Shown: piece after piece, positions 1 to 64,000 of the stretch | Layout: each line of letters begins with the position of its first letter | How positions within the stretch are numbered: the first letter of the stretch is position 1 | Notes under the pieces: model-generated | Databases searched by the model: none | The model's input: the letters and a program-made list of their open reading frames with translations, nothing else | What the model was told of the DNA's origin: nothing | Position numbers and translations under genes: made by a program | NCBI RefSeq assembly: GCF_030384885.1 | Contig: NZ_CP128613.1 | DNA: 64,000 nucleotides | DNA from: Escherichia coli | GTDB lineage: Bacteria; Pseudomonadota; Gammaproteobacteria; Enterobacterales; Enterobacteriaceae | Strand: one strand, 5' to 3'

Positions 1-62
1 CGTAACCACTCCTGGTGACGCTGTTCTGCCATCGCTGCTGAATAGGGTGATTGTTGGGCCAT
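1..62 (-). CDS. trpR: Trp repressor TrpR, N-terminal part only (gene runs off the window start)
   Basis: Reverse complement from the ATG at 60-62 translates MAQQSPYSAAMAEQRHQEW..., the TrpR N-terminus; position downstream of slt matches K-12 order. Confidence 0.8.
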   Translation of the reverse strand, partial: MAQQSPYSAAMAEQRHQEWL

Positions 63-109
63 AATATGTCGCCATTGTTAGCGGGGGAAGCAAAATGCCT
101 CCCCCGGTT

Positions 110-127
110 GTACTCGCTAAAGAGTAC
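110..127. promoter_or_regulatory. TrpR autoregulatory operator in the trpR promoter
   Basis: Near-palindrome GTACTCGCTAAAGAGTAC (reverse complement GTACTCTTTAGCGAGTAC) about 50 bp upstream of the trpR start; matches the known trp-operator half-site pattern. Confidence 0.6.
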
Positions 128-151
128 GATAGCATATCATAAACGTGCGGA

Positions 152-2089
152 TCAGTAACGACGTCCCCATTCCGTGGCGCTCATCAACGTTGGTTTATCC
201 CCCATGAAATAGCGGTAGTAAGCGTCATAAGCCAGCACGTTCTTCACATAACCGCGCGTCTCGGAGAACGGAATACTCTCGACAAATGCCACTGCGTCGA
301 TACGACCAGCGCTGTTGCCGAGCCAGGTGCGCACTCGTCCAGGTCCGGCGTTATAAGCTGCTGAGGCGAAAATACGGTTATTGCCAAACTGCTGATAAAC
401 ATATTGCAGGTAACTGGTGCCGATGTTGATGTTCGTTTCCGGATCCAGCAATTGCCCAGGGCTGCTGTAGCCAGGAATAGAGAACATCTTCACCGTATGG
501 GTCGCCGTACCATGCATAATCTGCATCAGCCCGCTGGCCCCTACCGGTGACTTCACTTTCGGATTCCAGGCGCTCTCCTGACGGGCAATCGCCATTGCAT
601 AGCTTTGCGGGATGTCTTTGCCGTTGGTGTAACGTTCGAAGAGATCGTTGTAGGCCAGTGGGAATCGTTCTTCCAGATGATCCCACAACTTCCCGGCGAT
701 CGTCGCCTGAACGCTGAGATCCCACCATTGGTTGTTGAAAGCATACCGTGCCAGCTGTGCCTGCTCTGTTTTTGACTTGCTCTTCACCAGATTGGCCCAC
801 TCGCTGCGCGCGGTGTTATCGAGATTCCAGTACATCAACTCGCGCACGCGCGCCATCTCCGGCCCCTGAGTCAGGGTGCTGTCAACATTCTGCGGCGCTT
901 TATCAATCTTCAGCTCATACTCTTCGCCGATGCGCTGTGCAGCAACCATCGGGTAGAAACCACGCTGTTGCATGAGTTGATGCAGAATCTCTTTCGCTTC
1001 AGCTTCGCGTCCGCGTTCCAGCAATAAATCGGCCTGCCAGTAACGCCATTCATCTTTCTCTTTCGCTTCCATCGGCAAACGCGCCAGCCAGGTATTCAGG
1101 CCACGCCGATCGCCAGTACCAAGCGCCATCCGCACTCGGCGTTCAATCAACGAGGTGGATTGCGAGCGCATAATGGCGTCATCGCGCCATTTCGCCTGCT
1201 CGTCGGTGACATCGTTGCCCATCAAACGCCAGGCGACGATATCGCGCAGTTCCTGAATCTGATCTTCATTAAGCTGCTGTGCCTGAGCAAGCGATGGAAT
1301 CATCAGCCGTGCATTTTCAGCATCCTGCCGCGCCACGCTGGCAAACGCCACCGCCGCCATTTGACGGGTAAAATCGGTCGCACCGGTTGTACGCGCGAAG
1401 GTCAGTACCGTATTAGGGTTGTTCGCCAGAGAAATAATCGCCGAGGCGATAGTCTGGTAATCAGCAGGCATCTGCCCTGCCAGCACTGTCACCAGGCCTG
1501 TGTTACCCGCTTTCATCGCCAGACGGATACGCTCCAGATACGCCAGCGGATCTTGTTTGCCTGACGCACGCCAGACGCTAAATAACTTGTCACAGGCGTT
1601 AGGCTGGCTCTTGCCGGTTAGCCACAGCTCTTTCGCCCCTTGCCAGGCTTCTTCACTCTGCCCGGTGTTCCATTTCGCATAGTAGTAATTACATTGCGCT
1701 TCGGTAGTTCCGGGCTTTTCCGGGCTAAAGGCTAACAAACCACGCCAGTCTTCACGCCGCGCCAGTTCATTGACGAAACGAGATTGCAGCGTGCGAGCGG
1801 GAGGAAGCGTGGGGTTAGCGCGAACAAAGTTAGTGACCGTCACCGCCGGTTGATTCATCAGGTCATCGGTGATCTGGCGGTATTCCAGATAGGGATAAAG
1901 TGGATAATCCTTCAGTCCAGGCATCATTTGTTCGACCACATCCATTTGTCGATTATCCCAGGCCTGCTTAATTTGCGCGTAACGGCTACGCTGCTCATCC
2001 AGTGAGTCGGCTCGCGCCACGCTGCTGACCGTCAGCAGACAGACACCGACAGCCAACAGCCGCCAGGTAACGTGTTTGGCTTTTTCCAC
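152..2089 (-). CDS. slt: Soluble lytic murein transglycosylase Slt70
   Basis: 645-aa ORF with signal peptide, superhelical N-terminal region and C-terminal lysozyme-like domain; correct length and synteny. Confidence 0.95.
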   Translation of the reverse strand: MEKAKHVTWRLLAVGVCLLTVSSVARADSLDEQRSRYAQIKQAWDNRQMDVVEQMMPGLKDYPLYPYLEYRQITDDLMNQPAVTVTNFVRANPTLPPARTLQSRFVNELARREDWRGLLAFSPEKPGTTEAQCNYYYAKWNTGQSEEAWQGAKELWLTGKSQPNACDKLFSVWRASGKQDPLAYLERIRLAMKAGNTGLVTVLAGQMPADYQTIASAIISLANNPNTVLTFARTTGATDFTRQMAAVAFASVARQDAENARLMIPSLAQAQQLNEDQIQELRDIVAWRLMGNDVTDEQAKWRDDAIMRSQSTSLIERRVRMALGTGDRRGLNTWLARLPMEAKEKDEWRYWQADLLLERGREAEAKEILHQLMQQRGFYPMVAAQRIGEEYELKIDKAPQNVDSTLTQGPEMARVRELMYWNLDNTARSEWANLVKSKSKTEQAQLARYAFNNQWWDLSVQATIAGKLWDHLEERFPLAYNDLFERYTNGKDIPQSYAMAIARQESAWNPKVKSPVGASGLMQIMHGTATHTVKMFSIPGYSSPGQLLDPETNINIGTSYLQYVYQQFGNNRIFASAAYNAGPGRVRTWLGNSAGRIDAVAFVESIPFSETRGYVKNVLAYDAYYRYFMGDKPTLMSATEWGRRY

Positions 2090-2299
2090 AAGCGCATCCT
2101 CTAAGTGTCAATACATCAATGCAGCGTCATGCCGCGTAATAGATTTATGCTAACCAGTCATTGCCGTTTACGCCACGTTACGGACACTTTTTTACTTTTA
2201 CTGCGAGGGTGATCGACCGGCTGGGATTAGATAAGGAAACAGGCTACACTTCGCCTTTGAAAACTCATCATCACGATAAACATAGAGGCGAAGTCCAAC

Positions 2300-3967
2300 G
2301 TGGCTCAATTCGTTTATACCATGCATCGTGTCGGCAAAGTTGTTCCGCCGAAACGTCATATTTTGAAAAACATCTCTCTGAGTTTCTTCCCTGGGGCAAA
2401 AATTGGTGTCCTGGGTCTGAACGGCGCGGGTAAGTCTACCCTGCTGCGCATTATGGCGGGCATTGATAAAGACATCGAAGGTGAAGCGCGTCCGCAGCCA
2501 GACATCAAGATTGGTTACCTGCCGCAGGAACCTCAGCTGAACCCGGAACACACCGTGCGTGAGTCCATTGAAGAAGCGGTTTCTGAAGTGGTTAACGCTC
2601 TGAAACGTCTGGATGAAGTGTATGCGCTGTACGCCGATCCGGATGCCGATTTTGACAAGCTGGCCGCTGAACAAGGCCGTCTGGAAGAGATCATTCAGGC
2701 TCATGACGGTCATAACCTGAACGTTCAGCTGGAGCGTGCGGCGGATGCGCTGCGTCTGCCGGACTGGGACGCGAAAATCGCTAACCTTTCCGGTGGTGAG
2801 CGTCGTCGCGTGGCATTGTGCCGCCTGCTGTTGGAAAAACCAGACATGCTGCTGCTCGACGAACCGACCAACCACCTGGATGCCGAATCCGTAGCGTGGC
2901 TGGAACGCTTCCTGCACGACTTCGAGGGCACCGTGGTGGCGATTACCCACGACCGTTACTTCCTCGATAACGTTGCAGGCTGGATCCTCGAACTTGACCG
3001 CGGTGAAGGTATTCCGTGGGAAGGTAACTACTCCTCCTGGCTGGAGCAGAAAGATCAGCGTCTGGCGCAGGAAGCTTCACAAGAAGCAGCGCGTCGTAAG
3101 TCGATCGAGAAAGAGCTGGAGTGGGTACGTCAGGGAACTAAAGGCCGTCAGTCGAAAGGTAAAGCACGTCTGGCGCGCTTTGAAGAGCTGAACAGCACCG
3201 AATATCAGAAACGTAACGAAACCAACGAACTGTTTATTCCACCTGGACCGCGTCTGGGCGATAAAGTGCTGGAAGTCAGCAACCTGCGTAAATCTTACGG
3301 CGATCGTCTGCTGATTGATGATCTGAGCTTCTCGATCCCTAAAGGGGCGATCGTCGGGATCATCGGTCCGAACGGCGCGGGTAAATCAACCCTGTTCCGT
3401 ATGATCTCTGGTCAGGAACAGCCAGACAGCGGCACCATCACTTTAGGTGAAACGGTGAAACTGGCATCTGTCGATCAGTTCCGTGACTCAATGGATAACA
3501 GCAAAACCGTTTGGGAAGAAGTTTCCGGCGGGCTGGATATCATGAAGATCGGTAACACCGAGATGCCAAGCCGCGCCTACGTTGGCCGCTTTAACTTTAA
3601 AGGGGTTGATCAGGGTAAACGCGTTGGCGAACTCTCCGGTGGTGAGCGTGGTCGTCTGCATCTGGCGAAGCTGCTGCAGGTTGGCGGCAACATGCTGCTG
3701 CTCGACGAACCGACCAACGACCTGGATATCGAAACCCTGCGTGCGCTGGAAAACGCCCTGCTGGAGTTCCCGGGCTGCGCGATGGTTATCTCGCACGACC
3801 GTTGGTTCCTCGACCGTATCGCCACACACATTCTGGATTACCAGGATGAAGGTAAAGTTGAGTTCTTTGAAGGTAACTTTACCGAGTACGAAGAGTACAA
3901 GAAACGCACGCTGGGCGCAGACGCGCTGGAGCCGAAGCGTATCAAGTACAAGCGTATTGCGAAGTAA
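2300..3967 (+). CDS. ettA: Energy-dependent translational throttle EttA (ABC-F ATPase)
   Basis: 555-aa ORF with two ABC cassettes (two Walker A GxxGAGKST motifs, two LSGGE signatures). Confidence 0.95.
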   Translation: MAQFVYTMHRVGKVVPPKRHILKNISLSFFPGAKIGVLGLNGAGKSTLLRIMAGIDKDIEGEARPQPDIKIGYLPQEPQLNPEHTVRESIEEAVSEVVNALKRLDEVYALYADPDADFDKLAAEQGRLEEIIQAHDGHNLNVQLERAADALRLPDWDAKIANLSGGERRRVALCRLLLEKPDMLLLDEPTNHLDAESVAWLERFLHDFEGTVVAITHDRYFLDNVAGWILELDRGEGIPWEGNYSSWLEQKDQRLAQEASQEAARRKSIEKELEWVRQGTKGRQSKGKARLARFEELNSTEYQKRNETNELFIPPGPRLGDKVLEVSNLRKSYGDRLLIDDLSFSIPKGAIVGIIGPNGAGKSTLFRMISGQEQPDSGTITLGETVKLASVDQFRDSMDNSKTVWEEVSGGLDIMKIGNTEMPSRAYVGRFNFKGVDQGKRVGELSGGERGRLHLAKLLQVGGNMLLLDEPTNDLDIETLRALENALLEFPGCAMVISHDRWFLDRIATHILDYQDEGKVEFFEGNFTEYEEYKKRTLGADALEPKRIKYKRIAK

Positions 3968-3978
3968 TGCGTAAAATG

Positions 3979-4008
3979 CCGGATGCGGCGCGCCAGCATC
4001 GCATCCGG
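3979..4008. repeat. REP-like GC-rich hairpin downstream of ettA
   Basis: Inverted repeat CCGGATGCG...CGCATCCGG immediately after the ettA stop codon. Confidence 0.4.
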
Positions 4009-4022
4009 TAATAGTTAAATGA

Positions 4023-4319
4023 TTAATGGGAGGCAAGTTCCCGGAAAAAGGCAGGATTTTCTTTAATTGTGGCAAGTACTTTTGCAGCCAATCCCGTAGG
4101 ATTTCTTCGCTTCGATTCCCAGCTTTTAATGGTATCCACACTGGTTCCCAGAGCTTTTGCCATCTCACTTTGCGAAACGTTGAGTTGCTCACGAATAGCT
4201 TTAACATCCGCAATTTCGTAGCGGGTCACCCGTGCAGGTTCTTTTAAACCTTGTTTAATCTCGACAGCCTCTTCCAGAGAGGTTTTCAACTCATCAAAAA
4301 AACTCATTTTATACCTCAC
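4023..4319 (-). CDS. HTH (XRE-like) antitoxin of a type II toxin-antitoxin pair, HigA-like
   Basis: 98-aa ORF with a C-terminal helix-turn-helix (...SQSEMAKALGTSVDTIKSWESKRR...); lies directly downstream of, and overlaps, the toxin ORF. Confidence 0.65.
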   Translation of the reverse strand: MRYKMSFFDELKTSLEEAVEIKQGLKEPARVTRYEIADVKAIREQLNVSQSEMAKALGTSVDTIKSWESKRRNPTGLAAKVLATIKENPAFFRELASH

Positions 4320-4641
4320 CTTTGAGCAGTTTCGTCAACTTCTTTAGTTGAGCTTTTTCCGTATCTGTCAGACTGTCTTTGGCATTCTTCGGATAGGCCA
4401 TAATCAAATAAATAATCTCTTCCGTCGCCAGAAAGTAAATTATTCTGACACTGCCACTTTTTCCCTGTGAACCCGCAGCCATTCGGACTTTACGCAATCC
4501 ACCAGTCTGCTGAATGAGATCACCTTTATCGGGAGTTCCGATGAGTTCTTTTTGCAATTCCTTTAATTCATCATCGGTTGCAATCTGCTTGATCTGACGC
4601 GTAAACATTGGCGTCTCTATAAATATTATCGCCTTGCCCAT
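4309..4641 (-). CDS. RelE/ParE-superfamily toxin, HigB-2-like
   Basis: About 110 aa when started at MGKAIIF (the track ORF carries an N-terminal extension). Contains ...GGLRKVRMAAGSQGKSGSVRIIYF..., resembling the GKSGGxRxIY signature of HigB-2-type killer proteins. GGGAGGGG Shine-Dalgarno 4 nt upstream of the ATG. Toxin precedes antitoxin. Confidence 0.65.
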   Translation of the reverse strand: MGKAIIFIETPMFTRQIKQIATDDELKELQKELIGTPDKGDLIQQTGGLRKVRMAAGSQGKSGSVRIIYFLATEEIIYLIMAYPKNAKDSLTDTEKAQLKKLTKLLKGEV

Positions 4642-4732
4642 TACCCCTCCCTGGCAGGTACATTGTACACCAAAATGGAGTACTAAGTACACTTTTGAAT
4701 CAGTAATATCACTCAACATCTTATAAAGATGA

Positions 4733-5965
4733 TTATCCCTGCTCCCCCATCATCTCCCGCACCAGCTCCACGCAGCGCAGGAAACGGCTGTCGTAATCGT
4801 CTTCTTCAACCCGCACAAATTCGATATTGTTCTCTTCCAGCATCTCCACCAGCAAGTTCTGGAACTCTTTGCGATCCACCGAACTGCCGAGACTGCGTAA
4901 ACCATCCGCCACCCACGGCGTGTTGTTCTCCAGCAGAATCACCAGATCAAAACGGTATTCATCGATCAGCGCCTGTACGAACGGATGCTCGCGCCCTTCG
5001 TACTTTTTGCAGAACGCCTGAGTTGTCACAAAATCGGTGTCGATAAACGCCACTTTATTGGCATATTTTACTGCAAAATCAATATATTGAGCGTGTCCAA
5101 GCGCGATTTTATCGTAGTCGGAATACTGCAATGCAATCTCATCGCCGCCAAGATGCGAAAAGACATAATCGCGACCATATTCCCATGCACTGGTAGTGTT
5201 GAAGATATTGGCAAGTTTGTTTACCAGGGTGGATTTACCGCTCGATTCGCCGCCGAGGATCGCCACGGTGCGCACAAAGAACGGCTTCACTTCGGTGGGA
5301 ATATATTCCCAGTAGCGGAACGGGTTTTCGCGGATCTGCGCACCGCTGATACTCATAAAGGTGCGTTTCGGATCGACCAACACCGTTTCGATCCCCAGAT
5401 GTTCCATATACTGCGGCGCGTCGGCTTCTTCCGAGGTGTAGATCAGATCCGGCTGGATCCCTTTTTCAGCCATAAACTTTTTGATGCCGTTGCTCCACAC
5501 ATCCCAGCCATGCGGATACGGCTCCATGCCCTCTTCGTTGAAAGCATGAATGCGAATATTTTTCTGATATTTAAAAGTTTGCAATAACCAGCGCAGACGA
5601 TCCGGCACCGTGGGCTGCTGCGACATGGCGCTATCTTCGAACAACGCGCGGTCGCGGGTATCGTCAAAGCCCATAATGATATGCAGTTCGTCAACCTGAC
5701 TACAGGCACGCTGGATAAGGTAGATATGTCCGGTATGCAGCGGGTAAAACTTACCGAATACAACACCAATAGTTTTCTTCTGCCGGGGAAATTCAAGTCC
5801 CAAATAACGGTGCAACGCCTCCAGCTTTTGCGCGCTGGGGCTTTTAATTTTGGCATTCAGTAACTGGCTTAAATACCCTTTGGTCATACCGCTGGCATCA
5901 GCCACCTGCTGTAGCGTACAGCCCTGTTGCTTGATGGCAGTTTTCAGATAATCAAATGACGACAT
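4733..5965 (-). CDS. nadR: NadR: NAD regulator, NMN adenylyltransferase and ribosylnicotinamide kinase
   Basis: N-terminus MSSFDYLKTAIKQQG... with HTH, then nucleotidyltransferase and P-loop kinase domains; 410 aa from the internal Met. Confidence 0.93.
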   Translation of the reverse strand: MSSFDYLKTAIKQQGCTLQQVADASGMTKGYLSQLLNAKIKSPSAQKLEALHRYLGLEFPRQKKTIGVVFGKFYPLHTGHIYLIQRACSQVDELHIIMGFDDTRDRALFEDSAMSQQPTVPDRLRWLLQTFKYQKNIRIHAFNEEGMEPYPHGWDVWSNGIKKFMAEKGIQPDLIYTSEEADAPQYMEHLGIETVLVDPKRTFMSISGAQIRENPFRYWEYIPTEVKPFFVRTVAILGGESSGKSTLVNKLANIFNTTSAWEYGRDYVFSHLGGDEIALQYSDYDKIALGHAQYIDFAVKYANKVAFIDTDFVTTQAFCKKYEGREHPFVQALIDEYRFDLVILLENNTPWVADGLRSLGSSVDRKEFQNLLVEMLEENNIEFVRVEEDDYDSRFLRCVELVREMMGEQG

Positions 5966-5985
5966 ATCTCCCTCCGTATCTCTCA

Positions 5986-7368
5986 TTATAAGTCGTCGAA
6001 CACGCTAAGCGCGTCGGAGAGTTTTTTAACGCCAAAAATCTGCATCCCTTCCGGCGCTTTTTTCGGCACGTTGGCTGCCGGAACAATCGCCCGCCGAAAA
6101 CCATGTTTCGCCGCTTCAGAAATCCGCTCCTGGCCGCTGGGCACCGGGCGGATCTCCCCTGCCAGCCCGACTTCACCAAACACCACCAGATCCTGCGGTA
6201 GTGGTCTGTCGCGCAGGCTGGAAACCATCGCCAGCAGTAACGCTAAATCGGCACTGGTTTCGGTTACCTTCACGCCACCGACCACATTCACAAACACATC
6301 CTGATCGGCCATTTGCAACCCACCGTGACGGTGCAGCACCGCCAGCAGGATTGCCAGACGGTTTTGCTCCAGCCCTACTGCGACGCGGCGTGGATTCGCC
6401 ATCATCGAGTGATCGACCAGCGCCTGGATCTCCACCAGCAGCGGACGCGTTCCTTCCCACACCACCATCACTGAGCTGCCGGAGGTCACTTCATCGCCGC
6501 GACTTAAGAAGATGGCGGAAGGGTTGCTAACTTCACGCAGTCCCTGTTCAGTCATCGCGAAGACGCCCAGCTCATTCACCGCGCCGAAACGGTTTTTATG
6601 GCTGCGTAAGGTGCGGAAACGGGAATCGGCATCGCCGTCCAGAAGCACCGAGCAGTCGATACAGTGTTCCAGCACTTTAGGGCCTGCCAGCGAACCATCT
6701 TTGGTTACGTGCCCCACCATGACAATCGCCACGCCACGCGTTTTGGCGAAGCGCGTCAGATAAGCCGCCGTTTCACGCACCTGCGCCACGCTGCCAGGTG
6801 ATGATTGTACATCCGCCATATGCATCACCTGGATGGAGTCAATTACCATCAGCTTCGGTTGCTCTTCTTCGGCAATCAGGCAGATCTGTTCGATGCTGGT
6901 TTCCGACAACATATTGAGATTGTCAGTCGGCAGGCCGAGGCGATGAGCGCGCATTGCCACCTGTTGCAGCGACTCTTCGCCGGTGACATACAGCGTTTTC
7001 ATCTGCTGGGCCAGTTTGCACAGCGTTTGCAGTAGCAGCGTGGATTTCCCTGCGCCTGGATTACCGCCAATCAGAATGGCGCTTCCCGGCACCACCCCAC
7101 CGCCTAATACGCGGTCGAACTCTTTAAATCCGGTTGAAAAACGCGGCAACTCCTCAAGGCTGATATCGGAAAGTTTCTGGACTTTTGCCACCCCGGCGCT
7201 ACCGGCATAGCCACTGAGACGCTCGTTACGCGCCACCGTTGGCGACGCAGCAAGACGCACCTCGGTGATGGTGTTCCAGGCATGGCAGGCGCTGCACTGC
7301 CCCTGCCAGCGCGGATAATCGGCCCCGCATTCATTACAAACAAAGGCGCGTTTTGGAGCTTTTGCCAC
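5986..7368 (-). CDS. radA: DNA repair protein RadA (Sms)
   Basis: C4 zinc finger (CNECGADYPRWQGQCSACHAWN), RecA-like ATPase with Walker A GNPGAGKST, Lon-like C-terminal domain; 460 aa from a likely GTG start. Confidence 0.93.
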   Translation of the reverse strand: MAKAPKRAFVCNECGADYPRWQGQCSACHAWNTITEVRLAASPTVARNERLSGYAGSAGVAKVQKLSDISLEELPRFSTGFKEFDRVLGGGVVPGSAILIGGNPGAGKSTLLLQTLCKLAQQMKTLYVTGEESLQQVAMRAHRLGLPTDNLNMLSETSIEQICLIAEEEQPKLMVIDSIQVMHMADVQSSPGSVAQVRETAAYLTRFAKTRGVAIVMVGHVTKDGSLAGPKVLEHCIDCSVLLDGDADSRFRTLRSHKNRFGAVNELGVFAMTEQGLREVSNPSAIFLSRGDEVTSGSSVMVVWEGTRPLLVEIQALVDHSMMANPRRVAVGLEQNRLAILLAVLHRHGGLQMADQDVFVNVVGGVKVTETSADLALLLAMVSSLRDRPLPQDLVVFGEVGLAGEIRPVPSGQERISEAAKHGFRRAIVPAANVPKKAPEGMQIFGVKKLSDALSVFDDL

Positions 7369-7416
7369 GGTGTACCTCGTTAATACTGTGCCGCCCGCAG
7401 GATGACGGGCGGACAA

Positions 7417-8385
7417 TTACTTCTGATTCAGGCTGCCAGAGAGGATGCAGAATACCCCCATCAGGTCAGCGTGACGGATGGTGACTTCCGTCTTTTCATT
7501 CACTTTTGGCTTGGCATGGTAGGCAATCCCCAGACCTGCCGCTTTGATCATCGGCAGGTCGTTGGCACCATCGCCAATCGCCACGGTTTGCGCCAGCGGG
7601 ATTTCATACTCCTGCGCCAGGCGGGTCAGGGTTTTCGCTTTATACTGAGCGTCTACAATGTCGCCAATCACATTACCGGTAAATTTACCGTCCATGATCT
7701 CCAGTTCATTGGCTACTACGGCGGTCAGGCGCAGCTTATCGCGCAGGTATTCGGCAAAGAAGGTAAAACCGCCGGAGGCAATCGCCACTTTCCAGCCCAG
7801 CGTTTCCAGCTTGAGTACCAGTTGCGTTAAGCCTGGCATCAGCGGCAGATTTTCACGCACCTGTTGCAGAATATTGGCGTCAGCGCCTTTCAGCGTTGCC
7901 ACTCGACTGCGCAAGCTGGCGGTAAAATCGAGTTCGCCGCGCATCGCCCGCTCGGTTACTTCCGCCACCATCTCGCCGGTTCCGGCCAGTTTGGCAATTT
8001 CGTCAATACATTCAATCTGAATGGCGGTGGAATCCATGTCCATCACCAGCAGACCTGGCGTGCGCAGATGCGGAATTTTCCCCAGCGGCGCGACATCCAG
8101 TTGTGCTTCATGGGCCAGGCGCGTAGCCCGGGCGGTAAGCGAACCTGCCAGACGAATCACCTGATAATCTTCCACGCACCAGGCGGCAACAATCACCATC
8201 GCTGCGCCCAGTTTGCTTTGGTACTGGGTCAGACGTTGTTTATCCAGCCCACGACCATACAGCAGCCAGCCGCTACGACCTGCGTGGTAATCCAGTGGCA
8301 TCACTTCATCACCACTTAATGAAAGAGGCAGACCTGGCCATAAAGAGACATCTTCAGGAAGGTCGCACCAGGTAATGTTAGGCAT
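7417..8385 (-). CDS. serB: Phosphoserine phosphatase SerB
   Basis: HAD-family DxDST motif (VMDMDSTAIQ); 322 aa from MPNITWCDLPEDV... Confidence 0.93.
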   Translation of the reverse strand: MPNITWCDLPEDVSLWPGLPLSLSGDEVMPLDYHAGRSGWLLYGRGLDKQRLTQYQSKLGAAMVIVAAWCVEDYQVIRLAGSLTARATRLAHEAQLDVAPLGKIPHLRTPGLLVMDMDSTAIQIECIDEIAKLAGTGEMVAEVTERAMRGELDFTASLRSRVATLKGADANILQQVRENLPLMPGLTQLVLKLETLGWKVAIASGGFTFFAEYLRDKLRLTAVVANELEIMDGKFTGNVIGDIVDAQYKAKTLTRLAQEYEIPLAQTVAIGDGANDLPMIKAAGLGIAYHAKPKVNEKTEVTIRHADLMGVFCILSGSLNQK

Positions 8386-8490
8386 TAAGGCTCCTGTAAA
8401 ATCGTTCGAAGCAGGGAAAATAACGCATGAGGCTACCTTGTATCCATTGCTTCTGGCAACATTAAGTCTCAAATTTTCAAAGGGTGGAAG

Positions 8491-9135
8491 ATGGCTCGCA
8501 CAAAACTGAAATTCCGGCTGCATCGGGCAGTGATTGTCCTGTTCTGTCTTGCCTTGTTAGTGGCGCTGATGCAGGGGGCATCATGGTTTAGTCAAAACCA
8601 CCAGCGACAGCGTAATCCGCAGCTGGAAGAACTGGCCCGCACCCTGGCGCGGCAGGTGACGCTGAACGTTGCACCGCTGATGCGTACCGACTCACCGGAT
8701 GAAAAACGCATTCAGGCGATCCTCGATCAGTTAACGGATGAAAGCCGTATCCTCGACGCGGGTGTGTATGACGAACAAGGCGATCTTATCGCACGTTCTG
8801 GCGAAAGCGTCGAAGTGCGCGACCGGCTGGCGCTCGACGGTAAAAAAGCGGGCGGCTATTTTAACCAGCAGATTGTCGAACCCATTGCAGGGAAAAATGG
8901 TCCGCTTGGCTATCTGCGCCTGACGCTCGACACCCATACGCTCGCCACCGAAGCTCAACAGGTGGATAACACCACTAACATTTTACGCCTGATGTTGTTG
9001 CTCTCGCTGGCAATCGGCGTAGTGCTGACCCGCACGCTGCTACAGGGTAAACGCACCCGCTGGCAGCAATCCCCCTTCCTGTTAACCGCCAGCAAACCGG
9101 TGTCGGAAGAGGAAGAAAGCGAGAAAAAAGAGTGA
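8491..9135 (+). CDS. ytjB: Inner-membrane protein YtjB (Smp)
   Basis: 214-aa ORF with N-terminal transmembrane segment, in the conserved position between serB and lplA. Confidence 0.85.
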   Translation: MARTKLKFRLHRAVIVLFCLALLVALMQGASWFSQNHQRQRNPQLEELARTLARQVTLNVAPLMRTDSPDEKRIQAILDQLTDESRILDAGVYDEQGDLIARSGESVEVRDRLALDGKKAGGYFNQQIVEPIAGKNGPLGYLRLTLDTHTLATEAQQVDNTTNILRLMLLLSLAIGVVLTRTLLQGKRTRWQQSPFLLTASKPVSEEEESEKKE

Positions 9136-9162
9136 CCCATTACTACAAGAAAGGAAATCGTT

Positions 9163-10179
9163 ATGTCCACATTACGCCTGCTCATCTCTGACTCTTACGA
9201 TCCGTGGTTTAACCTGGCGGTGGAGGAGTGTATTTTTCGCCAGATGCCCGCCACGCAGCGCGTTTTGTTTCTCTGGCGCAATGCCGACACGGTAGTGATT
9301 GGTCGCGCGCAGAACCCGTGGAAAGAGTGTAATACCCGGCGGATGGAAGAAGATAACGTTCGCCTGGCACGGCGCAGTAGCGGTGGCGGCGCGGTGTTCC
9401 ACGATCTCGGCAATACCTGTTTTACCTTCATGGCTGGCAAGCCGGAATACGATAAAACGATCTCCACCTCGATTGTGCTCAATGCACTGAACGCGCTCGG
9501 TGTCAGCGCCGAAGCGTCCGGACGTAACGATTTGGTGGTGAAAACCGCCGAAGGCGACCGTAAAGTCTCAGGCTCGGCCTATCGCGAAACCAAAGATCGT
9601 GGCTTCCATCACGGCACCTTGCTACTCAATGCCGACCTTAGCCGCCTGGCAAACTATCTCAACCCGGATAAAAAGAAACTGGCGGCGAAAGGCATTACGT
9701 CGGTACGTTCCCGCGTGACCAATCTGACCGAATTGCTGCCGGGAATTACCCACGAGCAGGTTTGCGAAGCCATAACCGAGGCCTTTTTCGCCCATTATGG
9801 CGAGCGTGTAGAAGCGGAAATTATCTCCCCGGACAAAACGCCGGACTTGCCGAACTTCGCCGAAACCTTTGCCCGCCAGAGTAGCTGGGAATGGAATTTC
9901 GGACAGGCTCCAGCGTTCTCGCATCTGCTGGATGAACGCTTTACCTGGGGCGGCGTAGAACTGCATTTCGACGTCGAAAAAGGCCATATCACCCGCGCCC
10001 AGGTGTTTACCGATAGCCTCAACCCCGCACCTCTGGAAGCTCTCGCCGGACGACTGCAAGGCTGCCTGTACCGCGCTGACATGCTGCAACAAGAGTGTGA
10101 AGCGCTGTTGGTTGACTTCCCTGAACAGGAAAAAGAGCTAAGGGAGTTGTCGACGTGGATGGCAGGGGCGGTGCGGTAA
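9163..10179 (+). CDS. lplA: Lipoate-protein ligase A
   Basis: 338-aa ORF beginning [25 protein letters not shown]...; synteny. Confidence 0.93.
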
Positions 10180-10210
10180 CTCGCTGATTAAAATATCCAG
10201 GGAAGGAAAT

Positions 10211-10474
10211 ATGATCGATCTGAAGAACCAGGAACGGGAGATTATCAATTTAATGTTCAGCCAGGGTATATCCTGGCTAACCGCCGTGCGTATCAGGCAT
10301 AAACTATCACTTGCTGAAGTTAGTAAAATGTTGGGTATCTCGATTAATTCTCTAAAACAAATCGAAAAGACGGAACGGCTTAGTTCAAACATCAAAAACA
10401 AAATGGCAGGAATTTATGGTTGTCTGCCAGAGTTGCTGATATGCCCTTACTGGATGACGGCTGAACATAAATGA
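10211..10474 (+). CDS. Small XRE-type HTH protein, possibly a remnant of or replacement for yjjJ
   Basis: 87-aa ORF with an RBS-like GGAAGGAAAT before the ATG and a helix-turn-helix (LSLAEVSKMLGISINSLKQIEK). It sits where K-12 has the roughly 1.3-kb HipA-like gene yjjJ; the lplA–deoD gap here is only about 455 bp. Confidence 0.4.
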   Translation: MIDLKNQEREIINLMFSQGISWLTAVRIRHKLSLAEVSKMLGISINSLKQIEKTERLSSNIKNKMAGIYGCLPELLICPYWMTAEHK

Positions 10475-10572
10475 ATAGATTCGTGAATAGATACTCGAAT
10501 GGATTTAATTTTCTATCCATATGAAAAATAATAGTGAATCTATAAATCAGTTGCTATTGATGAATAAATACT

Positions 10573-10601
10573 AAAAAGCCGGAGCGGTCTCCCGCTCCGG
10601 C
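10573..10601 (-). terminator. Rho-independent terminator of the deo operon (downstream of deoD)
   Basis: GC-rich hairpin GCCGGAGCGG-TCT-CCCGCTCCGGC followed by a U-tract on the minus strand. Confidence 0.7.
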
Positions 10602-10634
10602 TTCACACGACAATCGCCTTTCAGCGAAACACAA

Positions 10635-11354
10635 TTACTCTTTATCGCCCAGCAGAACGGATTCCAGTGCGATTTTGATCATGTCGTTGAAGGTGGTCTG
10701 ACGCTCAGCGGCAGTGGTCTGCTCGTGAGTGCGGATGTGGTCAGACACGGTGCAGATGGTCAGGGCTTTCGCGCCGAATTCTGCAGCGACGCCGTAGATA
10801 CCAGCAGCTTCCATTTCCACACCGAGAATGCCGTATTTTTCCATCACGTCGAACATTTCGCCGTCCGGAGAGTAGAACAGGTCAGCGGAGAACAGGTTAC
10901 CAACGCGCGCATCAATGCCCAGTGCTTTAGCTGCATCTACTGCGTTACGCACCATGTCGAAGTCAGCGATAGCTGCAAAGTCATGGTCTTTAAAACGGAT
11001 GCGGTTAACTTTGGAATCGGTGCAGGCACCCATACCAATCACTACGTCACGCAGTTTTACGTGCGGCAGAACTGCACCACAGGAACCAACGCGAATGATT
11101 TTCTTCACGCCGAAATCGGTGATCAGTTCTTTAGTGTAGATGGAGCAGGACGGGATACCCATACCGTGGCCCATTACAGAAATTTTGCGGCCTTTGTAAG
11201 TACCGGTGAAGCCCAGCATACCGCGAACGTTGTTCACTTCACGAGCATCTTCAAGGAAAGTTTCAGCAATATACTTCGCACGCAGCGGGTCGCCTGGCAT
11301 CAAAACTACGTCAGCGAAATCGCCCATTTCTGCATTAATGTGTGGAGTAGCCAT
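10635..11354 (-). CDS. deoD: Purine nucleoside phosphorylase DeoD
   Basis: 239 aa from [17 protein letters not shown]...; the track ORF is N-terminally over-extended. Confidence 0.95.
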
Positions 11355-11410
11355 CATTTTATCCTTTTTGTGACATATTAAAGGCGGAGTCACTGCTCCG
11401 CCCAAATCCA

Positions 11411-12655
<1,245 letters not shown>

Positions 12656-12685
12656 TCAAATTTAAATGATCAGATCAGTATACCG

Positions 12686-14008
12686 TTATTCGCTGATACG
12701 GCGATAGACAGTCGGTGTGCTTTCCGGTGCTTTATCGGCAAGTTTAATTGCCGCTTTCACCGCTTTCGCCGCTTCCTGCCAGCTGTTTTCGTCTTTCGCG
12801 TGGATAACCGCCAGCGGACGCTGACCGTCTACCTGGTCGCCCAGACGCGCCATATCAGTAAAGCCGACGCTGTAATCGATGGTGTCAGATGCCTGACGGC
12901 GACCGCCGCCCATTGCAACCACTGCCATTCCCAGCGCGCGGGTATCCATTTCACTGACAAAACCTTCGGTATCAGCATAGACTGCTTTCGTCAGCATCGC
13001 TGTCGGCAGATACTTCGCGTAGTTCTCAACGAAGTCGGTCGGGCCTTTTTGTGCCGCTACCATACGACCAAAGACTTCTGCCGCTTTACCGTTGTCCAGC
13101 ACCGCCTGCAATTTCGCGCGCGCTTCGGCGTCATCTTTCGCCAGTTTGCCGGAGATCAACATCTCCACGCACAGTGCCATCGTGACATCAAACAGACGCG
13201 GGTTACGATACTCACCAGTCAGGAACTGCACCGCTTCACGAACTTCAACCGCGTTACCGGCACTGGAGGCCAGCACCTGATTCATGTCGGTGAGTAGCGC
13301 GGTGGTGCGCACGCCAGCACCGTTAGCCACGCCAACAATCGCTTCGGCAAGGGCTTCAGAGAGTTCGTAGGTCGGCATAAACGCGCCGCTACCGACTTTC
13401 ACGTCCATCACCAGCGCATCCAGACCTTCCGCCAGTTTCTTCGCCAGGATCGAGGCGGTGATAAGCGGGATGGAATCCACGGTTGCGGTAATGTCGCGGG
13501 TCGCATAGAAACGTTTATCCGCCGGAGCCAGCGAGCTGGTCTGGCCGATAATCGCCACGCCAACATCTTTAATAATTTCGCGGAAACGGTTGTCATCCGG
13601 GAAGATGTCGAAGCCAGGGATGGATTCCAGTTTGTCGAGCGTACCGCCAGTATGGCCGAGGCCGCGACCGGAGATCATCGGAATATAGCCGCCGCAGGCA
13701 GCCACCATCGGCCCTAACATCAGCGAAGTCACATCGCCGACGCCGCCGGTGGAGTGTTTATCAACAATCGGGCCATTCAGATGCAGGCTTTTCCAGTCGA
13801 GAACGGTTCCTGAATCTCGCATCGCCATGGTCAGCGAGACACGCTCCGGCATTGTCATATCGTGGAAGAAAATGGTCATCGCGAGGGCGGCAATCTGCCC
13901 TTCGGAGATAGTGTTGTCGCGAATGCCGTTGATAAAGAAGCGAATTTCTTCATCGCTCAGCGCATGACCATCACGTTTTTTACGAATAATTTCTTGTGCG
14001 AGAAACAA
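12686..14008 (-). CDS. deoA: Thymidine phosphorylase DeoA
   Basis: 440-aa ORF beginning [29 protein letters not shown]... Confidence 0.95.
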
Positions 14009-14147
14009 GGTAACCTCCCGTGGAATAAGTTTGAAGGCGTTGTTGCCAGATGGCGGATGTTGTTATTGCCTGATGCAATGCTGACGCATCTTATCAGGCC
14101 TACAGGGGTACTCGACCCATAGCATCCACCCTCTGGCAAAAGGCAGC

Positions 14148-14927
14148 TTAGTAGCTGCTGGCGCTCTTACCGTCGCCGTGGCCCAGCGCTTTCAGCAGGC
14201 TTGCCAGCAGGCTGGAAGCACCAAAGCGGTAGTGACGCGCATCAGCCCAGTCAGCACCGAACAGTTCATCTGCAATCGCGAGATATTTCTGCGCATCTTC
14301 CGCAGTACGCACGCCGCCCGCCGGTTTGAAACCAACGGTTTTCTCTACGCCCATATCACGGATCACTTCCATCATGATGCGCGCGCTTTCCGGCGTCGCG
14401 TTCACTGCTACTTTACCGGTAGAGGTTTTGATGAAATCAGCACCCGCTTTAATGGATATTTCAGACGCTTTGCGGATCAGCGCTTCGTCTTTCAGTTCGC
14501 CGGTTTCGATGATCACTTTCAGCAGTACATTCGCTGCTGCGCAAGCCTCTTTACAGGCTTTCACCAGATCAAAACCAACCTGCTCGTTACCCGCCATCAG
14601 TGCACGGTACGGGAACACCACATCAACTTCATCGGCACCGTAGGCGATTGCCGCACGGGTTTCTGCCAGCGCGATTTCGATGTCGTCGTTACCGTGTGGG
14701 AAGTTAGTTACCGTAGCGATACGGATTTCCGGGGTGCCCTGCTCTTTCAGCGTTTTGCGAGCAATCGGGATAAAGCGAGGATAGATACAGATAGCGGCGG
14801 TATTACCGACCGGAGTTTTGGCCTGATGACACAGAGCGATCACTTTCTCGTCGGTATCGTCGTCATTCAGGGTGGTCAGGTCCATCAATTTCAGTGCACG
14901 CAGGCTGCTTGCTTTCAGATCAGTCAT
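14148..14927 (-). CDS. deoC: Deoxyribose-phosphate aldolase DeoC
   Basis: 259 aa from [26 protein letters not shown]... Confidence 0.95.
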
Positions 14928-14971
14928 TTCATTCTCCTGGCTTGTCGCCAATAAAATTCACCTTGCGAGTT

Positions 14972-14987
14972 TGTTAGTATTCTAACA
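14972..14987. promoter_or_regulatory. DeoR operator, promoter-proximal
   Basis: TGTTAGTATTCTAACA, one mismatch from the DeoR palindrome TGTTAGAA/TTCTAACA, 45 bp upstream of the deoC start. Confidence 0.6.
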
Positions 14988-15185
14988 TCGACTCCGCAAC
15001 ACACTTCGATATACATCACAATTAAGGAAATCTACTTACAAAATTGCATTACTGTAATGCGATCTGGTTCAAATAATTCACTTTCAAATGAATGCGTCAG
15101 TGGTGGCAAACGCATCAGGATCAAAGTGAACATCACGAAACTTCTTACAATGGCGCATCACCTTCGGCATAAAAAGGAACAGAAG

Positions 15186-16736
15186 ATGCCCACTTCTCAT
15201 GAAAATGCACTGCAACAACGTTGCCAGCAAATTGTCACCAGTCCGGTACTTAGCCCGGAGCAGAAGCGCCATTTTCTGGCGCTGGAAGCAGAAAACAATC
15301 TGCCTTACCCACAGCTTCCTGCCGAAGCCCGCCGCGCGCTGGATGAAGGTGTAATCTGCGATATGTTTGAAGGTCATGCGCCGTATAAACCGCGCTATGT
15401 CTTACCCGATTACGCCCGTTTTTTGGCCAACGGTTCCGAATGGCTGGAGCTGGAAGGCGCAAAAGATCTTGATGACGCACTCTCTCTGCTGACCATTCTT
15501 TACCACCACGTTCCTTCGGTCACATCGATGCCGGTCTACCTGGGGCAACTGGATGCGTTGTTGCAACCGTATGTTAGAATTCTAACACAAAACGAGATCG
15601 ATATTCGAATAAAACGTTTCTGGCGTTACCTCGACAGAACCCTGCCAGATGCCTTTATGCACGCCAATATTGGCCCGTCTGATTCGCCCATTACCCGTGC
15701 GATTTTACGGGCAGATTCAGAGCTGAAGCAGGTTTCACCTAACCTGACTTTTATCTACGATCCTGAAATCACCCCTGATGACCTGCTGCTGGAAGTGGCG
15801 AAAAACATCTGTGAATGTAGCAAACCGCACATCGCCAACGGTCCCGTGCATGATAAAATTTTCACAAATGGGGGCTACGGGATTGTGAGCTGTTACAACT
15901 CACTGCCGCTGGCGGGTGGTGGCAGTACGCTGGTACGCCTTAACCTGAAAGCCATTGCCGAGCGCAGCGAATCGCTGGATGACTTCTTTGCGCGCACTCT
16001 ACCGCACTACTGCCAGCAGCAGATCGCCATCATCGATGCGCGGTGTGAATTCCTCTATCAACAATCACACTTCTTTGAGAATAGCTTCCTGGTGAAAGAA
16101 GGGCTGATTAACCCTGAACGTTTTGTGCCAATGTTTGGCATGTATGGGCTGGCGGAAGCGGTTAACTTGCTGTGTGAAAAAGAAGGAGTTGCCGCGCGTT
16201 ACGGTAAAGAAGCCGCCGCAAATGAAGTGGGTTATCGCATTAGCGCGCAACTGGCGGAGTTTGTCGCCAATACCCCCGTGAAATATGGCTGGCAAAAACG
16301 CGCCATGTTACACGCACAGTCGGGGATAAGTTCCGATATCGGCACCACGCCGGGCGCGCGTTTGCCGTATGGCGATGAGCCAGATCCGATCACCCATCTG
16401 CAAACTGTCGCCCCGCATCATGCTTATTATTATTCCGGCATCAGCGACATTTTGACGCTCGACGAAACCATCAAACGTAATCCGCAGGCGCTGGTACAGC
16501 TTTGCCTCGGTGCCTTTAAAGCCGGAATGCGTGAATTTACCGCCAATGTCAGCGGTAACGATCTGGTTCGCGTTACCGGTTATATGGTGCGTTTGTCGGA
16601 TTTAGAAAAATATCGTGCCGAAGGTTCACGTACCAATACCACCTGGCTGGGAGAAGAAGCCGCACGCAACACTCGTATTCTGGAACGCCAGCCGCGCGTT
16701 ATAAGCCATGAACAGCAGATGCGCTTTAGTCAGTAA
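15186..16736 (+). CDS. yjjI: Glycyl-radical-enzyme-like protein YjjI
   Basis: 516 aa from [11 protein letters not shown]...; C-terminal RVTGY glycyl-radical-type motif; immediately followed by a radical-SAM activase gene. Confidence 0.85.
15573..15588. promoter_or_regulatory. DeoR operator, distal, perfect palindrome
   Basis: Perfect 16-bp palindrome TGTTAGAATTCTAACA, 601 bp from the proximal operator, consistent with the dual-promoter, looped deo control region; it lies inside the annotated yjjI reading frame. Confidence 0.6.
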
Positions 16737-17571
16737 GATTATCCCCTTCTCCTGCGTTGACGGGCCAGGTAGTCGTCTGGCTCTGTTTTTACAGGGCTGT
16801 AATCTGCGCTGCAAAAACTGTCACAATCCGTGGACAATGGGGCGCTGTAATGATTGCGGGGAGTGCGTGCCACAGTGTCCGCATCAGGCGTTGCAGATTG
16901 TTAACAGCAAAGTAGTGTGGAACGCAGCCGTCTGCGAGCAGTGTGATACCTGCCTGAAGATGTGTCCACAACATGCCACGCCAATGGCGCAATCCATGAA
17001 CGTGGACGAGGTGCTTAGTCACGTCCGCAAAGCGGTGCTGTTTATTGAAGGGATAACGGTAAGCGGCGGTGAAGCCACGACCCAGTTGCCGTTTGTGGTG
17101 GCGCTGTTTACTGCTATCAAAAATGATCCACAACTGTGTCATCTCACCTGTCTGGTGGACAGTAACGGCATGTTGAGCGAAACCGGCTGGGAAAAATTAC
17201 TCCCGGTGTGCGACGGCGCGATGCTCGATCTCAAAGCGTGGGGAAGCGAATGTCATCAACAGCTAACCGGACGCGATAATCAGCAGATTAAGCGCAGCAT
17301 CTGTTTGCTTGCAGAGCGCGGTAAGCTGGCGGAACTGCGTTTGCTGGTAATCCCTGGCCAGGTGGATTATTTGCAACACATCGAAGAACTGGCGGCGTTT
17401 ATCAAGGGACTTGGCGATGTTCCGGTACGCCTGAACGCGTTTCATGCCCACGGCGTGTATGGCGAGGCGCAAAGCTGGGCGAGCGCCACGCAGGAAGACG
17501 TTGAGCAGTTGGCTGATGCGTTACGGGAGCGCGGGGTGAGCCGGTTGATATTTCCGGCGCTGTATTTGTGA
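16708..17571 (+). CDS. yjjW: Glycyl-radical enzyme activating protein YjjW (radical SAM)
   Basis: CxxxCxxC radical-SAM motif (CNLRCKNC) plus two ferredoxin-like Cys clusters; 287 aa; overlaps the yjjI stop. Confidence 0.88.
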
Positions 17572-17572
17572 C

Positions 17573-17800
17573 ATGCCGGATGCGGCCTACGGTTCGGCAC
17601 AGACTTGTAGGCATGATAAAACGCGTCAAGCGTCGCATCAGGCATTGTGCGCCAACTGCCGGATGCGGCGTGAACGCCTTATCCGGCCTACGGTTCGGCA
17701 CAGACTTGTAGGCATGATAAGACGCGTCAGCGTCGCATCAGGCATTGTGCGTCGACTGCCGGATGCGGCGTGAACGCCTTATCCGGCTTACGAAGGGCAA
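17573..17800. repeat. REP/BIME cluster
   Basis: Two near-identical copies of a roughly 95-bp unit containing GCCGGATGCGGCGTGAACGCCTTATCCGGCCTAC palindromic elements. Confidence 0.8.
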
Positions 17801-17801
17801 A

Positions 17802-18584
17802 CTACCCACGAACGTTAAACACCGCATACGTGTTATTAAGCAACACTTCGGCAATCTCATCCGCGGGTTCCGGGCGTAACTCGCATAGCACGGCAAACAC
17901 ACGGGCGGCCTGCTCCGGGTGATTAGGCTGCCCCTGAAAACCATTGAGCGGCATATCCGGCGCGTCGGTTTCCAGCAACAACGATGCCAGCGGCAGCTTT
18001 GCGATGACATCGCGGGTTTTACTGGCGCGTGGATAGGTGATAGTACCGCCTACGCCAATTTTGTAGCCCAGCTGCACAAACCGTTCGGCCTGTTGCAGGC
18101 TGCCAGAAAAACCATGAACCACACCAGTGCGTGGCAAATTTTGGCGTTTAAGATGCATCGCCAGTTTGTCGTGCGTGCGCCGTGAATGAAGGATCACCGG
18201 CAGATCGTAGCGTTTCGCCAGTTTCAGTTGTTCATCAAGCAACCACTGCTGCCTCTCAAATTGCGGATCGTCACCAAAGAGATCCAGGCCGATCTCCCCC
18301 ACCGCCACCACCTTCGTCGGACGTCTTCCCAACGCCTGCTGTAACTGATCCAGCGATGCATCGTTATGTTTTTCCAACATCCCCGGATGCAACCCTAAAG
18401 CGGCATACAGCGGTTGATAATTTTCCGCTAACGCCTGCACGCGGGCAAAATTTGCCGCCTCGGTGGCCGGAACAATGATCTTGCCTACGCCCGCTTGTGC
18501 CGCGCGTTGCAGGCTGGCCTCTTCATCGCCACTAAACGGCGGGAAATCAAAATGGCAGTGGGTGTCGATAAAACGGCAAGTCAA
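17802..18584 (-). CDS. yjjV: TatD-family metal-dependent DNase/hydrolase YjjV
   Basis: 260-aa ORF with TatD-like HxH start (FIDTHCHFDFPPF); synteny. Confidence 0.85.
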   Translation of the reverse strand: MTCRFIDTHCHFDFPPFSGDEEASLQRAAQAGVGKIIVPATEAANFARVQALAENYQPLYAALGLHPGMLEKHNDASLDQLQQALGRRPTKVVAVGEIGLDLFGDDPQFERQQWLLDEQLKLAKRYDLPVILHSRRTHDKLAMHLKRQNLPRTGVVHGFSGSLQQAERFVQLGYKIGVGGTITYPRASKTRDVIAKLPLASLLLETDAPDMPLNGFQGQPNHPEQAARVFAVLCELRPEPADEIAEVLLNNTYAVFNVRG

Positions 18585-19654
18585 GCCAAATCCTCATTGT
18601 TAAATGTCGGGTCGTTCGCCTGTGGAGCGTCTATCACCTCGGCAACCAGCGTATCGTTGGCGACGGGCGCAGGCGGAATAACGATCGACTCCGGCGTCAC
18701 CACCGGCACCAGATGGCGGCTCAGCGGCGCTTTTTCAGTCAATAACTTACCGACCGTTGCCAGAAAATAACGCCCGCATAAACGCCCAAGTTTATAGTCT
18801 TCACGCAGCGCCGGAATCCGACTGCCGAGCGCGATACTATGTAATGGCTTCGGCGGATAAATTTCGAATATCCGCAGCTTGCCCGGTGGTTTCTCAATAA
18901 ATTGCTGAATCTCACGATAGCTGGTTTCATGATGCTGCACCAGATTGACCAGCGGCTGCAGGCTACTGTCACCCAGCCAGCGTTCCATGCGTTTGAACCA
19001 CTGTGGCGTGTAGTACATTTGTGACGGCACAGTGCGGATGACGACCAACGTTTTTGCTCCCTGCCTTGCCGCCTCTTTAACCGGGATCGCATCACTGATC
19101 CCACCATCCAGGTAGTTAATACCTTCCAGCGACACTCCGCTACGATAAAAGCCAGGTATCGCACTGGAGGCGCGAATCACATCCAGCCAGTTCTGTTTGT
19201 TTGGCAAAAAGTAATTCGGCGCATAGTCATCCTGACGACAAGCGCACATATAAAACGATTTGCCGCTGTCAAATAGCCGCGCTGCGGTGTCCATTTGCAA
19301 CGGCATCTGGCTTGCGGTGGCCTCCACCAGCCAGTCGAGATCGATAAGATTTCCTCCACGGACAAAGCGCAATGGATCGAAAAATTCGCGTTTTGTGGTA
19401 TAGCGCATGATGACTTTGCGCGCGTAACCGGGCTGATTGCAGATATACGCCGAGAGGTTCTGCGCCCCGGCAGATGTGCCGAGATAAAGATCGAAAGGAT
19501 TAAACTGCGCGCGCATAAACTCATCCAGCACGCCAGCTGTGAAAATTCCACGCTGCCCGCCGCCTTCGCACACCAGAGCTATTCGTCCAGGCTGGAACGG
19601 CCTTAGCGACAACGGCGCAATATTACCAAGCGTTACAGGTATTCGCTGCCCCAC
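18581..19654 (-). CDS. yjjU: Patatin-like phospholipase YjjU
   Basis: Patatin motifs GGGxRG (CEGGGQRGIFTAG) and GTSAG; start probably an internal GTG (track ORF extends to 19690). Confidence 0.8.
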   Translation of the reverse strand: MGQRIPVTLGNIAPLSLRPFQPGRIALVCEGGGQRGIFTAGVLDEFMRAQFNPFDLYLGTSAGAQNLSAYICNQPGYARKVIMRYTTKREFFDPLRFVRGGNLIDLDWLVEATASQMPLQMDTAARLFDSGKSFYMCACRQDDYAPNYFLPNKQNWLDVIRASSAIPGFYRSGVSLEGINYLDGGISDAIPVKEAARQGAKTLVVIRTVPSQMYYTPQWFKRMERWLGDSSLQPLVNLVQHHETSYREIQQFIEKPPGKLRIFEIYPPKPLHSIALGSRIPALREDYKLGRLCGRYFLATVGKLLTEKAPLSRHLVPVVTPESIVIPPAPVANDTLVAEVIDAPQANDPTFNNEDLA

Positions 19655-19775
19655 CTCTGCCTTCCTGTTTTTGTTGTGAAAGAATGACAAAGTAACGCAA
19701 TTTATTATTCGCTAAAACCGCAAAAGCCAGTCCGCTGGACTGGCTTTGGATAAAATTTTCTTAATGGTCTGAAAT

Positions 19776-19937
19776 CTAGGGTCGTTTTCGGCCCATGAAC
19801 AAACTCACCAGGAACAGAATAATCCCGACGACAAAGACAATTTTAGCTGCGCCCGCAGCGGTACCGGCCAGACCACCAAACCCAAGTGCGGCGGCGATTA
19901 ACGCGATAACCAGAAATATGATGCCCCAACGAAACAT
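19776..19937 (-). CDS. ytjA: Small membrane protein YtjA (DUF1328)
   Basis: 53-aa hydrophobic [25 protein letters not shown]... Confidence 0.7.
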
Positions 19938-20063
19938 AAGCGTCTCCTTTACCATAGTTAATGTCACCGCTTGATATGAGCGTGAAAATCACTCAATGCG
20001 ATATTTTTAGTGTGGTGCACATCGCGCCTCCCGACAAAGTTCGGGAGGTCGAATTACGACGAA

Positions 20064-20669
20064 TTACTTAGTTTTCAGATCATTTTTAACGCTTTTCACA
20101 CCATCTACCGCTTTGGCGATACTTTCAGCACGGTCGCTCTGTGCCTGAGAATCTACGGTACCGGAGAGCTGAACCACACCATCGGTGGTTTCAACTTTCA
20201 CTTTACGTGAAGGGACGATATCGTCCGCCAGCAGCTTGGCTTTGATTTCACTGGTGGTGGCGGTGTCACCCGCGTAGCCCTTCACAGAGCCTTCTTTAGC
20301 GTCGCGAACGTGCAGTTTGTCGCTGACAGAGGTCACGCCCTCAACACCTTTCGCCACTTTCACCGCCTCTTCGGCCTGGGCCTGGCTTTCAACGAAACCG
20401 CTCAGAGTCACGACTTTTTGATCGGTTTTGACAGAGATATCGGTGCTCTTGATGTTGTCATGATCCACCAGGGCCGCCTTCACTTTCGCGGTGATAGCGC
20501 TGTCATCCATGAAATTACCGACTTTATTCATAGAGCTATCGACTTTTTGCCCTGCGCTTTCATTGGTTGTCTGCGCGTTGTTTTCTGCGTAGGCAGAGCC
20601 GGTCGCGACGGCAGAGGTCAACATTACAGCCAGCAGAGTTTTCGAAATCTTCAGTCTTGTCATAGTCAT
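20064..20669 (-). CDS. osmY: Osmotically inducible periplasmic protein OsmY (two BON domains)
   Basis: 201 aa from [28 protein letters not shown] (signal peptide). Confidence 0.92.
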
Positions 20670-21061
20670 CGATTTATTCCTGTATGTTTGCTCGTAATTT
20701 GAGCCTGGCAACACGAGGTTGCATTGCTGAATAGGGAGAGACTTCACCCTCTACAGAAGTCAATGGTCTCCATCACAAAATCGATGGGTGATGAATAACG
20801 ACCATTACAGCCTCTGAATCAGTTATTAATATCGGTAGAATGACAATCGACGGCTTTAGATACTGATATCTACGCATTGAACGGTATTTAACGCCGTCAG
20901 AAATGTCATTACTTTGTTAAATATAGATCACAATTTTGAAACCGCTCGGGATATCAGCGAAAACATAAGCAAAAGTGAATGTTTTAAGAACATTCCGTAA
21001 GCGGCTAATAAGGAAGGGAAATTGACAGGGCGCAGCGGCTACCGCGCCCTGGAGGCAAGAA

Positions 21062-22651
21062 TTAATGCTCGCGAGTCTGGTGGAACTGAACGTCCGGATA
21101 ACGTTCCTGCGCCAGGCGCAGGTTGACCATGCTGGTAGCGATGTAAGCGAGGTTATCGCCGCCATCAAGCGCCAGTTGGCTTTCGTTCTTACGCTTGAAC
21201 TCTTCGAATTTCTTCGCGTCCGCACATTCTACCCAGCGTGCAGTGGCAACGTTGACTGACTCATACACTGCTTCAACGTTGTATTCGCTCTTCAGGCGCG
21301 CTACCACCACATCAAACTGCAGCACACCAACCGCACCAACGATCAGGTCGTTGTTGGAGATCGGACGGAACACCTGCACCGCCCCCTCTTCGGAAAGCTG
21401 TACCAGCCCTTTGAGCAGCTGTTTTTGCTTCAGCGGATCTTTCAGGCGGATACGACGGAACAGTTCCGGCGCAAAGTTCGGGATACCGGTGAACTTCATC
21501 ATCTCACCCTGGGTAAAGGTGTCGCCGATCTGAATAGTGCCGTGGTTGTGCAGACCAAGGATGTCGCCCGGATACGCTTCTTCAACATGCGAACGGTCGC
21601 CCGCCATAAAGGTCAGCGCGTCGGAGATCACCACATCTTTCGCGGTGCGCACCTGGCGCAGCTTCATACCTTTTTCATATTTACCAGATACCACACGCAT
21701 AAACGCCACGCGGTCGCGGTGTTTCGGGTCCATGTTGGCCTGAATTTTAAATACGAAGCCGGTAAATTTATCTTCGCTCGCCTCTACGATACGGGTATCA
21801 GTCTGACGCGGCATCGGCGCAGGTGCCCACTCTACCAGGCCATCCAGCATATGATCGACGCCGAAGTTACCCAGCGCAGTACCAAAGAACACTGGAGTGA
21901 TTTCGCCCGCAAGGAACAATTCTTTGTCGAACTCGTTAGACGCGCCTTTCACCAGTTCCAGTTCGTCACGCAGCTGCTGTGCCAGATCTTCACCAACCGC
22001 AGCATCGAGATCCGGATTATTCAGCCCTTTAACAATGCGGACTTCCTGAATGGTGTGGCCTTTACCGCTCTGATAGAGATAGGTTTCGTCTTTATAAAGG
22101 TGGTAAACACCTTTAAACAGCTTGCCGCAGCCAATCGGCCAGGTGATCGGCGCACAGCCGATTTTCAGCTCGTTCTCAACTTCATCGAGCAGCTCCATCG
22201 GATCGCGGATATCACGGTCAAGTTTGTTCATAAAGGTGAGGATCGGCGTATCGCGCAGACGGGTAACTTCCATCAGCTTACGGGTACGATCTTCAACACC
22301 TTTTGCGGCGTCGATAACCATCAGGCAGCAGTCCACCGCCGTCAGGGTACGATAGGTATCTTCCGAGAAGTCTTCGTGCCCGGGGGTGTCGAGCAGGTTA
22401 ACCAGGCAGTCGTGATACGGAAACTGCATCACAGACGTGGTAATGGAGATCCCACGCTGCTTTTCCATCTCCATCCAGTCCGACTTAGCGTGCTGGTTGG
22501 AACCACGGCCTTTTACTGTACCGGCGGTCTGAATGGCCTGTCCGAACAGCAGCACCTTCTCGGTGATGGTCGTTTTACCGGCGTCCGGGTGAGAAATAAT
22601 GGCAAAAGTGCGGCGCTTCGCCACCTCTTGCAAATAAGGAGACAACGTCAT
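21062..22651 (-). CDS. prfC: Peptide chain release factor 3 (GTPase)
   Basis: 529 aa from [28 protein letters not shown] (G1 motif), DTPGH. Confidence 0.95.
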
Positions 22652-22741
22652 AATTCTTTCTTCTTGAGTAAGCGGCATCGCGCCGCGCTTGTTGAAAACG
22701 AAAAATTGCGGCTATTTTACCCATCAATGGGGGGGAGGCAA

Positions 22742-23419
22742 TCAGTGTTTACACAGGAGCTGCTCCAGTTCGTGCAACGAAGAAACGGTCCAGGTAGGCG
22801 CGATGCCTTCTGGTTGCTCGCGATTGTGCGCATTCAGCCAGCAGGTCGCAAGCCCGGCGTTGATGCCACCGAGAATATCGGACTCGGCAGTGTCGCCAAC
22901 CATCAGCACGCGTGAACGGTCAGGATTGCCCGCCTGTTCCAGCGCATAATCGAAAATTTTCTTATTCGGTTTGGCTACGCCAACTTCTTCGGAAATCACC
23001 AGCAAATCGAAATAATCACGCAGGCCCGTGCGTTCCAGACGCACTTGCTGCAAGGCGCTAAAGCCGTTGGTGATGATGCCGATTTTGGCGTTGCCGCGAA
23101 TGGCATTAAGCAGGGAAACCGCGCCCGGCAGCGGCGTGCAAATTTCCGCCATCGCATTAATGAAGGCCTCGTTGAGTTTACCTGGCTCGACGTTCAGCCG
23201 TTCGGCCCAGCTCTCAAAACGCCCGTGCTGAAGCTGTAATGAAGTGATCGCGCCGTTTTGATAATCTACCCACAGGGGCTTGTTAACGGCCTGATAGTCC
23301 TGAAAATCTTCAGCGGTAAAAGTGACGCTGTAATCAAGAAACATCCGCTGCAGGCCGGTGAACGAGTCAAAGGTAAACAGCGTTTCATCGGCATCAAAGA
23401 AAATCCAGTCCCACTTCAT
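22742..23419 (-). CDS. yjjG: HAD-family pyrimidine 5'-nucleotidase YjjG
   Basis: 225-aa ORF with HAD motif [10 protein letters not shown]. Confidence 0.9.
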
Positions 23420-23433
23420 TATTCCACCTTGTC

Positions 23434-23880
23434 TTACATACTGATTGGCAACGCCATGATGATGGCGTCTTCGCGACCGTCCTTGGTGGGGTAGTAATTG
23501 CGGCGAATCGTCGCCTCGTTAAAGCCTAAACTTTCGTACAGGGCAATGGCGGCAGCGTTTGAGGCACGGACTTCCAGCCATAGCGTCGCCACGCCGCGTT
23601 TTTCCAGTTCGTCGATCAGATGTTCCAGCAGCGCCCTTCCCAGTCCCTGACGCTGATAGTCAGGATCGACCGCAATATTGAACAATGTAGCTTCATCCAG
23701 CACCACTTGCGTAATCGCAAACGCCGCCATTTTGCCGTTTTGCGTTAACTGAAAGTTGAGATAACGCTCGCCCTGATTACTGGCAAAGGTTTTTTCACTC
23801 CACGGAAAGGCGTGGGCGCGTTGTTCAATGTGGAAAGCCGTTGGTAAATCAGTCGTTTCGAGGGAAGAAATCGTGTTCAT
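23434..23880 (-). CDS. rimI: Ribosomal protein S18-alanine N-acetyltransferase RimI
   Basis: 148 aa from [12 protein letters not shown]...; GNAT motif [10 protein letters not shown]; start overlaps the holD end. Confidence 0.92.
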
Positions 23881-24262
23881 ATGTGCAAATTTGTTGCCAT
23901 AACGCGGCGCGTGCCGTTGGGTTTGCCCGTAATTCGGTGAGCGCCGGTGATGCCACCTGAGCGCCTTCCAGTGATAGCGGTTCATCAGTACCCAACCGCC
24001 AGCTGTTGCAGCGACTGCCTTGCGGCAGCATCGCGATTTTTTCTGGCGTCAGTTGCAGCACTTGATCGGGGCTGACGGTTAATGCACGCAGAACATCGCT
24101 CACCAGAGGATCGGTCAGGGCGGGAAGATCGTTTGCCACCATCACCAGACGGACGTGTGCCGGGATCGCAATGGCAATCTCCCCCTGCAACGCGCCAGGG
24201 CGACGCAGCGACCACTGGGTAATGCCCAGCTGCTGTAACTGCCAGTCTCGTCGGGATGTCAT
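23849..24262 (-). CDS. holD: DNA polymerase III psi subunit HolD
   Basis: 137-aa ORF; known holD–rimI overlap arrangement. Confidence 0.92.
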   Translation of the reverse strand: MTSRRDWQLQQLGITQWSLRRPGALQGEIAIAIPAHVRLVMVANDLPALTDPLVSDVLRALTVSPDQVLQLTPEKIAMLPQGSRCNSWRLGTDEPLSLEGAQVASPALTELRANPTARAALWQQICTYEHDFFPRND

Positions 24263-24364
24263 AGCGAATCGCTCCTGTTGTCAGGGGCGCAAATATAGCA
24301 AATTCGTCGATACCGCGCCAACATATGGCTATAATCGCCGCCAGTATCAATTGAGGAGCATTCC

Positions 24365-25396
24365 ATGTCTGCATTTACCCCGGCAAGTGAAGTCTTGCTG
24401 CGTCACAGTGATGATTTCGAACAAAGCCGTATTCTGTTTGCCGGAGACTTACAGGATGACCTGCCCGCGCGTTTAGATACCGCGGCCAGCCGTGCTCATA
24501 CCCAGCAATTCCACCATTGGCAGGTGTTAAGCCGCCAAATGGGTGATAACGCCCGTTTTAGCCTGGTGGCAACGGCGGATGACGTCGCAGATTGCGATAC
24601 GCTGATTTACTACTGGCCGAAGAACAAACCGGAAGCCCAGTTTCAGTTAATGAATTTACTTTCTCTGCTGCCGGTGGGGACGGATATTTTTGTTGTTGGC
24701 GAGAACCGCAGCGGCGTGCGCAGCGCCGAGCAGATGCTTGCAGATTATGCGCCGTTGAATAAAGTCGACAGCGCCCGTCGCTGTGGCCTCTATTTTGGTC
24801 GTCTGGAAAAACAGCCGGTATTTGATGCCGATAAATTCTGGGGCGAATACAGCGTCGATGGCCTGACGGTGAAAACGCTGCCTGGCGTGTTTAGCCGCGA
24901 CGGTCTGGATGTCGGTAGCCAGTTGCTGCTCTCGACGTTAACTCCGCACACGAAAGGTAAAGTGCTGGATGTCGGCTGCGGTGCAGGCGTTCTTTCAGTT
25001 GCCTTTGCACGCCACTCACCGAAGATTCGTCTCACGTTGTGCGATGTTTCTGCGCCAGCAGTTGAAGCCAGCCGTGCAACACTTGCGGCCAACGGTGCTG
25101 AAGGTGAAGTCTTTGCCAGCAACGTCTTTTCTGAGGTGAAAGGTCGTTTTGATATGATCATCTCCAATCCGCCGTTCCACGAGGGGATGCAAACCAGTCT
25201 GGATGCAGCACAAACGCTGATTCGCGGCGCGGTGCGTCATCTTAACAGCGGCGGCGAGCTGAGAATTGTGGCGAACGCCTTCCTGCCTTACCCGGACGTG
25301 CTGGATGAGACATTTGGCTTCCATGAAGTGATCGCGCAAACCGGGCGCTTCAAGGTGTATCGCGCCATTATGACCCGCCAGGCGAAGAAAGGTTAA
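24365..25396 (+). CDS. rsmC: 16S rRNA (guanine1207-N2)-methyltransferase RsmC
   Basis: 343-aa ORF with SAM-binding [11 protein letters not shown] and NPPFH motifs. Confidence 0.93.
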
Positions 25397-25399
25397 GTA

Positions 25400-25585
<186 letters not shown>

Positions 25586-25696
25586 GGACATTTTTCCAGC
25601 AATTACACCTCCGTCGATAATTAACTATTGACGAAAAGCTGAAAACCACTAGAATGCGCCTCCGTGGTAGCAATTCTTTTTAAGAATTGATGGTAT

Positions 25697-25783
25697 GCGA
25701 AGGTGGCGGAATTGGTAGACGCGCTAGCTTCAGGTGTTAGTGTCCTTACGGACGTGGGGGTTCAAGTCCCCCCCCTCGCACCA
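25697..25783 (+). tRNA. leuQ: tRNA-Leu (CAG), copy 1
   Basis: 87-nt sequence GCGAAGGTGGCGGAATTGGTAGACGCGCTAGCTTCAGGTG...CGCACCA: long variable arm, CAG anticodon, encoded CCA. Confidence 0.93.
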
Positions 25784-25811
25784 AAAACCACGTTGATATT
25801 GCTCGCACTGG

Positions 25812-25898
25812 GCGAAGGTGGCGGAATTGGTAGACGCGCTAGCTTCAGGTGTTAGTGTTCTTACGGACGTGGGGGTTCAAGTCCCCCCCCTCGCACCA
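25812..25898 (+). tRNA. leuP: tRNA-Leu (CAG), copy 2, with one substitution in the variable arm
   Basis: Identical to copies 1 and 3 except GTGTTC in place of GTGTCC (C to T) in the variable-arm stem. Confidence 0.93.
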
Positions 25899-25931
25899 AA
25901 CGAGGCGATATCAAAAAAGTAAGATGACTGT

Positions 25932-26018
25932 GCGAAGGTGGCGGAATTGGTAGACGCGCTAGCTTCAGGTGTTAGTGTCCTTACGGACGTGGGGGTTCAA
26001 GTCCCCCCCCTCGCACCA
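25932..26018 (+). tRNA. leuV: tRNA-Leu (CAG), copy 3
   Basis: Identical to copy 1. Confidence 0.93.
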
Positions 26019-26056
26019 ATTATCTTTACTTCCTTTCTTGTTTCTTCCTTGTTTTT

Positions 26057-26293
26057 TCATCCCTGATTCCAGTTCATTATCATCAGCATGACGCCAGCAA
26101 TAAGCGCCAGGCACGATGGTAGCAAAATGTAATGCCGTAACTGTTTGTGATACAACATCACTGGCGTCAACACCAATCCCATCAGAATAACAATCCGCCA
26201 CTGATCCGGCGATAAATCCCCATACGTCAGCCCTGCAATCAGCAATCCTGGCAGCAACACTCCCCAGCCACTGCCCAGCATACGTTGCAACAT
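26057..26293 (-). CDS. yjjZ: Small inner-membrane protein YjjZ
   Basis: 78 aa from MLQRMLGSGWGVLLPGLLIAG...; hydrophobic; position between the tRNAs and fhuF. Confidence 0.6.
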   Translation of the reverse strand: MLQRMLGSGWGVLLPGLLIAGLTYGDLSPDQWRIVILMGLVLTPVMLYHKQLRHYILLPSCLALIAGVMLMIMNWNQG

Positions 26294-26311
26294 GGTTTCA
26301 TCTCTTTCATT

Positions 26312-26330
26312 GATAATGATAACCAATATC
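26312..26330. promoter_or_regulatory. Fur-box-like sequence in the yjjZ/fhuF intergenic region
   Basis: GATAATGATAACCAATATC resembles the Fur consensus GATAATGATAATCATTATC; a second half-site (AATCATTATCATT) lies at about 26401-26419, just before fhuF. Confidence 0.5.
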
Positions 26331-26433
26331 ATATGATAATTTTTATCATTTGCAAGCCAGAGAAATCCCTTGCTATCGGGTAAACCTATCGCTAGGATTA
26401 GCAATCATTATCATTTAGATTACTATCCCGATT

Positions 26434-27222
26434 ATGGCCTATCGTTCCGCACCGCTCTATGAAGATGTTATCTGGCGAACGCATCTCCAGCCGCAGGATG
26501 CTGGACTTGCAGAAGCAGTACGGTCGACGATCGCAGAAAATCGTGAACATTTGCTGGAGTTTATCCGCCTGGATGAACCCGCCCCATTCAGTGCCCTGAC
26601 GCTGGCGCAATGGTCATCACCGAATGCGTTAAGTTCTCTGTTAGCTGTTTATTCCGATCATATCTACCGCAATCAACCAACGATGATCCGCGAGAATAAG
26701 CCGCTGATCTCCCTGTGGGCGCAATGGTACATCGGCCTGATGGTGCCGCCATTAATGCTGGCCCTGTTAACGCAGGAAAAAGCATTAGATGTGTCGCCGG
26801 AACATTTCCACGTTGAGTTTCACGAAACCGGACGCGCCGCCTGTTTCTGGGTCGATGTGTATGAAGATAAAAACGCAACACCACATTCACCGCAGCAGCG
26901 AATGGAAACGTTAATTAGCAAGGCGCTTGTTCCGGTTGTGCAAGCATTAGAAGCGACTGGAGAAATTAACGGTAAACTTATCTGGAGTAATACCGGTTAT
27001 TTGATCAACTGGTACCTCACTGAGATGAAGCAGCTGCTCGGCGAGGCGACGGTTGAATCGCTGCGCCATGCCCTCTTTTTTGAGAAAACGCTCACTACCG
27101 GTGAAGATAATCCACTCTGGCGTACCGTGGTGCTGCGCGACGGCCTGCTGGTGCGCCGCACTTGCTGCCAGCGTTATCGCTTGCCGGATGTGCAGCAATG
27201 TGGTGACTGTACGCTGAAATAG
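26434..27222 (+). CDS. fhuF: Ferric-siderophore reductase FhuF (2Fe-2S)
   Basis: 262-aa ORF ending with the C-terminal Cys cluster CCQRYRLPDVQQCGDC. Confidence 0.92.
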   Translation: MAYRSAPLYEDVIWRTHLQPQDAGLAEAVRSTIAENREHLLEFIRLDEPAPFSALTLAQWSSPNALSSLLAVYSDHIYRNQPTMIRENKPLISLWAQWYIGLMVPPLMLALLTQEKALDVSPEHFHVEFHETGRAACFWVDVYEDKNATPHSPQQRMETLISKALVPVVQALEATGEINGKLIWSNTGYLINWYLTEMKQLLGEATVESLRHALFFEKTLTTGEDNPLWRTVVLRDGLLVRRTCCQRYRLPDVQQCGDCTLK

Positions 27223-27260
27223 AAAAATTTGCCGGGGAAGTAAACCCGGCATTAAGCGTA

Positions 27261-27938
27261 TTAATAGGGGTGCAACACGTTACTTGCTTCGCAATGACGC
27301 ATACATAACAGAATGTCCGCGGCCTCCAACAACCCTGCATCAGAACTGACGCCCAGTTTCGACATTACATTAAATTTATGCGCGCGGATCGTTTTGATAT
27401 TGCGTTTAAGCTGCTCGGCAATTTGTGTCATTGAGTAGCCACGCGACATAAAGCGCAATATTTCTCTCTCCGTCGGGCTTAGCGTCCGGCTTTGGTTAAT
27501 GTACCACTGATTGTTCAATCGGTCGGTCGCCTGACGCACACCATTTAATGACAAAAAGAGTTCTTGATGAAAAATCTCCAGCGTCGACGCTTTACTTAAT
27601 ACACCGTCCAGCGGTGATGGCGACAATGAACCAATCAGCCGAGCTTCAATATCATCATCCGCAATAACTAAACGTCGGGTACGCGGAAACTTAATCGCCA
27701 GTTCAGTCAGGCAAGATAATCCCTCTCTGCGTTTACTTCTCATGGCAGAAAAAGAAAAAATGACCGCCGCAAATGAGATCCGCGACATGGCATCCTGAAA
27801 TGACTCCTGACTGGTATAGATATGGAGCTTATAAGGGTTACCCGCAAATTTTCTGAATAAACTCTCAATACCGATACTGCTCATGACGCATTTTTCTATG
27901 AGTGCGACATTTCTCTTCTTAATTCGGCTGTGTTCCAT
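27261..27938 (-). CDS. bglJ: LuxR-family transcriptional regulator BglJ
   Basis: 225-aa ORF with C-terminal LuxR-type HTH; overlaps yjjQ. Confidence 0.88.
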
Positions 27939-28621
27939 TCTGCGGCATCTCCATAAACAGAAGGCAAGTTAAGTTCTCTTGCACCCTGCGCGCTATTTAT
28001 CCATGCATACATTTCAGCGTTGCTGTGAATTGCCAGTCGACGCATCGCACTGTTTTTTTGGGCGCTGATAGTTTTATTACTTTTCTTAAGCAATGAAGCT
28101 ATCTGGTTGATGCCCCATCCTTTACCTAATAGCCGCAGTACTTTGCGCTCTGAAAGAGTGAGAATAACGGAGCGATAGCTAAAATCATGCGTTTCAGTCA
28201 TTGCCGGAGAGGTCAGCATGGCACTGATACGCTCTGCGTGCGTATTGCCAGAACGCACGGTCTTGACCAGATTCTCAATGGGTTCAACATCAGACAATAA
28301 TGTCGCCGTAGGGCACATGAGCAGTTCTACCGCCTGGGAATACCAGGAGCGTGACACCATGAAAACCCAGTGAATTTCCCGATATTGTGAGATTAAAGAA
28401 TAATAATGCTCACAAACAGAACGAGGATCTTCACTTTCACCGGCTAAATCTGCAATAACTAATCCGGAACGACGTAATTGTAATAAGGTAAGGTCCTCCG
28501 CAGAGGCGCTGGATATTATTTCATATTCAGGGAAGTGAGTCCTCATGACCTCTTTTAACCCTGCTTGCATAACAGGTATTTTACTGATAACAATTCCATT
28601 TTTGCAGCATCCTGGCAACAT
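27896..28621 (-). CDS. yjjQ: LuxR-family transcriptional regulator YjjQ
   Basis: 241-aa ORF with C-terminal LuxR-type HTH; upstream of and overlapping bglJ. Confidence 0.88.
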
Positions 28622-29241
28622 ATTTCCTCCACATCCACTGTCTAAAAATCATGATGGTCTATTCAGGATATTCATTCCTTAAATGTTTCCAGCAAATTAA
28701 TAGATTAAGCGAATAAATTATCCTTTGCATTCACTTTCATATCAGCATACTCCTGCTGCACAATAACTCCACTGCATGTGTCAGAAGGTTAGCATCAAAT
28801 GATAACCTGGTGAAATAGCCTGGAGACATTTAAAATATCTACATTAAGTTGTTAGAAATACTTAATGAAAAACAGAATTCTCATTCATTTAATTTATAAT
28901 TAAAAAATATTTCTTCTCGCAAAATAAAAAATCACACAATCAATATTTATTCAATAAAATCTGATAGTTTTATCTTTTGTAAAGCCTAAAAAAGCACTCA
29001 GTTATCGATAATCCCGATTCGTAAAAACCAGACCATACATTCATTATGTCGATAATATTCACGTTATAATTTATTTACAGCTTGAGATTATTCGTTTTTT
29101 ACCCTCCGAGCCTCTCCCGATAACCAGGATTAATCAGCGCAATTTTGATCTTAACCTGCCGCAAAACAACCGCGCTTCATGATACAAATGGATTCTCATA
29201 ATTTGAACAATACGCAGCGCGTCTATGACAAAGGGCGAGTT

Positions 29242-30476
<1,235 letters not shown>

Positions 30477-30583
30477 AATTGCCTCACTTAAAGCACGCGG
30501 ATGAGAGACAGCCTCCTCTCCTCCGTGTGTTACTATAAAAGTTATCTCCCTTCTCGTTCATCGTTCCATATTTGAGAAACAGT

Positions 30584-31123
30584 ATGTCTTCCAGAGTTTT
30601 GACCCCGGACGTCGTTGGTATTGACGCCCTGGTACACGATCACCAAACCGTTCTGGCAAAAGCTGAAGGCGGTGTGGTTGCCGTATTTGCTAACAATGCC
30701 CCGGCGTTTTATGCCGTCACGCCTGCGCGCCTGGCTGAACTGCTGGCGCTGGAAGAAAAGCTGGCGCGTCCAGGAAGCGATGTCGCTCTGGACGATCAAC
30801 TCTATCAGGAACCGCAAGCCGCTCCCGTTGCTGTACCCATGGGGAAATTCGCCATGTATCCGGACTGGCAACCCGATGCCGACTTTATCCGCCTGGCGGC
30901 GCTATGGGGCGTGGCGCTAAGAGAGCCGGTGACCACCGAAGAACTGGCCTCATTCATTGCCTACTGGCAGGCGGAAGGTAAAGTCTTTCACCATGTACAG
31001 TGGCAACAAAAACTGGCGCGCAGCCTGCAAATCGGCCGTGCCAGCAACGGCGGACTGCCGAAACGAGATGTGAACACGGTCAGCGAACCTGACAGCCAAA
31101 TTCCACCAGGATTCAGAGGGTAA
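30584..31123 (+). CDS. dnaT: Primosomal protein DnaT
   Basis: 179 aa from [30 protein letters not shown]... Confidence 0.93.
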
Positions 31124-31125
31124 CG

Positions 31126-31863
31126 ATGAAAAACGTTGGCGACCTGATGCAACGCCTGCAAAAAATGATGCCTGCCCATATCAAACCCGCATTCAAAACG
31201 GGCGAAGAACTGCTGGCCTGGCAGAAAGAGCAAGGGGCAATCCGCTCCGCCGCTCTCGAACGTGAAAACCGGGCGATGAAAATGCAGCGCACCTTTAACC
31301 GCTCCGGTATTCGTCCACTGCATCAGAACTGCTCCTTTGAGAACTATCGCGTTGAGTGTGAAGGGCAGATGAATGCGTTAAGCAAAGCACGCCAGTATGT
31401 CGAAGAGTTTGACGGCAACATCGCCAGCTTCATCTTTTCTGGCAAGCCAGGAACCGGCAAAAACCATCTGGCGGCGGCAATCTGCAACGAGCTACTGCTA
31501 CGCGGTAAATCCGTATTGATCATCACCGTGGCCGATATTATGTCGGCGATGAAAGATACCTTCAGGAATAGCGGTACCAGCGAAGAACAACTGCTTAACG
31601 ATCTGAGCAACGTTGATCTGCTGGTGATCGATGAGATCGGTGTGCAGACCGAATCAAAATACGAAAAAGTGATCATCAACCAGATCGTCGATCGCCGCTC
31701 TTCTTCCAAACGCCCAACCGGGATGCTGACCAACAGTAATATGGAAGAGATGACCAAGTTGCTGGGCGAACGCGTGATGGATCGTATGCGCCTGGGTAAC
31801 AGTTTGTGGGTGATCTTCAACTGGGATAGCTACCGTAGCCGGGTAACGGGTAAAGAGTATTAA
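31126..31863 (+). CDS. dnaC: Helicase loader DnaC
   Basis: 245-aa ORF with Walker A GKPGTGKNHLA; directly follows dnaT. Confidence 0.95.
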   Translation: MKNVGDLMQRLQKMMPAHIKPAFKTGEELLAWQKEQGAIRSAALERENRAMKMQRTFNRSGIRPLHQNCSFENYRVECEGQMNALSKARQYVEEFDGNIASFIFSGKPGTGKNHLAAAICNELLLRGKSVLIITVADIMSAMKDTFRNSGTSEEQLLNDLSNVDLLVIDEIGVQTESKYEKVIINQIVDRRSSSKRPTGMLTNSNMEEMTKLLGERVMDRMRLGNSLWVIFNWDSYRSRVTGKEY

Positions 31864-31911
31864 TCCCCGTTTCTGGCGGTATACTGCGACACAATTCCAC
31901 ATTGAGTAATA

Positions 31912-32406
31912 ATGATGAAAACTGTTAAACACCTTCTGTGCTGTGCCCTTGCCGCCAGCGCATTAATTTCCACCGGGGTGCATGCTGCATCCTGGAAAGA
32001 TGCGCTCTCCAGCGCCGCCAGCGAACTTGGCAACCAAAACAGCACGACACAAGAAGGCGGTTGGTCGCTCGCTTCATTAACTAGCTTGCTTAGCAGCGGG
32101 AACCAGGCCTTAAGCGCAGATAACATGAACAATGCCGCAGGCATACTGCAATACTGCGCGAAGCAGAAGTTGGCTTCGGTAACCGATGCCGAAAACATCA
32201 AGAACCAGGTGCTGGAAAAGCTGGGCCTGAACAGTGAAGAGCAAAAAGAAGACACCAACTATCTGGATGGCATTCAGGGTTTGCTGAAAACCAAAGATGG
32301 TCAGCAACTCAATCTGGATAACATCGGAACGACTCCGCTGGCAGAAAAGGTGAAAACCAAAGCCTGCGATCTGGTGTTAAAGCAGGGGCTAAACTTCATT
32401 TCCTGA
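31912..32406 (+). CDS. yjjA: Periplasmic protein YjjA
   Basis: 164-aa ORF with signal peptide MMKTVKHLLCCALAASALISTGVHA. Confidence 0.85.
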   Translation: MMKTVKHLLCCALAASALISTGVHAASWKDALSSAASELGNQNSTTQEGGWSLASLTSLLSSGNQALSADNMNNAAGILQYCAKQKLASVTDAENIKNQVLEKLGLNSEEQKEDTNYLDGIQGLLKTKDGQQLNLDNIGTTPLAEKVKTKACDLVLKQGLNFIS

Positions 32407-32659
32407 TCCGCGAAACGCCGCGTTTTAGCTGTTACCCGGCTGACGCGGCTCTCTCCTGCCCTTTTCCCTGCTCCTGGACGGTTTTCCCCCTGTTACACGG
32501 GAAGCGACCGTAATCAAAAAAGTCTGTTTATAAACTAATTCCTAACAACATCGCATTTTTTTGACACTAGAATTGCAGCAATATGGCGACGCCATTACAT
32601 TGTGCTTCTCAAAAAGCTTAAACGTTGGCTAAACGGCCCGGTTTAGTGAGGATCGCCCG

Positions 32660-34951
32660 TTGTCAGAACTACTCTCTTTCGCCCTTTTTCTCGCCTCTGT
32701 GCTCATTTACGCATGGAAAGCGGGACGTAACACCTGGTGGTTTGCAGCCACGTTAACGGTGCTGGGGCTATTTGTCGTTTTAAATATCACCCTGTTTGCC
32801 AGCGACTATTTTACTGGTGATGGTATTAACGACGCGGTTCTCTATACCTTAACCAACAGCCTGACCGGTGCTGGCGTCAGCAAATACATCCTGCCGGGTA
32901 TCGGCATTGTGCTGGGGCTGACGGCGGTGTTCGGTGCGCTGGGCTGGATCCTGCGCCGTCGTCGTCATCATCCGCACCATTTTGGTTACAGCCTGCTGGC
33001 ACTCTTACTGGCGCTGGGTTCAGTGGATGCCAGCCCGGCATTTCGTCAGATAACGGAACTGGTGAAATCCCAGTCACGCGACGGCGACCCGGACTTTGCG
33101 GCTTATTATAAAGAGCCGTCGAAAACTATCCCTGACCCGAAACTCAACCTGGTTTATATCTACGGCGAAAGTCTCGAGCGAACCTATTTTGATAACGAAG
33201 CTTTCCCGGATCTCACGCCTGAACTGGGCGCGTTGAAAAATGAAGGCCTGGATTTCAGCCACACGCAGCAGCTGCCAGGAACGGATTACACGATTGCGGG
33301 CATGGTGGCTTCTCAGTGCGGCATACCGCTGTTTGCCCCCTTTGAAGGCAACGCCTCCGCCTCTGTCTCCAGCTTCTTCCCGCAGAACATCTGTCTGGGC
33401 GATATCCTGAAAAACTCGGGTTATCAGAACTATTTCGTGCAGGGCGCGAATCTGCGTTTTGCCGGTAAAGATGTTTTCCTGAAGTCGCACGGCTTCGACC
33501 ATTTATATGGCTCAGAAGAGCTGAAAAGCGTGGTGGCAGACCCACACTATCGCAACGACTGGGGATTCTACGACGATACCGTGCTGGATGAAGCGTGGAA
33601 AAAGTTTGAAGAGCTTTCCCGCTCTGGCCAGCGATTCTCACTGTTTACCCTGACGGTCGATACCCATCACCCGGATGGTTTTATCTCGCGCACCTGTAAC
33701 CGCAAAAAATATGATTTTGACGGTAAGCCAAATCAGTCATTCAGTGCGGTAAGTTGCAGCCAGGAGAACATCGCAACGTTTATCAACAAAATCAAAGCAT
33801 CACCGTGGTTTAAGGATACCGTTATCGTCGTCTCGTCTGACCATTTAGCGATGAACAACACGGCGTGGAAATACCTCAATAAGCAAGATCGCAATAATCT
33901 GTTTTTCGTCATTCGTGGCGACAAGCCGCAGCAAGAGACGCTGGCGGTGAAGCGTAACACGATGGATAACGGCGCGACGGTGCTGGACATTCTCGGTGGC
34001 GATAACTATCTCGGACTTGGTCGTAGCAGTTTATCCGGGCAGTCAATGTCGGAAATCTTCCTCAATATCAAAGAGAAAACATTGGCGTGGAAGCCAGATA
34101 TCATCCGCCTGTGGAAATTCCCTAAAGAGATGAAAGAGTTCACCATCGACCAGCAGAAAAACATGATTGCCTTCTCGGGTAGCCATTTCCGTTTGCCGCT
34201 GCTGTTGCGGGTTTCAGACAAGCGCGTGGAACCGCTGCCGGAAAGTGAATACTCAGCACCACTGCGTTTCCAGTTGGCCGATTTTGCTCCACGCGACAAT
34301 TTCGTCTGGGTTGACCGTTGCTATAAGATGGCACAACTCTGGGCTCCGGAACTGGCACTTTCCACCGACTGGTGTGTCTCGCAAGGGCAGCTTGGCGGTC
34401 AGCAAATTGTCCAGCATGTTGATAAAACAACATGGAAGGGCAAAACGGCATTTAAAGATACGGTCATCGACATGGCGCGTTACAAAGGCAATGTCGATTC
34501 GCTGAAGATTGTTGATAACGATATTCGCTACAAAGCCGACAGCTTCATTTTTAACGTCGCCGGTGCGCCGGAAGAGGTGAAACAATTTAGTGGGATTTCC
34601 CGTCCGGAGTCGTGGGGCCGCTGGTCCAACGCGCAGTTGGGCGATGAAGTCAAAATCGAGTACAAGCATCCGCTGCCGAAGAAATTTGACCTGGTGATTA
34701 CCGCCAAAGCATACGGCAATAACGCCAGCCGTCCTATTCCGGTACGCGTAGGCAATGAAGAACAAACCCTTGTGCTGGGCAATGAAGTAACCACCACCAC
34801 GCTGCATTTCGATAACCCAACCGATGCTGACACGCTGGTGATTGTGCCACCTGAACCCGTCTCAACCAATGAAGGGAATATCCTCGGACACTCGCCGCGT
34901 AAGCTTGGTATCGGCATGGTGGAAATTAAAGTGGTGGAACGTGAAGGGTAA
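32660..34951 (+). CDS. opgB: Phosphoglycerol transferase I (OPG biosynthesis)
   Basis: 763-aa ORF with N-terminal transmembrane segments and sulfatase-like domain; synteny. Confidence 0.92.
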
Positions 34952-35085
34952 TTCCTGACTGATTTGTAGGTCGCATAAGGTGCGACCTACACACCTTCTC
35001 CGGCTCACAACACATTATTAAGAAACAAAAAAAACAGCGCCCAACACTTCCCCGGACGCTGCATGGCAACTTTAATAATCTCGCC

Positions 35086-36111
35086 TTATAAGAAAGTAAT
35101 TACACCCTTAATCAACTCACGGTTGTTAATCACATCGCGCTCATAGGTTTCTGCCAGCGTGGCGAACGGATAGCGATGGGTTAACATCATGTCGGCAGTG
35201 ATTTTTCCTTCCGCCATCAGTCGACCGACTTTAGCGAAATCTTCCGGCGTGGCGTTGCGGCTGCCCATCATCGTCGTTTCTTTTTTATGGAATTCCGGAT
35301 CGGAGAACTGCAACTCACCTTTAAACAGACCGACAAATACCACCGTGCCGCCGTGACGAATCAGATTTACGGTGTTATTCATCGCATGTTGATTACCTGT
35401 CGCGTCGATCACTTTCTGCGCCAGCGAACCACCAAACTGCGCCCGCAGCTGCGCGTCAAAATCTTCGGCTGACGGGTCCAGCACGGGCAACTCCAGACGC
35501 GTTGCCACATGTTCTCGGCGTGCCGGACTGGTATCCGCCACCACCACCTGTGCGCCATCAGCTTTAGCGATTGCCGCCGCGCCCAGACCGATTGGCCCCG
35601 CCCCGACCACCAGCACCTGCTCGCCGGGAGCAATGGCTGCACGACGCACCGCATGTGCGCTAATAGCGAAAGGTTCAATCAATGCTGCCGCCTGCGGGTC
35701 AATACCGTCTGCGGGCAAAATGTTCGCCACCGGCACGCTCAAATACTCACTAAAACCACCATCCTGATGCACACCAATGACTGAAATTTTTTCACAGCAA
35801 TTGGTTCGACCGCTTTTACATGCCGGGCATTGCTGACAGGCAACATAAGGGATCACAGCAACTTGCTGACCATTTTTAAGATCAGCAATATTTTTACCCA
35901 GCCCAACAATCTCCCCACATATTTCATGGCCTAAAACGCGTGGATAACTAAAAAATGGTTGATTTCCACCCCAGGCATGAATATCGGTACCGCAAATCCC
36001 GACAGACTTAATTTTTATTAATGCTTCATTGTCACCCGGAATAGGTATCTCACGTTGTTTCCAGACTAATTCTTTCGGCTGCTGGCAAATTAAAACATTC
36101 ATCGTAGACAT
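35086..36111 (-). CDS. lgoD: L-galactonate 5-dehydrogenase (zinc-dependent ADH family)
   Basis: GHEICGEI zinc-ADH motif and Rossmann GAGPIGLG; about 340 aa from an internal Met. Confidence 0.88.
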   Translation of the reverse strand: MSTMNVLICQQPKELVWKQREIPIPGDNEALIKIKSVGICGTDIHAWGGNQPFFSYPRVLGHEICGEIVGLGKNIADLKNGQQVAVIPYVACQQCPACKSGRTNCCEKISVIGVHQDGGFSEYLSVPVANILPADGIDPQAAALIEPFAISAHAVRRAAIAPGEQVLVVGAGPIGLGAAAIAKADGAQVVVADTSPARREHVATRLELPVLDPSAEDFDAQLRAQFGGSLAQKVIDATGNQHAMNNTVNLIRHGGTVVFVGLFKGELQFSDPEFHKKETTMMGSRNATPEDFAKVGRLMAEGKITADMMLTHRYPFATLAETYERDVINNRELIKGVITFL

Positions 36112-36249
36112 GATTCGGCTCTCCATTTTTTGTTGCCTTAGATATCAATGAAAATGAAAAATGGCAGCGGAACGGAAAATCTGTTTTGTGAAAACACACG
36201 CATAAAAATGTTTTAAATCGGGTTTTAATGGACTCACAAGGAGGAAAAT

Positions 36250-37164
36250 ATGAGTCGCTCACAAAATTTACGCCACAATGTGATTAACCAGGTCATTGAT
36301 GATATGGCGCGGGGTCACATCCCTTCCCCACTTCCATCGCAAAGTGCGCTGGCGGAAATGTACAACATCAGCCGCACCACAGTGCGCCATATTCTCAGCC
36401 ACTTACGCGAATGCGGCGTCTTGACGCAGGTTGGAAACGACTATGTTATTGCGCGTAAACCTGACCATGATGACGGTTTCGCCTGTACTACCGCTTCAAT
36501 GAGTGAACAAAACAAAGTGTTTGAGCAGGCTTTTTTCACGATGATAAACCAGCGCCAGTTACGCCCAGGGGAAACTTTTTCTGAACTGCAACTGGCTCGG
36601 GCCGCGGGTGTCAGCCCGGTTGTAGTAAGAGAATATCTTTTAAAATTCGGTCGTTATAATCTTATTCAGAGCGAAAAGCGCGGCCAGTGGAGCATGAAGC
36701 AATTCGATCAATCCTACGCCGAGCAGCTGTTTGAGCTACGCGAAATGCTCGAAACTCATTCACTTCAGCACTTTCTCAACCTACCTGATCATGATCCCCG
36801 CTGGCTGCAGGCGAAAACCATGCTCGAACGTCATCGGCTACTGCGTGACAACATCGGCAATAGCTTCCGCATGTTCTCGCAACTTGACAGAGATTTTCAC
36901 TCCTTACTGCTTTCAGCTGCCGATAATATCTTTTTTGATCAATCGCTTGAGATCATCTCAGTCATCTTTCATTTTCACTATCAATGGGACGAAAGCGATC
37001 TTAAACAGCGCAATATCATTGCCGTCGATGAGCATATGACCATTCTCAGCGCTCTGATTTGCCGCAGTGACCTGGATGCCACCCTTGCGCTCCGTAACCA
37101 TTTGAATTCAGCTAAACAATCAATGATTCGATCCATTAATGAGAACACGCGTTATGCTCATTAA
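36250..37164 (+). CDS. lgoR: GntR/FadR-family regulator of L-galactonate catabolism
   Basis: 304-aa ORF with N-terminal GntR-type HTH; synteny. Confidence 0.85.
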   Translation: MSRSQNLRHNVINQVIDDMARGHIPSPLPSQSALAEMYNISRTTVRHILSHLRECGVLTQVGNDYVIARKPDHDDGFACTTASMSEQNKVFEQAFFTMINQRQLRPGETFSELQLARAAGVSPVVVREYLLKFGRYNLIQSEKRGQWSMKQFDQSYAEQLFELREMLETHSLQHFLNLPDHDPRWLQAKTMLERHRLLRDNIGNSFRMFSQLDRDFHSLLLSAADNIFFDQSLEIISVIFHFHYQWDESDLKQRNIIAVDEHMTILSALICRSDLDATLALRNHLNSAKQSMIRSINENTRYAH

Positions 37165-37378
37165 GTACGGATTAAAAACAGCAAACTATTAGCGGGTGCA
37201 CGGTTTTATCAAAAGATAAATACCGGAAAATTCCCGCTTACCTATGCTCACAATCAGTCGACTAAAAATGTTTTTGTGAGCGGTAGTAAAGTCCTAAAAC
37301 TTTTACCTGCCGTTAATGTCAACCTTGCGTAATGCACAATTACGTAAACAATTAAAATTATAAATACAGGAGTCCGGC

Positions 37379-38740
37379 GTGGAAAAAGAAAATATCACCC
37401 TCGATCCGCGTTCTTCATTTACTCCATCTTCGTCGGCAGATATTCCCGTGCCACCAGATGGATTAGTTCAACGCAGTACCCGAATTAAACGCATTCAAAC
37501 CACCGCCATGTTGTTATTATTTTTTGCGGCGGTAATCAATTATCTCGACCGCAGTTCACTGTCGGTAGCAAATTTAACGATTCGTGAAGAATTGGGATTA
37601 AGTGCCACCGAAATCGGCGCTTTGCTCTCCGTGTTTTCACTCGCTTACGGGATTGCGCAACTTCCTTGCGGCCCACTATTGGATCGTAAAGGCCCGCGCC
37701 TGATGCTGGGACTGGGGATGTTCTTCTGGTCACTGTTCCAGGCAATGTCTGGCATGGTGCACAGCTTTACGCAGTTCGTGTTGGTGCGTATAGGTATGGG
37801 GATTGGTGAAGCGCCGATGAACCCATGCGGTGTAAAAGTCATTAACGACTGGTTCAACATCAAAGAGCGCGGACGCCCGATGGGCTTCTTCAACGCAGCT
37901 TCTACCATTGGCGTTGCCGTAAGCCCACCGATTCTGGCGGCGATGATGCTGGTGATGGGCTGGCGCGGGATGTTTATTACCATTGGTGTGTTGGGTATTT
38001 TTCTCGCCATCGGTTGGTATATGCTCTATCGCAACCGCGAGCACGTAGAACTGACTGCCGTTGAACAAGCCTATCTCAATGCCGGTAGCGTCAATGCCCG
38101 CCGTGATCCACTCAGTTTTGCTGAATGGCGCAGCCTGTTCCGTAACCGCACAATGTGGGGAATGATGCTCGGATTCAGTGGCATCAATTACACTGCGTGG
38201 CTGTATCTGGCCTGGCTTCCTGGTTACCTGCAAACAGCCTATAATCTGGATTTAAAAAGCACAGGATTGATGGCGGCTATCCCTTTCCTGTTTGGGGCTG
38301 CCGGGATGCTGGTCAACGGTTACGTTACCGACTGGCTGGTCAAAGGGGGAATGGCTCCGATTAAAAGCCGTAAGATCTGCATTATTGCCGGGATGTTCTG
38401 TTCTGCCGCCTTTACGCTGGTCGTACCGCAAGCGACAACATCCATGACGGCGGTTCTGCTGATTGGCATGGCACTGTTCTGCATTCACTTTGCTGGAACA
38501 TCCTGCTGGGGATTGATCCATGTCGCTGTCGCTTCTCGCATGACTGCATCGGTGGGCAGTATCCAGAACTTTGCCAGCTTCATCTGCGCTTCTTTCGCGC
38601 CGATCATTACTGGTTTTATTGTCGATACCACCCACTCATTCCGTCTGGCGCTAATCATCTGCGGTTGCGTCACCGCGGCGGGTGCACTGGCATACATCTT
38701 CCTGGTTCGTCAGCCGATCAACGACCCACGTAAAGATTAA
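37379..38740 (+). CDS. lgoT: MFS L-galactonate:H+ symporter
   Basis: 453-aa, 12-TM MFS transporter; apparent GTG start. Confidence 0.88.
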   Translation: MEKENITLDPRSSFTPSSSADIPVPPDGLVQRSTRIKRIQTTAMLLLFFAAVINYLDRSSLSVANLTIREELGLSATEIGALLSVFSLAYGIAQLPCGPLLDRKGPRLMLGLGMFFWSLFQAMSGMVHSFTQFVLVRIGMGIGEAPMNPCGVKVINDWFNIKERGRPMGFFNAASTIGVAVSPPILAAMMLVMGWRGMFITIGVLGIFLAIGWYMLYRNREHVELTAVEQAYLNAGSVNARRDPLSFAEWRSLFRNRTMWGMMLGFSGINYTAWLYLAWLPGYLQTAYNLDLKSTGLMAAIPFLFGAAGMLVNGYVTDWLVKGGMAPIKSRKICIIAGMFCSAAFTLVVPQATTSMTAVLLIGMALFCIHFAGTSCWGLIHVAVASRMTASVGSIQNFASFICASFAPIITGFIVDTTHSFRLALIICGCVTAAGALAYIFLVRQPINDPRKD

Positions 38741-38747
38741 TTTCCCT

Positions 38748-38781
38748 ATGCCCGATAACATTTTGCTTATCGGGCATTTTA
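38748..38781. terminator. Hairpin terminator between convergent lgoT and tsr
   Basis: ATGCCCGATAA...TTATCGGGCAT inverted repeat followed by TTTT. Confidence 0.6.
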
Positions 38782-38787
38782 TGGCGA

Positions 38788-40443
38788 TTAAAACGTTTCC
38801 CAGTTCTCTCCGCTATCTGCCACGGCCATTTTACGCGGCGCAGCTGGCGTCACGGTTTTTACCACAGCCGATGTTTCACGCTGCTGTTGCTGAATCCGGA
38901 ACACTGCCACAGCTTCGGTCAGGCGACTGGCCTGCTCTTCCAGCGCGGCGGCGGCAGCGGCAGATTCTTCCACCAGCGCAGCGTTCTGTTGAGTTACCCG
39001 GTCCATCTCAGCAACCGCTAAGCCAACCTGATCGATACCACGGCTCTGCTCATCAGAAGCCGAAGCAATTTCGCCCATAATGTCCGTCACGCGGGTCACA
39101 GCGCTGACAATCTCTGCCATGGTTTCCCCGGCGCTTTCGACCAGCGTAGAGCCAACATCCACTTTGCCCACCGAGTCTTCAATCAGGCTTTTAATTTCGC
39201 GAGCCGCCTGAGCGCTACGCTGGGCCAGATTACGCACTTCTCCCGCAACCACCGCAAAACCGCGCCCTTGCTCACCCGCACGCGCTGCTTCAACCGCCGC
39301 GTTCAAAGCCAGAATATTGGTCTGGAAGGCAATGCCGTCAATTACGCTGATAATATCGGCGATTTTCTGCGAGCTGGTGGAGATATCGCGCATGGTCTGC
39401 ACCACGTTATCCACCACTTTGCCGCCACGTTGCGCCGTTTCGGAAGCACTTAACGCCAGGTGGCTGGCCTGACGCGCATTTTCGGCGTTCTGCTTCACCG
39501 TTGCGGTCAGTTGCTCCATGCTGGCTGCCGTCTCTTCCAGCGAAGCGGCCTGTTGCTCGGTGCGCGAAGAAAGATCGTTATTGCCGGTGGCGATTTCGCT
39601 GGCACCGCTATAGATAGCATTGGCCCCGTTGCGCACATCACCGACGGTACGCATCAGCTCTCCCTGCATATGGCGCAAACTCTCTGCCAGTTGCCCCATC
39701 TCATTAGAACCATCCACCTCAATCGGTTTCACCAGATCGCCACCTGCAATATGACGAATGCTGTCAATCAGGCGATTCATTGGCGCTACCAACGAGGCTT
39801 TAATACCGAACCAGACGGCGAAGATGACTGCCAGTACGACGATCATCACGCCCACCAGAATCCACATCGCCTGGCTGTAGGAGGCATTGTTATCGCTGAC
39901 AGCGATATCATAGAGCCGATCGTTTTGCTCCATGTAAGCCACATACTGCTTCTCGAAACCGTCCTGATATCCCTGAGTCGGCTGATCAAAGAATTCGTTG
40001 ATTTTGCCTGCACCTAACAGTTGGATCAGTTCCGCCAGCGCATTGTGATAAATATCGTAATTACGTTTGATCTCTGCCGCTGCGGCGGTGCTCTGACGCG
40101 GGTCACGCGGCAATGCTTCGTAATCCGCCCAGTTTTTTTCCGCCTGTTTCAGCGAAATACTGGCACTCTGCATCAGCTCGGCAACGGTTGAACCGCTACC
40201 AATATTGTTCTGATCCATCATGTAGCGGATACCTGCGCGGTTGAGGGTGTTACGCGTCTGCAACAACGCGACCCAGCTGCCATTCAGCGTGGATTGCTGT
40301 TGGCGAATGGTTTGTAAAACAGTGAAATTTTCTTTGTCATTCTTTAAGGCATTAAAGAACAGACCGCCTGATGTCAGTTGTAAAAGGCCAAAAACGGCCA
40401 AAACCAGCAGTAAGCTGGTCACGATCTTGATACGTTTTAACAT
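38788..40443 (-). CDS. tsr: Serine chemoreceptor Tsr (methyl-accepting chemotaxis protein I)
   Basis: 551 aa from [22 protein letters not shown]...; HAMP and methyl-accepting domains; C-terminal NWETF pentapeptide. Confidence 0.95.
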
Positions 40444-40582
40444 GGTTTCTCTTTCCACTAGACAGATACACTGGTTGTCGGCCTGGTGGTGGAAAACTTT
40501 ATGCTGTGGAAAAGCGTCGGCACTGCTTTTGTTGCAGCAAACTTGCGTTTTTTGTGAGGGTCACACTCTATAGCGGCAGTTT

Positions 40583-41488
40583 ATGGTACAAAGTATCAAT
40601 CTTCTTCGAACCAGTGATACTCCTATGGCTTATAGCATCGATATCATCTCCTGCATTACCGAACGATTTATGGCGTTAACAGCCACTGAAAAGCGTATCG
40701 CACAATTTATTCTTGATGATGTCCCCGCCGCGGTGGAACTGCCAATTGCTGAGCTGGCACGGTTAACGCAAACCAGTCAGGCGTCGGTGACGCGTTTTGC
40801 CCGTGCTCTGGGGTGTAAAGATGTCCGCGAGCTGAAAGTCAAACTGGCGCAGTCACTGGCTATCGGGCAGCGGTTTATTCTCGATGTACCGGATCTTGAC
40901 GGTGTTCAGGGGATCTACGAAGCGATTATTAGCGTGCTGGAAACGCATCGTCGTTCGCTGGATATGAATGCCATCAGCCAGGCGGTAAGCTGGTTAAGTC
41001 AGGCGCGGCAAATTCTTGCATTGGGAACTGGCGGCGGTTCCACCATCTGTTCACAGGAGATTCAGTACCGTTTATTCCGTCTGGGGCTACCTGTGGTTAG
41101 TCAGAATGATGCCCTGATGATGAGAATGATGTGCTCGGCAGTGATGCCGCAGGATGTGGTGATTGTGCTGTCGCTGGGCGGTTATACACCGGAAATCATC
41201 GAAAGTGCGGCAATCGCCCGTCAGTATGGCGCGCGTGTTATTGCCATTACGCCAGCACAAACACCGCTGGCGGAACAGGTGGATCTGGTATTGCCGTTAC
41301 TGGTTCAGGAAAGTGATTACATCTTTAAGCCCACCCCTTCCCGCTACGCGGTGTTAGCCATGGTCGATGTACTGGCAACAGAACTGGCAATGGCAAATAA
41401 AGCGCAGGCGAAAGATCGCCTGCGGCGGATAAAACTGGTGTTAGACAGCCACCGTGGGGGCGCTAACCGCCAGCCACTTGGCGATTAG
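40583..41488 (+). CDS. RpiR/MurR-family transcriptional regulator (HTH plus SIS sugar-phosphate-binding domain)
   Basis: N-terminal HTH (EKRIAQFILDD...ELARLTQTSQASVTRFARALG) and C-terminal SIS-like region; true start may be the Met at 40625. Absent between tsr and btsT in my recollection of K-12. Confidence 0.75.
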   Translation: MVQSINLLRTSDTPMAYSIDIISCITERFMALTATEKRIAQFILDDVPAAVELPIAELARLTQTSQASVTRFARALGCKDVRELKVKLAQSLAIGQRFILDVPDLDGVQGIYEAIISVLETHRRSLDMNAISQAVSWLSQARQILALGTGGGSTICSQEIQYRLFRLGLPVVSQNDALMMRMMCSAVMPQDVVIVLSLGGYTPEIIESAAIARQYGARVIAITPAQTPLAEQVDLVLPLLVQESDYIFKPTPSRYAVLAMVDVLATELAMANKAQAKDRLRRIKLVLDSHRGGANRQPLGD

Positions 41489-41497
41489 CATTGTCGG

Positions 41498-42967
41498 TTA
41501 TGCTTCTTCAGGTTTGGTGATCACGACACTCTGGTTTTCACGCTCATTGGTGATAATAGCCAGAGCTTCTTCCCGGCTGACCTGACTTGCTGGCGTTACC
41601 AGCGTCACCACTACGCCAGCGAACAGGCTGCCCAGCACTGACGGAATACACGGGTTACCCCAGTAAGCCAGCCAGTCGGCATTCATCAGCACCACAATGG
41701 ACATCACCATACCGCTCACTAACGCCGCCAGCGCGCCCTGCCAGTTAAAGCGTAGCCAGAAGCGACCGAGAATCGAGCAGATAAACAGCCCGGACATCAG
41801 CATCGAAATCATTTTGGTAATGTAGCTGATGATGTCATTAGAGGTCAGAGCAAAGACCAGCGCCAGGCCAATAACAAAGGTCAACATACAGCGTGAGTAA
41901 GTAATGGCCTTGTCCTCCGGCGGCATTCTGCCGGTAATCATGGTGTAGACGTCGCGCATCATAATCGCCACCGCCGCGATGGCATCGGAGCTGGCGGAAG
42001 ACATGGTGGCTGAAAGCCCGGCAATCAGCACCACCAGCCCAAGAATGGCAGGTAAGAAACTGGTCGCGAACAAGAAGGCGTAGTTGCTGTTTTCCAGATT
42101 TGGGTTCATGGTGAACGCCGCCATGCCGATAATGGCAGGCAGAATCGAGAAGAACAGATACAACACGCCAGTAATAACAAATGAACGCCGTACAGAGGGA
42201 ACGTCTTTTCCCGAGTAAATACGCTGGCGATAAGATGGTGTGGCCAGTACGCCGACACCAATAACCAGCGCCAGCGAAAGCGCAGGCAGCACGCCCATTT
42301 TATCAATCGCAAACAGGCTCATCGCTTTTGGGTCCATCGCCTGTTCAATCGCACTCCAGCCACCAACGTGAACAACGGCAAGAATAGCCATTAATATAAA
42401 GCCAAAGAACAGAATTAGGGCCTGAATAGTATCTGTCCACACTACCGCCGAATAACCGCCGATAATAACGTAAATCGCAAAAGCTAAGGCAATAATTAAT
42501 TTTGCCACCGTAAGATCAATACCTGTTGCCCAGGCAAGATACATACTTCCACCTAATATATGCGCCCCCAGCCAGCCAATAGAGGCAATAAATATCATCA
42601 GGCCGACAATATTTTTAATTAAATGGCTGCCGCCAGTATAATAAGATATTTCTTCACTCATGGTCATAAAACGTAATTTACGTACCGGTGCAAACAGCCA
42701 CGCCACCAGTAATATACCTACGGCCCCACCGACGCCATAAAGCATTCCGGCCCAGCCATTGCTGTAGCCAAAGCCCACTGCGCCCATACTGGAACCCGTG
42801 CCAACCATCGTGGCAACGGTTGACCCCAGCGTCAGAAACAGCGGCAGCGAACGCCCGCCCAGCAGAAAATCTTCTCCGCTTTTCTGATTACGAGAAACAA
42901 ACCAACCAAGCCAAATCATGGCGATGGCATAAATAATAAAGCCGACTAAAAAGATATGACTGTTCAT
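41498..42967 (-). CDS. Sodium:solute symporter family transporter
   Basis: 489-aa polytopic membrane protein with SSS-like N-terminal region (GGRSLPLFLTLGSTVATMVGTGSSMGAVGFGY...). Confidence 0.75.
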   Translation of the reverse strand: MNSHIFLVGFIIYAIAMIWLGWFVSRNQKSGEDFLLGGRSLPLFLTLGSTVATMVGTGSSMGAVGFGYSNGWAGMLYGVGGAVGILLVAWLFAPVRKLRFMTMSEEISYYTGGSHLIKNIVGLMIFIASIGWLGAHILGGSMYLAWATGIDLTVAKLIIALAFAIYVIIGGYSAVVWTDTIQALILFFGFILMAILAVVHVGGWSAIEQAMDPKAMSLFAIDKMGVLPALSLALVIGVGVLATPSYRQRIYSGKDVPSVRRSFVITGVLYLFFSILPAIIGMAAFTMNPNLENSNYAFLFATSFLPAILGLVVLIAGLSATMSSASSDAIAAVAIMMRDVYTMITGRMPPEDKAITYSRCMLTFVIGLALVFALTSNDIISYITKMISMLMSGLFICSILGRFWLRFNWQGALAALVSGMVMSIVVLMNADWLAYWGNPCIPSVLGSLFAGVVVTLVTPASQVSREEALAIITNERENQSVVITKPEEA

Positions 42968-43069
42968 AATTCACATCCTGCCAGTAGAGAGAGAATAATG
43001 TAAGAGTTCCCGGAGTGCTGAATGTATTCAGCACTCAATTGCGGTCTGTTTTTTTAATTCTTAAATTTA

Positions 43070-43465
43070 TTAGCGGGTCGCGTTATAACAGGTCACATCG
43101 ACTTCGACTTTACAATCGACAACCAGATCAGCCACACAACAAATACGTGCAGGCGGATTCTCGCCAAAAAATTCTCTGAATACTTTATTAAATGACTGGA
43201 AATAGCGGGCGTCGGTCAGGATCACTTTCACGTGAACCACATCCGCCAGGCTATAACCGGTTTCAGTCATGATGTCGACACAGTTTTGGATCGCCAGTCG
43301 TGACTGTTCAACGATTCCGCCTTCTATCACTTCACCGTTTTTCATGGGTGTTTGCCCGGAGACGTACAGCCAGCCGCCCGCCTCAACCGCCCTGGCAAAA
43401 GGCAAATGCTGCCCGCCAGTGCCTGTTCCACCTTCCGTACCGTAACGTTTAATGCTCATATTCAC
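43070..43465 (-). CDS. RidA/YjgF-family reactive-intermediate (enamine/imine) deaminase
   Basis: About 130 aa with RidA-like fold signature (...ARICCVADLV...); directly downstream of the aminoacylase gene. Confidence 0.7.
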   Translation of the reverse strand: MNMSIKRYGTEGGTGTGGQHLPFARAVEAGGWLYVSGQTPMKNGEVIEGGIVEQSRLAIQNCVDIMTETGYSLADVVHVKVILTDARYFQSFNKVFREFFGENPPARICCVADLVVDCKVEVDVTCYNATR

Positions 43466-43468
43466 TCC

Positions 43469-44920
43469 TTAATGTGAGGTCTGCCGGCGCAGGAAGCGTC
43501 CCGCACGGCCTGTAATATGTTTATCGCGACCATAGCTCATAACGCCGTTCACCATCACCGCCTCAATGCCATCTGCCGGGCGTTTGGGATCAGAAAAGCT
43601 GGCAACATCACGAATGGTTTGTGGATCGAACAACACCAGGTCCGCAAAATAGCCAACTTTCACCAGTCCACGCTGGGGCAGGCGAAAACGGCTGGCAGAA
43701 AGCCCGGTCATTTTGTGGATAGCCGTGGTCAGTGGGAATAAGCCTTCATCACGGCAATAGTGGCCCAGCACACGAGGGAAGGCGCCCCATAAACGTGGAT
43801 GCGGCATGGGATCATTGGGCAGGCCGTCAGAGCCAATCATACTGACCGGATAACTCAACACTCGGCGGACGTCGCGCTCGTCCATGTTGTAATAGATAGC
43901 CCCGGCAGGCATTAGCAGCTTCGCGGCCTCCAGCATACTCATCTGCCAGTCGATGGCGATTTGCGCCAGTGTTTTTCCGGCCTGCTGCGGATGTGTTTGT
44001 GACCAGGTGATCACAATATCGAATTCGTCGGTGACTTGTTTGAGATCCAGCGTTGATGAACTGGCTGAGTAAGGGTAGACATCGCAGCCAATTTCCTGGT
44101 GTTGACGCATTTGGTCAAAAAAAGCCAACGTTTCTTTTGTCCGCCCCCAGTTTTTCGCCCCGGCGCATTTATGGTGGGAAACCACGACAGGCACTTTGCC
44201 ATGACGCCCAATACGAAACGCCTCATCCAGGGCATCGAGAATCGGTTCAAATTCAGAACGCAGATGGGTGGTATAAACGCCCTTCTCACCGGCTAATTCT
44301 TCCGCCAGCGCCATGACTTCTTCGGTAGTCGCCTGAAATGCTGTGGCATAGGCCAGCCCGGAACTTAACCCCAGCGCCCCCTGACTCAACGCCAGACGTA
44401 AGTCGGCACGCATAGCGGCAATTTCATCCACCGTCGCCGGGCGAAACAGGTCGTCCATATGGTTATTACGCAGCGCCGTATGACCAATCAGCGTGCCAAC
44501 GTTCAGTGACGGCCTGGCTGCTTCCACTGCCTGGGCATAGCTTTCAACGGTAGGATAAATAAAGTGCTCTGCTTCCCCCAGCAGATTCATCGGGTCAGGA
44601 ACTTCGCCTTTCATTTTCGCCGACGCCGCACTGATCCCGCAGTTACCGACAATCACCGTGGTGATCCCCTGGCTGATCTTTGGCAGATATTCCGGGATGC
44701 GAATAACGTTGATATCGTCATGGGTATGAACGTCGATAAACCCTGGTGCCAGCACCCGCCCTTCCCCGTCAATGACCTGCTGCGCCGTAACGTTAAGCGC
44801 AGGGGCAATATCGACAATCCGATCACCTGTTATTGCCACGTCACCGCGAAATTCAGGGCCGCCGCTACCGTCGATAACGGTCACATTTTTGATTAACCAG
44901 TCAACCTGCATGTTCGTCAC
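43469..44920 (-). CDS. N-acyl-D-amino-acid deacylase (D-aminoacylase), amidohydrolase superfamily
   Basis: 483-aa ORF with metal-binding HxH near the N-terminus (GFIDVHTHDD) and D-aminoacylase-like architecture. Confidence 0.7.
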   Translation of the reverse strand: MTNMQVDWLIKNVTVIDGSGGPEFRGDVAITGDRIVDIAPALNVTAQQVIDGEGRVLAPGFIDVHTHDDINVIRIPEYLPKISQGITTVIVGNCGISAASAKMKGEVPDPMNLLGEAEHFIYPTVESYAQAVEAARPSLNVGTLIGHTALRNNHMDDLFRPATVDEIAAMRADLRLALSQGALGLSSGLAYATAFQATTEEVMALAEELAGEKGVYTTHLRSEFEPILDALDEAFRIGRHGKVPVVVSHHKCAGAKNWGRTKETLAFFDQMRQHQEIGCDVYPYSASSSTLDLKQVTDEFDIVITWSQTHPQQAGKTLAQIAIDWQMSMLEAAKLLMPAGAIYYNMDERDVRRVLSYPVSMIGSDGLPNDPMPHPRLWGAFPRVLGHYCRDEGLFPLTTAIHKMTGLSASRFRLPQRGLVKVGYFADLVLFDPQTIRDVASFSDPKRPADGIEAVMVNGVMSYGRDKHITGRAGRFLRRQTSH

Positions 44921-45111
44921 TCCATTTCTGCAATGGTGACAAGTTAACCATTTACAAGGACGAAAAACAGTGGAAAACTACGCAAAACCCAGATGATTTT
45001 CTGATACTTTTATTCATAAATCATAAGATAAATAAACTAAATATTTATATTTCATTTAGTTACAAATGATACTCATATCCGATACGGTGAAAAACTTAAA
45101 AGGTGAATGTT

Positions 45112-46332
45112 ATGAAATACCACTCTGAACCTCTGGTTCCCCATAAATCTGCCCTGATGCAAATGCCCGCAAATCTCCTTGCCGAAGATGTCTGTTTACC
45201 TGCCGCGATCATTAAAAAGCAGGCCCTGGAGAACAACATTACGTGGATGCAGCGTTATGCTGACGCGCGCGGCGTTTCACTGGCACCGCACGGTAAAACG
45301 ACCATGACGCCGTGGATTTTTCAGGCGCAGCAGGCCGCAGGTGCCTGGGCAATAGGTGTCGGTAGCGCATGGCAGGCTGGTGCGGCAATGGCGAGCGGTA
45401 TTCAGCGAGTGCTGATGGTTAACCAGTTGGTCGGCAAGGCGAATATGCAGTTGATTGCCCAGTTGCAACGGCATTACCCGACGGTCGATTTTATCTGCTG
45501 TATCGACAGCATTGAGAACGCCCGCGCTTTGTCTGCCTTTTTTGCCAGTCAGCAACAGACACTGAACGTGATGATTGAGTTGGGTGTTCCCGGCGGACGC
45601 TGTGGTTGCCGCTCAACGGATGCCGCACTGGCACTGGCTAAACAGGCGGCCCAATTACCAGGGCTACGTCTGCGCGGGCTTGAGTTATATGAAGGTGTTT
45701 TACACGGTGACGATCCACAACCGCAGGTAGAAGCACTGCTGCGGGATGCCGCACAACTGGCCTGTGATATGGCAAGTCTGGTTGATGGCGAGTTTATTCT
45801 CACCGGAGCAGGCACTGTCTGGTATGACGTGGTGTGCAATATCTGGCTGGCGGCAGAAAAGCCTGATAACTGCCGCATTGTTATTCGCCCTGGCTGCTAC
45901 ATCACTCACGACACCGGGATCTACGACGCGGCACAACAACAGTTGCTTGCCCGCGATCCTGTGGCCTGCGATCTGGCAGGCGATCTCACATCTGCGCTGG
46001 AACTGGTCGCCATGGTGCAATCGGTGCCGGAAGCTGATCGTGCGGTGGTAAATTTTGGTAAGCGTGATTGCGCCTTCGACGCCGGACTGCCGCAACCAGT
46101 CGCCCACTATCGCAACGGCAAATCACTGGCATTTGATCCACAGGCGATTCGCAGTACAGGCATTATGGATCAGCACTGCATGTTGCAACTGTCAGCTAAT
46201 AGCGACGTGCAAGTGGGGGATATTCTGGTGTTTGGCACATCGCATCCGTGCCTGACCTTCGACAAATGGAAAACGTTGTTATTGGCTGATGACGACTACA
46301 ACGTACTGGCGGAATTAGACACTCTCTTCTAA
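45112..46332 (+). CDS. PLP-dependent alanine-racemase-fold enzyme, DSD1 / D-threonine-aldolase / D-serine-dehydratase-like
   Basis: About 406 aa; PHGKT motif (putative PLP-lysine) typical of the DSD1/D-threonine aldolase family; RBS-like AAAGGTG upstream. Confidence 0.65.
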   Translation: MKYHSEPLVPHKSALMQMPANLLAEDVCLPAAIIKKQALENNITWMQRYADARGVSLAPHGKTTMTPWIFQAQQAAGAWAIGVGSAWQAGAAMASGIQRVLMVNQLVGKANMQLIAQLQRHYPTVDFICCIDSIENARALSAFFASQQQTLNVMIELGVPGGRCGCRSTDAALALAKQAAQLPGLRLRGLELYEGVLHGDDPQPQVEALLRDAAQLACDMASLVDGEFILTGAGTVWYDVVCNIWLAAEKPDNCRIVIRPGCYITHDTGIYDAAQQQLLARDPVACDLAGDLTSALELVAMVQSVPEADRAVVNFGKRDCAFDAGLPQPVAHYRNGKSLAFDPQAIRSTGIMDQHCMLQLSANSDVQVGDILVFGTSHPCLTFDKWKTLLLADDDYNVLAELDTLF

Positions 46333-46337
46333 GAATA

Positions 46338-46369
46338 CCCCTTCGGTTAATTATCGAAGGGGCATTTTT
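46338..46369 (+). terminator. Rho-independent terminator after the DSD1-like gene
   Basis: CCCCTTCG...CGAAGGGG hairpin followed by a T-tract. Confidence 0.7.
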
Positions 46370-46415
46370 ATTGTGATCTCAATCACATATCCACCCGACG
46401 AATAATTCTTGCCCA

Positions 46416-46443
46416 ACCGCTTACCGCCATTCCTGACCGCTTA
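46416..46443. promoter_or_regulatory. BtsR (YehT) response-regulator binding site upstream of btsT
   Basis: Direct repeat ACCGCTTA – 12 nt – ACCGCTTA, matching the described ACC(G/T)CTTA direct-repeat motif, about 140 bp upstream of the btsT start. Confidence 0.55.
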
Positions 46444-46584
46444 CGTCCCTAAAATAACCACTCAGTTATTTACCTTACTTTACGCGCGCGTAACTCTGGC
46501 AACATCACTGCAGGATAGCGGTCAATTTACCTCCTCAAACGCAACGCAAACCTAGAACGGCTTCGGCCAACTATTAATCAATAC

Positions 46585-48750
46585 ATGCCAGGTTTTACTA
46601 TGGATACTAAAAAGATATTCAAGCACATACCCTGGGTGATTCTCGGAATCATCGGTGCATTCTGCCTCGCGGTAGTTGCATTACGTCGGGGGGAGCACGT
46701 CAGTGCCCTGTGGATCGTGGTCGCCTCTGTGTCGGTGTATCTGGTGGCTTATCGCTACTACAGTCTGTACATCGCCCAGAAAGTGATGAAACTCGACCCC
46801 ACGCGCGCGACGCCTGCGGTTATTAACAATGACGGTCTGAACTATGTTCCGACCAACCGTTACGTGTTGTTTGGTCACCACTTCGCCGCTATCGCCGGTG
46901 CGGGTCCGCTGGTTGGTCCGGTTCTCGCCGCGCAGATGGGCTACCTGCCTGGCACTCTGTGGCTGCTGGCGGGGGTAGTGCTGGCCGGTGCGGTACAGGA
47001 CTTTATGGTGCTGTTTATCTCCTCTCGCCGTAACGGTGCATCTCTCGGTGAGATGATCAAAGAAGAGATGGGGCCAGTGCCGGGGACTATCGCGCTGTTT
47101 GGCTGTTTCTTAATCATGATCATCATCCTCGCCGTTCTGGCGCTGATTGTGGTTAAAGCCCTGGCCGAAAGTCCGTGGGGTGTCTTCACCGTTTGCTCAA
47201 CCGTACCAATTGCGCTGTTTATGGGTATCTACATGCGCTTTATCCGTCCGGGACGTGTAGGTGAAGTCTCTGTTATTGGTATCGTGCTGCTGGTTGCCTC
47301 TATCTACTTCGGTGGCGTAATTGCTCACGATCCGTACTGGGGTCCGGCACTGACCTTTAAAGACACCACCATTACCTTCGCGCTGATTGGCTATGCGTTT
47401 GTTTCCGCACTGCTGCCGGTGTGGCTGATCCTCGCACCGCGCGACTATCTGGCAACCTTCCTGAAAATCGGCGTTATCGTCGGCCTGGCGCTGGGTATCG
47501 TGGTGTTGAACCCGGAACTGAAAATGCCTGCGATGACGCAGTACATTGACGGTACTGGCCCGCTGTGGAAAGGCGCTCTGTTCCCGTTCCTGTTCATCAC
47601 CATCGCCTGTGGTGCGGTATCTGGCTTCCACGCGCTGATCTCTTCCGGTACGACGCCGAAACTGCTGGCTAACGAAACCGACGCGCGTTTCATTGGCTAC
47701 GGCGCAATGCTGATGGAGTCCTTCGTGGCGATTATGGCGCTGGTTGCTGCATCCATCATCGAACCGGGTCTTTACTTCGCGATGAATACCCCGCCTGCGG
47801 GCCTTGGCATCACCATGCCTAACCTGCATGAAATGGGTGGCGAGAACGCGCCGATCATCATGGCGCAGCTGAAAGACGTTACCGCACACGCGGCAGCGAC
47901 TGTCAGCTCCTGGGGCTTCGTGATTTCGCCAGAGCAGATCCTGCAAACCGCGAAAGACATTGGTGAGCCTTCTGTCCTGAACCGTGCAGGTGGTGCGCCG
48001 ACGCTGGCGGTAGGTATCGCTCACGTGTTCCACAAAGTGCTGCCGATGGCTGACATGGGCTTCTGGTATCACTTCGGTATTCTGTTCGAAGCCCTGTTCA
48101 TCCTGACCGCGCTGGATGCGGGTACCCGTTCTGGCCGCTTTATGCTGCAAGACCTGCTGGGTAACTTCATCCCGTTCCTGAAAAAAACCGATTCTCTGGT
48201 TGCCGGTATCATCGGTACTGCGGGCTGTGTGGGTCTGTGGGGCTACCTGCTGTATCAGGGCGTGGTCGATCCGCTGGGCGGCGTTAAGAGCCTGTGGCCG
48301 CTGTTCGGTATCTCCAACCAGATGCTGGCAGCCGTAGCGCTGGTACTGGGCACCGTTGTGCTGATTAAGATGAAGCGCACCCAATACATCTGGGTGACTG
48401 TTGTTCCGGCTGTATGGCTGCTTATCTGCACCACCTGGGCGCTGGGCCTGAAACTGTTCAGCACCAACCCGCAGATGGAAGGCTTCTTCTATATGGCAAG
48501 CCAGTACAAAGAGAAGATTGCTAACGGTACTGACCTGACGGCACAGCAGATTGCCAACATGAACCACATCGTTGTGAACAACTACACCAACGCGGGCCTG
48601 AGTATTCTGTTCCTGATTGTGGTGTACAGCATCATCTTCTACGGTTTCAAAACCTGGTTGAAGGTGCGTAACAGCGACAAACGTACTGACAAAGAAACAC
48701 CGTACGTTCCAATCCCGGAAGGCGGCGTGAAGATCTCTTCGCACCACTAA
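46585..48750 (+). CDS. btsT: CstA-family pyruvate/H+ symporter BtsT (YjiY)
   Basis: 721-aa polytopic CstA-family ORF; synteny with yjiX and yjiA. Confidence 0.92.
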   Translation: MPGFTMDTKKIFKHIPWVILGIIGAFCLAVVALRRGEHVSALWIVVASVSVYLVAYRYYSLYIAQKVMKLDPTRATPAVINNDGLNYVPTNRYVLFGHHFAAIAGAGPLVGPVLAAQMGYLPGTLWLLAGVVLAGAVQDFMVLFISSRRNGASLGEMIKEEMGPVPGTIALFGCFLIMIIILAVLALIVVKALAESPWGVFTVCSTVPIALFMGIYMRFIRPGRVGEVSVIGIVLLVASIYFGGVIAHDPYWGPALTFKDTTITFALIGYAFVSALLPVWLILAPRDYLATFLKIGVIVGLALGIVVLNPELKMPAMTQYIDGTGPLWKGALFPFLFITIACGAVSGFHALISSGTTPKLLANETDARFIGYGAMLMESFVAIMALVAASIIEPGLYFAMNTPPAGLGITMPNLHEMGGENAPIIMAQLKDVTAHAAATVSSWGFVISPEQILQTAKDIGEPSVLNRAGGAPTLAVGIAHVFHKVLPMADMGFWYHFGILFEALFILTALDAGTRSGRFMLQDLLGNFIPFLKKTDSLVAGIIGTAGCVGLWGYLLYQGVVDPLGGVKSLWPLFGISNQMLAAVALVLGTVVLIKMKRTQYIWVTVVPAVWLLICTTWALGLKLFSTNPQMEGFFYMASQYKEKIANGTDLTAQQIANMNHIVVNNYTNAGLSILFLIVVYSIIFYGFKTWLKVRNSDKRTDKETPYVPIPEGGVKISSHH

Positions 48751-48758
48751 CCGTGTTT

Positions 48759-48786
48759 AGCCCCGCTTCGGCGGGGCTTTGTTCTT
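48759..48786 (+). terminator. Hairpin after btsT
   Basis: AGCCCCGC-TTCG-GCGGGGCT followed by TTGTTCTT. Confidence 0.55.
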
Positions 48787-48799
48787 ATCAGAGTGAACT

Positions 48800-49003
48800 A
48801 TGTTTGGTAACTTAGGACAGGCAAAAAAATATCTCGGCCAGGCGGCAAAGATGTTGATTGGCATTCCAGACTACGACAACTACGTCGAGCATATGAAGAC
48901 CAACCATCCCGACAAGCCGTACATGAGCTATGAAGAATTCTTCCGCGAACGCCAGAACGCGCGCTACGGCGGCGATGGTAAAGGCGGTATGCGCTGTTGT
49001 TAA
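48800..49003 (+). CDS. yjiX: Small protein YjiX (YbdD/YjiX family)
   Basis: 67-aa [31 protein letters not shown]...; co-located with the CstA-family gene. Confidence 0.85.
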
Positions 49004-49013
49004 TGGAGAGAGC

Positions 49014-49970
49014 ATGAACCCGATTGCAGTTACCCTACTCACCGGTTTTTTAGGCGCAGGCAAAACCACCCTGCTGCGCCATATTCTTAATGAACAGCAC
49101 GGCTACAAAATTGCCGTGATTGAAAACGAATTCGGCGAAGTCTCCGTTGATGATCAACTGATTGGCGACCGCGCCACGCAGATCAAAACGCTGACCAACG
49201 GCTGCATCTGTTGTTCGCGCTCCAACGAGCTGGAGGACGCGCTACTCGACCTGCTGGATAATCTCGACAAGGGCAATATTCAGTTCGACCGTCTGGTCAT
49301 TGAATGCACAGGCATGGCCGATCCCGGCCCGATTATTCAGACCTTTTTCTCCCATGAGATTTTATGCCAGCGTTACCTGCTGGACGGCGTGATTGCGCTG
49401 GTGGATGCGGTACATGCCGATGAGCAGATGAACCAGTTCACCATCGCCCAGTCACAGGTTGGCTACGCCGACCGCATTCTGCTGACCAAAACCGACGTCG
49501 CAGGCGAAGCAGAAAAACTGCGTGAACGCCTGGCGCGCATCAACGCCCGCGCACCGGTCTACACCGTCACCCACGGCGACATCGATCTGGGCCTGCTGTT
49601 CAACACCAACGGTTTTATGCTGGAAGAAAACGTCGTCAGCACCAAACCACGTTTCCACTTTATCGCGGATAAACAAAACGATATTTCGTCGATTGTGGTG
49701 GAACTGGATTACCCGGTAGATATCAGCGAAGTTTCCCGCGTGATGGAAAACCTGCTGCTGGAGTCGGCGGATAAACTGCTACGTTACAAAGGGATGCTGT
49801 GGATTGACGGCGAACCTAATCGCCTGTTGTTCCAGGGCGTCCAGCGCCTCTACAGCGCCGACTGGGACCGCCCGTGGGGCGATGAAAAACCGCATAGCAC
49901 TATGGTGTTTATCGGGATTCAGCTGCCGGAGGATGAGATTCGGGCAGCGTTTGCGGGGTTGAGGAAGTAA
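49014..49970 (+). CDS. yjiA: CobW/COG0523-family metal-binding GTPase YjiA
   Basis: 318 aa from MNPIAVTLLTGFLGAGKTTLL (Walker A); CICC motif. Confidence 0.92.
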   Translation: MNPIAVTLLTGFLGAGKTTLLRHILNEQHGYKIAVIENEFGEVSVDDQLIGDRATQIKTLTNGCICCSRSNELEDALLDLLDNLDKGNIQFDRLVIECTGMADPGPIIQTFFSHEILCQRYLLDGVIALVDAVHADEQMNQFTIAQSQVGYADRILLTKTDVAGEAEKLRERLARINARAPVYTVTHGDIDLGLLFNTNGFMLEENVVSTKPRFHFIADKQNDISSIVVELDYPVDISEVSRVMENLLLESADKLLRYKGMLWIDGEPNRLLFQGVQRLYSADWDRPWGDEKPHSTMVFIGIQLPEDEIRAAFAGLRK

Positions 49971-49979
49971 GGGGTTATG

Positions 49980-50010
49980 GGCCGGATAAGGCGCAGCCGC
50001 ATCCGGCCTG
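49980..50010. repeat. REP element
   Basis: GCCGGATAAGGCGCAGCCGCATCCGGC palindromic unit between yjiA and mrr. Confidence 0.6.
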
Positions 50011-50015
50011 ATATT

Positions 50016-50930
50016 TCACTCAAAATAGTCCATATCCAGTTTCGGCACCTTCAACAAACGTGAAGAAACCCCTACTTCGTTTTCGATCATTAAGTGCACC
50101 AGGCGTTCCCCATCAACCAACACCATACCCTCGACGGATTGGGCAAAGTCACGCGCCTGAGAAGTAAATCCAGAAGTGGTAATAAACACCCCACGTTTCG
50201 CTTTTTGCCCAGCCAGTGCGCCGTAAAATGCCTGTAATTCTGGCCTGCCTACAGTATTCTGCCAACGTTTTGCCTGAACATAAACTTTCTCCAGGCCAAG
50301 TTTATCAAGCGATATCACACCATCGATGCCACCATCTCCAGTACCGCCAACACGCTGCAAATCATCACGGTGGCCGCCATACCCCAGGCGATGCAAAACA
50401 TCCAGAACAATGACTTCAAAGCGCGAAGGAGAAACCTGCAATAAGTTTTCCAGAACCTCATCAGCCACCGCATCACGAAGCTCTTTTAGCGCCTGATCTA
50501 ACCGATCGTCCGGGCTGCTCTTTGCAAGTTCTTCATGATCGGGAGAGTCGGCTTTCGGATCTAAATCGACGGCATCCGGCCGTGACTTAAGTTTGACATT
50601 CACAAAAGCGAAGGCCAGATGGTTCGTCTCCTGCTCCGTCATTGGCTGGGGATGAGACGCAACCCAGTCAAAACCCGCAGGAGTCAGGCACCATTTGCCA
50701 CGCGACAAACTTTGCGACAACCCGGCACGTTTTAAACGGTCATGCGCCCAGCCTGCACGATTTTTATAAACAAGTTGTCCGCTGGTAATGACTTTCGCTC
50801 GCTGGCTGTCATCCAGTCCTAATGCATCCGCGGCAGCCTCATGAACATCACGCGCGGCTGCACCTTCCGGTTTTGTTGCCAGATAACGCAGAACAGGTTC
50901 AATAAATTTGTCATAGGTAGGAACCGTCAT
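50016..50930 (-). CDS. mrr: Mrr modification-dependent (type IV) restriction endonuclease
   Basis: 304-aa ORF with N-terminal winged-helix region and C-terminal Mrr-cat nuclease domain; adjacent to hsdR. Confidence 0.9.
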   Translation of the reverse strand: MTVPTYDKFIEPVLRYLATKPEGAAARDVHEAAADALGLDDSQRAKVITSGQLVYKNRAGWAHDRLKRAGLSQSLSRGKWCLTPAGFDWVASHPQPMTEQETNHLAFAFVNVKLKSRPDAVDLDPKADSPDHEELAKSSPDDRLDQALKELRDAVADEVLENLLQVSPSRFEVIVLDVLHRLGYGGHRDDLQRVGGTGDGGIDGVISLDKLGLEKVYVQAKRWQNTVGRPELQAFYGALAGQKAKRGVFITTSGFTSQARDFAQSVEGMVLVDGERLVHLMIENEVGVSSRLLKVPKLDMDYFE

Positions 50931-51117
50931 AGTACATCCTTGCAGAATCAGGTAGATGTTTTTCGGCTACTATAACACTACCAAAATAGACGAACACGTT
51001 AGAAATGAGTCAGTTGCTGTGACCGTGGTCATTGCCCGGAAAGGTACAGAAAGCTAAGATGAGATGTTATGGGCCTTAAATATTTGGACAGGCCCGCACA
51101 GCAATGGATTAATAACA

Positions 51118-54100
51118 ATGATGAATAAATCCAATTTTGAATTCCTGAAGGGCGTCAACGACTTCACTTATGCCATCGCCTGTGCGGCGGAAAATAACTA
51201 CCCGGATGATCCCAACACGACGCTGATTAAAATGCGTATGTTTGGCGAAGCCACAGCGAAACATCTTGGTCTGTTACTCAACATCCCCCCTTGTGAGAAT
51301 CAACACGATCTCCTGCGCGAACTCGGCAAAATCGCCTTCGTTGATGACAACATCCTCTCTGTATTTCACAAATTACGCCGCATTGGTAACCAGGCGGTGC
51401 ACGAATATCATAACGATCTCGACGATGCCCAGATGTGCCTGCGGCTCGGGTTCCGCCTGGCTGTCTGGTACTACCGTCTGGTCACCAAAGATTATGACTT
51501 CCCGGTGCCGGTGTTTGTGTTGCCGGAACGTGGTGAAAACCTCTATCACCAGGAAGTGCTGACGCTAAAACAACAGCTTGAACAGCAGGCGCGAGAAAAA
51601 GCGCAGACTCAGGCGGAAGTGGAAGCGCAACAGCAGAAGCTGGTTGCCCTGAACGGCTATATCGCCATTCTGGAAGGCAAGCAGCAGGAAACCGAAGCGC
51701 AAACCCTGGCTCGCCTTGCGGCACTGGAAGCACAGCTCGCCGAGAAGAACGCGGAACTGGCAAAACAGACCGAACAGGAACGTAAGGCTTACCACAAAGA
51801 AATTACCGATCAGGCCATCAAGCGCACACTCAACCTTAGCGAAGAAGAGAGTCGCTTCCTGATTGACGCGCAACTGCGTAAAGCAGGCTGGCAGGCCGAC
51901 AGCAAAACCCTGCGCTTCTCCAAAGGCGCACGCCCTGAACCCGGCGTCAATAAAGCCATTGCTGAATGGCCGACCGGCAAAGATGAAACGGGTAATCAGG
52001 GCTTTGCGGATTATGTGCTGTTTGTCGGCCTCAAACCCATCGCGGTGGTAGAGGCGAAACGTAAAAATATCGACGTTCCCGGCAAGCTCAATGAGTCTTA
52101 TCGCTACAGCAAATGCTTCGATAATGGCTTCCTGCGGGAAACCTTGCTTGAGCACTACTCACCGGATGAAGTGCATGAAGCGGTGCCGGAGTATGAAACC
52201 AGCTGGCAGGACACCAGCGGCCAACAACGGTTTAAAATCCCCTTCTGCTACTCGACCAACGGGCGCGAATACCGCGCAGCAATGAAAACTAAAAGCGGCA
52301 TCTGGTATCGCGACGTGCGTGATACCCGTAATATGTCGAAAGCCTTACCCGAGTGGCATCGCCCGGAAGAGCTGCTGGAAATGCTCGGCAGTGAACCGCA
52401 AAAACAGAATCAGTGGTTTGCCGATAACCCTGGCATGAGCGAGCTGGGCCTGCGTTATTATCAGGAAGATGCCGTCCGCGCGGTTGAAAAGGCAATCGTC
52501 AAGGGTCAACAAGAGATCCTGCTGGCGATGGCGACCGGTACCGGTAAAACCCGTACGGCAATCGCCATGATGTTCCGCCTGATCCAGTCCCAACGTTTTA
52601 AACGCATTCTCTTCCTTGTGGATCGCCGTTCTCTTGGCGAGCAGGCGCTGGGGGCGTTTGAAGATACGCGTATTAACGGCGACACCTTCAACAGCATTTT
52701 CGACATTAAAGGTCTGACGGATAAATTCCCGGAAGACAGCACCAAAATTCACGTTGCCACCGTACAGTCGCTGGTGAAACGCACCCTGCAATCAGATGAA
52801 CCAATGCCGGTGGCCCGTTACGACTGTATCGTCGTTGACGAAGCGCATCGCGGCTATATTCTCGATAAAGAGCAGACCGAAGGCGAGCTGCAGTTCCGCA
52901 GCCAGCTGGATTACGTCTCTGCCTACCGTCGCATTCTCGATCACTTCGATGCGGTAAAAATCGCCCTCACCGCCACCCCGGCGCTGCATACGGTGCAGAT
53001 TTTCGGCGAGCCGGTTTACCGTTATACCTACCGTACCGCGGTTATCGACGGTTTTCTGATCGACCAGGATCCGCCGATCCAAATCACCACCCGCAACGCC
53101 CAGGAGGGAGTTTATCTCGCCAAAGGCGAGCAGGTTGAGCGCATCAGCCCGCAGGGGGAAGTGATCAACGACACCCTGGAAGACGATCAGGATTTTGAGG
53201 TCGCCGACTTTAACCGTGGCCTGGTGATCCCGGCGTTTAACCGCGCCGTCTGTAACGAACTCACCAACTACCTTGACCCGACCGGGTTACAAAAAACGCT
53301 GGTCTTCTGCGTCACTAATGCTCATGCCGATATGGTGGTGGAAGAGCTGCGTGCCGCGTTCAAGAAAAAGTATCCGCAACTGGAGCACGACGCGATCATC
53401 AAGATCACTGGTGATGCCGATAAAGACGCGCGCAAAGTGCAGACCATGATCACCCGCTTCAATAAAGAGCGGCTGCCCAATATCGTGGTAACCGTCGACC
53501 TGCTGACGACCGGCGTCGATATTCCGTCGATCTGTAATATCGTGTTCCTGCGTAAAGTACGCAGCCGCATTCTGTACGAACAGATGAAAGGCCGCGCCAC
53601 GCGCTTATGCCCGGAGGTGAATAAAACCAGCTTTAAGATTTTTGACTGTGTCGATATCTACAGCACGCTGGAGAGCGTCGACACCATGCGTCCGGTGGTG
53701 GTGCGTCCGAAGGTGGAACTGCAAACGCTGGTCAACGAAATTACCGATTCAGAAACCTATAAAATCACCGAAGCGGATGGCCGCAGTTTTGCCGAGCACA
53801 GCCATGAACAACTGGTGGCGAAGCTCCAGCGCATCATCGGCCTGGCCACGTTTAACCGTGACCGCAGCGAAACGATAGATAAACAGGTGCGTCGTCTGGA
53901 TGAGCTATGCCAGGACGCGGCGGGCGTGAACTTTAACGGCTTCGCCTCGCGCCTGCGTGAAAAAGGGCCGCACTGGAGCGCCGAAGTCTTTAACAAACTG
54001 CCTGGCTTTATCGCCCGTCTGGAAAAGCTGAAAACGGACATCAACAACCTGAATGATGCGCCGATCTTCCTCGATATCGACGATGAAGTGGTGAGTGTAA

Positions 54101-54630
54101 AATCGCTGTACGGTGATTACGACACGCCGCAGGATTTCCTCGAAGCCTTTGACTCGCTGGTGCAACGTTCCCCGAACGCGCAACCGGCATTGCAGGCAGT
54201 TATTAATCGCCCGCGCGATCTCACCCGTAAAGGGCTGGTCGAGCTACAGGAGTGGTTTGACCGCCAGCACTTTGAGGAATCTTCCCTGCGCAAAGCATGG
54301 AAAGAGACGCGCAATGAAGATATCGCCGCCCGGCTGATTGGTCATATTCGCCGCGCTGCGGTGGGCGATGCGCTGAAACCGTTTGAGGAACGTGTCGATC
54401 ACGCGCTGACGCGTATCAAGGGCGAAAACGACTGGAGCAGCGAGCAATTAAGCTGGCTCGATCGTTTAGCGCAGGCGCTGAAAGAGAAAGTGGTGCTCGA
54501 CGACGATGTCTTCAAAACCGGCAATTTCCACCGTCGCGGCGGGAAGGCGATGCTGCAAAGAACCTTTGACGATAATCTCGACAGCCTGCTCGATAAATTC
54601 AGCGATTATATCTGGGACGAACTGGCCTGA
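51118..54630 (+). CDS. hsdR: Type I restriction enzyme R subunit HsdR
   Basis: 1170 aa from MMNKSNFEFLKG...; SF2 helicase motifs (LLAMATGTGKT Walker A, DEAH-like VVDEAHRG). Confidence 0.95.
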   Translation: MMNKSNFEFLKGVNDFTYAIACAAENNYPDDPNTTLIKMRMFGEATAKHLGLLLNIPPCENQHDLLRELGKIAFVDDNILSVFHKLRRIGNQAVHEYHNDLDDAQMCLRLGFRLAVWYYRLVTKDYDFPVPVFVLPERGENLYHQEVLTLKQQLEQQAREKAQTQAEVEAQQQKLVALNGYIAILEGKQQETEAQTLARLAALEAQLAEKNAELAKQTEQERKAYHKEITDQAIKRTLNLSEEESRFLIDAQLRKAGWQADSKTLRFSKGARPEPGVNKAIAEWPTGKDETGNQGFADYVLFVGLKPIAVVEAKRKNIDVPGKLNESYRYSKCFDNGFLRETLLEHYSPDEVHEAVPEYETSWQDTSGQQRFKIPFCYSTNGREYRAAMKTKSGIWYRDVRDTRNMSKALPEWHRPEELLEMLGSEPQKQNQWFADNPGMSELGLRYYQEDAVRAVEKAIVKGQQEILLAMATGTGKTRTAIAMMFRLIQSQRFKRILFLVDRRSLGEQALGAFEDTRINGDTFNSIFDIKGLTDKFPEDSTKIHVATVQSLVKRTLQSDEPMPVARYDCIVVDEAHRGYILDKEQTEGELQFRSQLDYVSAYRRILDHFDAVKIALTATPALHTVQIFGEPVYRYTYRTAVIDGFLIDQDPPIQITTRNAQEGVYLAKGEQVERISPQGEVINDTLEDDQDFEVADFNRGLVIPAFNRAVCNELTNYLDPTGLQKTLVFCVTNAHADMVVEELRAAFKKKYPQLEHDAIIKITGDADKDARKVQTMITRFNKERLPNIVVTVDLLTTGVDIPSICNIVFLRKVRSRILYEQMKGRATRLCPEVNKTSFKIFDCVDIYSTLESVDTMRPVVVRPKVELQTLVNEITDSETYKITEADGRSFAEHSHEQLVAKLQRIIGLATFNRDRSETIDKQVRRLDELCQDAAGVNFNGFASRLREKGPHWSAEVFNKLPGFIARLEKLKTDINNLNDAPIFLDIDDEVVSVKSLYGDYDTPQDFLEAFDSLVQRSPNAQPALQAVINRPRDLTRKGLVELQEWFDRQHFEESSLRKAWKETRNEDIAARLIGHIRRAAVGDALKPFEERVDHALTRIKGENDWSSEQLSWLDRLAQALKEKVVLDDDVFKTGNFHRRGGKAMLQRTFDDNLDSLLDKFSDYIWDELA

Positions 54631-54830
54631 CACGTATACACTTCATCCTTCAGGCTGCCTCTGCGTTGGCTGCGCTCGTTCACCCCGGTCACGTACTTCT
54701 GTACGCTCCCGGGGATTCACTCACTTGCCGCCTTGATGCAACCTGAATGATTTTGTGTATATTACCCTCGGCAATTTCTTCTTCTGCGGCCCGATGAATT
54801 TGGGCCGCTGCTTAATTTACGGAACTCACA

Positions 54831-56420
54831 ATGAACAATAACGATCTGGTCGCGAAGCTGTGGAAGCTGTGCGACAACCTGCGCGATGGCGGCGTTTCCT
54901 ATCAAAACTACGTCAATGAACTCGCCTCGCTGCTGTTTTTGAAAATGTGTAAAGAAACCGGACAGGAAGCGGAATACCTGCCGGAAGGCTACCGCTGGGA
55001 TGACCTGAAATCCCGTATCGGCCAGGAGCAGTTGCAGTTCTACCGTAACCTGCTGGTACATCTGGGCGCCGACAATCAAAAGCTGGTGCAGGCAGTGTTC
55101 CAGAACGTCAACACCACCATTACCCAGCCGAAACAGTTGACCGAGCTGGTCAGCAATATGGATTCACTGGACTGGTACAACGGCGCGCACGGTAAGTCGC
55201 GCGATGACTTCGGCGATATGTACGAAGGGCTGTTGCAGAAGAACGCGAATGAAACCAAGTCTGGCGCGGGCCAGTACTTCACCCCGCGTCCGCTGATTAA
55301 AACCATTATTCATCTGCTGAAACCGCAGCCGCGTGAAGTGGTGCAGGACCCGGCGGCAGGTACGGCGGGCTTTTTGATTGAAGCCGACCGCTATGTTAAG
55401 TCGCAAACTAATGATCTGGACGACCTTGATGGCGACACGCAGGATTTCCAGATCCACCGCGCGTTTATCGGCCTCGAACTGGTGCCCGGCACCCGTCGTC
55501 TGGCACTGATGAACTGCCTGCTGCACGATATTGAAGGCAACCTCGACCACGGCGGCGCAATCCGTCTGGGCAACACCCTGGGCAGCGACGGTGAAAACCT
55601 GCCGAAAGCGCATATTGTCGCCACTAACCCGCCGTTTGGCAGCGCCGCAGGCACCAACATTACCCGCACCTTTGTTCACCCGACCAGCAACAAACAGTTG
55701 TGCTTTATGCAGCATATTATCGAAACGCTGCATCCCGGCGGTCGTGCGGCGGTCGTGGTGCCGGATAACGTACTGTTTGAAGGCGGCAAAGGCACCGACA
55801 TCCGTCGTGACCTGATGGATAAGTGTCATCTGCACACCATTCTGCGTCTGCCGACCGGTATTTTTTACGCGCAGGGCGTGAAAACCAACGTGCTGTTCTT
55901 TACCAAAGGGACGGTGGCGAATCCGAATCAGGATAAGAACTGTACCGACGACGTGTGGGTGTACGACCTGCGTACCAATATGCCGAGCTTCGGCAAGCGC
56001 ACGCCGTTTACCGACGAGCATTTGCAGCCGTTTGAGCGCGTGTATGGCGAAGACCCGCACGGTTTAAGCCCGCGCACTGAAGGGGAATGGAGTTTTAACG
56101 CCGAAGAGACGGAAGTTGCCGACAGCGAAGAGAACAAAAACACCGATCAGCATCTGGCCACCAGCCGCTGGCGCAAGTTCAGCCGCGAGTGGATCCGCAC
56201 CGTGAAATCCGATTCGCTGGATATCTCCTGGCTGAAAGATAAAGACAGCATCGACGCCGACAGCCTGCCGGAGCCGGATGTGTTAGCGGCAGAAGCGATG
56301 GGTGAACTGGTACAGGCATTGGGTGAACTGGATGCGCTGATGCGTGAACTGGGGGCGAGCGATGAGGCGGATGCACAGCGTCAGTTGCTGGAAGAAGCGT
56401 TTGGTGGGGTGAAAGAATGA
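54831..56420 (+). CDS. hsdM: Type I R-M N6-adenine DNA methyltransferase subunit HsdM
   Basis: 529-aa ORF with NPPF catalytic motif (IVATNPPFGSAAG) and SAM-binding region. Confidence 0.95.
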   Translation: MNNNDLVAKLWKLCDNLRDGGVSYQNYVNELASLLFLKMCKETGQEAEYLPEGYRWDDLKSRIGQEQLQFYRNLLVHLGADNQKLVQAVFQNVNTTITQPKQLTELVSNMDSLDWYNGAHGKSRDDFGDMYEGLLQKNANETKSGAGQYFTPRPLIKTIIHLLKPQPREVVQDPAAGTAGFLIEADRYVKSQTNDLDDLDGDTQDFQIHRAFIGLELVPGTRRLALMNCLLHDIEGNLDHGGAIRLGNTLGSDGENLPKAHIVATNPPFGSAAGTNITRTFVHPTSNKQLCFMQHIIETLHPGGRAAVVVPDNVLFEGGKGTDIRRDLMDKCHLHTILRLPTGIFYAQGVKTNVLFFTKGTVANPNQDKNCTDDVWVYDLRTNMPSFGKRTPFTDEHLQPFERVYGEDPHGLSPRTEGEWSFNAEETEVADSEENKNTDQHLATSRWRKFSREWIRTVKSDSLDISWLKDKDSIDADSLPEPDVLAAEAMGELVQALGELDALMRELGASDEADAQRQLLEEAFGGVKE

Positions 56421-57805
56421 GTTTCAACTCAACATCAAAAGAATTAATTGAGCAAAATATCAATGGGTTACTTTCAAGCCATGAGAGCTGGTTACGTATT
56501 CCAATGGATTCCGTAGCAAACATCACAAACGGTTTTGCTTTTAAGTCGGCAGAATTTAATAATCGTAAAGATGGTGTACCATTAATTAGAATTCGTGATG
56601 TTCTTAAAGGTAGTACATCGACTTATTACTCGGGGCAAATTCCTGAGGGATATTGGGTATATCCCGAAGACTTAATCGTGGGAATGGATGGTGATTTTAA
56701 TACAACTATATGGCGCTCGGAGCCCGCTCTGTTAAATCAACGAGTATGTAAAATCGAAGTTCAGGAAGACAAATACAATAAAAGATTTTTCTATCATGCC
56801 TTACCAGGATATTTATCCGCAATCAATGCAAATACGTCCTCGGTTACTGTAAAGCATCTTTCTTCCAGGACACTTCAAGATACCCTACTTCCGTTGCCAC
56901 CACTTGCCGAACAAAAAATCATCGCTGAAAAACTCGATACGCTGCTGGCGCAGGTAAACAGCACCAAAGCACGTCTTGAGCAAATCCCACAAAACCTGAA
57001 ACGTTTTCGTCAGGCGGTGCTTCATGTTGCAGTGAGCGGGAAATTAACTGAAAAATGGCGATTAGAAAATGCAACTTTAGAAAACTCATACGAATGGAAG
57101 GTGCAATCTTTATCTGATCTTGGTGTTTTAGCTCGAGGTAAATCTAAACATCGACCTAGAAACGATCCTCGCCTATTTGGGGATAAGTATCCATTTATTC
57201 AAACAGGTGAAGTTGCCAATAGTTCAGGAAGAATTAAAAGAGCAAATAAATTTTATAGTGAGTTTGGTTTATCACAAAGCAAGCTATTTCCAAAAGATAC
57301 CTTATGTATAACTATTGCTGCCAACATTGCGGATACAGCCATATTAGAGATTGAGGCATGTTTCCCGGACAGTGTCGTTGGTTTCATTTCTGATAAAGAT
57401 AAATCTCATGTATCCTTTGTGAAGTATCTAATTGATGTTAACAAAGATAATCTTGAAGCATTTGCACCAGCTACAGCACAAAAAAATATTAACTTAAAGG
57501 TTTTAAACGAACTTAAACTTCCTATTCCTGATATTAAAGAACAAGCCGAAATCGTTCGCCGCGTCGAGCAACTCTTCGCCTACGCCGACACCATAGAAAA
57601 ACAGGTCAACAACGCCCTGGCCCGCGTCAACAACCTGACGCAATCCATCCTGGCAAAAGCGTTCCGTGGTGAACTCACCGCCCAGTGGCGGGCCGAAAAC
57701 CCGGATTTGATCAGCGGAGAAAACAGCGCCGCCGCGTTGCTGGAAAAAATCAAAGCTGAACGCGCAGCCAGCGGGGGTAAAAAAGCCTCACGTAAAAAAT
57801 CCTGA
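56417..57805 (+). CDS. hsdS: Type I R-M specificity subunit HsdS (type IA family) with non-K-12 target-recognition domains
   Basis: 462-aa ORF overlapping the hsdM stop. Central (LPPLAEQKIIAEKLDTLLAQV...) and C-terminal (EQAEIVRRVEQLFAYADTIEKQVNNALARVNNLTQSILAKAFRGELTAQWR...) conserved regions are type IA-like; both variable domains differ from my recollection of the K-12 protein. Confidence 0.85.
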   Translation: MSFNSTSKELIEQNINGLLSSHESWLRIPMDSVANITNGFAFKSAEFNNRKDGVPLIRIRDVLKGSTSTYYSGQIPEGYWVYPEDLIVGMDGDFNTTIWRSEPALLNQRVCKIEVQEDKYNKRFFYHALPGYLSAINANTSSVTVKHLSSRTLQDTLLPLPPLAEQKIIAEKLDTLLAQVNSTKARLEQIPQNLKRFRQAVLHVAVSGKLTEKWRLENATLENSYEWKVQSLSDLGVLARGKSKHRPRNDPRLFGDKYPFIQTGEVANSSGRIKRANKFYSEFGLSQSKLFPKDTLCITIAANIADTAILEIEACFPDSVVGFISDKDKSHVSFVKYLIDVNKDNLEAFAPATAQKNINLKVLNELKLPIPDIKEQAEIVRRVEQLFAYADTIEKQVNNALARVNNLTQSILAKAFRGELTAQWRAENPDLISGENSAAALLEKIKAERAASGGKKASRKKS

Positions 57806-57817
57806 ACATTATTTTCT

Positions 57818-57842
57818 GGCGCACCTTTCCGGTGCGCTTTTT
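57818..57842 (+). terminator. Rho-independent terminator after hsdS
   Basis: GGCGCACC-TTTCC-GGTGCGC followed by TTTTT. Confidence 0.7.
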
Positions 57843-57937
57843 ATTATTTCACGCCAATCATAACCCACATAAATATATTTAAATCATTCCAGAAATTGCC
57901 CATTTTATTCTATTTTTAGCTGGACTTTCCCCATATT

Positions 57938-57957
57938 TACTGATGATATATCCAGGT
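57938..57957. promoter_or_regulatory. LexA (SOS) box upstream of symE
   Basis: TACTGATGATATATCCAGGT has the CTG-N10-CAG form of the LexA consensus (TACTGTATATATATACAGTA), about 80 bp upstream of the symE ATG. Confidence 0.5.
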
Positions 57958-57961
57958 ATTT

Positions 57962-58038
57962 AGCGCGGTGCGGATGTGCGCCAACACACCCGCACCGCTA
58001 ATCACAATCCCTATTTCTAAGGAATAGTAATCATGACT
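57962..58038 (-). ncRNA. symR: SymR cis-antisense sRNA (approximate bounds)
   Basis: On the minus strand a TAGAAT -10-like hexamer lies just inside the symE 5' end with a predicted start near 58038; a perfect 9-bp inverted repeat (GCGGTGCGG...CCGCACCGC, 57963-57997) sits at the expected 3' end. Consistent with the known ~77-nt SymR overlapping the symE start. Confidence 0.4.
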
Positions 58039-58374
58039 GACACGCATTCTATTGCACAACCGTTCGAAGCAGAAGTCTCCCCGGCAAATAACCGTCAATT
58101 AACCGTGAGTTATGCGAGTCGCTACCCGGATTACAGCCGTATTCCCGCCATCACCCTGAAAGGTCAGTGGCTGGAAGCCGCCGGTTTTGCCACCGGCACG
58201 GCGGTAGATGTCAAAGTGATGGAAGGCTGTATTGTCCTCACCGCCCAACCACCCGCCCCCGAAGAGAGCGAACTGATGCAGTCACTGCGCCAGGTGTGCA
58301 AACTGTCAGCGCGTAAACAAAAGCAGGTGAAGGAGTTTATTGGGGTGATTGCCGGTAAACAGAAAGTCGCGTAA
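58033..58374 (+). CDS. symE: SOS-induced type I toxin SymE (AbrB/SpoVT-fold, promotes RNA cleavage)
   Basis: 113-aa [37 protein letters not shown]...; located between hsdS and mcrB as in K-12. Confidence 0.88.
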
Positions 58375-58535
58375 CAGCGTTTACTCCCGGTTAACCACCG
58401 GGAGCCTTCCACTGACTCAATAGAAACTTTCCCCCTCAGTAAATATTTACCAGTCTGATTTTGCAGTAAAAATCTATTGTTTCAGTACGTTGCGAAAGCG
58501 ATAATAGAGGCTTAGCAATGAGGAAGGCATATCTT

Positions 58536-59915
58536 ATGGAATCTATTCAACCCTGGATTGAAAAATTTATTAAGCAAGCACAGCAACAACGTTCGCAATC
58601 CACTAAAGATTATCCAACGTCTTACCGTAACCTGCGAGTAAAATTGAGTTTCGGTTATGGTAATTTTACGTCTATTCCCTGGTTTGCATTTCTTGGAGAA
58701 GGTCAGGAAGCTTCTAACGGTATATATCCCGTTATTCTCTATTATAAAGATTTTGATGAGTTGGTTTTGGCTTATGGTATAAGCGACACGAATGAACCAC
58801 ATGCCCAATGGCAGTTCTCTTCAGACATACCTAAAACAATCGCAGAGTATTTCCAGGCAACTTCAGGTGTATATCCTAAAAAATACGGACAGTCCTATTA
58901 CGCCTGTTCCCAAAAAGTCTCACAGGGTCTTGATTATACCCGGTTTGCCTCCATGCTGGACAACATAATCAACGACTATAAATTAATATTTAATTCTGGC
59001 AAGAGTGTTATTCCACCTATGTCAAAAACTGAATCATACTGTCTGGAAGATGCGTTAAATGATTTGTTTATCCCTGAAACCACGATAGAGACGATACTCA
59101 AACGATTAACCATCAAAAAAAATATTATCCTCCAGGGGCCGCCCGGCGTTGGAAAAACCTTTGTTGCACGCCGTCTGGCTTACTTGCTGACAGGGGAAAA
59201 GGCTCCGCAACGCGTCAATATGGTTCAGTTCCATCAATCTTATAGCTATGAGGATTTTATACAGGGCTATCGTCCGAATGGTGTCGGCTTCCGACGTAAA
59301 GACGGTATATTTTACAATTTTTGTCAGCAAGCTAAAGAGCAGCCAGAGAAAAAGTATGTTTTTATTATAGATGAAATCAATCGTGCCAATCTCAGTAAAG
59401 TATTTGGCGAAGTGATGATGTTAATGGAACATGATAAACGAGGTGAAAACTGGTCTGTTCCCTTAACCTACTCCGAAAACGATGAAGAACGATTCTATGT
59501 TCCGGAGAATGTTTATATTATCGGTTTAATGAATACTGCCGATCGCTCTCTGGCCGTTGTTGATTATGCCCTGCGCAGACGATTTTCTTTCATAGATATT
59601 GAGCCAGGTTTTGATACGCCACAGTTCCGGAATTTTTTACTGAATAAAAAAGCAGAACCTTCATTTGTTGAATCTTTATGCCAAACAATGAACGAGTTAA
59701 ACCAGGAAATCAGCAAAGAGGCCACTATCCTTGGGAAAGGATTCCGCATTGGGCATAGTTACTTCTGCTCCGGGTTGGAAGATGGCACATCTCCTGATAC
59801 GCAATGGCTTAAGGAAATTGTGATGACGGATATCGCCCCTTTACTCGAAGAATATTTCTTTGATGATCCCTATAAACAACAGATATGGACCGACAAATTA
59901 TTAGGTGACTCATAG
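58536..59915 (+). CDS. mcrB: McrB, GTP-dependent 5-methylcytosine-specific restriction subunit (AAA+)
   Basis: 459 aa from MESIQPWIEKFIKQAQQQRS...; Walker A GPPGVGKT; AT-rich coding sequence. Confidence 0.93.
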   Translation: MESIQPWIEKFIKQAQQQRSQSTKDYPTSYRNLRVKLSFGYGNFTSIPWFAFLGEGQEASNGIYPVILYYKDFDELVLAYGISDTNEPHAQWQFSSDIPKTIAEYFQATSGVYPKKYGQSYYACSQKVSQGLDYTRFASMLDNIINDYKLIFNSGKSVIPPMSKTESYCLEDALNDLFIPETTIETILKRLTIKKNIILQGPPGVGKTFVARRLAYLLTGEKAPQRVNMVQFHQSYSYEDFIQGYRPNGVGFRRKDGIFYNFCQQAKEQPEKKYVFIIDEINRANLSKVFGEVMMLMEHDKRGENWSVPLTYSENDEERFYVPENVYIIGLMNTADRSLAVVDYALRRRFSFIDIEPGFDTPQFRNFLLNKKAEPSFVESLCQTMNELNQEISKEATILGKGFRIGHSYFCSGLEDGTSPDTQWLKEIVMTDIAPLLEEYFFDDPYKQQIWTDKLLGDS

Positions 59916-60961
59916 TGGAACAGCCCGTGATACCTGTCCGTAATATCTATTACATGCTTACCTATGCATGGGGTTATTTACAGGAAATTAAGCAGGCCGA
60001 CCTTGAAGCCATTCCCGGTAACAATCTTCTTGATATCCTGGGGTATGTATTAAATAAAGGGGTTTTACAGCTTTCACGCCGAGGGCTTGAGCTTGATTAC
60101 AATCCTAATACAGAAATCATTCCTGGCATCAAAGGGCGAATAGAGTTTGCTAAAACAATACGCGGCTTCCATCTTAATCATGGGAAAACCGTCAGTACGT
60201 TTGATATGCTTAATGAAGACACGCTGGCTAACCGAATTATAAAAAGCACATTAGCCATGTTAATTAAGCATGAAAAGTTAAACTCAGCCATCAGAGATGA
60301 AGCTCGTTCACTTTATAGAAAATTACCGGGCATTAGCACTCTTCATTTAACTCCACAGCATTTCAGCTATCTGAATGGCGGAAAAAATACGCGTTATTAT
60401 AAATTCGTTATAAGTGTCTGCAAGTTCATCGTCAATAATTCTATTCCAGGTCAAAACAAAGGACACTACCGTTTCTATGATTTTGAAAGAAACGAAAAAG
60501 AGATGTCATTACTTTATCAAAAGTTTCTTTATGAATTTTGCCGCCGTGAATTAACGTCTGCAAACACAACCCGCTCTTATTTAAAATGGGATGCATCGAG
60601 CATATCGGATCAGTCACTTAATTTGTTACCTCGAATGGAAACTGACATCACCATTCGCTCATCAGAAAAAATACTTATCGTTGACGCCAAATACTATAAG
60701 AGCATTTTTTCACGACGAATGGGCTCAGAAAAATTTCATTCTCAAAATCTTTATCAACTGATGAATTACTTATGGTCGTTAAAGCCTGAAAATGGCGAAA
60801 ACATAGGGGGCTTATTAATATACCCCCACGTAGATACCGCAGTGAAACATCGTTATAAAATTAATGGCTTCGATATTGGCTTGTGTACCGTCAATTTAGG
60901 TCAGGAATGGCCGTGTATACATCAAGAATTACTCGACATTTTCGGTGAATATCTCAAATAA
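59915..60961 (+). CDS. mcrC: McrC, nuclease subunit of McrBC
   Basis: 348-aa ORF starting at a GTG that overlaps the mcrB stop; PD-(D/E)xK-like C-terminal region (...IVDAKYYK...). Confidence 0.92.
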   Translation: MEQPVIPVRNIYYMLTYAWGYLQEIKQADLEAIPGNNLLDILGYVLNKGVLQLSRRGLELDYNPNTEIIPGIKGRIEFAKTIRGFHLNHGKTVSTFDMLNEDTLANRIIKSTLAMLIKHEKLNSAIRDEARSLYRKLPGISTLHLTPQHFSYLNGGKNTRYYKFVISVCKFIVNNSIPGQNKGHYRFYDFERNEKEMSLLYQKFLYEFCRRELTSANTTRSYLKWDASSISDQSLNLLPRMETDITIRSSEKILIVDAKYYKSIFSRRMGSEKFHSQNLYQLMNYLWSLKPENGENIGGLLIYPHVDTAVKHRYKINGFDIGLCTVNLGQEWPCIHQELLDIFGEYLK

Positions 60962-61017
60962 GCGGTAAGTTTTATAGAAAATACCGCTCCCGACACCACA
61001 TCGGGAGCGGCTCATCA

Positions 61018-61353
61018 TCAGGAGGCGATCACCTCCACCAGCACATCCGTTGCCCAGCTCTCTTCACTGTTGACCACATTCCCTTCCTGACAAGCTTGAT
61101 CCATTTTGACTAACTGGAAAGAAACGTCATCGCGGAAATCAAAGTAATGCCATTGCGATGAAAAGTTGATGCGCCAGTAGCCCATCCCCTGATCGAAGCG
61201 GATCTTCAATACCTGACCATCCTCAAAAGTCACCGTCAGTTTACGATGGTGAGGGATATCGCGCGGCGAGTCGAACACCGTCAGTTCTACCGGCCTGCCC
61301 AGCGCAGCAGCAAACCACTGATCAGCGAAATCCTGAAAATCCGCTATGCTCAT
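61018..61353 (-). CDS. Hypothetical protein, downstream member of a coupled gene pair
   Basis: 111-aa ORF whose ATG overlaps the stop of the upstream 277-aa ORF (ATGA overlap); no motif I can recognise. Confidence 0.4.
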
Positions 61354-62183
61354 CCAGTCATGGAAAGGCCGGTTAGCAGTCCATTCAAAAAATGCGTTCC
61401 TGTTTCATCATCTAACGGTATTGGAAACTCGCTTCGCCAGGTAGGGTGAACCTTATCAAGCTGTTGTACTGGTTCTTTGTGATTTATTAGGTTGTGAGTA
61501 AGTACTAAGGAATTGAGGTTATCAGCCATATGACTGATAAGTTCTACAGAGGTATCTTCGCTAAAAACAGTAGGCAGCGCTGATTTTTCTATGACAGCTC
61601 TTGCCAGCGAAAGGGCTGAAAAACCTGACTGCTTTGCTTGCTCATATTGTCCAAGGATCCTGGAGAAAACAGCCAGAAAGCGACTGTCTGATTCTTTGAG
61701 TAGCCGGAAAGGTAAACCACCTTCACTGAATAATGTTCCGAGAAAATTGCGTCGTTCAGATTCATAAAATCGAATTGGGCGCAGCCAGTAATCTTCCATC
61801 CCTTTCGGTACGATAGTACCAAGCTCTGTGGCGGTGAATGAAATCCCTATTTTTTTATATATAGGGTCCCACGTCCATCCGCATTGCCGTTCATAATCCC
61901 TGCGGTACCACTCAGAGCAAAAAAGAACAAAACAGGCAGCAAAGTCCCTATTACATATATTAGATTGTGATTGACCGACTGCACGGAGTAGCTGCGTTAA
62001 TTGGGTATATTCATCATTGGTTGCATGATATTCATAAAGAGGACGGCCATCCGGTTGTCTCAACCCTCTAAGATTCACAAAGTTACTTAGCCAGGAAGTA
62101 CATTTTACCCATGAAATGTATTCTGATTGACCCAAAGCAAGCTCCTTAGAGATAAAAGATACAAAAACAAAACCCCACAACAT
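61350..62183 (-). CDS. Hypothetical protein, upstream member of a coupled gene pair (may correspond to part of the K-12 yjiV/yjiT pseudogene region)
   Basis: 277-aa ORF convergent with mcrC; weak RBS; preceded by a markedly AT-rich spacer of about 460 bp. Confidence 0.4.
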
Positions 62184-62643
62184 TTCTAATTTGAAAGAAA
62201 ACCTTTCAGAATATTGTATAGTTACTCAGGCGGCAACAACTATTTTTTCAGGTCGATACTATAAATCAATTTTAGATAAAAATGATATCAACCATCTATT
62301 AATCACAACTCATTTATCACCTGATTTTATAATTTCAAATGAAAATAAATCTCAAACAATCAAAAAGTATTCAGTAGCTGACATTTAACTTTCCAGGATA
62401 TAAAACAATTAGAGAAACTGCACAATAGCGAATAATGAGAGTTGTAAAGTCAGTCAAAAAACACAAGTAATCACTGTGCGTTTTTTGACCGTTATCGACA
62501 TGAGTTTAAAGAGGTTAGTGAAGAAGATATTCCTGTACACTCCATACCTATTGATGAATTGTCTCGGGAAAATTTTTATAACTTAATATAAAAACATAAA
62601 AACGTTTTATTATATATAAATCTATATCCCCCCTCACTCCACA

Positions 62644-62808
62644 TCCTCCCTGCGTAACCCGATATCCCTCAACCGCTCATCACTCATCTGCTGTAACACG
62701 CGTCGGGTCTGCATTTGCCGCCGCCAACGCCTCACCGCCTGCCAGAGTTGCACAAGGCCGATAAACGGCGCTTTAGCTCTGTTTTCGTGAAATTCCATCT
62801 GCTGCCTC
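62644..62808 (-). CDS. yjiS: DUF1127-family small protein YjiS
   Basis: Not in the supplied track (under 60 aa). Reverse-strand translation gives MEFHENRAKAPFIGLVQLWQAVRRWRRQMQTRRVLQQMSDERLRDIGLRREDVE (54 aa). Confidence 0.75.
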
Positions 62809-62974
62809 CTCATCTTTCAGAGGCTTCATCATCCGCCTTCTGGCAGTTCACAATACAGATGCAAATATTAGTTTTATTTAACATACAGACAGGTTAAAAC
62901 AACATCTGCATCCGGTTTTTTAGCCTCATCTGTACCGGTTTTTCTCTCTGTATGGTCCAAATAAGGAGTACAGC

Positions 62975-64000
62975 ATGACGCGTTATCAACATCTGGCGAC
63001 TCTGCTTGCCGAACGGATTGAGCAAGGGCTGTATCGTCACGGGGAGAAATTGCCGTCGGTGCGCAGCTTAAGTCAGGAGCACGGCGTCAGTATCAGCACC
63101 GTGCAGCAGGCGTATCAGACGCTGGAGACGATGAAGCTCATCACTCCGCAGCCGCGTTCGGGTTATTTTGTCGCACAACGTAAAGCCCAGCCGCCAGTAC
63201 CGCCGATGACGCGTCCGGTGCAGCGCCCGGTGGAAATTACCCAGTGGGATCAGGTGCTGGATATGCTGGAGGCGCATAGCGACAGTGCCATTGTTCCGTT
63301 AAGCAAAAGCACGCCGGATGTCGAAACGCCCAGCCTGAAACCGCTGTGGCGGGAGCTAAGCCGGGTGGTGCAGCATAATCTGCAAACCGTTCTCGGTTAT
63401 GACTTGTTAGCCGGTCAGCGAGTATTGCGAGAGCAGATTGCCCGCCTGATGCTCGACAGCGGCTCGGTGGTCACCGCCGATGACATCATCATCACCAGCG
63501 GCTGCCATAACTCGATGTCGCTGGCGTTAATGGCAGTGTGTAAACCGGGCGATATTGTCGCGGTCGAATCCCCCTGTTATTACGGTTCGATGCAGATGCT
63601 GCGCGGCATGGGCGTGAAAGTGATTGAAATCCCAACCGATCCAGAAACTGGCATCAGCGTTGAAGCGCTGGAACTCGCGCTGGAACAGTGGCCGATTAAA
63701 GGCATCATTCTGGTGCCAAACTGTAATAATCCGCTGGGATTTATTATGCCGGACGCACGCAAACGGGCCGTTCTCTCTCTCGCTCAGCGTCATGATATTG
63801 TGATTTTTGAAGATGATGTCTACGGCGAACTGGCGACGGAGTATCCGCGCCCGCGGACCATTCATTCCTGGGATATCGACGGGCGAGTGCTGTTGTGCAG
63901 CTCGTTCAGTAAAAGCATTGCACCAGGCCTGCGCGTGGGCTGGGTCGCGCCGGGACGTTATCACGATAAACTGCTGCATATGAAATATGCCATCAGCAGC
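62975..64000 (+). CDS. yjiR: MocR-family regulator YjiR (GntR HTH fused to aminotransferase-like PLP domain); 3' end beyond the window
   Basis: Not in the supplied track (no stop within the window). Translation from the ATG at 62975 gives MTRYQHLATLLAERIEQGLYRHGEKLPSVRSLSQEHGVSISTVQQAYQTLE... (GntR HTH), then an aminotransferase fold with SFSKSIAPGLRVGW (PLP-lysine motif); RBS AAGGAG upstream. Confidence 0.85.
   Translation, partial: MTRYQHLATLLAERIEQGLYRHGEKLPSVRSLSQEHGVSISTVQQAYQTLETMKLITPQPRSGYFVAQRKAQPPVPPMTRPVQRPVEITQWDQVLDMLEAHSDSAIVPLSKSTPDVETPSLKPLWRELSRVVQHNLQTVLGYDLLAGQRVLREQIARLMLDSGSVVTADDIIITSGCHNSMSLALMAVCKPGDIVAVESPCYYGSMQMLRGMGVKVIEIPTDPETGISVEALELALEQWPIKGIILVPNCNNPLGFIMPDARKRAVLSLAQRHDIVIFEDDVYGELATEYPRPRTIHSWDIDGRVLLCSSFSKSIAPGLRVGWVAPGRYHDKLLHMKYAISS

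Follow-up and report, generated by a model that had tools for sequence, protein, structure and literature searches.

A probable HigB-2/NadS-type toxin-antitoxin operon between nadR and ettA of Escherichia coli, and its remnants in K-12

Here, we describe two adjoining minus-strand ORFs inside positions 4023-4732 of a 64-kb stretch of E. coli DNA (64,000 nucleotides, the window), located between ettA (2300-3967, plus strand) and nadR (4733-5965, minus strand). This placement, and the toxin-first gene order, had been proposed in a first-pass annotation made from the sequence alone; ORF and RefSeq coordinates confirm the former, and the position of the 110-aa ORF upstream of the gene for the helix-turn-helix (HTH) antitoxin confirms the latter. 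The toxin gene (4309-4641, minus strand) encodes a 110-aa protein (MGKAIIF...KGEV), a predicted ribosome-dependent mRNA endonuclease, and the antitoxin gene nadS (4023-4307, minus strand), which is convergent with ettA, encodes a 94-aa protein that begins MSFFDEL at an ATG at 4307. The context gene nadR, also on the minus strand, precedes the toxin gene, and 91 bp separate the nadR stop from the toxin start. A RefSeq E. coli genome with 100% identity in this region carries exactly the same two CDS (toxin, 110 aa; nadS, 285 nt), named 'type II toxin-antitoxin system RelE/ParE family toxin' and 'nadS: NadS family protein'. The toxin TAA (4311-4309) is followed by a single base and the nadS ATG, so that the genes are 1 nt apart and do not overlap. 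The overlapping 98-aa antitoxin of the first-pass annotation has to be given up, as the 98-aa frame with its GTG start is simply the longest ORF, and both the NadS profile (covered from 1 to 94 of 94 positions) and the RefSeq CDS fit the 94-aa protein that starts at the ATG.

Signals for translation are readily recognized in the sequence of both genes. The Shine-Dalgarno sequence of the toxin (GGGAGGGG, 4644-4651, minus strand) lies two bases before its ATG, and a Shine-Dalgarno-like GGTGAGG for nadS (4314-4320, minus strand) lies within the last toxin codons and is also kept before the K-12 remnant described below. The location of the nadS ribosome-binding site in the toxin end, together with the succession of stop codon, one base and ATG, suggests translational coupling of the two genes. 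Where ettA and nadS converge, a REP-like hairpin (CCGGATGCG / CGCATCCGG, 3979-4008) with a perfect 9-bp stem is the sole inverted repeat found in 3960-4740, and it is likely the 3' boundary of both the ettA and the nadS transcripts. A consensus promoter scan of 3900-4900 returned no minus-strand sigma-70 site upstream of the toxin, a terminator scan of the same interval returned none after nadR, and Rfam had no match in 3900-4800 at E <= 1. Transcription of the pair by read-through from nadR is possible.

Assignment of the toxin to the HigB-2 type is based on agreement between profile, sequence, fold and catalytic-residue evidence. Its top Pfam match is PF06296 (E = 5.9e-10), and a search of PDB sequences aligned residues 6-102 with HigB-2 of Vibrio cholerae (VcHigB2) at E = 7.5e-17; the earlier suggestion of a HigB-2/RelE-superfamily-like toxin is thus backed by profile and sequence searches. 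Of the accompanying description, a protein of about 110 aa with a GKSG-x-RIIY motif, the size stands, whereas the motif reads GKSGSVRIIY, with two residues between its halves. An AlphaFold (AF2) model built from 20 homologues (mean pLDDT 86) has the element order E-H-H-E-E-E-H and a RelE-like fold. In a Foldseek search of the PDB with this model, the top 11 matches were all HigB2 chains (TM 0.73-0.82), followed by YafQ and ParE structures at E of 0.01 or worse. Residues R53, R66, Y83 and K85 align with VcHigB2 R51, R64, Y82 and K84 and are invariant in all 20 sequences of an alignment that ranges from Enterobacterales to Halomonas and Vibrio. Exchange of Arg51, Arg64, Tyr82 and Lys84 of VcHigB2 for Ala lowers translation inhibition 170- to 3000-fold (PMC5416850), and PF06296 toxins are described as ribosome-dependent, mRNA-degrading enzymes encoded in toxin-then-antitoxin order (PMC11980606, Table 1). 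Membership of the toxin in the HigB-2/PF06296 family of the RelE/ParE superfamily, with a BECR fold, is therefore strongly supported. Toxin residues 14-96 also showed sub-threshold similarity to Crn1 (CRISPR ring nuclease) and CARF models (E 0.004-0.16; NCBIfam, PDB, PADLOC), which we set aside as probable noise from a common alpha/beta pattern.

The antitoxin matches the NCBIfam equivalog model NadS (NF041265) with 182.6 bits against a cut-off of 60, as compared to 47.7 bits for the YiaG-like model NF007481. Further matches were to TIGR03830 (E = 1.2e-9), to Pfam HTH_3 (E = 6e-10) and, weakly, to MqsA_antitoxin (PF15731, E = 6e-4), and residues 33-91 aligned with the HTH of HigA-2 (residues 43-101) at E = 2.2e-6 in a PDB search. 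In the AF2 model, a five-helix HTH domain occupies residues 35-92 at the C-terminus, in keeping with the C-terminal XRE-type HTH that the first-pass annotation had recognized. Residues 1-31 are modelled with pLDDT 43-51, as a helix (3-18) and a linker (18-31) below 50, and this N-terminal segment does not align with HigA-2. In V. cholerae HigA2 (VcHigA2), the N-terminus is disordered and becomes folded on the toxin, which residues 3-22 by themselves can neutralise (PMC5416850); the low-confidence N-terminus of the NadS model would be consistent with similar folding upon toxin binding. NadS has the HigA-2 architecture, and by analogy its N-terminal segment would also serve neutralisation. Within NadS, the segment TSVDTIKSWExKRRNPTGLAAKVL is nearly invariant across homologues, which fits a conserved DNA target.

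A candidate for this target lies in the 91-bp spacer between nadR and the toxin gene, which holds four GTAC motifs arranged as two GTAC-N3-GTAC palindromes (4658-4668 and 4680-4690). Extended to 17 bp, these form a proximal predicted operator O2 (GGTGTACAATGTACCTG, 4655-4671, minus strand) and, 22 bp upstream of it, a distal predicted operator O1 (AGTGTACTTAGTACTCC, 4677-4693, minus strand). The 64-kb window has no further GTAC-N3-GTAC site, and nowhere else in it do four GTAC occur within 40 bp. In other species, we surveyed 46 homologous loci over the 110 nt that precede the toxin start and found GTAC-N3-GTAC in 42 of them, 29-83 nt (mostly 29-53 nt) before the start codon. The motif occurs 48 times in these 5,060 upstream nt and five times in the other 317,521 nt of the same loci, an approximately 600-fold enrichment. 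With its flanks, the palindrome has the consensus GGTGTAC-wnT-GTACACC; the two-site layout recurs in homologous loci L004, L006, L010, L015 and L018, and in several loci the palindrome lies, as judged by eye, between recognisable TTGACx (-35) and TAnnnT (-10) hexamers. This conservation supports the prediction that both palindromes constitute a NadS autoregulatory operator, as the first-pass annotation had supposed for 4642-4732. The near-palindrome on which it had drawn, GTACTTAGTAC, does occur on the minus strand (4680-4690), but its TGTACA direct repeats are not, since exact TGTACA occurs once (4664-4669) and the repeating unit is GTAC, present four times. Three loci (L017, L019 and L050, from an Enterobacter MAG, Lelliottia and Pseudenterobacter) have no GTAC-N3-GTAC palindrome, a longer toxin-antitoxin gap (about 90 nt) and a common upstream sequence …CTCAGGGAAGAGT…, and may represent a sub-lineage with another operator.

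The DNA contacts known from V. cholerae are not simply transferable to NadS, because three of the four base-contacting residues differ: R68, E71 and N72 of VcHigA2 correspond to D58, K61 and S62 of NadS, while R77 is conserved as R67 (alignment against PMC11006873). VcHigA2 protects TGTACGC-N5-GCGTACA, from just after the -35 element to over the -10 (PMC11006873). The differing contacts, together with a spacer of 3 bp instead of 5 bp, indicate that the specificity of NadS is related to, but not identical with, that of VcHigA2.

Outside E. coli, toxin homologues with 60-82% identity are present in 57 other species, of genera including Serratia, Enterobacter, Xenorhabdus, Photorhabdus, Yersinia, Pectobacterium, Halomonas/Vreelandella and Thioalkalivibrio, and many of the contigs that bear them are 4-6 kb long. 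Of the 57 loci, 56 have NadS directly after the toxin, and the other one ends within the toxin. As nadR was near the pair in none of the 57, the name NadS reflects only the location in E. coli. In PLSDB, 889 plasmids carry family members, 453 of which are mobilisable. One of the family's E. coli plasmids, the 5.2-kb Col(Ye4449) MOBP plasmid pCP8-3-ColYe4449, encodes a toxin identical in 85 of 110 and a NadS identical in 79 of 94 residues; the pair adjoins mbeB/mbeD and is preceded by one GTAC-N3-GTAC site. The same plasmid (L070, 3645-4939) has a DUF4231 gene beside a TIR-domain gene, resembling an anti-phage cassette. Among phages, seven records contain distant homologues, all under 60% identity, and two PHROGs families of unknown function were matched. 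The spread over many Gammaproteobacteria and over mobilisable Col plasmids of ~5 kb characterizes the module as a mobile addiction-type cassette.

Within E. coli, the history of the pair was traced among 5,426 complete genomes. The toxin segment (4340-4725) is present in 673 of these (about 12%), always as one copy and always on the chromosome, and its carriers include UTI89, an ST131 strain and 'clone D i2'. Among sampled E. coli toxin alleles, 39 of 40 are annotated as intact CDS, with 97-100% identity. The HTH half of nadS was found in 729 genomes, which leaves about 56 with an orphan full-length antitoxin, e.g., strain 700462. Some portion of 3968-4732 was retained by 4,962 genomes, and 3,764 have the K-12-type 307-bp spacer at >=80% coverage. 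The intact pair is thus a lineage-wide allele and not the strain-specific insertion of the first-pass annotation, as comparison of the spacers revealed that K-12 and most E. coli retain remnants of both genes. Conservation of the pair itself in all E. coli including K-12, an observation that would have counted against that annotation, was likewise not found; only the remnants are widespread.

Of the toxin gene, the 307-bp nadR-ettA spacer of K-12 retains the final ~27 bp with the ribosome-binding site of nadS, joined to nadR 3 bp behind its stop codon. Next comes nadS, of which the first 38 codons are kept, and REP-derived sequence stands in place of the HTH domain, an enlarged REP cluster having overwritten the HTH half of the gene. 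RefSeq annotates this remnant as a 55-aa nadS (38 antitoxin codons plus a REP-derived tail) 33 bp behind the nadR stop, contrary to the absence of any K-12 gene between nadR and ettA that the first-pass annotation had supposed. In W3110 it is located at 2444-2611 of locus L001 and corresponds to window positions 4195-4337. The 55-aa nadS is without an EcoCyc entry, and first evidence of its expression came from PIRT-seq in 2025 (PMC12350097).

One and the same toxin-deletion junction is common to strain 700462, K-12, O157, BL21, O111:H8, O145 and B19429, and this shared junction, together with the remnants of both genes, identifies the K-12 state as a product of decay. The state of nadS differs among these lineages. 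The gene is intact in strain 700462, has its HTH half replaced by REP in the K-12 type, has lost its start codon and suffered a 1-nt deletion in BL21 and O111:H8, and shows a 10-bp deletion plus another downstream insertion in O145 and B19429; in R11 it is wholly absent from a spacer of 120 bp. Acquisition of the pair by the nadR-ettA spacer probably predates the split of the sampled E. coli lineages, and the simplest reading of the sequence comparison is a single insertion before the divergence of these lineages, a single deletion of the toxin and subsequent independent decay of the antitoxin. In B19429 (L062, 1-1345) and O145 RM8995 (L069, 1-534), SDR oxidoreductase, SRPBCC and DUF1471 genes lie across the nadS remnant from nadR, and this differing cargo marks the spacer as a recurrent site of gene gain and loss. 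Both genes are frameshifted in HS-02 (L063, 1034-1535; 81% identity to the window) beside a poly-A run, which looks more like a long-read assembly error than true decay.

The truncated NadS invites a further proposal, namely that the 55-aa fragment of K-12, O157 and similar strains might act as a chromosomal 'anti-addiction' peptide against HigB2-type toxins of Col plasmids. Its first 22 residues are identical to intact NadS, 18 of these 22 are identical to the N-terminus of the plasmid NadS, and its ribosome-binding site is kept. Such a role, which is argued by analogy to the neutralising residues 3-22 of VcHigA2, would nevertheless be quite unlikely, because the fragment is broken in several lineages, with its start codon or frame lost in BL21, O111:H8, O145 and B19429. 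Neutral decay is more likely.

With family membership, conserved catalytic residues, gene order and palindrome conservation observed as described above, the locus is very probably a chromosomal type II toxin-antitoxin operon of the HigB-2/NadS (PF06296 'relE-yiaG') kind. Its toxicity, neutralisation, DNA binding and promoter position would follow the example of the characterized relatives. Briefly, the 110-aa toxin would enter the ribosomal A site and cut translating mRNA by means of R53, R66, Y83 and K85. The 94-aa NadS would neutralise it through its N-terminal segment, which is expected to be disordered when free, and would dimerise via its C-terminal HTH domain to repress the operon. Repression would proceed by binding to the two 17-bp GGTGTAC-N3-GTACACC-type palindromes, which are located 13-29 and 35-51 bp before the toxin start codon.

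Two other views of the proteins themselves need to be weighed against this model. That the toxin is a ParE-type gyrase poison is suggested by the fold it has in common with ParE and by existing labels: RefSeq has 'RelE/ParE family', and PMC7232551, on the basis of the CDD ParE_toxin superfamily, calls the locus 'ParE-3'. Yet ParE structures are weak matches to the toxin model (E about 0.01-0.05, TM 0.53-0.58), exceeded by HigB2 structures by 7-8 orders of magnitude; the toxin has no match to Pfam ParE_toxin (PF05016), its best being PF06296, whose members are ribosome-dependent mRNases (PMC11980606), and it has kept every residue of the HigB2 RNase active site. A gyrase poison is thus very improbable on grounds of profile, fold and active site, and we rejected it. 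Alternatively, NadS could be a regulator of NAD metabolism that partners NadR, the upstream ORF being incidental. The gene indeed follows nadR in the same direction, with no terminator in between, and its K-12 remnant is reported to be expressed (PMC12350097). However, the NadS homologues of the 57 other species come after the toxin and never lie beside nadR, the conserved palindrome precedes the toxin gene and not NAD genes, and the K-12 remnant is without an HTH domain. We consider a NAD regulator barely credible and dismissed it, since the homologues are never beside nadR outside E. coli.

The HigB-2/NadS toxin-antitoxin model also leaves the biological role and the present activity of the pair to be considered. 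Instead of an addiction module or a selfish remnant, it may be an anti-phage abortive-infection or defence module, in which infection frees the toxin and translation is shut down; this is a matter of role and not of molecular mechanism, and is compatible with a toxin-antitoxin operon. A defence function of RelE/ParE-superfamily toxins has been discussed (PMC11980606), the nadR-ettA spacer is variable with other cargo in other strains, and the plasmid homologue adjoins the DUF4231 and TIR gene pair. On the other hand, a search of PADLOC-DB 2.0 with both proteins gave only generic HTH and weak CARF matches at E above 1e-5, the pair has no defence genes as neighbours in the window, and ~88% of complete E. 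coli genomes have lost the toxin, so that we give a defence role only a small chance. It is slightly less probable still that this strain carries the pair as an inactive relic, with an attenuated toxin and genes that persist only through being neutral. Chromosomal toxin-antitoxin copies are often attenuated, and this one is visibly decaying across E. coli. Against decay in this strain stand two full-length ORFs, intact toxin catalytic residues and NadS recognition helix, intact predicted operators and ribosome-binding sites, and the 39 of 40 sampled E. coli toxin alleles that are intact CDS with 97-100% identity. Judged by these sequence features, the pair in this strain is an intact and very probably functional HigB2/NadS operon.

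The pair is already known, in that it is annotated in RefSeq and published, and family, structure and mechanism are established. It was reported in 2020 as parE-3/yiaG-2 (TA30), a genomic islet in the nadR-ettA intergenic region said to be lacking from K-12 and HS (PMC7232551), and PF06296-YiaG modules have been described as a class (PMC11980606). Literature searches, made with the gene names, the adjacent genes and the accessions, brought up no functional work on the pair of E. coli. New here are the reassignment of the toxin from ParE-like to HigB2-type, the K-12 remnant with its decay series, and the conserved consensus of the predicted operator. The label 'ParE-3' and the statement that the genes are absent from K-12 are consequently due for correction in the literature. 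The locus also offers a clean natural series of toxin-antitoxin decay, from the intact pair via the orphan antitoxin and the truncated antitoxin to nothing, in which the toxin was lost first, as addiction logic predicts. GGTGTAC-N3-GTACACC, finally, provides a specific and testable operator consensus for NadS-family antitoxins.

Among known systems, HigB-HigA of Proteus vulgaris Rts1, the founding HigBA, is likewise toxin-first and combines a ribosome-dependent mRNase of the RelE superfamily with an HTH antitoxin. The canonical HigBA profiles (PF05015/PF09907 and HigA TIGR02607) matched neither protein in our Pfam and NCBIfam searches, and Rts1 HigB is structurally further from HigB2 than E. 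coli RelE is (PMC5416850). MqsR-MqsA of E. coli shares the toxin-first order and an antitoxin related at the HTH level, whereas MqsR belongs to another toxin family (PF15723). MqsA neutralises via an N-terminal zinc-binding domain and not a disordered peptide. Its operator resembles the one predicted here in being a short palindrome with a 3-bp spacer (AACCT-N3-AGGTT; PMC4894380).

V. cholerae HigB2-HigA2 (PDB 5JAA, 8A0X) agrees with the pair in toxin-first order, a PF06296 toxin, the four active-site residues and the fold, although toxin identity in the alignment is 38%. HigA2 and NadS both have a C-terminal XRE HTH and an N-terminal part that is disordered in HigA2 and of low confidence in the NadS model; these N-termini cannot be aligned, and the two antitoxins differ in three of four base-contacting residues. 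The operator of HigA2 (PMC11006873) and the one predicted for NadS are inverted repeats of TGTAC/GTACA, with arms 3 bp apart and two copies here, and arms 5 bp apart and one copy in V. cholerae. The class to which the pair belongs is that of the PF_RelE-YiaG ('relE yiaG') modules, which combine a PF06296 toxin with a YiaG/NadS-type HTH protein (Gerdes 2025, PMC11980606); the subfamily highlighted in that work has toxins with extended disordered N-termini, a feature that the present toxin (110 aa, aligned from residue 6) does not have. The 'parE-3/yiaG-2' (TA30) genes of AIEC NRG857c and UPEC CFT073 occupy the same locus and are of the same size as here, at 333 and 285 nt (PMC7232551); the toxin was there considered ParE-like and K-12 devoid of the genes, whereas here the toxin is HigB2-type and K-12 retains remnants of the pair.

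Follow-up and report, generated by a model that had tools for sequence, protein, structure and literature searches.

The 455-bp interval that separates lplA from deoD in this E. coli DNA (positions 10180–10634 of the window, by which we mean the whole 64,000-nucleotide stretch analysed) is, with a probability of about 0.75, the commoner of two old alternative alleles of the lplA/deoD junction, one in which a segment carrying an 87-codon gene (ORF87) replaces the hipH (yjjJ) coding sequence and the hipH control region is left orphaned beside it. HipH of K-12 is a solitary HipA-family kinase toxin with an N-terminal helix-turn-helix (HTH), which has been studied in K-12 and in uropathogenic E. 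coli (UPEC) as a toxin without a linked antitoxin and has been proposed as an anti-persister target (PMC8262856, PMC9948734, PMC11452175). The searchable hipH literature, in which hipH is a solitary K-12 gene, makes no mention of the alternative ORF87 allele. An earlier sequence-only reading of the window had described an interval of ~455 bp, an 87-aa ORF with a good ribosome-binding site, and an AT-rich stretch with GAATA-type repeats followed by the deoD terminator, and these descriptions hold (Table 1), as does its statement that K-12 carries yjjJ, of about 1.3 kb, between deoD and lplA.

Two alternative cargoes in one slot

The gene order in K-12 MG1655 is deoD(+), hipH/yjjJ(+, 1332 bp), lplA(−), with the stop codons of hipH and lplA abutting, and that of the window is lplA(+), ORF87(+), deoD(−). 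K-12 hipH lies on the deoD strand, equivalent to the window's minus strand, and has its 5' end beside deoD. Alignment of the window with K-12 showed collinear homology as far as 10178 and then from 10466 onwards; positions 10180–10465 are without a K-12 counterpart, and nothing in the window corresponds to the hipH coding sequence. The edges of the swap are base-exact, the 1329 bp that follow the hipH ATG being exchanged for 286 bp with an oppositely oriented ORF, and the 169-bp segment that is common to the window and to hipH strains comprises the hipH control region and the deoD terminator. The window and the K-12 hipH locus share the same slot, from the lplA stop to the deoD terminator, and the same 5' control region (ATG position, three tandem copies of TGAATAGAT, a −35-like box and a distal repeat), but the window has no hipH coding sequence and carries an unrelated 87-codon gene on the other strand.

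Within the window, ORF87 is intact. It starts 31 bp past the lplA stop, with no terminator between the two genes, and its TGA lies inside the first TGAATAGAT repeat. The deoD terminator has an A-run on its other side, from which it appears that lplA–ORF87 transcripts could also be ended there. Minus-strand ORFs are also present at 10392–10520 and 10138–10401, and the 42-aa one is not kept in locus L004. An Rfam scan of 9900–10900 gave a sole match, sub-threshold and by chance, on the terminator.

Table 1 Features of the lplA–deoD region in the window.
Feature	Positions	Strand	Remarks
lplA (lipoate-protein ligase A)	9163–10179	+	stop codon 10177–10179 is the left edge of the allele-specific segment
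Allele-specific segment, 286 bp, 41 % G+C	10180–10465		replaces the 1329-bp K-12 hipH coding sequence; DNA comparison with K-12
Shine-Dalgarno-like AAGGA	10203–10207	+	3 nt 5' of the ORF87 ATG; read from the sequence
ORF87, predicted XRE/Cro-type helix-turn-helix protein, 87 aa	10211–10474	+	ATG start, 87 codons, TGA stop
hipH start-codon relic (CAT on + strand)	10466–10468	−	overlaps ORF87 codon His86; K-12 alignment, same position in other genera
Three tandem 9-mers, 12-bp spacing	10472–10504		TGAATAGAT at 10472, TGAATAGAT at 10484, CGAATGGAT at 10496; presumed HipH operator array
Conserved box ATGAAAAATAATAG	10521–10534	−	minus strand …TTTTTCA, corresponding to the predicted yjjJ −35 (TTTTCA)
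Fourth, distal repeat copy TGAATAAAT	10561–10569		adjoins the terminator
deoD terminator	10575–10604	−	G+C-rich hairpin, 13 pairs, T-run on the minus (deoD) strand
deoD (purine nucleoside phosphorylase)	10635–11354	−	

In order to count the two states we used 5426 complete E. coli genomes and scored the ORF87 state by the presence of the ORF-specific 291 bp. The ORF87 segment is present in 4073 of these genomes and hipH in 1348 (25 %), so that the carriers of one or the other sum to 5421. The counts are complementary, the two genes occur together in none of the inspected loci, and a sensitive search of the remaining E. coli genomes for the 5' end of hipH found it in none. Carriers of hipH include K-12, UTI89, S88 and EC958, and carriers of ORF87 include BL21(DE3), RR1, IAI1, O157 Sakai, O55:H7, E2348/69, SE15 and CE10. 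Both alleles therefore occur within phylogroups, as seen for K-12 versus BL21 and RR1, and for UTI89 and EC958 versus SE15 and E2348/69. Among the matches listed, 19 genomes have an interval 100 % identical to that of the window, for example 2013C-4282, ECONIH1, MS6198 and IMT16316. ORF87 records filed as E. coli plasmids were discarded, as all of them are 0.4–4.9 Mb long and look like mis-filed pieces of chromosome.

K-12 is thus a carrier of the minority allele, and the ORF87 state is a common variant, not a deletion scar. The sequence-only reading had taken K-12 as the reference state, which the genome survey shows to be misleading. The restriction of hipH to only about one quarter of complete E. 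coli genomes limits the generalisation of hipH findings across strains, and ORF87 strains provide natural 'hipH-swapped' strains for comparison.

We also inspected the lplA neighbourhoods of 80 species representatives, scoring each for DeoD, HipH and ORF87. Most species, including Salmonella, most Citrobacter, Enterobacter, Klebsiella, Kluyvera and others, have an empty gap of 50–110 bp with a terminator or REP only. hipH is found in the same place and orientation in E. albertii (95 % at the amino acid level) and in a Citrobacter, Kosakonia, Pseudocitrobacter, Leclercia and Silvania (60–69 %), and an ORF87 homologue is found on the lplA strand in the GTDB E. coli representative (84 %), in Superficieibacter sp. 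and the MAG UBA3516 (44–47 %) and in one metagenome contig (40 %). Fimbrial genes or operons, a REP-associated transposase and lipoproteins make up the other cargo at this junction, and scars or remnants are present in E. whittamii, Kosakonia quasisacchari and Kosakonia sp. S29. Because the same alternatives are seen in other genera, the junction is a hot spot of long standing, and hipH and ORF87 are both ancient occupants of it. As to which came first, the survival of the hipH control region in the ORF87 allele suggests that hipH, together with its control region, was probably the earlier occupant, and that the ORF87 segment would have taken the place of the hipH coding sequence afterwards.

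This arrangement resembles the replacement (allelic) polymorphisms at fixed E. coli hot spots, in which two unrelated cargos alternate in the same conserved flanks, with other cargo or none in other species, and which are kept by homologous recombination in the conserved flanks. It differs from them in two respects, namely that a single coding sequence has been swapped, with base-exact edges at a stop and a start codon, and that the regulatory region of one cargo stays beside the other cargo. The flanks are ~95 % identical to K-12, only slightly lower than the ~96 % of the wider region, and we do not claim a strong signature of balancing selection from so slight a divergence peak around the swap. 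Mapping of the recombination tract was attempted with two ST131-labelled genomes that carry opposite alleles, which proved to be 2–5 % different over the whole 30 kb, making the tract unreadable.

The orphaned control region of hipH

The stretch on the deoD side of ORF87 contains TGAATAGAT-type repeats and has a G+C content of 24 % (10475–10574), versus 51 % for the whole window. Positions 10466–10574 align to K-12 and to six further species that carry hipH. When the deoD-proximal parts of 14 loci were aligned, a common architecture emerged, consisting of the (CAT) followed by any three nucleotides, three copies of TGAATAGATnnn, ~13 nt, ATGAAAnnTAnAG, ~30 nt, ATGAATAGATACT and the terminator. 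This conserved architecture accompanies both cargo types and is found in several genera, and the sequence between the blocks is diverged and specific to the allele type. At least 5249 of the 5426 E. coli genomes have the three-repeat block at one locus only, and it is at least 95 % identical in 4607. Elsewhere in the window the repeat motif is not enriched (12 occurrences when one mismatch is allowed, against an expectation of 12.1).

A scan of viral contigs (IMG/VR) for two tandem repeats returned 89 matches, four of which (L107, L116, L145 and L188) are on contigs without a match to lplA or deoD and have the array in front of HipH homologues that are 35 % identical. In L107 and L116, 17 nt separate the end of the three repeats from the start of the HipH homologue downstream. 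We take the repeats to go with hipH, because the array precedes such distant HipH homologues far outside the lplA/deoD context. The viral-contig homologues retain an S-Q-x-T-x-S-R helix, and the putative recognition helix SQATFSRL and putative wing FGKARATRYAL are invariant in seven Enterobacteriaceae HipH proteins. The best reading of the TGAATAGAT array is that it would serve as the operator of the HipH N-terminal HTH; to our knowledge, none of the Cra, ArgR, OxyR, Fur or HipB sites fits TGAATAGAT. With a conserved operator-like array (three TGAATAGAT copies and a distal one) that accompanies even hipH homologues of only 35 % identity, autoregulation by HipH can be put to a direct test.

By genomic SELEX, the spacer between deoD and yjjJ has sites for RpoD holoenzyme and for H-NS, and the promoter predicted there is TTTTCA-18-TCTATT (PMC3946193). 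If this prediction were applied here, the conserved box would act as the −35 element, with the −10 falling within the third repeat, which in the window is mutated to CGAATGGAT. A simple consensus scan of the window copy found no minus-strand promoter. The control of hipH by c-di-GMP maps to the hipH promoter region (PMC11452175), and yjjJ–lplA is among the K-12 gene pairs with overlapping transcription, known as excludons (PMC12288877).

The repeats stay conserved in ORF87 lineages without HipH. In UBA3516, 34 of 36 repeat positions match, though its ORF87 protein is 45 % identical to that of the window and the spacer has diverged. Possible explanations for repeat conservation without HipH are binding by ORF87, retention of the promoter as convergent transcription into lplA matters, or an unlinked host factor.

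ORF87: predicted fold, constraint and inactivation

Judging from its pattern of substitution, ORF87 is a real protein-coding gene under purifying selection. Homologues at 40–47 % identity occupy the same site, and five diverged lineages preserve both the reading frame and a length of 86–87 aa. Pairwise dN/dS within E. coli is 0.14–0.27, versus 0.01–0.03 for lplA; of ten between-genus pairs, nine give values of 0.15–0.33 and one a value of 0.60.

The protein is identical to RefSeq WP_000566246.1, 'sigma factor-like HTH DNA-binding protein', and PGAP annotates it in the identical genomes. Against Pfam, ORF87 scores marginally above the cut-off for Sigma70_r4 (25.3 bits, cut-off 24.1) and below it for HTH_3 (20.8 bits, cut-off 23) and HTH_25 (20.9 bits, cut-off 24.6), with HTH_19 also just below; the Superficieibacter homologue is likewise below the Pfam HTH cut-offs. 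An AlphaFold2 model of ORF87 (pLDDT 71) has five helices, at residues 4–17, 22–30, 34–41, 45–54 and 59–69. When this model was compared with the PDB by Foldseek, the top 33 matches were all of XRE/Cro type, with probabilities of 0.89–1.0 and E-values that are all 0.04 or higher, and they include NHTF, SinR, P22 C2, HigA, C-proteins, CapH, DdrO and Legionella HipB. ORF87 is therefore predicted to be an XRE/Cro-type HTH protein, with the HTH in helices 2–3. Since the fold matches are XRE/Cro-type, the 'sigma factor-like' label appears to be a naming artefact. A role as a sigma-70 factor (region 4) was rejected, given the length of only 87 aa, a sigma70-ECF score of 18 bits against a cut-off of 42.9, and the XRE-type fold matches.

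In size and in its five-helix predicted fold, ORF87 is similar to the small XRE/Cro-C1 repressors and type II antitoxins (HigA, HipB, the MqsA C-domain, NadS, P22 C2 and the SinR N-domain), and it gives weak profile matches to HTH_3, HTH_19, HTH_31, NadS, HigA and MqsA. It differs from these families in having no adjacent toxin gene and in reaching no family cut-off except the marginal one of Sigma70_r4. NCBIfam and PADLOC returned only generic sub-threshold HTH matches for ORF87, with NadS, HigA, MqsA and PezA far below their cut-offs. The suggestion in the sequence-only reading that the ORF could be an unrelated small regulator is supported by the predicted XRE-type fold and by the lack of similarity to hipH.

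Two database searches found full-length relatives of ORF87 only in Escherichia/Shigella and in a few Enterobacteriaceae contigs. In one of these, an exhaustive profile search of 1.8 billion protein representatives, the matches that came after the full-length relatives were generic XRE domains. The next relatives, at 30–38 % identity, are longer HTH proteins with an extra N-terminal domain that is absent from ORF87, and the genes of some of them follow those of RelE/HigB-type toxins in phages and plasmids. A literature search on ECs5344, Z5987 and Z5986 found nothing relevant.

In contrast to the window copy, ORF87 is not intact in ~45 % of its E. coli carriers. A TAG at codon 50, annotated as 'internal stop', marks the allele class to which IAI1 belongs, and the exact 36-mer containing this stop is present in 1691 of the 4073 carriers. 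A 290-nt class accounts for two of 60 evenly sampled rows (~3 %) and is frameshifted in the example inspected, and one genome has an IS5 insertion within the gene. The frequency of the codon-50 stop makes ORF87 look dispensable in E. coli. It is therefore possible, although we consider it unlikely, that ORF87 is a functionless passenger in E. coli, a decaying orphan antitoxin-like HTH that stems from an earlier insertion, and that the interval matters only as the hipH-less state. Besides the disrupted copies, this explanation draws on the nearest outside relatives, which follow RelE/HigB-type toxins and have the N-terminal domain that ORF87 lacks, and on the absence of a toxin gene beside ORF87, whose neighbours are lplA and deoD and whose interval holds no toxin-like ORF. 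However, dN/dS values stay far under 1 both among E. coli copies and in nine of the ten between-genus pairs, frame and length are preserved across the five diverged lineages, and the copies with the codon-50 stop share one mutation, confined to a single allele class, which may be one recent event that has risen with a successful lineage. ORF87 is an ordinary-looking predicted XRE regulator, inactivated in many lineages, and we regard the finding as useful, for HipH biology and for strain choice, rather than surprising.

Candidate roles of ORF87 and the weaker explanations

The most likely role of an intact ORF87 would be that of a small transcriptional regulator co-transcribed with lplA. Co-transcription is suggested by the 31-bp gap, the Shine-Dalgarno motif and the lack of an intervening terminator, and ORF87 would probably work as a small dimeric DNA-binding repressor. 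The likeliest target of such a repressor may be the orphan hipH promoter next to it, whose transcripts, if unchecked, would run antisense into ORF87 and lplA, although we propose this only tentatively; alternative targets are its own operon or an unlinked site. Three points count against binding of ORF87 to the repeats. Its predicted recognition helix varies by genus (ISINSLKQ versus ITPDALKR) and the repeats are constant; at locus L101 the ORF87 homologue is intact and the adjacent array is almost gone; and the usual sites of XRE dimers are palindromes rather than direct repeats at 12-bp spacing.

An action of ORF87 in trans on HipH, either as an XRE-type neutraliser ('anti-addiction' factor) or as a stand-in repressor of the HipH operator, seems improbable to us. 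It would have a parallel in HipB, an 88-aa XRE protein that rescues the toxicity of YjjJ overproduction (PMC9948734), and would fit the position of an 87-aa predicted XRE protein beside the presumed HipH operator array, which is conserved in HipH-less lineages. Nevertheless, ORF87 and hipH were not seen together, ORF87 has no sequence similarity to HipB (BLASTP against the E. coli protein gave no alignment), and the variable recognition helix facing a constant operator, together with the presence of the ORF without the array in L101, argues against it as well. We are similarly doubtful that the hipH control module (promoter and TGAATAGAT array) could be a cargo-independent unit under selection in both alleles, with the HipH N-terminal HTH on it in hipH strains and ORF87 as its repressor in the others, where ORF87 would control antisense transcription into lplA. 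If true, the two alleles would make up an ancient, trans-species and balanced polymorphism, with one regulatory switch run by a toxin kinase in some strains and by a small repressor in others.

That ORF87 is merely a chance reading frame in AT-rich intergenic DNA is very improbable: it is short, its HTH_3 score is under the Pfam cut-off and it belongs to no named family, but homologues at 40–47 % identity keep its frame at the same site with nine of ten dN/dS values at 0.15–0.33, a five-helix XRE-type fold is predicted for it, and a Shine-Dalgarno motif precedes it.

The explanation that survives least well, and which we consider practically dismissed, is the one that the sequence-only reading had put forward first, namely that a deletion in hipH/yjjJ left the ORF behind as a 5' remnant, with the HTH kept and the kinase lost. 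HipH does have an N-terminal HTH (PMC8262856) and the interval is exactly at the K-12 hipH position, but the ORF is on the opposite strand and begins at the lplA end, and the 286 bp are not hipH-derived: BLASTP of ORF87 against HipH gave no match (best E 0.17 over 6 residues), and tblastn and blastn searches for hipH in 10180–10465 gave nothing. The HTH of HipH (…SQATFSRL…FGKARATRYAL…) differs in sequence from ORF87, and Pfam HipA_C matches K-12 HipH only and not ORF87. The pairwise alignment with K-12 yjjJ that had been proposed as a check did reveal a hipH relic, made up of the control region and the start codon, but this relic is not the ORF. The same reading had also named, as counting against itself, an ORF without similarity to the YjjJ N-terminus and an interval identical to that of K-12, of which the former is what we observe and the latter is not, as hipH does lie there in K-12. 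Genuine hipH remnants do exist, and they retain the start of hipH on the deoD strand: in one genome, WB61, the first 146 nt are kept on that strand, and in Phytobacter diazotrophicus (L029) HipH residues 1–49 are kept.

Cargo at the lplA–deoD junction

The site between lplA and deoD is a general insertion hot spot. Among other Enterobacteriaceae, Citrobacter koseri and several Enterobacter species have fimbrial genes there, either as a chaperone-usher operon or as single subunit genes, and Pseudocitrobacter vendiensis and Kluyvera georgiana have a REP-associated tyrosine transposase. These contents were read from loci L012, L050, L057 and L058 (from the lplA stop on), L031 and L063, and L034 and L082. 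Two rare states were found within E. coli: strain WB61 keeps a true 5' remnant of the toxin-kinase gene hipH (yjjJ), 146 nt long, and in MB22 an insertion sequence splits ORF87, the 87-aa HTH gene that occupies this slot in the window. In Escherichia whittamii the site is empty and TTGATGAAT is still present, fused to the terminator, so that it looks like a deletion scar in which part of the distal repeat of the hipH control region has been left.

Conserved box and repeat array

In a module alignment of seven hipH loci and five ORF87 loci, the conserved box of the control region differed systematically by allele type. Beside hipH it read TGAAA(A/T)GTA(A/T)AG in five of the seven loci, the exceptions being those of Citrobacter and Kosakonia, and beside ORF87 it read TGAAAA(A/T)TA… in all five. 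This difference alters the -35 region predicted for the hipH promoter.

Three ATCTATTCA repeats at 12-bp spacing were also present in four IMG/VR contigs, upstream of genes for HipH homologues of 35 % identity, which makes the array a feature of the hipH family reaching beyond the lplA–deoD site. In L107 and L116 the start codon of the homologue lies 17 nt past the end of the array. The 12-mer TGAATAGATAAA forms long tandem arrays in other IMG/VR contigs (L120, L121, L122, L158, L162, L182 and L192); no HipH or ORF87 homologue was found in these viral contigs, and the arrays may be unrelated.

Location of features at the junction, in viral contigs and in the window
Feature	Location	Strand	Context
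hipH 5' remnant	L102 2501–2692		E. coli WB61
ISKpn26 (IS5-family) insertion	L091 2532–3995		E. coli MB22
Empty site	L005 5010–5100		Escherichia whittamii
Conserved box	window 10521–10534		
ATCTATTCA array	L107 3807–3827		IMG/VR contig
ATCTATTCA array	L116 1340–1360		IMG/VR contig
ATCTATTCA array	L145 2289–2309		IMG/VR contig
ATCTATTCA array	L188 about 10097		IMG/VR contig
NadS-like HTH antitoxin and RelE/ParE-family toxin	window 4023–4719	−	between ettA and nadR
deoC–deoA intergenic region	window 13866–14150		
Tandem repeats in the yjjV–yjjW spacer	window 17580–17792		

Other differences from K-12

A toxin–antitoxin pair lies between ettA and nadR: the antitoxin, about 98 aa long, matches HTH_3 (E 3e-10), and the toxin matches RelE (E 8.5e-10). 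K-12 lacks a counterpart to window 3993–4732, and the same NadS-like/RelE pair appears in the annotation of a genome labelled ST131. The deoC–deoA intergenic region shows 59–83 % identity to K-12 between flanks of 96–99 %, and reads as another small spacer that has been replaced or rearranged. Finally, the yjjV–yjjW spacer contains tandem repeats of about 100 bp, which gave several offset BLAST matches both to K-12 and to other strains.

Follow-up and report, generated by a model that had tools for sequence, protein, structure and literature searches.

Looping between the operators O1, O2 and OE of the deo operon has served as a textbook example since the 1980s. Repressor sites that lie within a reading frame and loop with a promoter-proximal operator are also known from lacO2 in lacZ and from the internal gal operator OI in galE. 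In the deo region the two tandem promoters carry O1 and O2 at a distance of ~600 (599) bp (PMC8053113, PMC3334521), and a third site, OE, is found ~300 bp further upstream of O1 (PMC8053113). [quoted passage not shown] The CytR/CRP architecture of deoP2 has been described (PMC3454398) and a deoCABD promoter has been placed 'in an upstream gene, yjjI' (PMC6389913).

Here we describe this region in a 64,000-nt stretch of E. coli DNA (the window), onto which the RefSeq annotation of strain 2013C-4282 was mapped (Table 1). The 1.5 kb around the palindromes is 100% identical to this strain, and 5423 of the 5426 complete E. coli genomes contain it. The deo genes are all on the minus strand, with deoD after deoB, and yjjI starts ~258 bp from deoC in the divergent direction. 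We are highly confident that the region is the classical deoCABD control region, comprising O2 at P2, O1 at P1 and OE, and that P1/O1 and OE lie antisense inside a genuine yjjI gene. The arrangement is that of E. coli K-12 deoCABD, with the same O1, O2 and OE sequences, the same orientation and gene order, and the same CRP-1/CytR/CRP-2 module at P2. Compared with MG1655 the identity is 98% over 1.1 kb, and the few SNPs are all outside the operators.

The locus resembles lacO2 and OI in that one stretch of DNA is both coding and regulatory. However, lacO2 and OI are located in the first gene of their own operon, on the sense strand, whereas here a promoter (P1) and two operators lie antisense in another, divergent gene. 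The locus is also similar to intragenic antisense promoters, since P1 starts inside yjjI and is antisense to its first ~386 nt and its 5' UTR. Unlike pervasive or spurious antisense promoters, P1 is regulated, serves a downstream operon and is conserved across genera with synonymous constraint.

Table 1. Genes, operators and promoter elements of the deo-yjjI region (positions counted from the first base of the window).
Feature	Position	Strand	Details
deoB	11411-12634	-	downstream of deoC; RefSeq mapping
deoA	12686-14008	-	downstream of deoC; RefSeq mapping
deoC (deoxyribose-phosphate aldolase, first gene of deoCABD)	14148-14927, ATG 14927	-	RefSeq mapping and tblastn
deoO2 (DeoR operator at deoP2)	14972-14987	-	TGTTAGTATTCTAACA; deo strand TGTTAGAATACTAACA; 1 mismatch to perfect palindrome
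CRP-1 of deoP2	15005-15020	-	deo strand TGTGATGTATATCGAA; from sequence and conservation
Spacer with CytR operator of deoP2	15021-15057	-	conserved AATGCAAA..TGTA on deo strand; CytR contacts predicted
CRP-2 of deoP2	15058-15073	-	deo strand TTTGAACCAGATCGCA; 53 bp upstream of CRP-1; from sequence and conservation
Predicted yjjI promoter	15120-15151	+	FNR half-site ATCAA 15120-15124; -10 hexamer TACAAT 15146-15151
yjjI (YjjI-family glycyl radical enzyme, 516 aa)	15186-16736	+	RefSeq, PF11230, TIGR04040
deoO1 (DeoR operator at deoP1)	15572-15587	-	TGTTAGAATTCTAACA, perfect 16-bp palindrome, 0 mismatches
Conserved A/T-rich block upstream of weak deoP1 -35	15606-15625	-	deo strand CCAGAAACGTTTTATTCG; yjjI codons 141-147 (CGA ATA AAA CGT TTC TGG)
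deoOE (third, upstream DeoR operator)	15851-15866	-	deo strand TGTGAAAATTTTATCA; + strand TGATAAAATTTTCACA; 12/16 consensus, 4 mismatches
yjjW (YjjW-family glycyl-radical activase)	16708-17571	+	TIGR04041 9.4e-120; RefSeq

When up to three mismatches to the DeoR palindrome were allowed, the 64-kb window contained two sites, O1 and O2, as compared to 0.14 expected from dinucleotide shuffles, and two sites were reached in none of the 100 shuffles. OE was absent from this search of the window at ≤3 mismatches. With ≤4 mismatches four sites were found in the window and 2.1 were expected, so that the motif hit at OE is at chance level and the assignment of OE rests on its position, on the literature and on the synonymous constraint described below. 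A four-mismatch match to the palindrome was also seen at 25850-25865 (TGTTAGTGTTCTTACG), likewise at chance level given the 2.1 expected per window.

From start to start O1 and O2 are 600 bp apart, O2 is located 45 bp upstream of the deoC ATG and OE is found 279 bp beyond O1, where it overlaps yjjI codons 222-227. The published geometry therefore identifies the proximal palindrome as O2 at P2 and the distal one as O1 at P1, and the position of OE fits the published third site, an assignment that the synonymous constraint supports. In K-12 MG1655 both palindromes are present with a spacing of 599 bp; the extra base in the window is a 1-bp insertion immediately upstream of the yjjI ATG, which explains the spacing of 600 instead of 599 bp and makes no functional difference. 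Among the species compared, O1 and O2 are 567 to 626 bp apart, most often 600-601 bp, and exact helical phasing is thus evidently not critical at this loop size.

An earlier note on this DNA had interpreted the two palindromes as DeoR operators in a deo region with two promoters and control by looping, the distal one ~390 bp within yjjI on the opposite strand, and had pointed to K-12 for comparison. This interpretation fits the published spacing, the -10 elements and the CRP/CytR module, and MG1655 does carry the same two sites. The proximal palindrome is present exactly where it had been placed (14972-14987). The perfect palindrome is also there, but at 15572-15587 and 600 bp away, one base off the 15573-15588 and the 601 bp that had been given. 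OE was not among the sites named in that note. With deo on the minus and yjjI on the plus strand, O1 starts 386 nt into the RefSeq-annotated yjjI CDS and covers codons 129-134 (TAT GTT AGA ATT CTA ACA). The operator coordinates rest on secondary sources and sequence, and binding of DeoR is supported by the literature. No DeoR ChIP-exo data were found in the literature search, and the operator sequences were not found in the supplement of the loopometer paper.

O1 and O2 each contain TGTTAGAAT, an extended -10 element facing deoC. The predicted -10 hexamer of P2, TAGAAT, is at 14984..14979 inside O2, and that of P1, also TAGAAT, is at 15584..15579 on the deo strand inside O1. Combining the CRP-1 center (15012.5) with the known -40.5 architecture would place the P2 hexamer at -12..-7, and transcription is predicted to start at ~15572 (P1) and ~14972 (P2). 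The presence of TGTTAGAAT within the operators would agree with the classical model in which the -10 regions are covered by DeoR. A generic sigma-70 scan of the window called neither P1 nor P2 because of their weak -35 hexamers, and this result was not counted as evidence for or against the two promoters. The A/T-rich block upstream of deoP1 is a candidate UP-like or -35 determinant of that promoter.

In an alignment of the intergenic DNA from 72 species, O2, CRP-1, the CytR spacer and CRP-2 were all conserved, and the 53-bp distance between the two CRP sites agrees with the tandem CRP arrangement of deoP2 (PMC3454398). The CRP-1 16-mer is identical to the CRP ChIP-seq site reported for yjjI/deoC in ETEC (PMC4287617). 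A second CRP ChIP-seq peak in ETEC corresponds to 15510-15530 (K-12 equivalent CGTACCGTCGGTCACA) within yjjI, at a distance of 544 bp from the CRP peak of deoP2. By estimate it falls a few tens of bp from O1 on the deoC side. This peak could reflect a weak but real CRP site or cross-linking via the DeoR loop.

In the mechanism that best explains the region, for which DeoR binding, looping and the activity of P1 and P2 are known from the literature, DeoR would bind three 16-bp palindromic operators, where O2 would overlap the -10 of the CRP/CytR-controlled P2, O1 would overlap the -10 of the upstream promoter P1 and OE would act as an auxiliary upstream site. One multimeric DeoR would join pairs of sites by DNA looping and thereby repress both promoters, and deoxyribose-5-phosphate would release it. 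As the yjjI start is only ~258 bp from deoC in Enterobacteriaceae, P1/O1 and OE fall antisense within the first 680 nt of yjjI, a genuine and expressed gene. The same DNA therefore carries two functions, and the operators fix synonymous sites of yjjI.

The elements that are embedded in yjjI may also act on yjjI itself. The ATCAA and TACAAT blocks upstream of the gene, 21 nt apart, were conserved in the 72-species alignment and resemble a class II promoter of yjjI that depends on FNR, the position of which is predicted; it would sit within the O1-O2 loop and beside the CRP-2 site of deoP2. For yjjI, FNR-dependent anaerobic activation and an FNR ChIP-seq peak close to the start of the gene have been reported; by coordinate conversion this peak is ~93 bp upstream of the start, in agreement with such a promoter (PMC3688515). 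In E. coli an inverted repeat, ATGCGT-N12-ACGCAT, is present upstream of yjjI at 15099-15122, in a region that is poorly conserved between genera among the 72 species.

With the yjjI promoter and the first 386 nt of the gene inside the loop, and with P1 transcribing head-on into yjjI, DeoR or P1 could influence yjjI-yjjW. DeoR bound or looped at O1/OE could block or trap RNA polymerase from the yjjI promoter, as yjjI elongation must cross both sites, and when DeoR is released the convergent P1 could interfere. The adjacency of yjjI and deoC together with the embedded operators has been retained from Escherichia to Edwardsiella, which would agree with such control. However, deo regulation alone fully accounts for this conservation, many repressors are weak roadblocks, and no report on yjjI expression in deoR or operator mutants was found in the literature. 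We therefore consider control of yjjI-yjjW by the embedded elements possible but rather unlikely.

YjjI is without an established function and P1-derived transcripts run antisense through the 5' end of yjjI, and one could imagine that in E. coli yjjI is decaying or has lost its function, and that the region is essentially long deo leader or regulatory DNA. This is very improbable, since 80 species have an intact, full-length frame under strong purifying selection (entropy ~0.35/0.22/1.2), and the glycyl-radical motif (VRVTGY) is conserved, with R462 and G465 invariant in an alignment of 15 sequences. The cognate activase gene, yjjW, adjoins, yjjI is directly activated by FNR in anaerobiosis (PMC3688515) and the yjjI region was found in 5423 of the 5426 complete E. 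coli genomes. The pseudogene reading was rejected on these grounds.

Even less probable is that the yjjI start has been annotated too far upstream, with a gene that begins past O1 or OE and deo DNA that is intergenic. A promoter plus two operators within a CDS does look awkward, and a longer in-frame ORF exists (559 aa from 15057), so the ORF alone does not fix the start. The protein evidence nevertheless argues against a downstream start. YjjI matched TIGR04040 with 787.6 bits (cut-off 498.3), model positions 1-497 aligning to residues 11-504, and PF11230 with 731 bits, model positions 1-485 aligning to residues 22-504. When 1.8 billion representative proteins were searched without a profile, full-length relatives at 33-57% identity were obtained, which aligned from query residues ~7-23 at their own N-termini. 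In the 15-sequence alignment of homologs, E62, P66, R70, Y71, P74, D75, G83, A98, L102, Y106, V117, G120, D123 and L126 were invariant, and all 14 are encoded between the ATG and O1. Codons 1-128 had a per-position entropy of 0.40/0.28/1.27 bits (positions 1/2/3) in 82 loci, similar to the remainder of the gene, and the ATG was at the identical position in 66 of 83 loci. The homolog alignment and the coding periodicity show that the N-terminal 135 residues (ATG to O1) belong to the conserved YjjI protein. The earlier note had left two alternatives: either yjjI is expressed with a divergent promoter and operator inside it, or it starts further downstream. The first holds, and the second is refuted at the sequence level by the profiles, the homologs and the periodicity.

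The comparison comprised 80 yjjI loci of representative genomes that range from Escherichia to Proteus. In every locus with adjacent deoC an O1-like palindrome with 0-2 mismatches was located exactly at +386 of yjjI, in genera including Citrobacter, Salmonella, Enterobacter, Kosakonia, Hafnia and Edwardsiella. The four Proteus loci had no deoC within 3 kb and no palindrome at +386; there the peptide is Y-V-G-[E/N/S]-L-T and the codons are free to vary. In ~70 species the synonymous sites of codons 130 and 132-134 were essentially invariant, whereas flanking codons were variable. This codon comparison was made without seven loci of differing starts.

An unbiased scan covered yjjI of 78 species in 6-codon windows of third-position entropy, with a gene mean of 1.15 bits. 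In the raw ranking O1 was lowest (0.045) and OE second (0.109), followed by the yjjI/yjjW overlap and by the block at 15606-15623. The overlap of the yjjI 3' end with yjjW is 29 nt (16707-16736) and its third-position entropy was 0.21, as expected for dual coding; for the A/T-rich block upstream of deoP1 (15606-15625) the value was 0.25. As the raw scan also flagged windows rich in two-fold-degenerate codons, the score was then normalized by amino acid and columns were permuted. After normalization O1 (family-wise permutation p<0.0002) and OE (p=0.001) were the two most constrained windows and the only significant ones, and the block upstream of deoP1 reached p ~0.1, which is suggestive at most. 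At O1 and OE selection acts on the DNA as such, regardless of the protein that it encodes. The third-lowest normalized window was 16071-16088 (codons 296-301, TTC TTT GAG AAT AGC TTC; p ~0.095), which resembles a DeoR half-site only weakly.

There are eight rare codons in yjjI, and five of them cluster at codons 131-151. AGA131, CTA133, CGA141 and ATA142 show almost no change from genus to genus, unlike the rare codons in other parts of yjjI, which are not conserved. In distant homologs residues 131-134 (GNLT, GDLN, AGLT, NSVS and others) and 222-227 are in variable loops. That the distal palindrome is kept only for the YjjI peptide Y-V-R-I-L-T, without any DNA function, is the least probable alternative of all and was rejected: conservation is expected in a CDS, but the synonymous positions at O1 are invariant next to codons that vary freely, the O1 codons are rare ones (AGA, CTA), the residues fall in a variable loop, and in Proteus without adjacent deoC the palindrome is absent and the codons are free.

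Residue 131 is Gly (GGN) in Proteus, and in Hafnia and Edwardsiella it is Gly encoded by GGA, which gives an operator with one mismatch. In Enterobacteriaceae the residue is Arg (AGA) or Lys (AAA), by which the palindrome is completed. Given the variable loops and the pattern at residue 131, the operators arose at sites where the protein tolerates change and then imposed codons, and probably also residues. YjjI appears to have been changed by the operators at residues 131-132 (Gly131 to Arg/Lys; residue 132 to Ile). More tentative, and in our judgment doubtful, is the wider proposal that the orphan yjjI-yjjW pair is coupled to deoxynucleoside catabolism, by looped DeoR and by collision with or antisense transcription from P1, together with a rewriting of YjjI residues by the operators.

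The O1/O2/OE arrangement and the location of P1 within yjjI are already known, and our assignment is a correct re-identification; the position of P1 in yjjI is visible from genome annotation and has been noted in the literature. What we add is small, namely comparative evidence that the operators constrain and reshape yjjI, which was not found in the literature searched. The locus is a clean case of operator and promoter DNA that doubles as antisense coding sequence, where the regulatory constraint is measurable in synonymous sites, rare codons and amino-acid choice across genera. With the operators and P1 inside yjjI, recoding or deleting yjjI would therefore disturb deo regulation. The deoP1P2 fragment that serves as a standard expression promoter is 945 bp long (PMC5351984), and by arithmetic this vector fragment carries ~690 bp of yjjI coding sequence. 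The divergent yjjI-deoC junction may also be visible in a protein of 574 aa (P0004), encoded on a 2.9-kb contig, which combines PF11230 with a DeoC/LacD aldolase domain (PF01791) and has 99% identity to YjjI; this is probably an assembly or gene-calling artefact over the junction.

Follow-up and report, generated by a model that had tools for sequence, protein, structure and literature searches.

What the yjjI-yjjW gene pair of Escherichia coli does, and how it relates to the deo operon from which it diverges, is the question raised by this locus in a window of 64,000 nt (the whole stretch of DNA analysed, contig NZ_CP128613.1). Both genes are already catalogued, YjjI under PF11230 and TIGR04040 and YjjW under TIGR04041 (both TIGR families described as "hypothetical equivalog"), and carry RefSeq names. 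The first-pass annotation had regarded the reaction of YjjI as not established, and this agrees with the literature searched, in which we found no solved structure, biochemical characterisation or biochemical paper on YjjI or YjjW, nothing beyond regulon tables and one computational nitrogen-metabolism guess, and no report of an enzyme of this kind when "glycyl radical" was paired with nucleoside-catabolism terms. A 2025 paper on candidate sources of the E. coli glycyl radical signal does not mention YjjI, and ligand-bound structures of PflD and YbiW are now in the PDB. YjjI appears to be a glycyl radical enzyme (GRE) of E. coli still without an assigned reaction.

Gene organisation and family identity

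The locus comprises the following features:

14148-14927, minus strand: deoC, leading gene of the deoCABD operon, divergent from yjjI (ORF and RefSeq)
14928-15185: yjjI/deoC divergent intergenic region, 258 bp, where the deoP2 control sites lie and the yjjI promoter is presumed to be
15186-16736, plus strand: yjjI, YjjI-family GRE, 516 aa (ORF, PF11230 and TIGR04040 profiles, RefSeq annotation, AF2 model)
16708-16736, plus strand: overlap of the yjjI 3′ and yjjW 5′ ends, 29 bp (ORF coordinates)
16708-17571, plus strand: yjjW, radical-SAM GRE activase, 287 aa (ORF, TIGR04041, PF04055 and Fer4 families)
17802-18584, minus strand: yjjV, TatD-related DNase family, convergent with yjjW (ORF and RefSeq)

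The longest plus-strand ORF at yjjI spans 15057-16736, and the start at 15186, which gives the 516 aa protein, is the RefSeq choice and is backed by the family profiles. The profile matches are far beyond chance, with YjjI scoring 731 bits against PF11230 (E=5.5e-220, cut-off 23) and 787.6 bits against TIGR04040 (cut-off 498.3, covering profile positions 1-497 of 497), and YjjW scoring 399.2 bits against TIGR04041 (cut-off 250.2). Over the stretch, identity to E. coli 2013C-4282 is 100%, and of the 5426 complete E. coli genomes 5422 carry it at a coverage of at least 80%. We dismissed the reading of yjjI as a pseudogene or relic, since the gene belongs to the core genome and its catalytic residues are invariant. 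The divergence from deo and the pair overlap of about 30 bp noted in the first-pass annotation were both recovered, with deoC on the minus strand beyond the intergenic region and the overlap measuring 29 bp, which suggests that the two genes may be translationally coupled; overlaps or gaps of 0-14 bp were also seen in distant homologues.

The YjjW activase

The motifs of YjjW, all on the plus strand, are as follows:

16759-16776: N-terminal DGPGSR, residues 18-23, counterpart of VDGPGIR in PFL-AE (PflA alignment)
16798-16821: CX3CX2C radical-SAM [4Fe-4S] motif CNLRCKNC, residues 31-38 (C31, C35, C38)
16846-16965: ferredoxin-like insert with two CX2CX2CX3C motifs, not in PflA
16846-16878: first CX2CX2CX3C, residues 47-57
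16933-16965: second CX2CX2CX3C, residues 76-86
17062-17073: SGGE, residues 119-122, conserved with PflA (alignment)

YjjW is homologous to E. coli PflA (28% identity) and has in common with it the DGPGxR motif, the CX3CX2C motif (CNLRCKNC aligning with CLMRCLYC of PflA) and SGGE, a motif with a role in SAM binding. It differs from PflA in having an additional domain for two clusters, as both CX2CX2CX3C motifs fall in a 52-residue insert relative to PflA, following the SAM cluster motif, with matches to Fer4 families. The signatures of a GRE activase (CX3CX2C, DGxGxR, GGE and a TIGR04041 score above cut-off) are therefore combined with a two-motif ferredoxin-like insert of the auxiliary-cluster type, and the CxxxCxxC motif and two further ferredoxin-like Cys clusters that had been read from the sequence are all in place. 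On NrdG models YjjW reached 45-62 bits (cut-offs 126-131), versus 399 bits on TIGR04041, and NrdG is small whereas YjjW is PflA-like with a ferredoxin insert.

Active site and fold of YjjI

Invariance in YjjI was judged across 23 diverse family members. The residues on which the comparison turns, all encoded on the plus strand, are:

15888-15899: Cys loop S235-C236-Y237-N238, with Cys236 the predicted thiyl-radical residue (invariance, alignment to PFL)
15936-15938: invariant Arg251 codon (R-L-N-L), aligned with PFL Arg435 in R-A-N-L (invariance, alignment)
16569-16583: Gly-radical loop RVTGY, R462-Y466, with Gly465 the predicted radical site (residues 462-466)

The C-terminal RVTGY that had been taken for a glycyl-radical-type motif aligns to IRVSGY of PFL, with its Gly734, and R462 and G465 are invariant. 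Invariant too are S235, C236 and N238 of the Cys loop, which forms a hairpin joining the predicted strands 231-234 and 238-241, and C236 is the sole invariant cysteine of YjjI. The structure prediction that the first-pass annotation had called for, an AF2 model with a pLDDT of 91.7, gives a GRE/RNR barrel, and the predicted catalytic Cys occupies a finger-loop tip within a ten-stranded alpha/beta barrel, as expected of a GRE.

The active-site comparison, likewise called for, was made with three classes of characterised enzymes. With PflB/TdcE, YjjI shares the RVxGY Gly loop, a Cys loop that aligns residue for residue, and the R-x-N-L motif downstream of it (YjjI R251 for PFL R435, which binds the pyruvate carboxylate). 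It differs in that the Cys-Cys dyad of PFL (C418-C419) is replaced by S235-C236, Cys418 becoming an invariant Ser, and in its length of 516 aa versus 760 aa, with about 240 PFL residues missing. Matches to PF02901 (PFL-like) and PF01228 (Gly_radical) at the gathering threshold are absent, PF11230 alone being reported for E. coli YjjI, and YjjI relatives gave only faint or weak PF02901 matches; YjjI is thus indeed shorter than and unlike PFL-type enzymes, as had been proposed. Compared with NrdD, YjjI is about 200 residues shorter and lacks the ATP-cone and the allosteric/specificity region, the alignment beginning at NrdD residue 120. The second active-site Cys of NrdD, on the first barrel strand (FNCMLID), has no equivalent in the aligned P-R70-Y71-V-L-P-D of YjjI, in which R70 and Y71 are invariant. 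NrdD also has a zinc site of four Cys in its C-terminal part, ahead of the Gly loop, and upstream of the Gly loop of YjjI no such site was found, C440 being the sole Cys in the last 180 residues. On the motifs tested (dyad, second Cys, zinc site and activase type) we rejected both the PFL and the NrdD assignments.

The GRE 1,2-eliminases carry a Cys-x-Glu on the Cys loop, with the Glu as general base. YjjI is 250-350 residues shorter than the eliminases with ferredoxin-domain activases (glycerol/propanediol dehydratase, CutC, HypD, IslA and E. coli PflD/YbiW) and has C236-Y237-N238 at this position, with the Asn invariant. It therefore lacks the usual general base, and the eliminase assignment was rejected as well. 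As predicted from these alignments, the active site of YjjI, where the one invariant Cys sits in an S-C-Y-N loop, matches none of the characterised classes, an analysis that we present as new, and YjjI/YjjW would be a small distinct family between the class III ribonucleotide reductases (RNRs) and the PFL-type enzymes.

Gene neighbourhoods across bacteria

The genome sample consisted of the best 80 loci, all at least 56% identical to the query, and remote lineages were reached by exact-protein look-ups and by a degenerate DNA pattern applied to metagenomes. The activase gene adjoins yjjI in 67 of the best 80 genome loci and in 38 of 49 metagenome lineages, which were picked by the DNA pattern, grouped at only 70% identity and are hence not fully independent; yjjV was syntenic in 34 of the best 80 genome loci. 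Nucleoside uptake or catabolism genes lie beside or around yjjI-yjjW in 22 of the 49 non-enterobacterial lineages (a raw count), and this context is also found in Enterobacteriaceae and Gilliamella. Neighbours of this type recur with varying gene order in Proteobacteria, Negativicutes, Fusobacteriales and further lineages, and at some loci yjjI-yjjW is inserted within operons for nucleoside transporters, the gaps being 0-33 bp. Inherited synteny is a poor explanation for this recurrence in different gene orders and for the transporter-operon insertions.

The yjjI loci resemble Deo/Nup operons and the rus loci of Bacteroidetes in their nucleoside hydrolase, ADP-ribosylglycohydrolase, ribokinase-family kinase, PNP, DeoB/C, Cdd, Bmp-type ABC transporter and LacI regulator genes. 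Not every Bmp-family transporter is specific for nucleosides. The nearest solved relative of an operon Bmp protein is 7x0r, "Lbp". The ribose-scavenging gene content of the rus loci has been described (10.1101/574913), and they differ from the yjjI loci in that a radical enzyme is nowhere mentioned in the full text of that paper. About half of the lineages are without a nucleoside neighbour, among them Vibrionaceae (LysR regulator and chemoreceptor), Shewanella (aldehyde dehydrogenase and LysR regulator), Rhodobacteraceae, Providencia and one archaeon. The neighbourhood pattern, which we present as new, narrows the search to a short list of substrates.

Promoter and regulatory sites

The regulatory sites in the intergenic region and within yjjI are:

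14972-14987: DeoR operator O2, TGTTAGTATTCTAACA, intergenic (motif scan)
15005-15020, minus strand: CRP site TGTGATGTATATCGAA (deoP2), a ChIP-seq site listed in PMC4287617
15111-15124, plus strand: weak candidate FNR site CGCATCAGGATCAA, 3 mismatches, perfect ATCAA half
15572-15587: DeoR operator O1, perfect TGTTAGAATTCTAACA, in yjjI codons 129-134, 600 bp from O2
15851-15866: probable DeoR operator O_E, TGATAAAATTTTCACA, 4 mismatches, inside yjjI, 279 bp from O1

yjjI is a direct FNR target, and coordinate conversion places the FNR ChIP peak (PMC3688515) upstream of the yjjI start codon, at a distance of about 93 bp. Searching the yjjI promoter for the FNR consensus TTGAT-N4-ATCAA with up to 2 mismatches gave no match besides the known CRP site, and a promoter/terminator scan gave no signal above shuffled expectation. 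From the -10-like TACAAT at 15146-15151 we infer a start site, and the centre of the candidate FNR site would fall about 41.5 bp before it.

The DeoR operator scan gave 2 matches in the 64-kb window versus 0.14 expected. Wherever an enterobacterial locus has a divergent deoC, O1 recurs at the same codon with 0-1 mismatch, and it is absent elsewhere. The 279 bp spacing between O1 and O_E agrees with the published deo architecture. O1 and the probable operator O_E lie within the yjjI coding sequence, which we present as new, and these conserved DeoR operators make a clean case of a gene-embedded regulatory site.

Proposed function and alternatives

We judge the chances to be about even that yjjI-yjjW encodes a working GRE with its dedicated radical-SAM activase, expressed anaerobically and acting on a nucleoside-derived substrate. 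Upon anoxia, FNR switches the operon on, as the literature shows, and by homology YjjW would cleave S-adenosylmethionine at the C31/C35/C38 cluster, probably fed by the two auxiliary clusters, and take a hydrogen from Gly465 of YjjI to give the glycyl radical. The radical would then move from Gly465 to Cys236, whose thiyl may abstract a hydrogen atom from the substrate. Gene neighbourhoods, including those of distantly related groups, point to a nucleoside or a nucleoside-derived pentose or pentose-phosphate as the most likely substrate, so that YjjI would serve the Deo/nucleoside-scavenging pathway as an accessory enzyme under anaerobic conditions. As YjjI has one Cys, with neither a Cys-Cys dyad nor a second redox Cys, a redox-neutral radical elimination or rearrangement may be likelier than acyl transfer or thiol-based reduction, and could be likened to the first half-reaction of RNR or to diol dehydratase; this is speculative and is drawn from absent residues only. 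To our knowledge, the known nucleoside pathway needs no radical step, so that a GRE role there is not obvious, and co-expression in E. coli groups yjjI with anaerobic respiration genes rather than with deo. A more specific version, which we hold only tentatively and consider doubtful, would make YjjI the first GRE for nucleoside/pentose catabolism, an RNR-like barrel minus the reducing cysteines that would catalyse ribosyl dehydration/elimination or formate-dependent deoxygenation, with nucleoside, ribose-1-P, ribose-5-P and ribose-1,5-bisphosphate as candidate ribosyl substrates.

The nucleoside neighbourhood might instead be coincidental or co-regulatory, in which case the substrate of YjjI would be some unrelated small anionic metabolite of anaerobic life, such as a carboxylate. 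The lineages without nearby nucleoside genes and the distinct contexts in Shewanella and Vibrionaceae are in favour of this, and the alignment of R251 with PFL R435 might hint at a carboxylate, but recurrence of one neighbour class from Proteobacteria to Negativicutes and Fusobacteriales, including the transporter-operon insertions, speaks against it, and we consider it rather unlikely. A short PFL-like 2-keto-acid formate-lyase seems extremely unlikely: although the best PDB profile matches of the Cys-loop region are to PFL (E=0.003), hhalign gives E=3e-5 over YjjI 89-481, and the H. influenzae orthologue was listed as a homologue of pflB in an older database note, the acyl-carrying Cys418 is an invariant Ser in YjjI, which also has about 240 fewer residues and no PFL-like or Gly_radical Pfam match at threshold.

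YjjI could also be a cryptic RNR-like reductase, using formate to make the 2-deoxy form of a ribonucleoside, a ribonucleotide or a ribose phosphate and feeding DeoA/B/C/D or deoxynucleoside salvage. This is unlikely given the invariant R70-Y71 at the position of the second Cys of NrdD, with C236 the sole invariant Cys, the lack of the four-Cys zinc motif and of the ATP-cone/specificity region, an activase of PflA rather than NrdG type, and the nrdDG genes already present in E. coli. Anaerobic respiration or nitrogen metabolism was suggested by biclustering of yjjI with narG and is reflected in "anaerobic respiration" gene sets that include yjjI; motifs resembling FNR and NarL sites are reported upstream of it (PMC3228777). 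Direct FNR control fits such a role, as does co-expression with genes of the nar, nir, nrf, frd and dms groups, but common FNR control accounts for the co-expression, and we therefore rejected the nitrogen-metabolism guess as an effect of co-regulation. Nitrate, nitrite or respiratory genes were not recurrent beside yjjI in the best 80 genome loci or the 49 metagenome lineages. We know of no GRE acting in respiration, and a role of this kind is very unlikely.

Implications for the glycyl radical enzyme family

GREs are already behind the cleavage of choline, hydroxyproline and isethionate by gut microbes, and a substrate for YjjI would add a reaction class to the family. It could also uncover an unrecognised anaerobic step in nucleoside/DNA scavenging. 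If YjjI is the nucleoside/pentose GRE of the more specific version, its radical 2′-type dehydration/elimination or deoxygenation would, under anoxia, supply the Deo pathway with ribosyl units, and YjjI could be an evolutionary intermediate, still extant, that links ribonucleotide reductases to PFL-type enzymes.

Annotation of the yjjI-yjjW pair

The yjjI-yjjW pair is already catalogued and hence not a discovery, as RefSeq names a 'YjjI family glycine radical enzyme' and a 'YjjW family glycine radical enzyme activase' at the same coordinates. Bases 14900-17800 match strain 2013C-4282 at 100% identity, and 5422 of 5426 complete E. coli genomes carry at least 80% of this stretch. The two genes are:

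15057-16736, + strand, longest ORF of yjjI (516 aa from the start at 15186, which is favoured by the family profiles)
16708-17571, + strand, yjjW (RefSeq annotation)

YjjI matched PF11230 (E=5.5e-220) and TIGR04040 (787.6 bits), and YjjW matched TIGR04041 (399.2 bits). The first-pass annotation, which had described a C-terminal RVTGY motif in YjjI (residues 462-466), a CxxxCxxC motif in YjjW (CNLRCKNC, residues 31-38) with two further ferredoxin-like Cys clusters (CX2CX2CX3C at 47-57 and 76-86), a gene overlap of about 30 bp (measured as 29 bp) and divergence from the deo operon (deoCABD in RefSeq), was borne out in all details, and its interpretation was also correct. The in-frame upstream extension of yjjI (43 codons, ATG at 15057, window 15057-15185) is probably not translated, because, counted on the 516-aa protein, the family profiles begin only at residues 11-22. 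Upstream extension likewise accounts for ORFs of 528-545 aa in some Citrobacter loci. Aberrant E. coli YjjI database entries (P0004, P0011, P0075 and P0111) include truncated forms of 402-476 aa and a 574-aa form in which Pfam places a DeoC domain, perhaps a gene-prediction error spanning the divergent region. The gap between yjjW and yjjV (window 17575-17795) is filled by tandem REP/BIME-type repeats (gccggatgcggc...cttatccggcctac); the median of 34 query matches per E. coli genome is due to these repeats.

In NCBIfam (June 2026), TIGR04040 and TIGR04041 are each given the type 'hypoth_equivalog', and YjjI is still a DUF3029 protein in K-12 RefSeq. No sequence relative was found in the PDB, and no biochemical characterisation of the pair in the freely accessible full-text literature, in keeping with the earlier statement that YjjI has no established reaction. 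Apart from tables of regulon members, these searches brought up a single computational proposal, 'nitrogen metabolism', and the published work concerns regulation. Expression of yjjI is anaerobic and FNR-dependent, with yjjI a direct target activated by FNR (PMC3688515) and assigned to the FNR-activated class (PMC2634741); anaerobic induction was 4.3-fold in Yersinia intermedia (PMC3792023), and published data show co-expression of respiratory genes with yjjI. Even in the best-studied bacterium, YjjI is a genuine orphan enzyme.

The active site differs from characterised glycyl radical enzymes

The YjjI family, though small (541 clusters with E<=0.001 after grouping at 50% identity, numerous fragments among them), is widespread (at least 593 of approximately 100,000 species genomes). 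An alignment of 23 members, with identity down to 33%, contained 30 invariant residues, including R70, Y71, H159, S235, C236, N238, R251, H376, Q378, R392, R462 and G465, with C236 as the sole invariant cysteine. Structure prediction, as suggested in the first-pass annotation, gave a confident AlphaFold2 model from this alignment (pLDDT 91.7, pTM 0.91), in which beta-hairpins carry Cys236 and Gly465.

YjjI has the Gly loop, the Cys loop, the barrel and the adjoining activase that mark the glycyl radical enzyme (GRE) superfamily, but lacks the defining feature of every characterised class tested. The Cys-Cys dyad of PFL is Ser-Cys in YjjI, the Cys-x-Glu of GRE dehydratases and lyases is Cys-Tyr-Asn, and the second active-site cysteine of NrdD (FNCMLID) is replaced by the invariant R70-Y71, with both the NrdD-type C-terminal multi-Cys zinc motif and the ATP-cone being absent. 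The predicted active site is unlike that of any characterised GRE. Profile comparison aligned YjjI with E. coli NrdD (E=2.4e-6, YjjI 17-362) and with PflB (E=3e-5, YjjI 89-481), the latter pairing S235-C236 with C418-C419, R251-L-N-L with R435-A-N-L and G465 with G734, which agrees with a putative position intermediate between the two. YjjW is 28% identical to PflA and shares its VDGPGxR, CX3CX2C and SGGE motifs, but differs by a 52-residue insert holding the two ferredoxin-like motifs. Rather than NrdG, its runner-up NCBIfam matches were activases for hydroxyproline dehydratase, sulfopropanediol dehydratase and choline lyase. The system is thus, as judged from sequence, an RNR-leaning barrel with an eliminase-type activase.

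DeoR operators within and upstream of yjjI

The DeoR operator consensus matched twice in the window (0.14 expected), at sites exactly 600 bp apart, and a weaker site was also located:

14972-14987, O2, consensus match, yjjI/deoC intergenic region
15572-15587, O1, perfect palindrome and perfect consensus match, yjjI codons 129-134
15851-15866, probable O_E, within yjjI, 279 bp beyond O1 and 879 bp from O2

Wherever deoC is divergent, O1 occupies the same codon with at most one mismatch (0-1); this holds from Escherichia out to Hafnia and Edwardsiella, whose protein identity is down to 71-79%. All lineages without a divergent deoC lack O1. This regulatory site within a gene coincides with a variable protein loop (YVRILTQ). 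CRP sites of the deo promoters are located both in the intergenic region and within yjjI. The FNR ChIP peak (PMC3688515), after coordinate conversion, lies approximately 93 bp 5' of the yjjI start codon; an FNR-like candidate with 3 mismatches (15111-15124) and a paired TACAAT -10 element (15146-15151) are both proposed only. We infer that DeoR loops from O1 or O_E to O2 would enclose the yjjI promoter, and that transcription from deoP1 would cross the yjjI 5' end in antisense; with both, some degree of regulatory coupling to deoxynucleoside catabolism would be structurally unavoidable.

Nucleoside genes near yjjI in several lineages across phyla

The pair was intact in 67 of the 80 best-matching genome loci. 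Loci of Enterobacteriaceae, Hafnia and Edwardsiella have the pair in divergent orientation to deoCABD, often with a NupC-family nucleoside transporter and the TatD-related yjjV downstream. Gilliamella has a co-directional run of nucleoside:H+ symporter, adenosine deaminase, CpdB-like nucleotidase, cytidine deaminase, DeoA, UshA-like nucleotidase (5/8 loci), YjjI and YjjW, with DeoD upstream in two of these loci. No link to nucleoside genes was seen in Vibrionaceae, Shewanella, Providencia and Rhodobacteraceae loci, where the neighbours are instead LysR regulators, aldehyde dehydrogenase or chemoreceptors; the Shewanella/Vibrionaceae context differs from the nucleoside context. A LysR-family regulator adjoins in 11 loci of Vibrionaceae (L041-L056) and Shewanella, and an AldB-like aldehyde dehydrogenase is immediately 5' of the pair in Shewanella (L051, L052).

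Remote homologues (33-40% identity) were located via exact-protein look-ups. Locus L088 encodes, all co-directionally, IU-nucleoside hydrolase, ADP-ribosylglycohydrolase, PfkB kinase, PNP, a sulfatase-family protein, YjjI, activase, MFS, Bmp and ABC ATPase; L085/L086 have nucleoside hydrolase, ADP-ribosylglycohydrolase and ABC permeases, and L097 has an adenosine-deaminase fragment, PfkB, activase and YjjI. An archaeal homologue (L092-L094, approximately 40% identity) has eIF-1A, NMD3 and RIO1 as neighbours, which are uninformative for function; the activase there, at 247 aa, is shorter and lacks a ferredoxin-domain Pfam match.

A metagenome scan with the degenerate pattern [VI]R[VI][ST]GYLVKxx[DE] returned 120 stretches, and together with the look-ups gave 118 loci with a YjjI-like ORF, in 49 groups at 70% identity. 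The Pfam-checked counts below are raw, from pattern-selected loci with simple ORF calling, and the groups are not phylogenetically independent.

Neighbours of yjjI homologues (groups out of 49)
Activase: 38
ABC ATPase: 13
Bmp/PnrA-like binding protein: 12
BPD_transp_2 permease: 10
IU-nucleoside hydrolase: 9
PfkB kinase: 6
LacI regulator: 5
PNP: 2
DeoC: 2

Phosphopentomutase, cytidine deaminase and a nucleoside-deoxyribosyltransferase-like protein also occurred. At least one nucleoside-type neighbour was present in 22/49 groups, and in 18/49 such a gene was co-directional and no more than two genes away from the pair, with at least three neighbours visible in only 32 groups. Named lineages among the remote loci are Selenomonadales and Sebaldella termitidis. 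In L130 and L112 the pair lies inside a transporter operon, PNP-Bmp-YjjI-activase-ABC-permease-permease-(PNP)-DeoC-Cdd-DeoB, with gaps of 0-33 bp in L130, whose Bmp protein matches the nucleoside-binding PnrA/TmpC/BmpD structures. A yjjI-operon binding protein also matched very strongly the solved Bmp-family protein named only 'Lbp' (PDB 7x0r; 466.6 bits, E=4.8e-139, 328 residues), the ligand of which, if known, would be directly informative about what YjjI acts on.

Bacteroidetes ribose-scavenging loci share the signature of hydrolase, ADP-ribosylglycohydrolase and ribokinase with yjjI loci, and the text describing them does not mention a radical enzyme (10.1101/574913). As far as the searchable literature shows, the cross-phylum nucleoside context of yjjI was unreported before.

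Genes for HhH-GPD glycosylase-like, AP_endonuc_2 TIM-barrel and second activase-like proteins are present on a Selenomonadales contig (L166, 9116-12352), and an AlkD-like 'DNA_alkylation' protein is encoded near the yjjI operon of L169 (12146-12814). Such DNA-repair-type neighbours, with the TatD-like yjjV of E. coli, hint at a link to scavenging of DNA or damaged nucleosides. In two lineages, M20-family amidohydrolase genes and a GATase1-like gene flank yjjI (L101, 867-2887; L166, 930-2108).

Proposed mechanism and substrate

YjjI and YjjW very probably constitute a functional GRE with its activase. By homology, YjjW would make a 5'-deoxyadenosyl radical and install a radical on Gly465, which would hand it on to Cys236, the resulting thiyl radical taking hydrogen from the substrate. 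The neighbourhoods suggest that this substrate may be a nucleoside or else a nucleoside-derived pentose or pentose phosphate. The M20 amidohydrolase family includes ureidopropionase and allantoate amidohydrolase types, and the M20/GATase1-like neighbours could point to catabolism of the base rather than the sugar. Invariance of the active-site residue set in all contexts argues for one common substrate, and the several invariant Arg and His residues would suit a phosphate or carboxylate group. A redox-neutral elimination or rearrangement may be likelier than acyl transfer or thiol-based reduction, speculatively, since YjjI has a single cysteine and no reducing pair; formate-dependent deoxygenation is a conceivable alternative to such redox-neutral chemistry. 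We give a nucleoside role for YjjI, as suggested by its neighbourhoods, an even chance, and this context makes the substrate question directly testable.

Follow-up and report, generated by a model that had tools for sequence, protein, structure and literature searches.

The locus examined here raises the question of why the middle one of three tandem, nearly identical tRNA genes carries a single different base, and whether that base is peculiar to the strain. The genes lie between positions 25697 and 26018 of the window, by which we mean the whole 64,000-nt stretch of Escherichia coli DNA that was analyzed (contig NZ_CP128613.1 of assembly GCF_030384885.1).

Identification of the tandem tRNA locus

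Exactly three tRNA genes were detected in the window by ARAGORN, all of them tRNA-Leu(CAG) genes on the + strand. Each copy scored 48.5 bits (E = 7.3e-09) against Rfam RF00005, for which the gathering threshold is 29 bits. The first, leuQ (25697-25783), and the third, leuV (25932-26018), are orthologues of MG1655 b4370 and b4368, whereas the middle gene, leuP (25812-25898), matched MG1655 b4369 in 87 of 87 bases. They are separated by spacer 1 of 28 nt (25784-25811), which is identical to that of MG1655, and spacer 2 of 33 nt (25899-25931), which contains a run of six adenines (25913-25918). The upstream neighbor is rsmC (24365-25396, + strand; supported by the open reading frame list, the annotation of strain Z142-3, and tblastn), the landmark for the conserved gene order around the array. 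Downstream lies yjjZ, a DUF1435 gene on the - strand (26057-26293), placed by annotation mapped to the window and by tblastn. In MG1655, the counterpart interval contains leuV (b4368), leuP (b4369), and leuQ (b4370), flanked by yjjZ/fhuF and rsmC, and its alignment to the window was 99% identical. Judged by sequence and gene order, with three tandem genes, rsmC and yjjZ/fhuF as flanks, and one upstream promoter, the locus is the leuQ-leuP-leuV operon of E. coli, situated between rsmC and yjjZ.

The 541-base interval around the genes had a match in 5,425 of 5,426 complete E. coli genomes and was annotated there as three tRNA-Leu genes plus yjjZ. At 99% identity or more, it was found in only 36 of 5,429 records, and at 100% in strain Z142-3 only. 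Compared with the K-12 operon, the window shares not only leuP but also spacer 1, the promoter, the leader, and the neighboring genes. The differences are the length of the adenine run in spacer 2 (A6 in the window, A7 in MG1655), one single-nucleotide polymorphism (SNP) upstream of the promoter, and another in the trailer; none falls inside a tRNA gene. At the protein level, YjjZ of the window was 91% identical and the adjoining RsmC 99% identical to their MG1655 counterparts (tblastn). A match to Rfam naRNA4 (RF02564, a REP-derived nucleoid-associated RNA; 70.3 bits) was located on the - strand at 25475-25557, between rsmC and the leuQPV promoter.

A consensus scan returned a promoter-like site with 10 of 12 matches upstream of leuQ (25628-25655, + strand). 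It consists of TTGACG and TAGAAT, 16 nt apart, with a GC-rich discriminator downstream; its position is that of the FIS-activated leuQPV promoter described previously (PMC9122604), and the stretch was nearly invariant across 36 Enterobacteriaceae operons. A scan for terminator-like sites found no intrinsic terminator on the + strand after leuV, which agrees with the Rho-dependent termination reported for the operon (PMC2190699). In K-12, leuQ, leuP, and leuV are made as one transcript that is cut apart by RNase P, with RNase E not being needed (PMC2190699, PMC7049720). Given its identity to K-12, the operon in the window is probably cotranscribed and its tRNAs separated by RNase P in the same way.

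The variant base and its structural context

Alignment of the three copies left 86 of 87 columns invariant. The sole difference was column 48, which reads C in leuQ (25744), T in leuP (25859), and C in leuV (25979), while copies 1 and 3 are identical over 87 nt. The preliminary description had reported just such a single variable-arm difference confined to copy 2, and it had further stated that a C-G pair of the variable-arm stem becomes a U·G wobble. Both observations were borne out. The stem comprises four base pairs, G46-C57, U47-A56, C/U48-G55, and C49-G54, closed by a UUAC loop; the partner of base 48 is G55 (25866 in copy 2), and folding as well as RNAalifold on 36 operons drew this same stem. 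Replacement of C48 by U48 therefore leaves the helix intact, with a U·G wobble where a C-G pair had been. For the hairpin on its own, the predicted energy was -5.2 kcal/mol with C and -2.3 kcal/mol with U, a weakening of about 2.9 kcal/mol. Among the 36 operons, the corresponding pair of the middle copy (alignment columns 219/226) was UG in 28 and CG in 8. Base 48 of the gene probably corresponds to Sprinzl position e12.

All other features are those of a type II tRNA-Leu, with the anticodon cag at position 35 and a 15-nt variable region containing a 4-bp stem. In all three copies, gene base A84 represents the discriminator A73 and is followed by an encoded CCA. The elements associated with leucyl-tRNA synthetase (LeuRS), namely, A73, the A15-U48 Levitt pair, and G18G19, were likewise present and identical in the three genes. 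Relative to E. coli leuQ, leuV, and leuT, leuP has the same anticodon, the same length, the same LeuRS elements, and 86 of 87 bases in common; it differs in that the other three carry C48-G55 and a hairpin that is about 2.9 kcal/mol more stable. We also considered whether leuP might be a pseudogene and rejected this, with the covariance score unchanged, the identity elements intact, and the gene embedded in a processed transcript.

An A5·C79 mismatch was noticed in the acceptor stem of all Enterobacteriaceae copies (25701 and 25775 in copy 1). Morganellaceae copies have G5·U79 instead, and a Lelliottia/Enterobacter group has C5. Changes at bases 5 and 79 are common to all copies within a genome, whereas base 48 stays dimorphic.

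The T variant among E. coli genomes

The preliminary description had taken the variant for a strain-specific isodecoder. MG1655, however, is identical to the window over leuQ, spacer 1, leuP (T included), and leuV. An 87-nt query composed of spacer 1 and leuP bases 1 to 59 matched exactly in 4,526 of 5,429 complete E. coli records, and a further 450 records had a full-length match with one or two mismatches; in a sample of five of these, T was accompanied by a G-to-A SNP in spacer 1 in four and C was found in one. In comparison with leuP of other E. coli strains, T is thus the reference and majority state, and strain specificity can be dismissed. The T-bearing records make up roughly 83 to 90%. 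Identity-band counts of a T query and a synthetic C query give no closer figure, since BLAST alignments run slightly into spacer 2 and the bands do not separate cleanly; individual records were sampled instead. Exact matches to the 87-nt leuP gene numbered 4,536 of 5,429, an undercount because the length of its C8 run varies between assemblies.

These C8 runs (25768-25775, 25883-25890, and 26003-26010 in the three genes) comprise 7, 9, or 10 cytosines in some public assemblies, yielding "tRNAs" of 86, 88, or 89 nt which may reflect either genuine mutation or faulty assembly. The C8 run has been documented as a hotspot of indels (PMC8510543).

Absence of T in E. coli went together with rearranged or homogenized arrays. 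Spacer 1 was missing from 453 of 5,429 records (approximately 8%), and in those examined, the array had collapsed to a single tRNA gene, namely, in the O157:H7 strains Z1814 and Z1769, the approximately 5.5-Mb strains 155 and F1 E4, and strain AVS0225. O157:H7 strain TR01 has a two-copy array in which leuQ and spacer 1 are followed by a hybrid gene. C follows an exact spacer 1 in at most about 108 of the 5,429 records, a group to which TR01 belongs. Also in this group, three C copies with both canonical spacers were seen in enterotoxigenic E. coli (ETEC) H10407, CFSAN018748, and GMF065. One reassembly of MG1655 also reads C after spacer 1, and its third copy is 88 nt long, which suggests errors in that assembly. 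A metagenomic E. coli contig contains three C copies with spacer 2 present twice, which is the footprint of a contraction followed by re-expansion. E. coli genomes without T have derived arrays, either collapsed to one or two copies or homogenized to C-C-C. The copy number of leuQPV varies within the species, some genomes having up to 10 or 11 matching places.

The T form has been recorded before. leuP has been described as the single tRNA-Leu(CAG) gene that differs by one variable-loop base (PMC12472396), and a tRNA-sequencing preprint grouped the identical genes as "(leuP), (leuQ leuT leuV)" (bioRxiv 10.1101/2020.02.21.958157). In contrast, all leucine tRNA genes are shaded as identical in another study (PMC2190699), so that the difference in leuP is easily overlooked. 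As far as its sequence goes, the T variant is already known and is the normal documented leuP sequence of E. coli.

The array in other Enterobacterales

One genome per prokaryotic species was scanned for an exact T-bearing 27-mer. The scan returned at least 120 loci and, being conditioned on T, gives no fraction of species that lack it. The matches listed include Escherichia albertii, E. whittamii, Salmonella arizonae, Citrobacter, Klebsiella, Raoultella, Kosakonia, and Enterobacter, and also Pseudocitrobacter, Phytobacter, Proteus, Morganella, Xenorhabdus, Photorhabdus, and a Pantoea. T recurred in two contexts among these matches. One is an array that adjoins holD-rsmC and is orthologous to leuQPV; RsmC encoded beside it was 82 to 98% identical in Enterobacteriaceae and 54 to 58% identical in Morganellaceae (tblastn), and spacer 1 was 82 to 100% identical across genera. 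The other is leuT, in argX-hisR-leuT-proM loci, which bears U in Enterobacter, Klebsiella pneumoniae, Citrobacter, Raoultella, Escherichia whittamii, and others. C is found instead in leuT of E. coli; in the genera with U in leuT, the U form makes up half of the tRNA-Leu(CAG) genes.

Three-copy arrays among the matches listed almost always had the order C-T-C, and rsmC-linked C-T-C arrays were found in E. albertii, Salmonella arizonae, Citrobacter, Klebsiella, Raoultella, and Kosakonia. The exceptions in order were C-C-T in Pluralibacter and Trabulsiella and T-T-C in Kosakonia arachidis. These Enterobacteriaceae arrays resemble the operon in the window in their holD-rsmC synteny, in having U48 beside C48, and in the C-T-C order. 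Morganellaceae arrays differ in having two copies, T-C in Xenorhabdus and C-T in Proteus and Morganella, and the G5/U79 acceptor stem.

In a second scan, of metagenome contigs, neither variable base was fixed, so that the search was not conditioned on T. Counting only intact three-copy arrays, 24 of approximately 31 were C-T-C, a rough figure given how often tandem repeats are merged in metagenome assemblies; numerous hits to single copies or at contig edges, probably collapsed repeats, were left out. RsmC adjoining the C-T-C arrays was 84 to 99.7% identical to RsmC of the window, and in 11 of the 24 it was only 84 to 91% identical. The minority comprised one C-C-C array, one four-copy array with C throughout, and several with an 86-nt isodecoder in the middle. 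Since C-T-C was found across genera and also in the scan that did not select for T, T in the middle gene is taken to be ancestral and old.

The 86-nt tRNA-Leu(CAG) isodecoder, which occupies the middle slot in some Enterobacteriaceae and distinguishes their arrays from that in the window, has a shorter variable arm (GTCCTTAGGAT) and the T loop TTCGAGT. In a five-gene array, it alternates with the standard copy, and at two loci it is the third copy.

Complementary flanks around each tRNA

In the minimum free energy (MFE) fold of the precursor and in RNAalifold on 36 operons from different genera, each tRNA of leuQPV was bracketed by complementary flanks on the + strand. Around leuQ, leader positions 25663-25668 pair with the 5' part of spacer 1 (25787-25792). 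The 3' part of spacer 1 (25793-25805) pairs with the 5' part of spacer 2 (25901-25914) around leuP, and the 3' part of spacer 2 (25917-25927) pairs with a trailer segment (26020-26031) around leuV. A further hairpin with a CAAUUC/GAAUUG stem was predicted in the leader (25671-25689), by the MFE fold and independently by RNAalifold. In the alignment of the 36 operons, 86.4% of cells in these helices were paired, compared to 26 to 50% when the partners were slid by one to three columns. For the leader hairpin, the value was 100%, and two of its pairs are compensatory (AU to UA or the reverse in 13 sequences); compensatory changes were found in the leuV helix as well. Such pairing of the flanks would explain why the spacers are 82 to 100% conserved across genera. 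How RNase P recognizes the long leuQPV substrate has been left open (PMC2190699), and the flank helices, of which no description was found in processing studies of the operon (PMC2190699, PMC7049720), may bear on this recognition.

Alternative explanations for the middle-copy base

Taken together, we consider it very likely that the locus is an ordinary leuQPV operon and that T in leuP is an ancestral, tolerated, near-neutral isodecoder base. A single strong promoter would drive all three genes, and RNase P would release the individual tRNAs from the common transcript, supplying tRNA-Leu(CAG), the reader of CUG codons. U48 in the leuP product would form a U·G wobble that weakens the stem by about 2.9 kcal/mol but keeps it, leaving a normal, functional tRNA-Leu(CAG). 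In this view, the middle gene ancestrally had U, which most E. coli and many Enterobacterales retained by descent, and arrays without it would be products of unequal recombination or gene conversion between the nearly identical copies. According to a recent review, neither the sequence nor the folding of the long variable arm correlates with leucylation in E. coli, and structural variation is tolerated there (PMC9976931). Because LeuRS does not read the variable arm (PMC9976931), the two isodecoders are most likely interchangeable, that is, the U and C forms are functionally equivalent. The suggestion in the preliminary description that the substitution is probably neutral fits this review (PMC9976931).

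One observation counts against near-neutrality: U has persisted in one slot for longer than would be expected of a freely drifting site. The trailer cannot be aligned between genera (alignment columns 400 to 430), yet U keeps its slot, and it does so beside flanking C copies that could overwrite it and that, within E. coli, visibly do. The U isodecoder might accordingly be kept by selection, for instance through distinct stability, processing, or modification or by evading a factor that targets tRNAs. Across Enterobacteriaceae, the variant form sits in the middle slot, mostly as U48 and elsewhere as the 86-nt variable-arm variant; C48 and U48 coexist on two backbones, A5/C79 in Enterobacteriaceae and G5/U79 in Morganellaceae; leuT also bears U in many genera; and C-C-C arrays are rare in E. 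coli (at most about 108 of 5,429 records). On the other hand, neither a phenotype nor a biochemical difference was found in the studies consulted (PMC2190699, PMC12472396, bioRxiv 10.1101/2020.02.21.958157, and PMC9976931), LeuRS ignores the variable arm (PMC9976931), and the U variant is missing altogether from the successful O55:H7/O157:H7 lineage and from ETEC H10407. The estimate of conservation also derives in part from the T-conditioned scan. Overall, maintenance by selection appears improbable. We likewise regard as unlikely its broader form, in which a two-isodecoder system of Enterobacterales (C or U at e12) has been kept by selection since before the split of Enterobacteriaceae and Morganellaceae. 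If it were true, the U·G form would have been fixed in the rsmC-linked slot for processing, for stability, or for resistance to tRNA-directed attack.

It is very improbable that a C-to-T hotspot in this highly transcribed gene has been hit repeatedly and independently in many lineages. C-to-T changes do occur next to base 48, at base 49, and now and then in the first or third copy, as in the T-T-C and C-C-T loci, and tRNA-Leu genes are prone to mutation in mutation-accumulation lines (PMC8510543). However, independent hits would strike any copy, while nearly all three-copy arrays have T in the middle gene. This position, together with the conserved spacers and the synteny, makes the pattern one of common descent.

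The earlier idea of a recent, neutral substitution restricted to the isolate was based solely on comparing the three copies within the window and has hardly any probability left, T being present in MG1655, in at least 4,526 E. coli records, and at 120 or more loci elsewhere, in the same array slot. A sequencing or assembly error at 25859 would be conceivable where nearly identical tandem repeats assemble badly and neighboring C8 runs show length errors in some assemblies, but such an error would tend to homogenize the copies rather than rebuild the reference base, and the presence of T in thousands of independent assemblies makes its probability negligible.

Implications

For work on E. coli, base 48 of leuP is unusable as a strain marker; more lineage information is carried by the presence or absence of the array and its copy number. 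T should not be "corrected" when assemblies are polished, because it is in all likelihood the true ancestral sequence. The persistence of a U·G pair in a fixed slot between C copies poses a small question of how tandem tRNA genes escape homogenization.

Follow-up and report, generated by a model that had tools for sequence, protein, structure and literature searches.

The AT-rich divergent control region between yjjQ-bglJ and yjjP in Escherichia coli: conserved flanks and a fast-changing center

Genes and composition of the locus

The 64,000-nucleotide stretch of Escherichia coli DNA considered here (the window) includes two divergent transcription units separated by a gap of 620 bp, whose limits are given by the yjjQ open reading frame on one side and by the yjjP start of the RefSeq annotation on the other (Table 1). 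On one side lie the overlapping genes of two LuxR-type regulators, and on the other yjjP and yjjB, to which the K-12 annotation assigns a putative succinate exporter. The names yjjQ, yjjP and yjjB are those of RefSeq, with coordinates taken from NZ_CP027579.1 (strain 2013C-4282), 100% identical over the tested kilobase, and BglJ scores 382 bits against its NCBIfam equivalog. The genes named in the original prediction, which was made from the letters of the DNA, are thus the right ones, and the limits and length that it gave for the gap are exact to the base. A longer yjjP reading frame, open in E. coli from position 29179, was rejected because a 1-nt indel disrupts the extension in Escherichia sp. 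E1V33 and in E. albertii, and the annotated ATG therefore stands. BglJ acts together with RcsB to activate leuO, bgl and about 10 other loci, while YjjQ represses flhDC. The control region matters because it governs both of these regulators as well as the YjjPB transporter.

Table 1. Genes, parts of the gap and short elements at the yjjQ-bglJ/yjjP locus, in positions of the window
Feature	Positions	Strand	Basis and remarks
Divergent intergenic control region	28622..29241	.	ORFs, RefSeq, composition, K-12 orthology
yjjQ	27896-28621	-	ORF; LuxR-type regulator gene, in operon with bglJ
bglJ	27261-27938	-	LuxR-type regulator gene; overlaps yjjQ
yjjQ and bglJ operon	27261..28621	-	Left-hand target of the control region
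yjjP	29242-30012	+	RefSeq start ATG at 29242; right-hand target of the control region
yjjB	30003-30476	+	Directly with yjjP in 29242..30476; RefSeq name
yjjQ-proximal flank	28622..28877	-	Divergence: window/K-12 2.0%, K-12/O157 0.4%, between species ~16-21%
Hypervariable center (236 bp, GC 26.7%)	28878..29113	.	Divergence: window/K-12 20.5%, K-12/O157 7.3%, between species 43-48%
yjjP-proximal flank	29114..29241	+	Divergence: window/K-12 3.9%, K-12/O157 1.6%, between species ~15-20%
yjjQ Shine-Dalgarno GGAGG	28626..28630	-	4 nt before ATG; GGAG invariant and GGAGG near-invariant across compared genera
Proximal yjjQ promoter-like element, CTGATA-17-GATAAT	28717..28745	-	Scan match; putative; same hexamers as PMC3946193
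Marbox GCATCAAATGATAAC	28792..28806	+	Occurs once in the window; identical to the H10407 MarA-site 15-mer
Distal promoter-like element, TTCTAA-17-TTTAAA	28829..28857	-	Putative; ~200 nt upstream of yjjQ ATG
Conserved island in center, ATTCATT..GATAATATTCA	29039..29061	.	Candidate regulator site
Invariant 18-bp block TCAGCGCAATTTTGATCT	29134..29151	+	Invariant in Escherichia; candidate regulator site
Extended -10-like element TGaTACAAA (TGATACAAA)	29180..29188	+	Candidate yjjP promoter

The gap aligns collinearly with its K-12 ortholog (4602859-4603476, 618 bp). Of 5,426 complete E. coli genomes, 5,424 carry a single copy of the locus, and the gap is intact in about 99.5% of complete genomes. 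The arrangement extends across the family: among 80 species representatives of the Enterobacteriaceae that encode a YjjQ relative, 57 carry yjjP as its divergent neighbor, and the gap between the two has a median length of 443 bp and a GC content of 36.5%, as against 50.7% for the locus. The long, AT-rich divergent gap is not a chance feature, and the architecture is old. Further to the left, the site beside yjjG is a variable insertion point, occupied in several strains by a tyrosine-integrase island (~20870-22680, on the left), with prfC adjacent in the window, K-12 and Z142-3. The tRNA-Leu genes (~25690-26010) number three in tandem in the window and most strains, and one in the O157:H7 strain examined.

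The description of the gap as unusually long, very AT-rich and non-coding is borne out by its composition. Its GC content is 32.9%, compared with 51.1% for the whole window, and a value as low occurs in only 0.5% of 620-bp segments; over 200 bp the minimum is 23.5%, at 28800-28999. The gap is also the longest genuine stretch of the window that lacks an ORF of at least 100 aa. A stretch at 62184-63526 that the ORF-gap script returned as ORF-free is an artefact, since RefSeq places there a helicase gene that continues past the window's end. The many A/T tracts of the original prediction do not exceed what base composition provides, with 14 tracts of at least 4 nt in the gap and 10.2 +/- 2.8 in shuffled sequences. 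A second zone of low GC content, at ~56000-64000 (30.6% GC in the poorest 620-bp segments), corresponds to the restriction "immigration control" region, which contains hsdM, hsdS, symE and mcrBC, followed by the large DEAD/DEAH helicase gene at the window's end.

Three-part anatomy and conserved blocks

Alignment of nine E. coli strains with five other Escherichia representatives divides the gap into a hypervariable center and two flanks. Of the 74 differences between the window and K-12 in 1.1 kb, 51 fall within 256 bp at the center, and differences concentrate there for every strain pair compared. The window and K-12 centers are 79.5% identical, with 2 single-base indels, and the common E. 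coli types differ from one another by 7-8.5% over this part. The fourfold-degenerate sites of bglJ, yjjQ, yjjP and yjjB, which served as the reference, diverge by 11.1% between the window and K-12, by 1.9% between K-12 and O157, and by 32-43% between K-12 and other species. Measured against these values, the flanks change less than fourfold-degenerate sites do (p=4e-6 on the yjjQ side and p=0.014 on the yjjP side), and the center changes at roughly 1.4-3.8 times their rate within E. coli. The excess in the center is 1.8-fold for the window and K-12 (p=0.0016) and 3.8-fold for K-12 and O157 (p=0.001); it is not significant for K-12 and MS1718 (p=0.27), and in comparison with MOD1-EC7003, a near relative, the center changes at about 0.8-fold the fourfold-site rate. 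Relative to nine other nearby intergenic regions, pooled, the center is 3-6-fold faster, with p from 1e-4 to 3e-20. Differing genealogies along the locus could account for part of the excess.

What is kept in the center is its composition, not its sequence, the GC content lying at 27-35% in every Escherichia species. The window allele is the more AT-rich when set against that of K-12 (28.1% vs 32.7% GC over 28870-29125). Directional GC-to-AT mutation was considered for these two centers and rejected: the changes number 26 as against 14, and 29 of 49 are transitions, too weak a bias for hypermutation of the deamination type.

Promoters were assigned in this work by consensus matches and conservation. 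On the yjjQ side, the hexamers of the proximal promoter-like element are those predicted for yjjQ-bglJ from RNA polymerase SELEX (PMC3946193). Every Escherichia species compared keeps both CTGATA and GATAAT, and AAGGATAA is kept as well in most Citrobacter species and in Salmonella. Within Escherichia, no block of the yjjQ flank is better conserved than the distal promoter-like element, and by eye the pair T(T/G)CTAA-17-TTTAA(A/T), at 28857-28852 and 28834-28829, retains its 17-nt spacing in Citrobacter, Salmonella and Enterobacter cloacae. Between the proximal element and the gene, in the presumed yjjQ leader, lies a near-palindrome, AGGATATTCATTCCT (28665-28679), that is largely conserved in Escherichia and resembles the sites of LuxR-family regulators. 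The half-sites are wrongly spaced, by eye, for an RcsAB/RcsB box, and the near-palindrome may be bound by YjjQ itself or by another regulator.

Within the center, GATAATATTCA (29051-29061), part of the conserved island, is invariant in all Escherichia species compared. A Fur box at 29042-29060 would match, by eye, at 11-13 of 19 positions, which is unconvincing in DNA this rich in A and T. On the yjjP side the hexamer TTGATC (29145-29150), inside the invariant 18-bp block, is unchanged in 29 of 29 aligned sequences from many genera, and the pattern TGnTAnAA of the extended -10-like element (29180-29188) is likewise conserved across genera. TTGATC contains GATC (29147-29150), the recognition sequence of the Dam methylase. 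As an FNR site it was rejected by eye, its second half-site being absent. The block is possibly the LeuO site that is said to overlap the yjjP promoter.

The original prediction had also suggested that multiple promoters might be hidden in the gap. This is plausible to the extent that conserved promoter-like elements occur, two toward yjjQ and one toward yjjP; it does not extend to an excess of such sites, since a simple consensus scan of the gap found 4 sigma70 promoter-like sites where shuffled sequences hold 3.7 +/- 2.1. A promoter island was set aside for the same lack of excess, on a test that is approximate, the published definition being scored with a different program. The conserved blocks make up a short list that could guide site-directed work.

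Probable H-NS silencing and alternative explanations

In K-12, H-NS reportedly binds the middle of the AT-rich stretch, away from the two divergent promoters, and LeuO is said to have sites in the center and over the yjjP promoter. The part reported as H-NS-bound corresponds to the hypervariable center. Passages of PMC5025477, PMC3950696 and PMC4264507 that cite Stratmann et al. 2008 describe yjjQ-bglJ and yjjP as repressed by H-NS in K-12, with LeuO as the antagonist, and describe LeuO as an activator of yjjQ-bglJ. Genomic SELEX flagged the spacer "HNS" and found it to bind RNA polymerase-sigma70 (PMC3946193), and ChIP-based tables list "H-NS binding TRUE" for both yjjP and the yjjQ-bglJ unit (PMC4720273 S2 Table). 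All binding evidence for the locus, MarA included, comes from K-12, SE11/SE15 or H10407; for H-NS, ChIP-based and SELEX datasets of other strains show the interval bound. Together with the published repression in K-12, the SELEX flag and the ChIP tables support the suggestion that this is an H-NS-silenced control region and that yjjQ-bglJ is H-NS-repressed.

The motif content of the gap does not significantly exceed what its richness in A and T would produce. With up to 2 mismatches allowed, the H-NS motif tCGwTwAATT has 9 matches in the gap and 5.3 +/- 2.4 in shuffled sequences (p=0.08), a density of 14.5 per kb compared with 3.3 per kb in the window. No perfect match occurs in the gap. The window's only perfect matches, at 10340-10349, 37571-37580 and 54590-54599, all lie outside it. 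Two TCGATAAT motifs specific to the window allele were considered as new H-NS sites and rejected, each having 2 mismatches and the overall enrichment not being significant. A further regulator is placed at the locus by MarA ChIP-seq in ETEC H10407, where gcatcaaatgataac, a site with strong in-vitro binding, lies between yjjP and yjjQ (PMC5684230); the marbox 15-mer is 30 bp from the reported ChIP peak in that strain.

The upstream region of yjjPB is also a repeated target of adaptive IS insertion when E. coli colonizes the mouse gut. Insertions in the gap are recurrent adaptive mutations there and were found in 57% of wild-type mouse populations (PMC4674774). Adaptive insertions have been placed at -111, -185 and -256 from the yjjP ATG, and in one insertion clone yjjP expression was raised about 2-fold under aerobic conditions (PMC5094792). 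These sites correspond to window positions ~29131, 29056 and 28985, either inside the center or between the AT-rich center and the yjjP promoter zone, and the IS1 at -111 leaves the TTGATC block and the extended -10-like element attached to yjjP. IS1 occurs naturally at the locus as well. Strain Z1323PEC0011 carries a copy between yjjQ and its promoters (~28640 equivalent), the annotation of its transposase gene running from 73 bp upstream of the yjjQ start codon, and in strain PS3Tanimalfeces2 an IS1-bounded deletion (~27500-29280 equivalent) takes out part of bglJ, yjjQ and the gap in their entirety, and the first yjjP codons.

We consider it highly probable that the region is the E. coli yjjQ-bglJ/yjjP divergent control region, silenced by H-NS and antagonized by LeuO. 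For K-12 the literature shows that H-NS silences both transcription units under laboratory conditions and that LeuO relieves the silencing. Comparative sequence suggests that the two flanks hold promoters, leaders and specific regulator sites under purifying selection, and that the 236-bp center may serve as an AT-rich loading platform for H-NS, its composition presumably maintained while the order of its bases changes at, or above, roughly the neutral rate. An IS1 at ~29131 would separate the yjjP promoter from this platform. The window would then carry a rare, deep-branching version of the locus, with a center 20% off that of K-12 and with flanks and YjjQ essentially unchanged.

A bolder reading, for which we see only a small chance, takes the AT-rich center to be a tunable silencer, in which composition alone is selected and the K-12-, O157/B2- and window-type alleles differ in H-NS threshold. 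Its targets may be the putative succinate exporter yjjPB, the YjjQ/BglJ regulators, or both. Were it true, drift by point mutation would do slowly what IS insertions do abruptly in gut adaptation, and the TTGATC block and the island at 29039-29061 would bind regulators new to the locus.

It is unlikely that diversifying or balancing selection acts on the center, with alleles that set different strengths of H-NS silencing suited to hosts or niches. The 1.8-fold and 3.8-fold excesses over fourfold sites speak for such selection, as do the repeated adaptive IS insertions in the mouse gut (PMC4674774, PMC5094792), the higher AT content of the window allele, and the division of the population into center classes relative to K-12 (2,387 genomes at >=95% identity, 3,021 in the 90-95% range and about 12 under 90%). 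The excess, however, is not significant for K-12 and MS1718 and turns into a deficit for K-12 and MOD1-EC7003, between species the center is simply saturated, and the rare allele comes as part of an entire rare haplotype. Moreover, published species-wide dS values of the flanking genes (0.04-0.11) are of the same order as the 7-8% divergence between common center types; neutral drift plus recombination in the flanks therefore suffices.

That the gap instead hides an independent gene, small RNA or small protein is very improbable, even though it is long enough to hold one. A search of both strands of 28300-29500 against Rfam gave no match with an E-value of 1 or less, there are 0 terminator-like sites in the gap, and the folding of the putative leaders is unremarkable (z-scores of -0.19 and +1.80), so the small RNAs that were suggested to lie here find no support. 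Four candidate small ORFs were found in the gap, and three of them are interrupted by stops in relatives. The fourth, of 30 codons (28737-28829, minus strand), is open in four Escherichia taxa: E. coli, E. whittamii, SCPM-O-B-8794 and E. albertii. It was rejected as a gene, being without a Shine-Dalgarno sequence and having its ATG inside the conserved promoter-like TTTAAATG element, with a product that is poorly conserved from one species to another and that E1V33 encodes in truncated form. The statement that no convincing ORF is present accordingly holds. Repeats amount to a single weak direct pair of 20 nt and a single inverted pair of 14 nt, and a mobile element, REP or repeat array was discarded on these grounds and on the single-copy status of the locus. 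The main value of the exercise is in this sense negative, in that it accounts for a long AT-rich gap in which nothing else appears to be hidden.

The window center is found at >=95% identity in only 9 of 5,426 complete E. coli genomes, the rest reaching <=82%. It differs by 24.5% from that of MOD1-EC7003 and by 44-49% from those of E1V33, SCPM-O-B-8794, E. whittamii and E. albertii. The carriers, though differing among themselves, share window-private variants throughout the 14 kb compared, and 11 kb away, at 40-41 kb, they once more come out as the window's nearest relatives. As a control for the distribution of identities, 40000-41000 is poor because it falls on an accessory-gene junction, where tsr adjoins a MurR/RpiR-family regulator gene; only 192 of 5,426 genomes cover at least 80% of this kilobase in one piece. 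The eight other genomes of the haplotype (Z142-3, 2017-02-2CC, MFDS1022581, MFDS1019527, N96, EC42405, 2020CK-00188 and R32_14_1F) come from several hosts, countries and continents.

The rare haplotype takes in the whole locus at ~26400-30500, with the 3' part of fhuF, bglJ, yjjQ, the gap, yjjP and yjjB. At fourfold sites the window differs from K-12, O157 and MS1718 by 9-16% in bglJ, yjjQ, yjjP and yjjB and by 19% in fhuF. Its divergence from common strains, about 10% in bglJ, yjjQ and yjjP and 19% in fhuF, amounts to about 1.6-2.5x the published species-average dS (bglJ, yjjP, yjjB and fhuF). One YjjQ protein, WP_000936635.1, is nevertheless shared by the window, the carrier strains, O157, MS1718 and 2012C-4221. 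Even among common strains fhuF (26434-27222) is unusually polymorphic, at 12-15% of fourfold sites between K-12, O157 and MS1718 vs 1-10% in neighboring genes, which fits its high published species-wide dS of 0.107.

A short import of the divergent center by recombination, from some other species or clade of Escherichia, is extremely improbable and was dropped as an explanation: the crowding of 51 of the 74 differences into 256 bp and the rarity of the allele would suit such an event, but the center is farther still from every other Escherichia representative compared, the carriers share private variants along 14 kb and not in the center alone, and the same concentration of differences appears in every strain pair. 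Since the carriers share variants over 14 kb and are again nearest 11 kb away, the rare center marks a rare, fairly deep E. coli haplotype and not a local import, and its fast rate of change magnifies the divergence of that haplotype.

Comparison with known systems

The closest known system is the K-12 yjjQ-bglJ/yjjP region (Stratmann, Madhusudan & Schnetz 2008, J Bacteriol 190:926), which is the same locus with the same genes in the same orientation and differs by 2 bp in length (620 vs 618 bp). The flanks are 96-98% identical to those of K-12, with no change in the marbox, in the Shine-Dalgarno sequence or in the predicted promoter hexamers, and YjjQ is the same protein in the window and in the five E. 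coli strains for which accessions were compared; the window center, by contrast, is 79.5% identical and has a GC content of ~27-28% as against 33%. Both the observation and its interpretation are already known from the K-12 literature, and the fast-changing center is an added detail.

There is genome-wide precedent for this detail, in that upstream intergenic regions bound by H-NS change faster (Higashi et al. 2016, PMC4720273). That study found raised diversity in H-NS-bound head-to-head intergenic regions relative to unbound ones, and the gap behaves alike. It took intergenic regions of 10-300 bp, and because those longer than 300 bp were excluded, the 618-bp region falls outside its diversity analysis; the yjjQ/yjjP gap resolves the excess to a center of 236 bp. 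A drifting center between constrained flanks is a local refinement and no new principle, and its merit is a clean picture, at a single locus, of an H-NS-silenced region that evolves with conserved promoter-proximal flanks and a center of which only the composition is kept.

The bgl upstream silencer and the leuO region offer the other obvious comparison. Like the gap, both have an AT-rich H-NS binding region apart from the promoter, repression that dominates in the laboratory, and expression that is raised by promoter-adjacent IS insertions; both are relieved by LeuO or BglJ-RcsB as well as by IS insertion, and relief by LeuO is common to the gap. MarA ChIP-seq sites occur both between leuL and leuO and between yjjP and yjjQ. 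Unlike bgl and leuO, the gap has one shared AT-rich center that serves two divergent units, and the yjjQ/yjjP locus is not known to have a downstream (intragenic) H-NS element. The mechanism is otherwise the textbook scheme of H-NS silencing and LeuO anti-silencing that is common to bgl and leuO.
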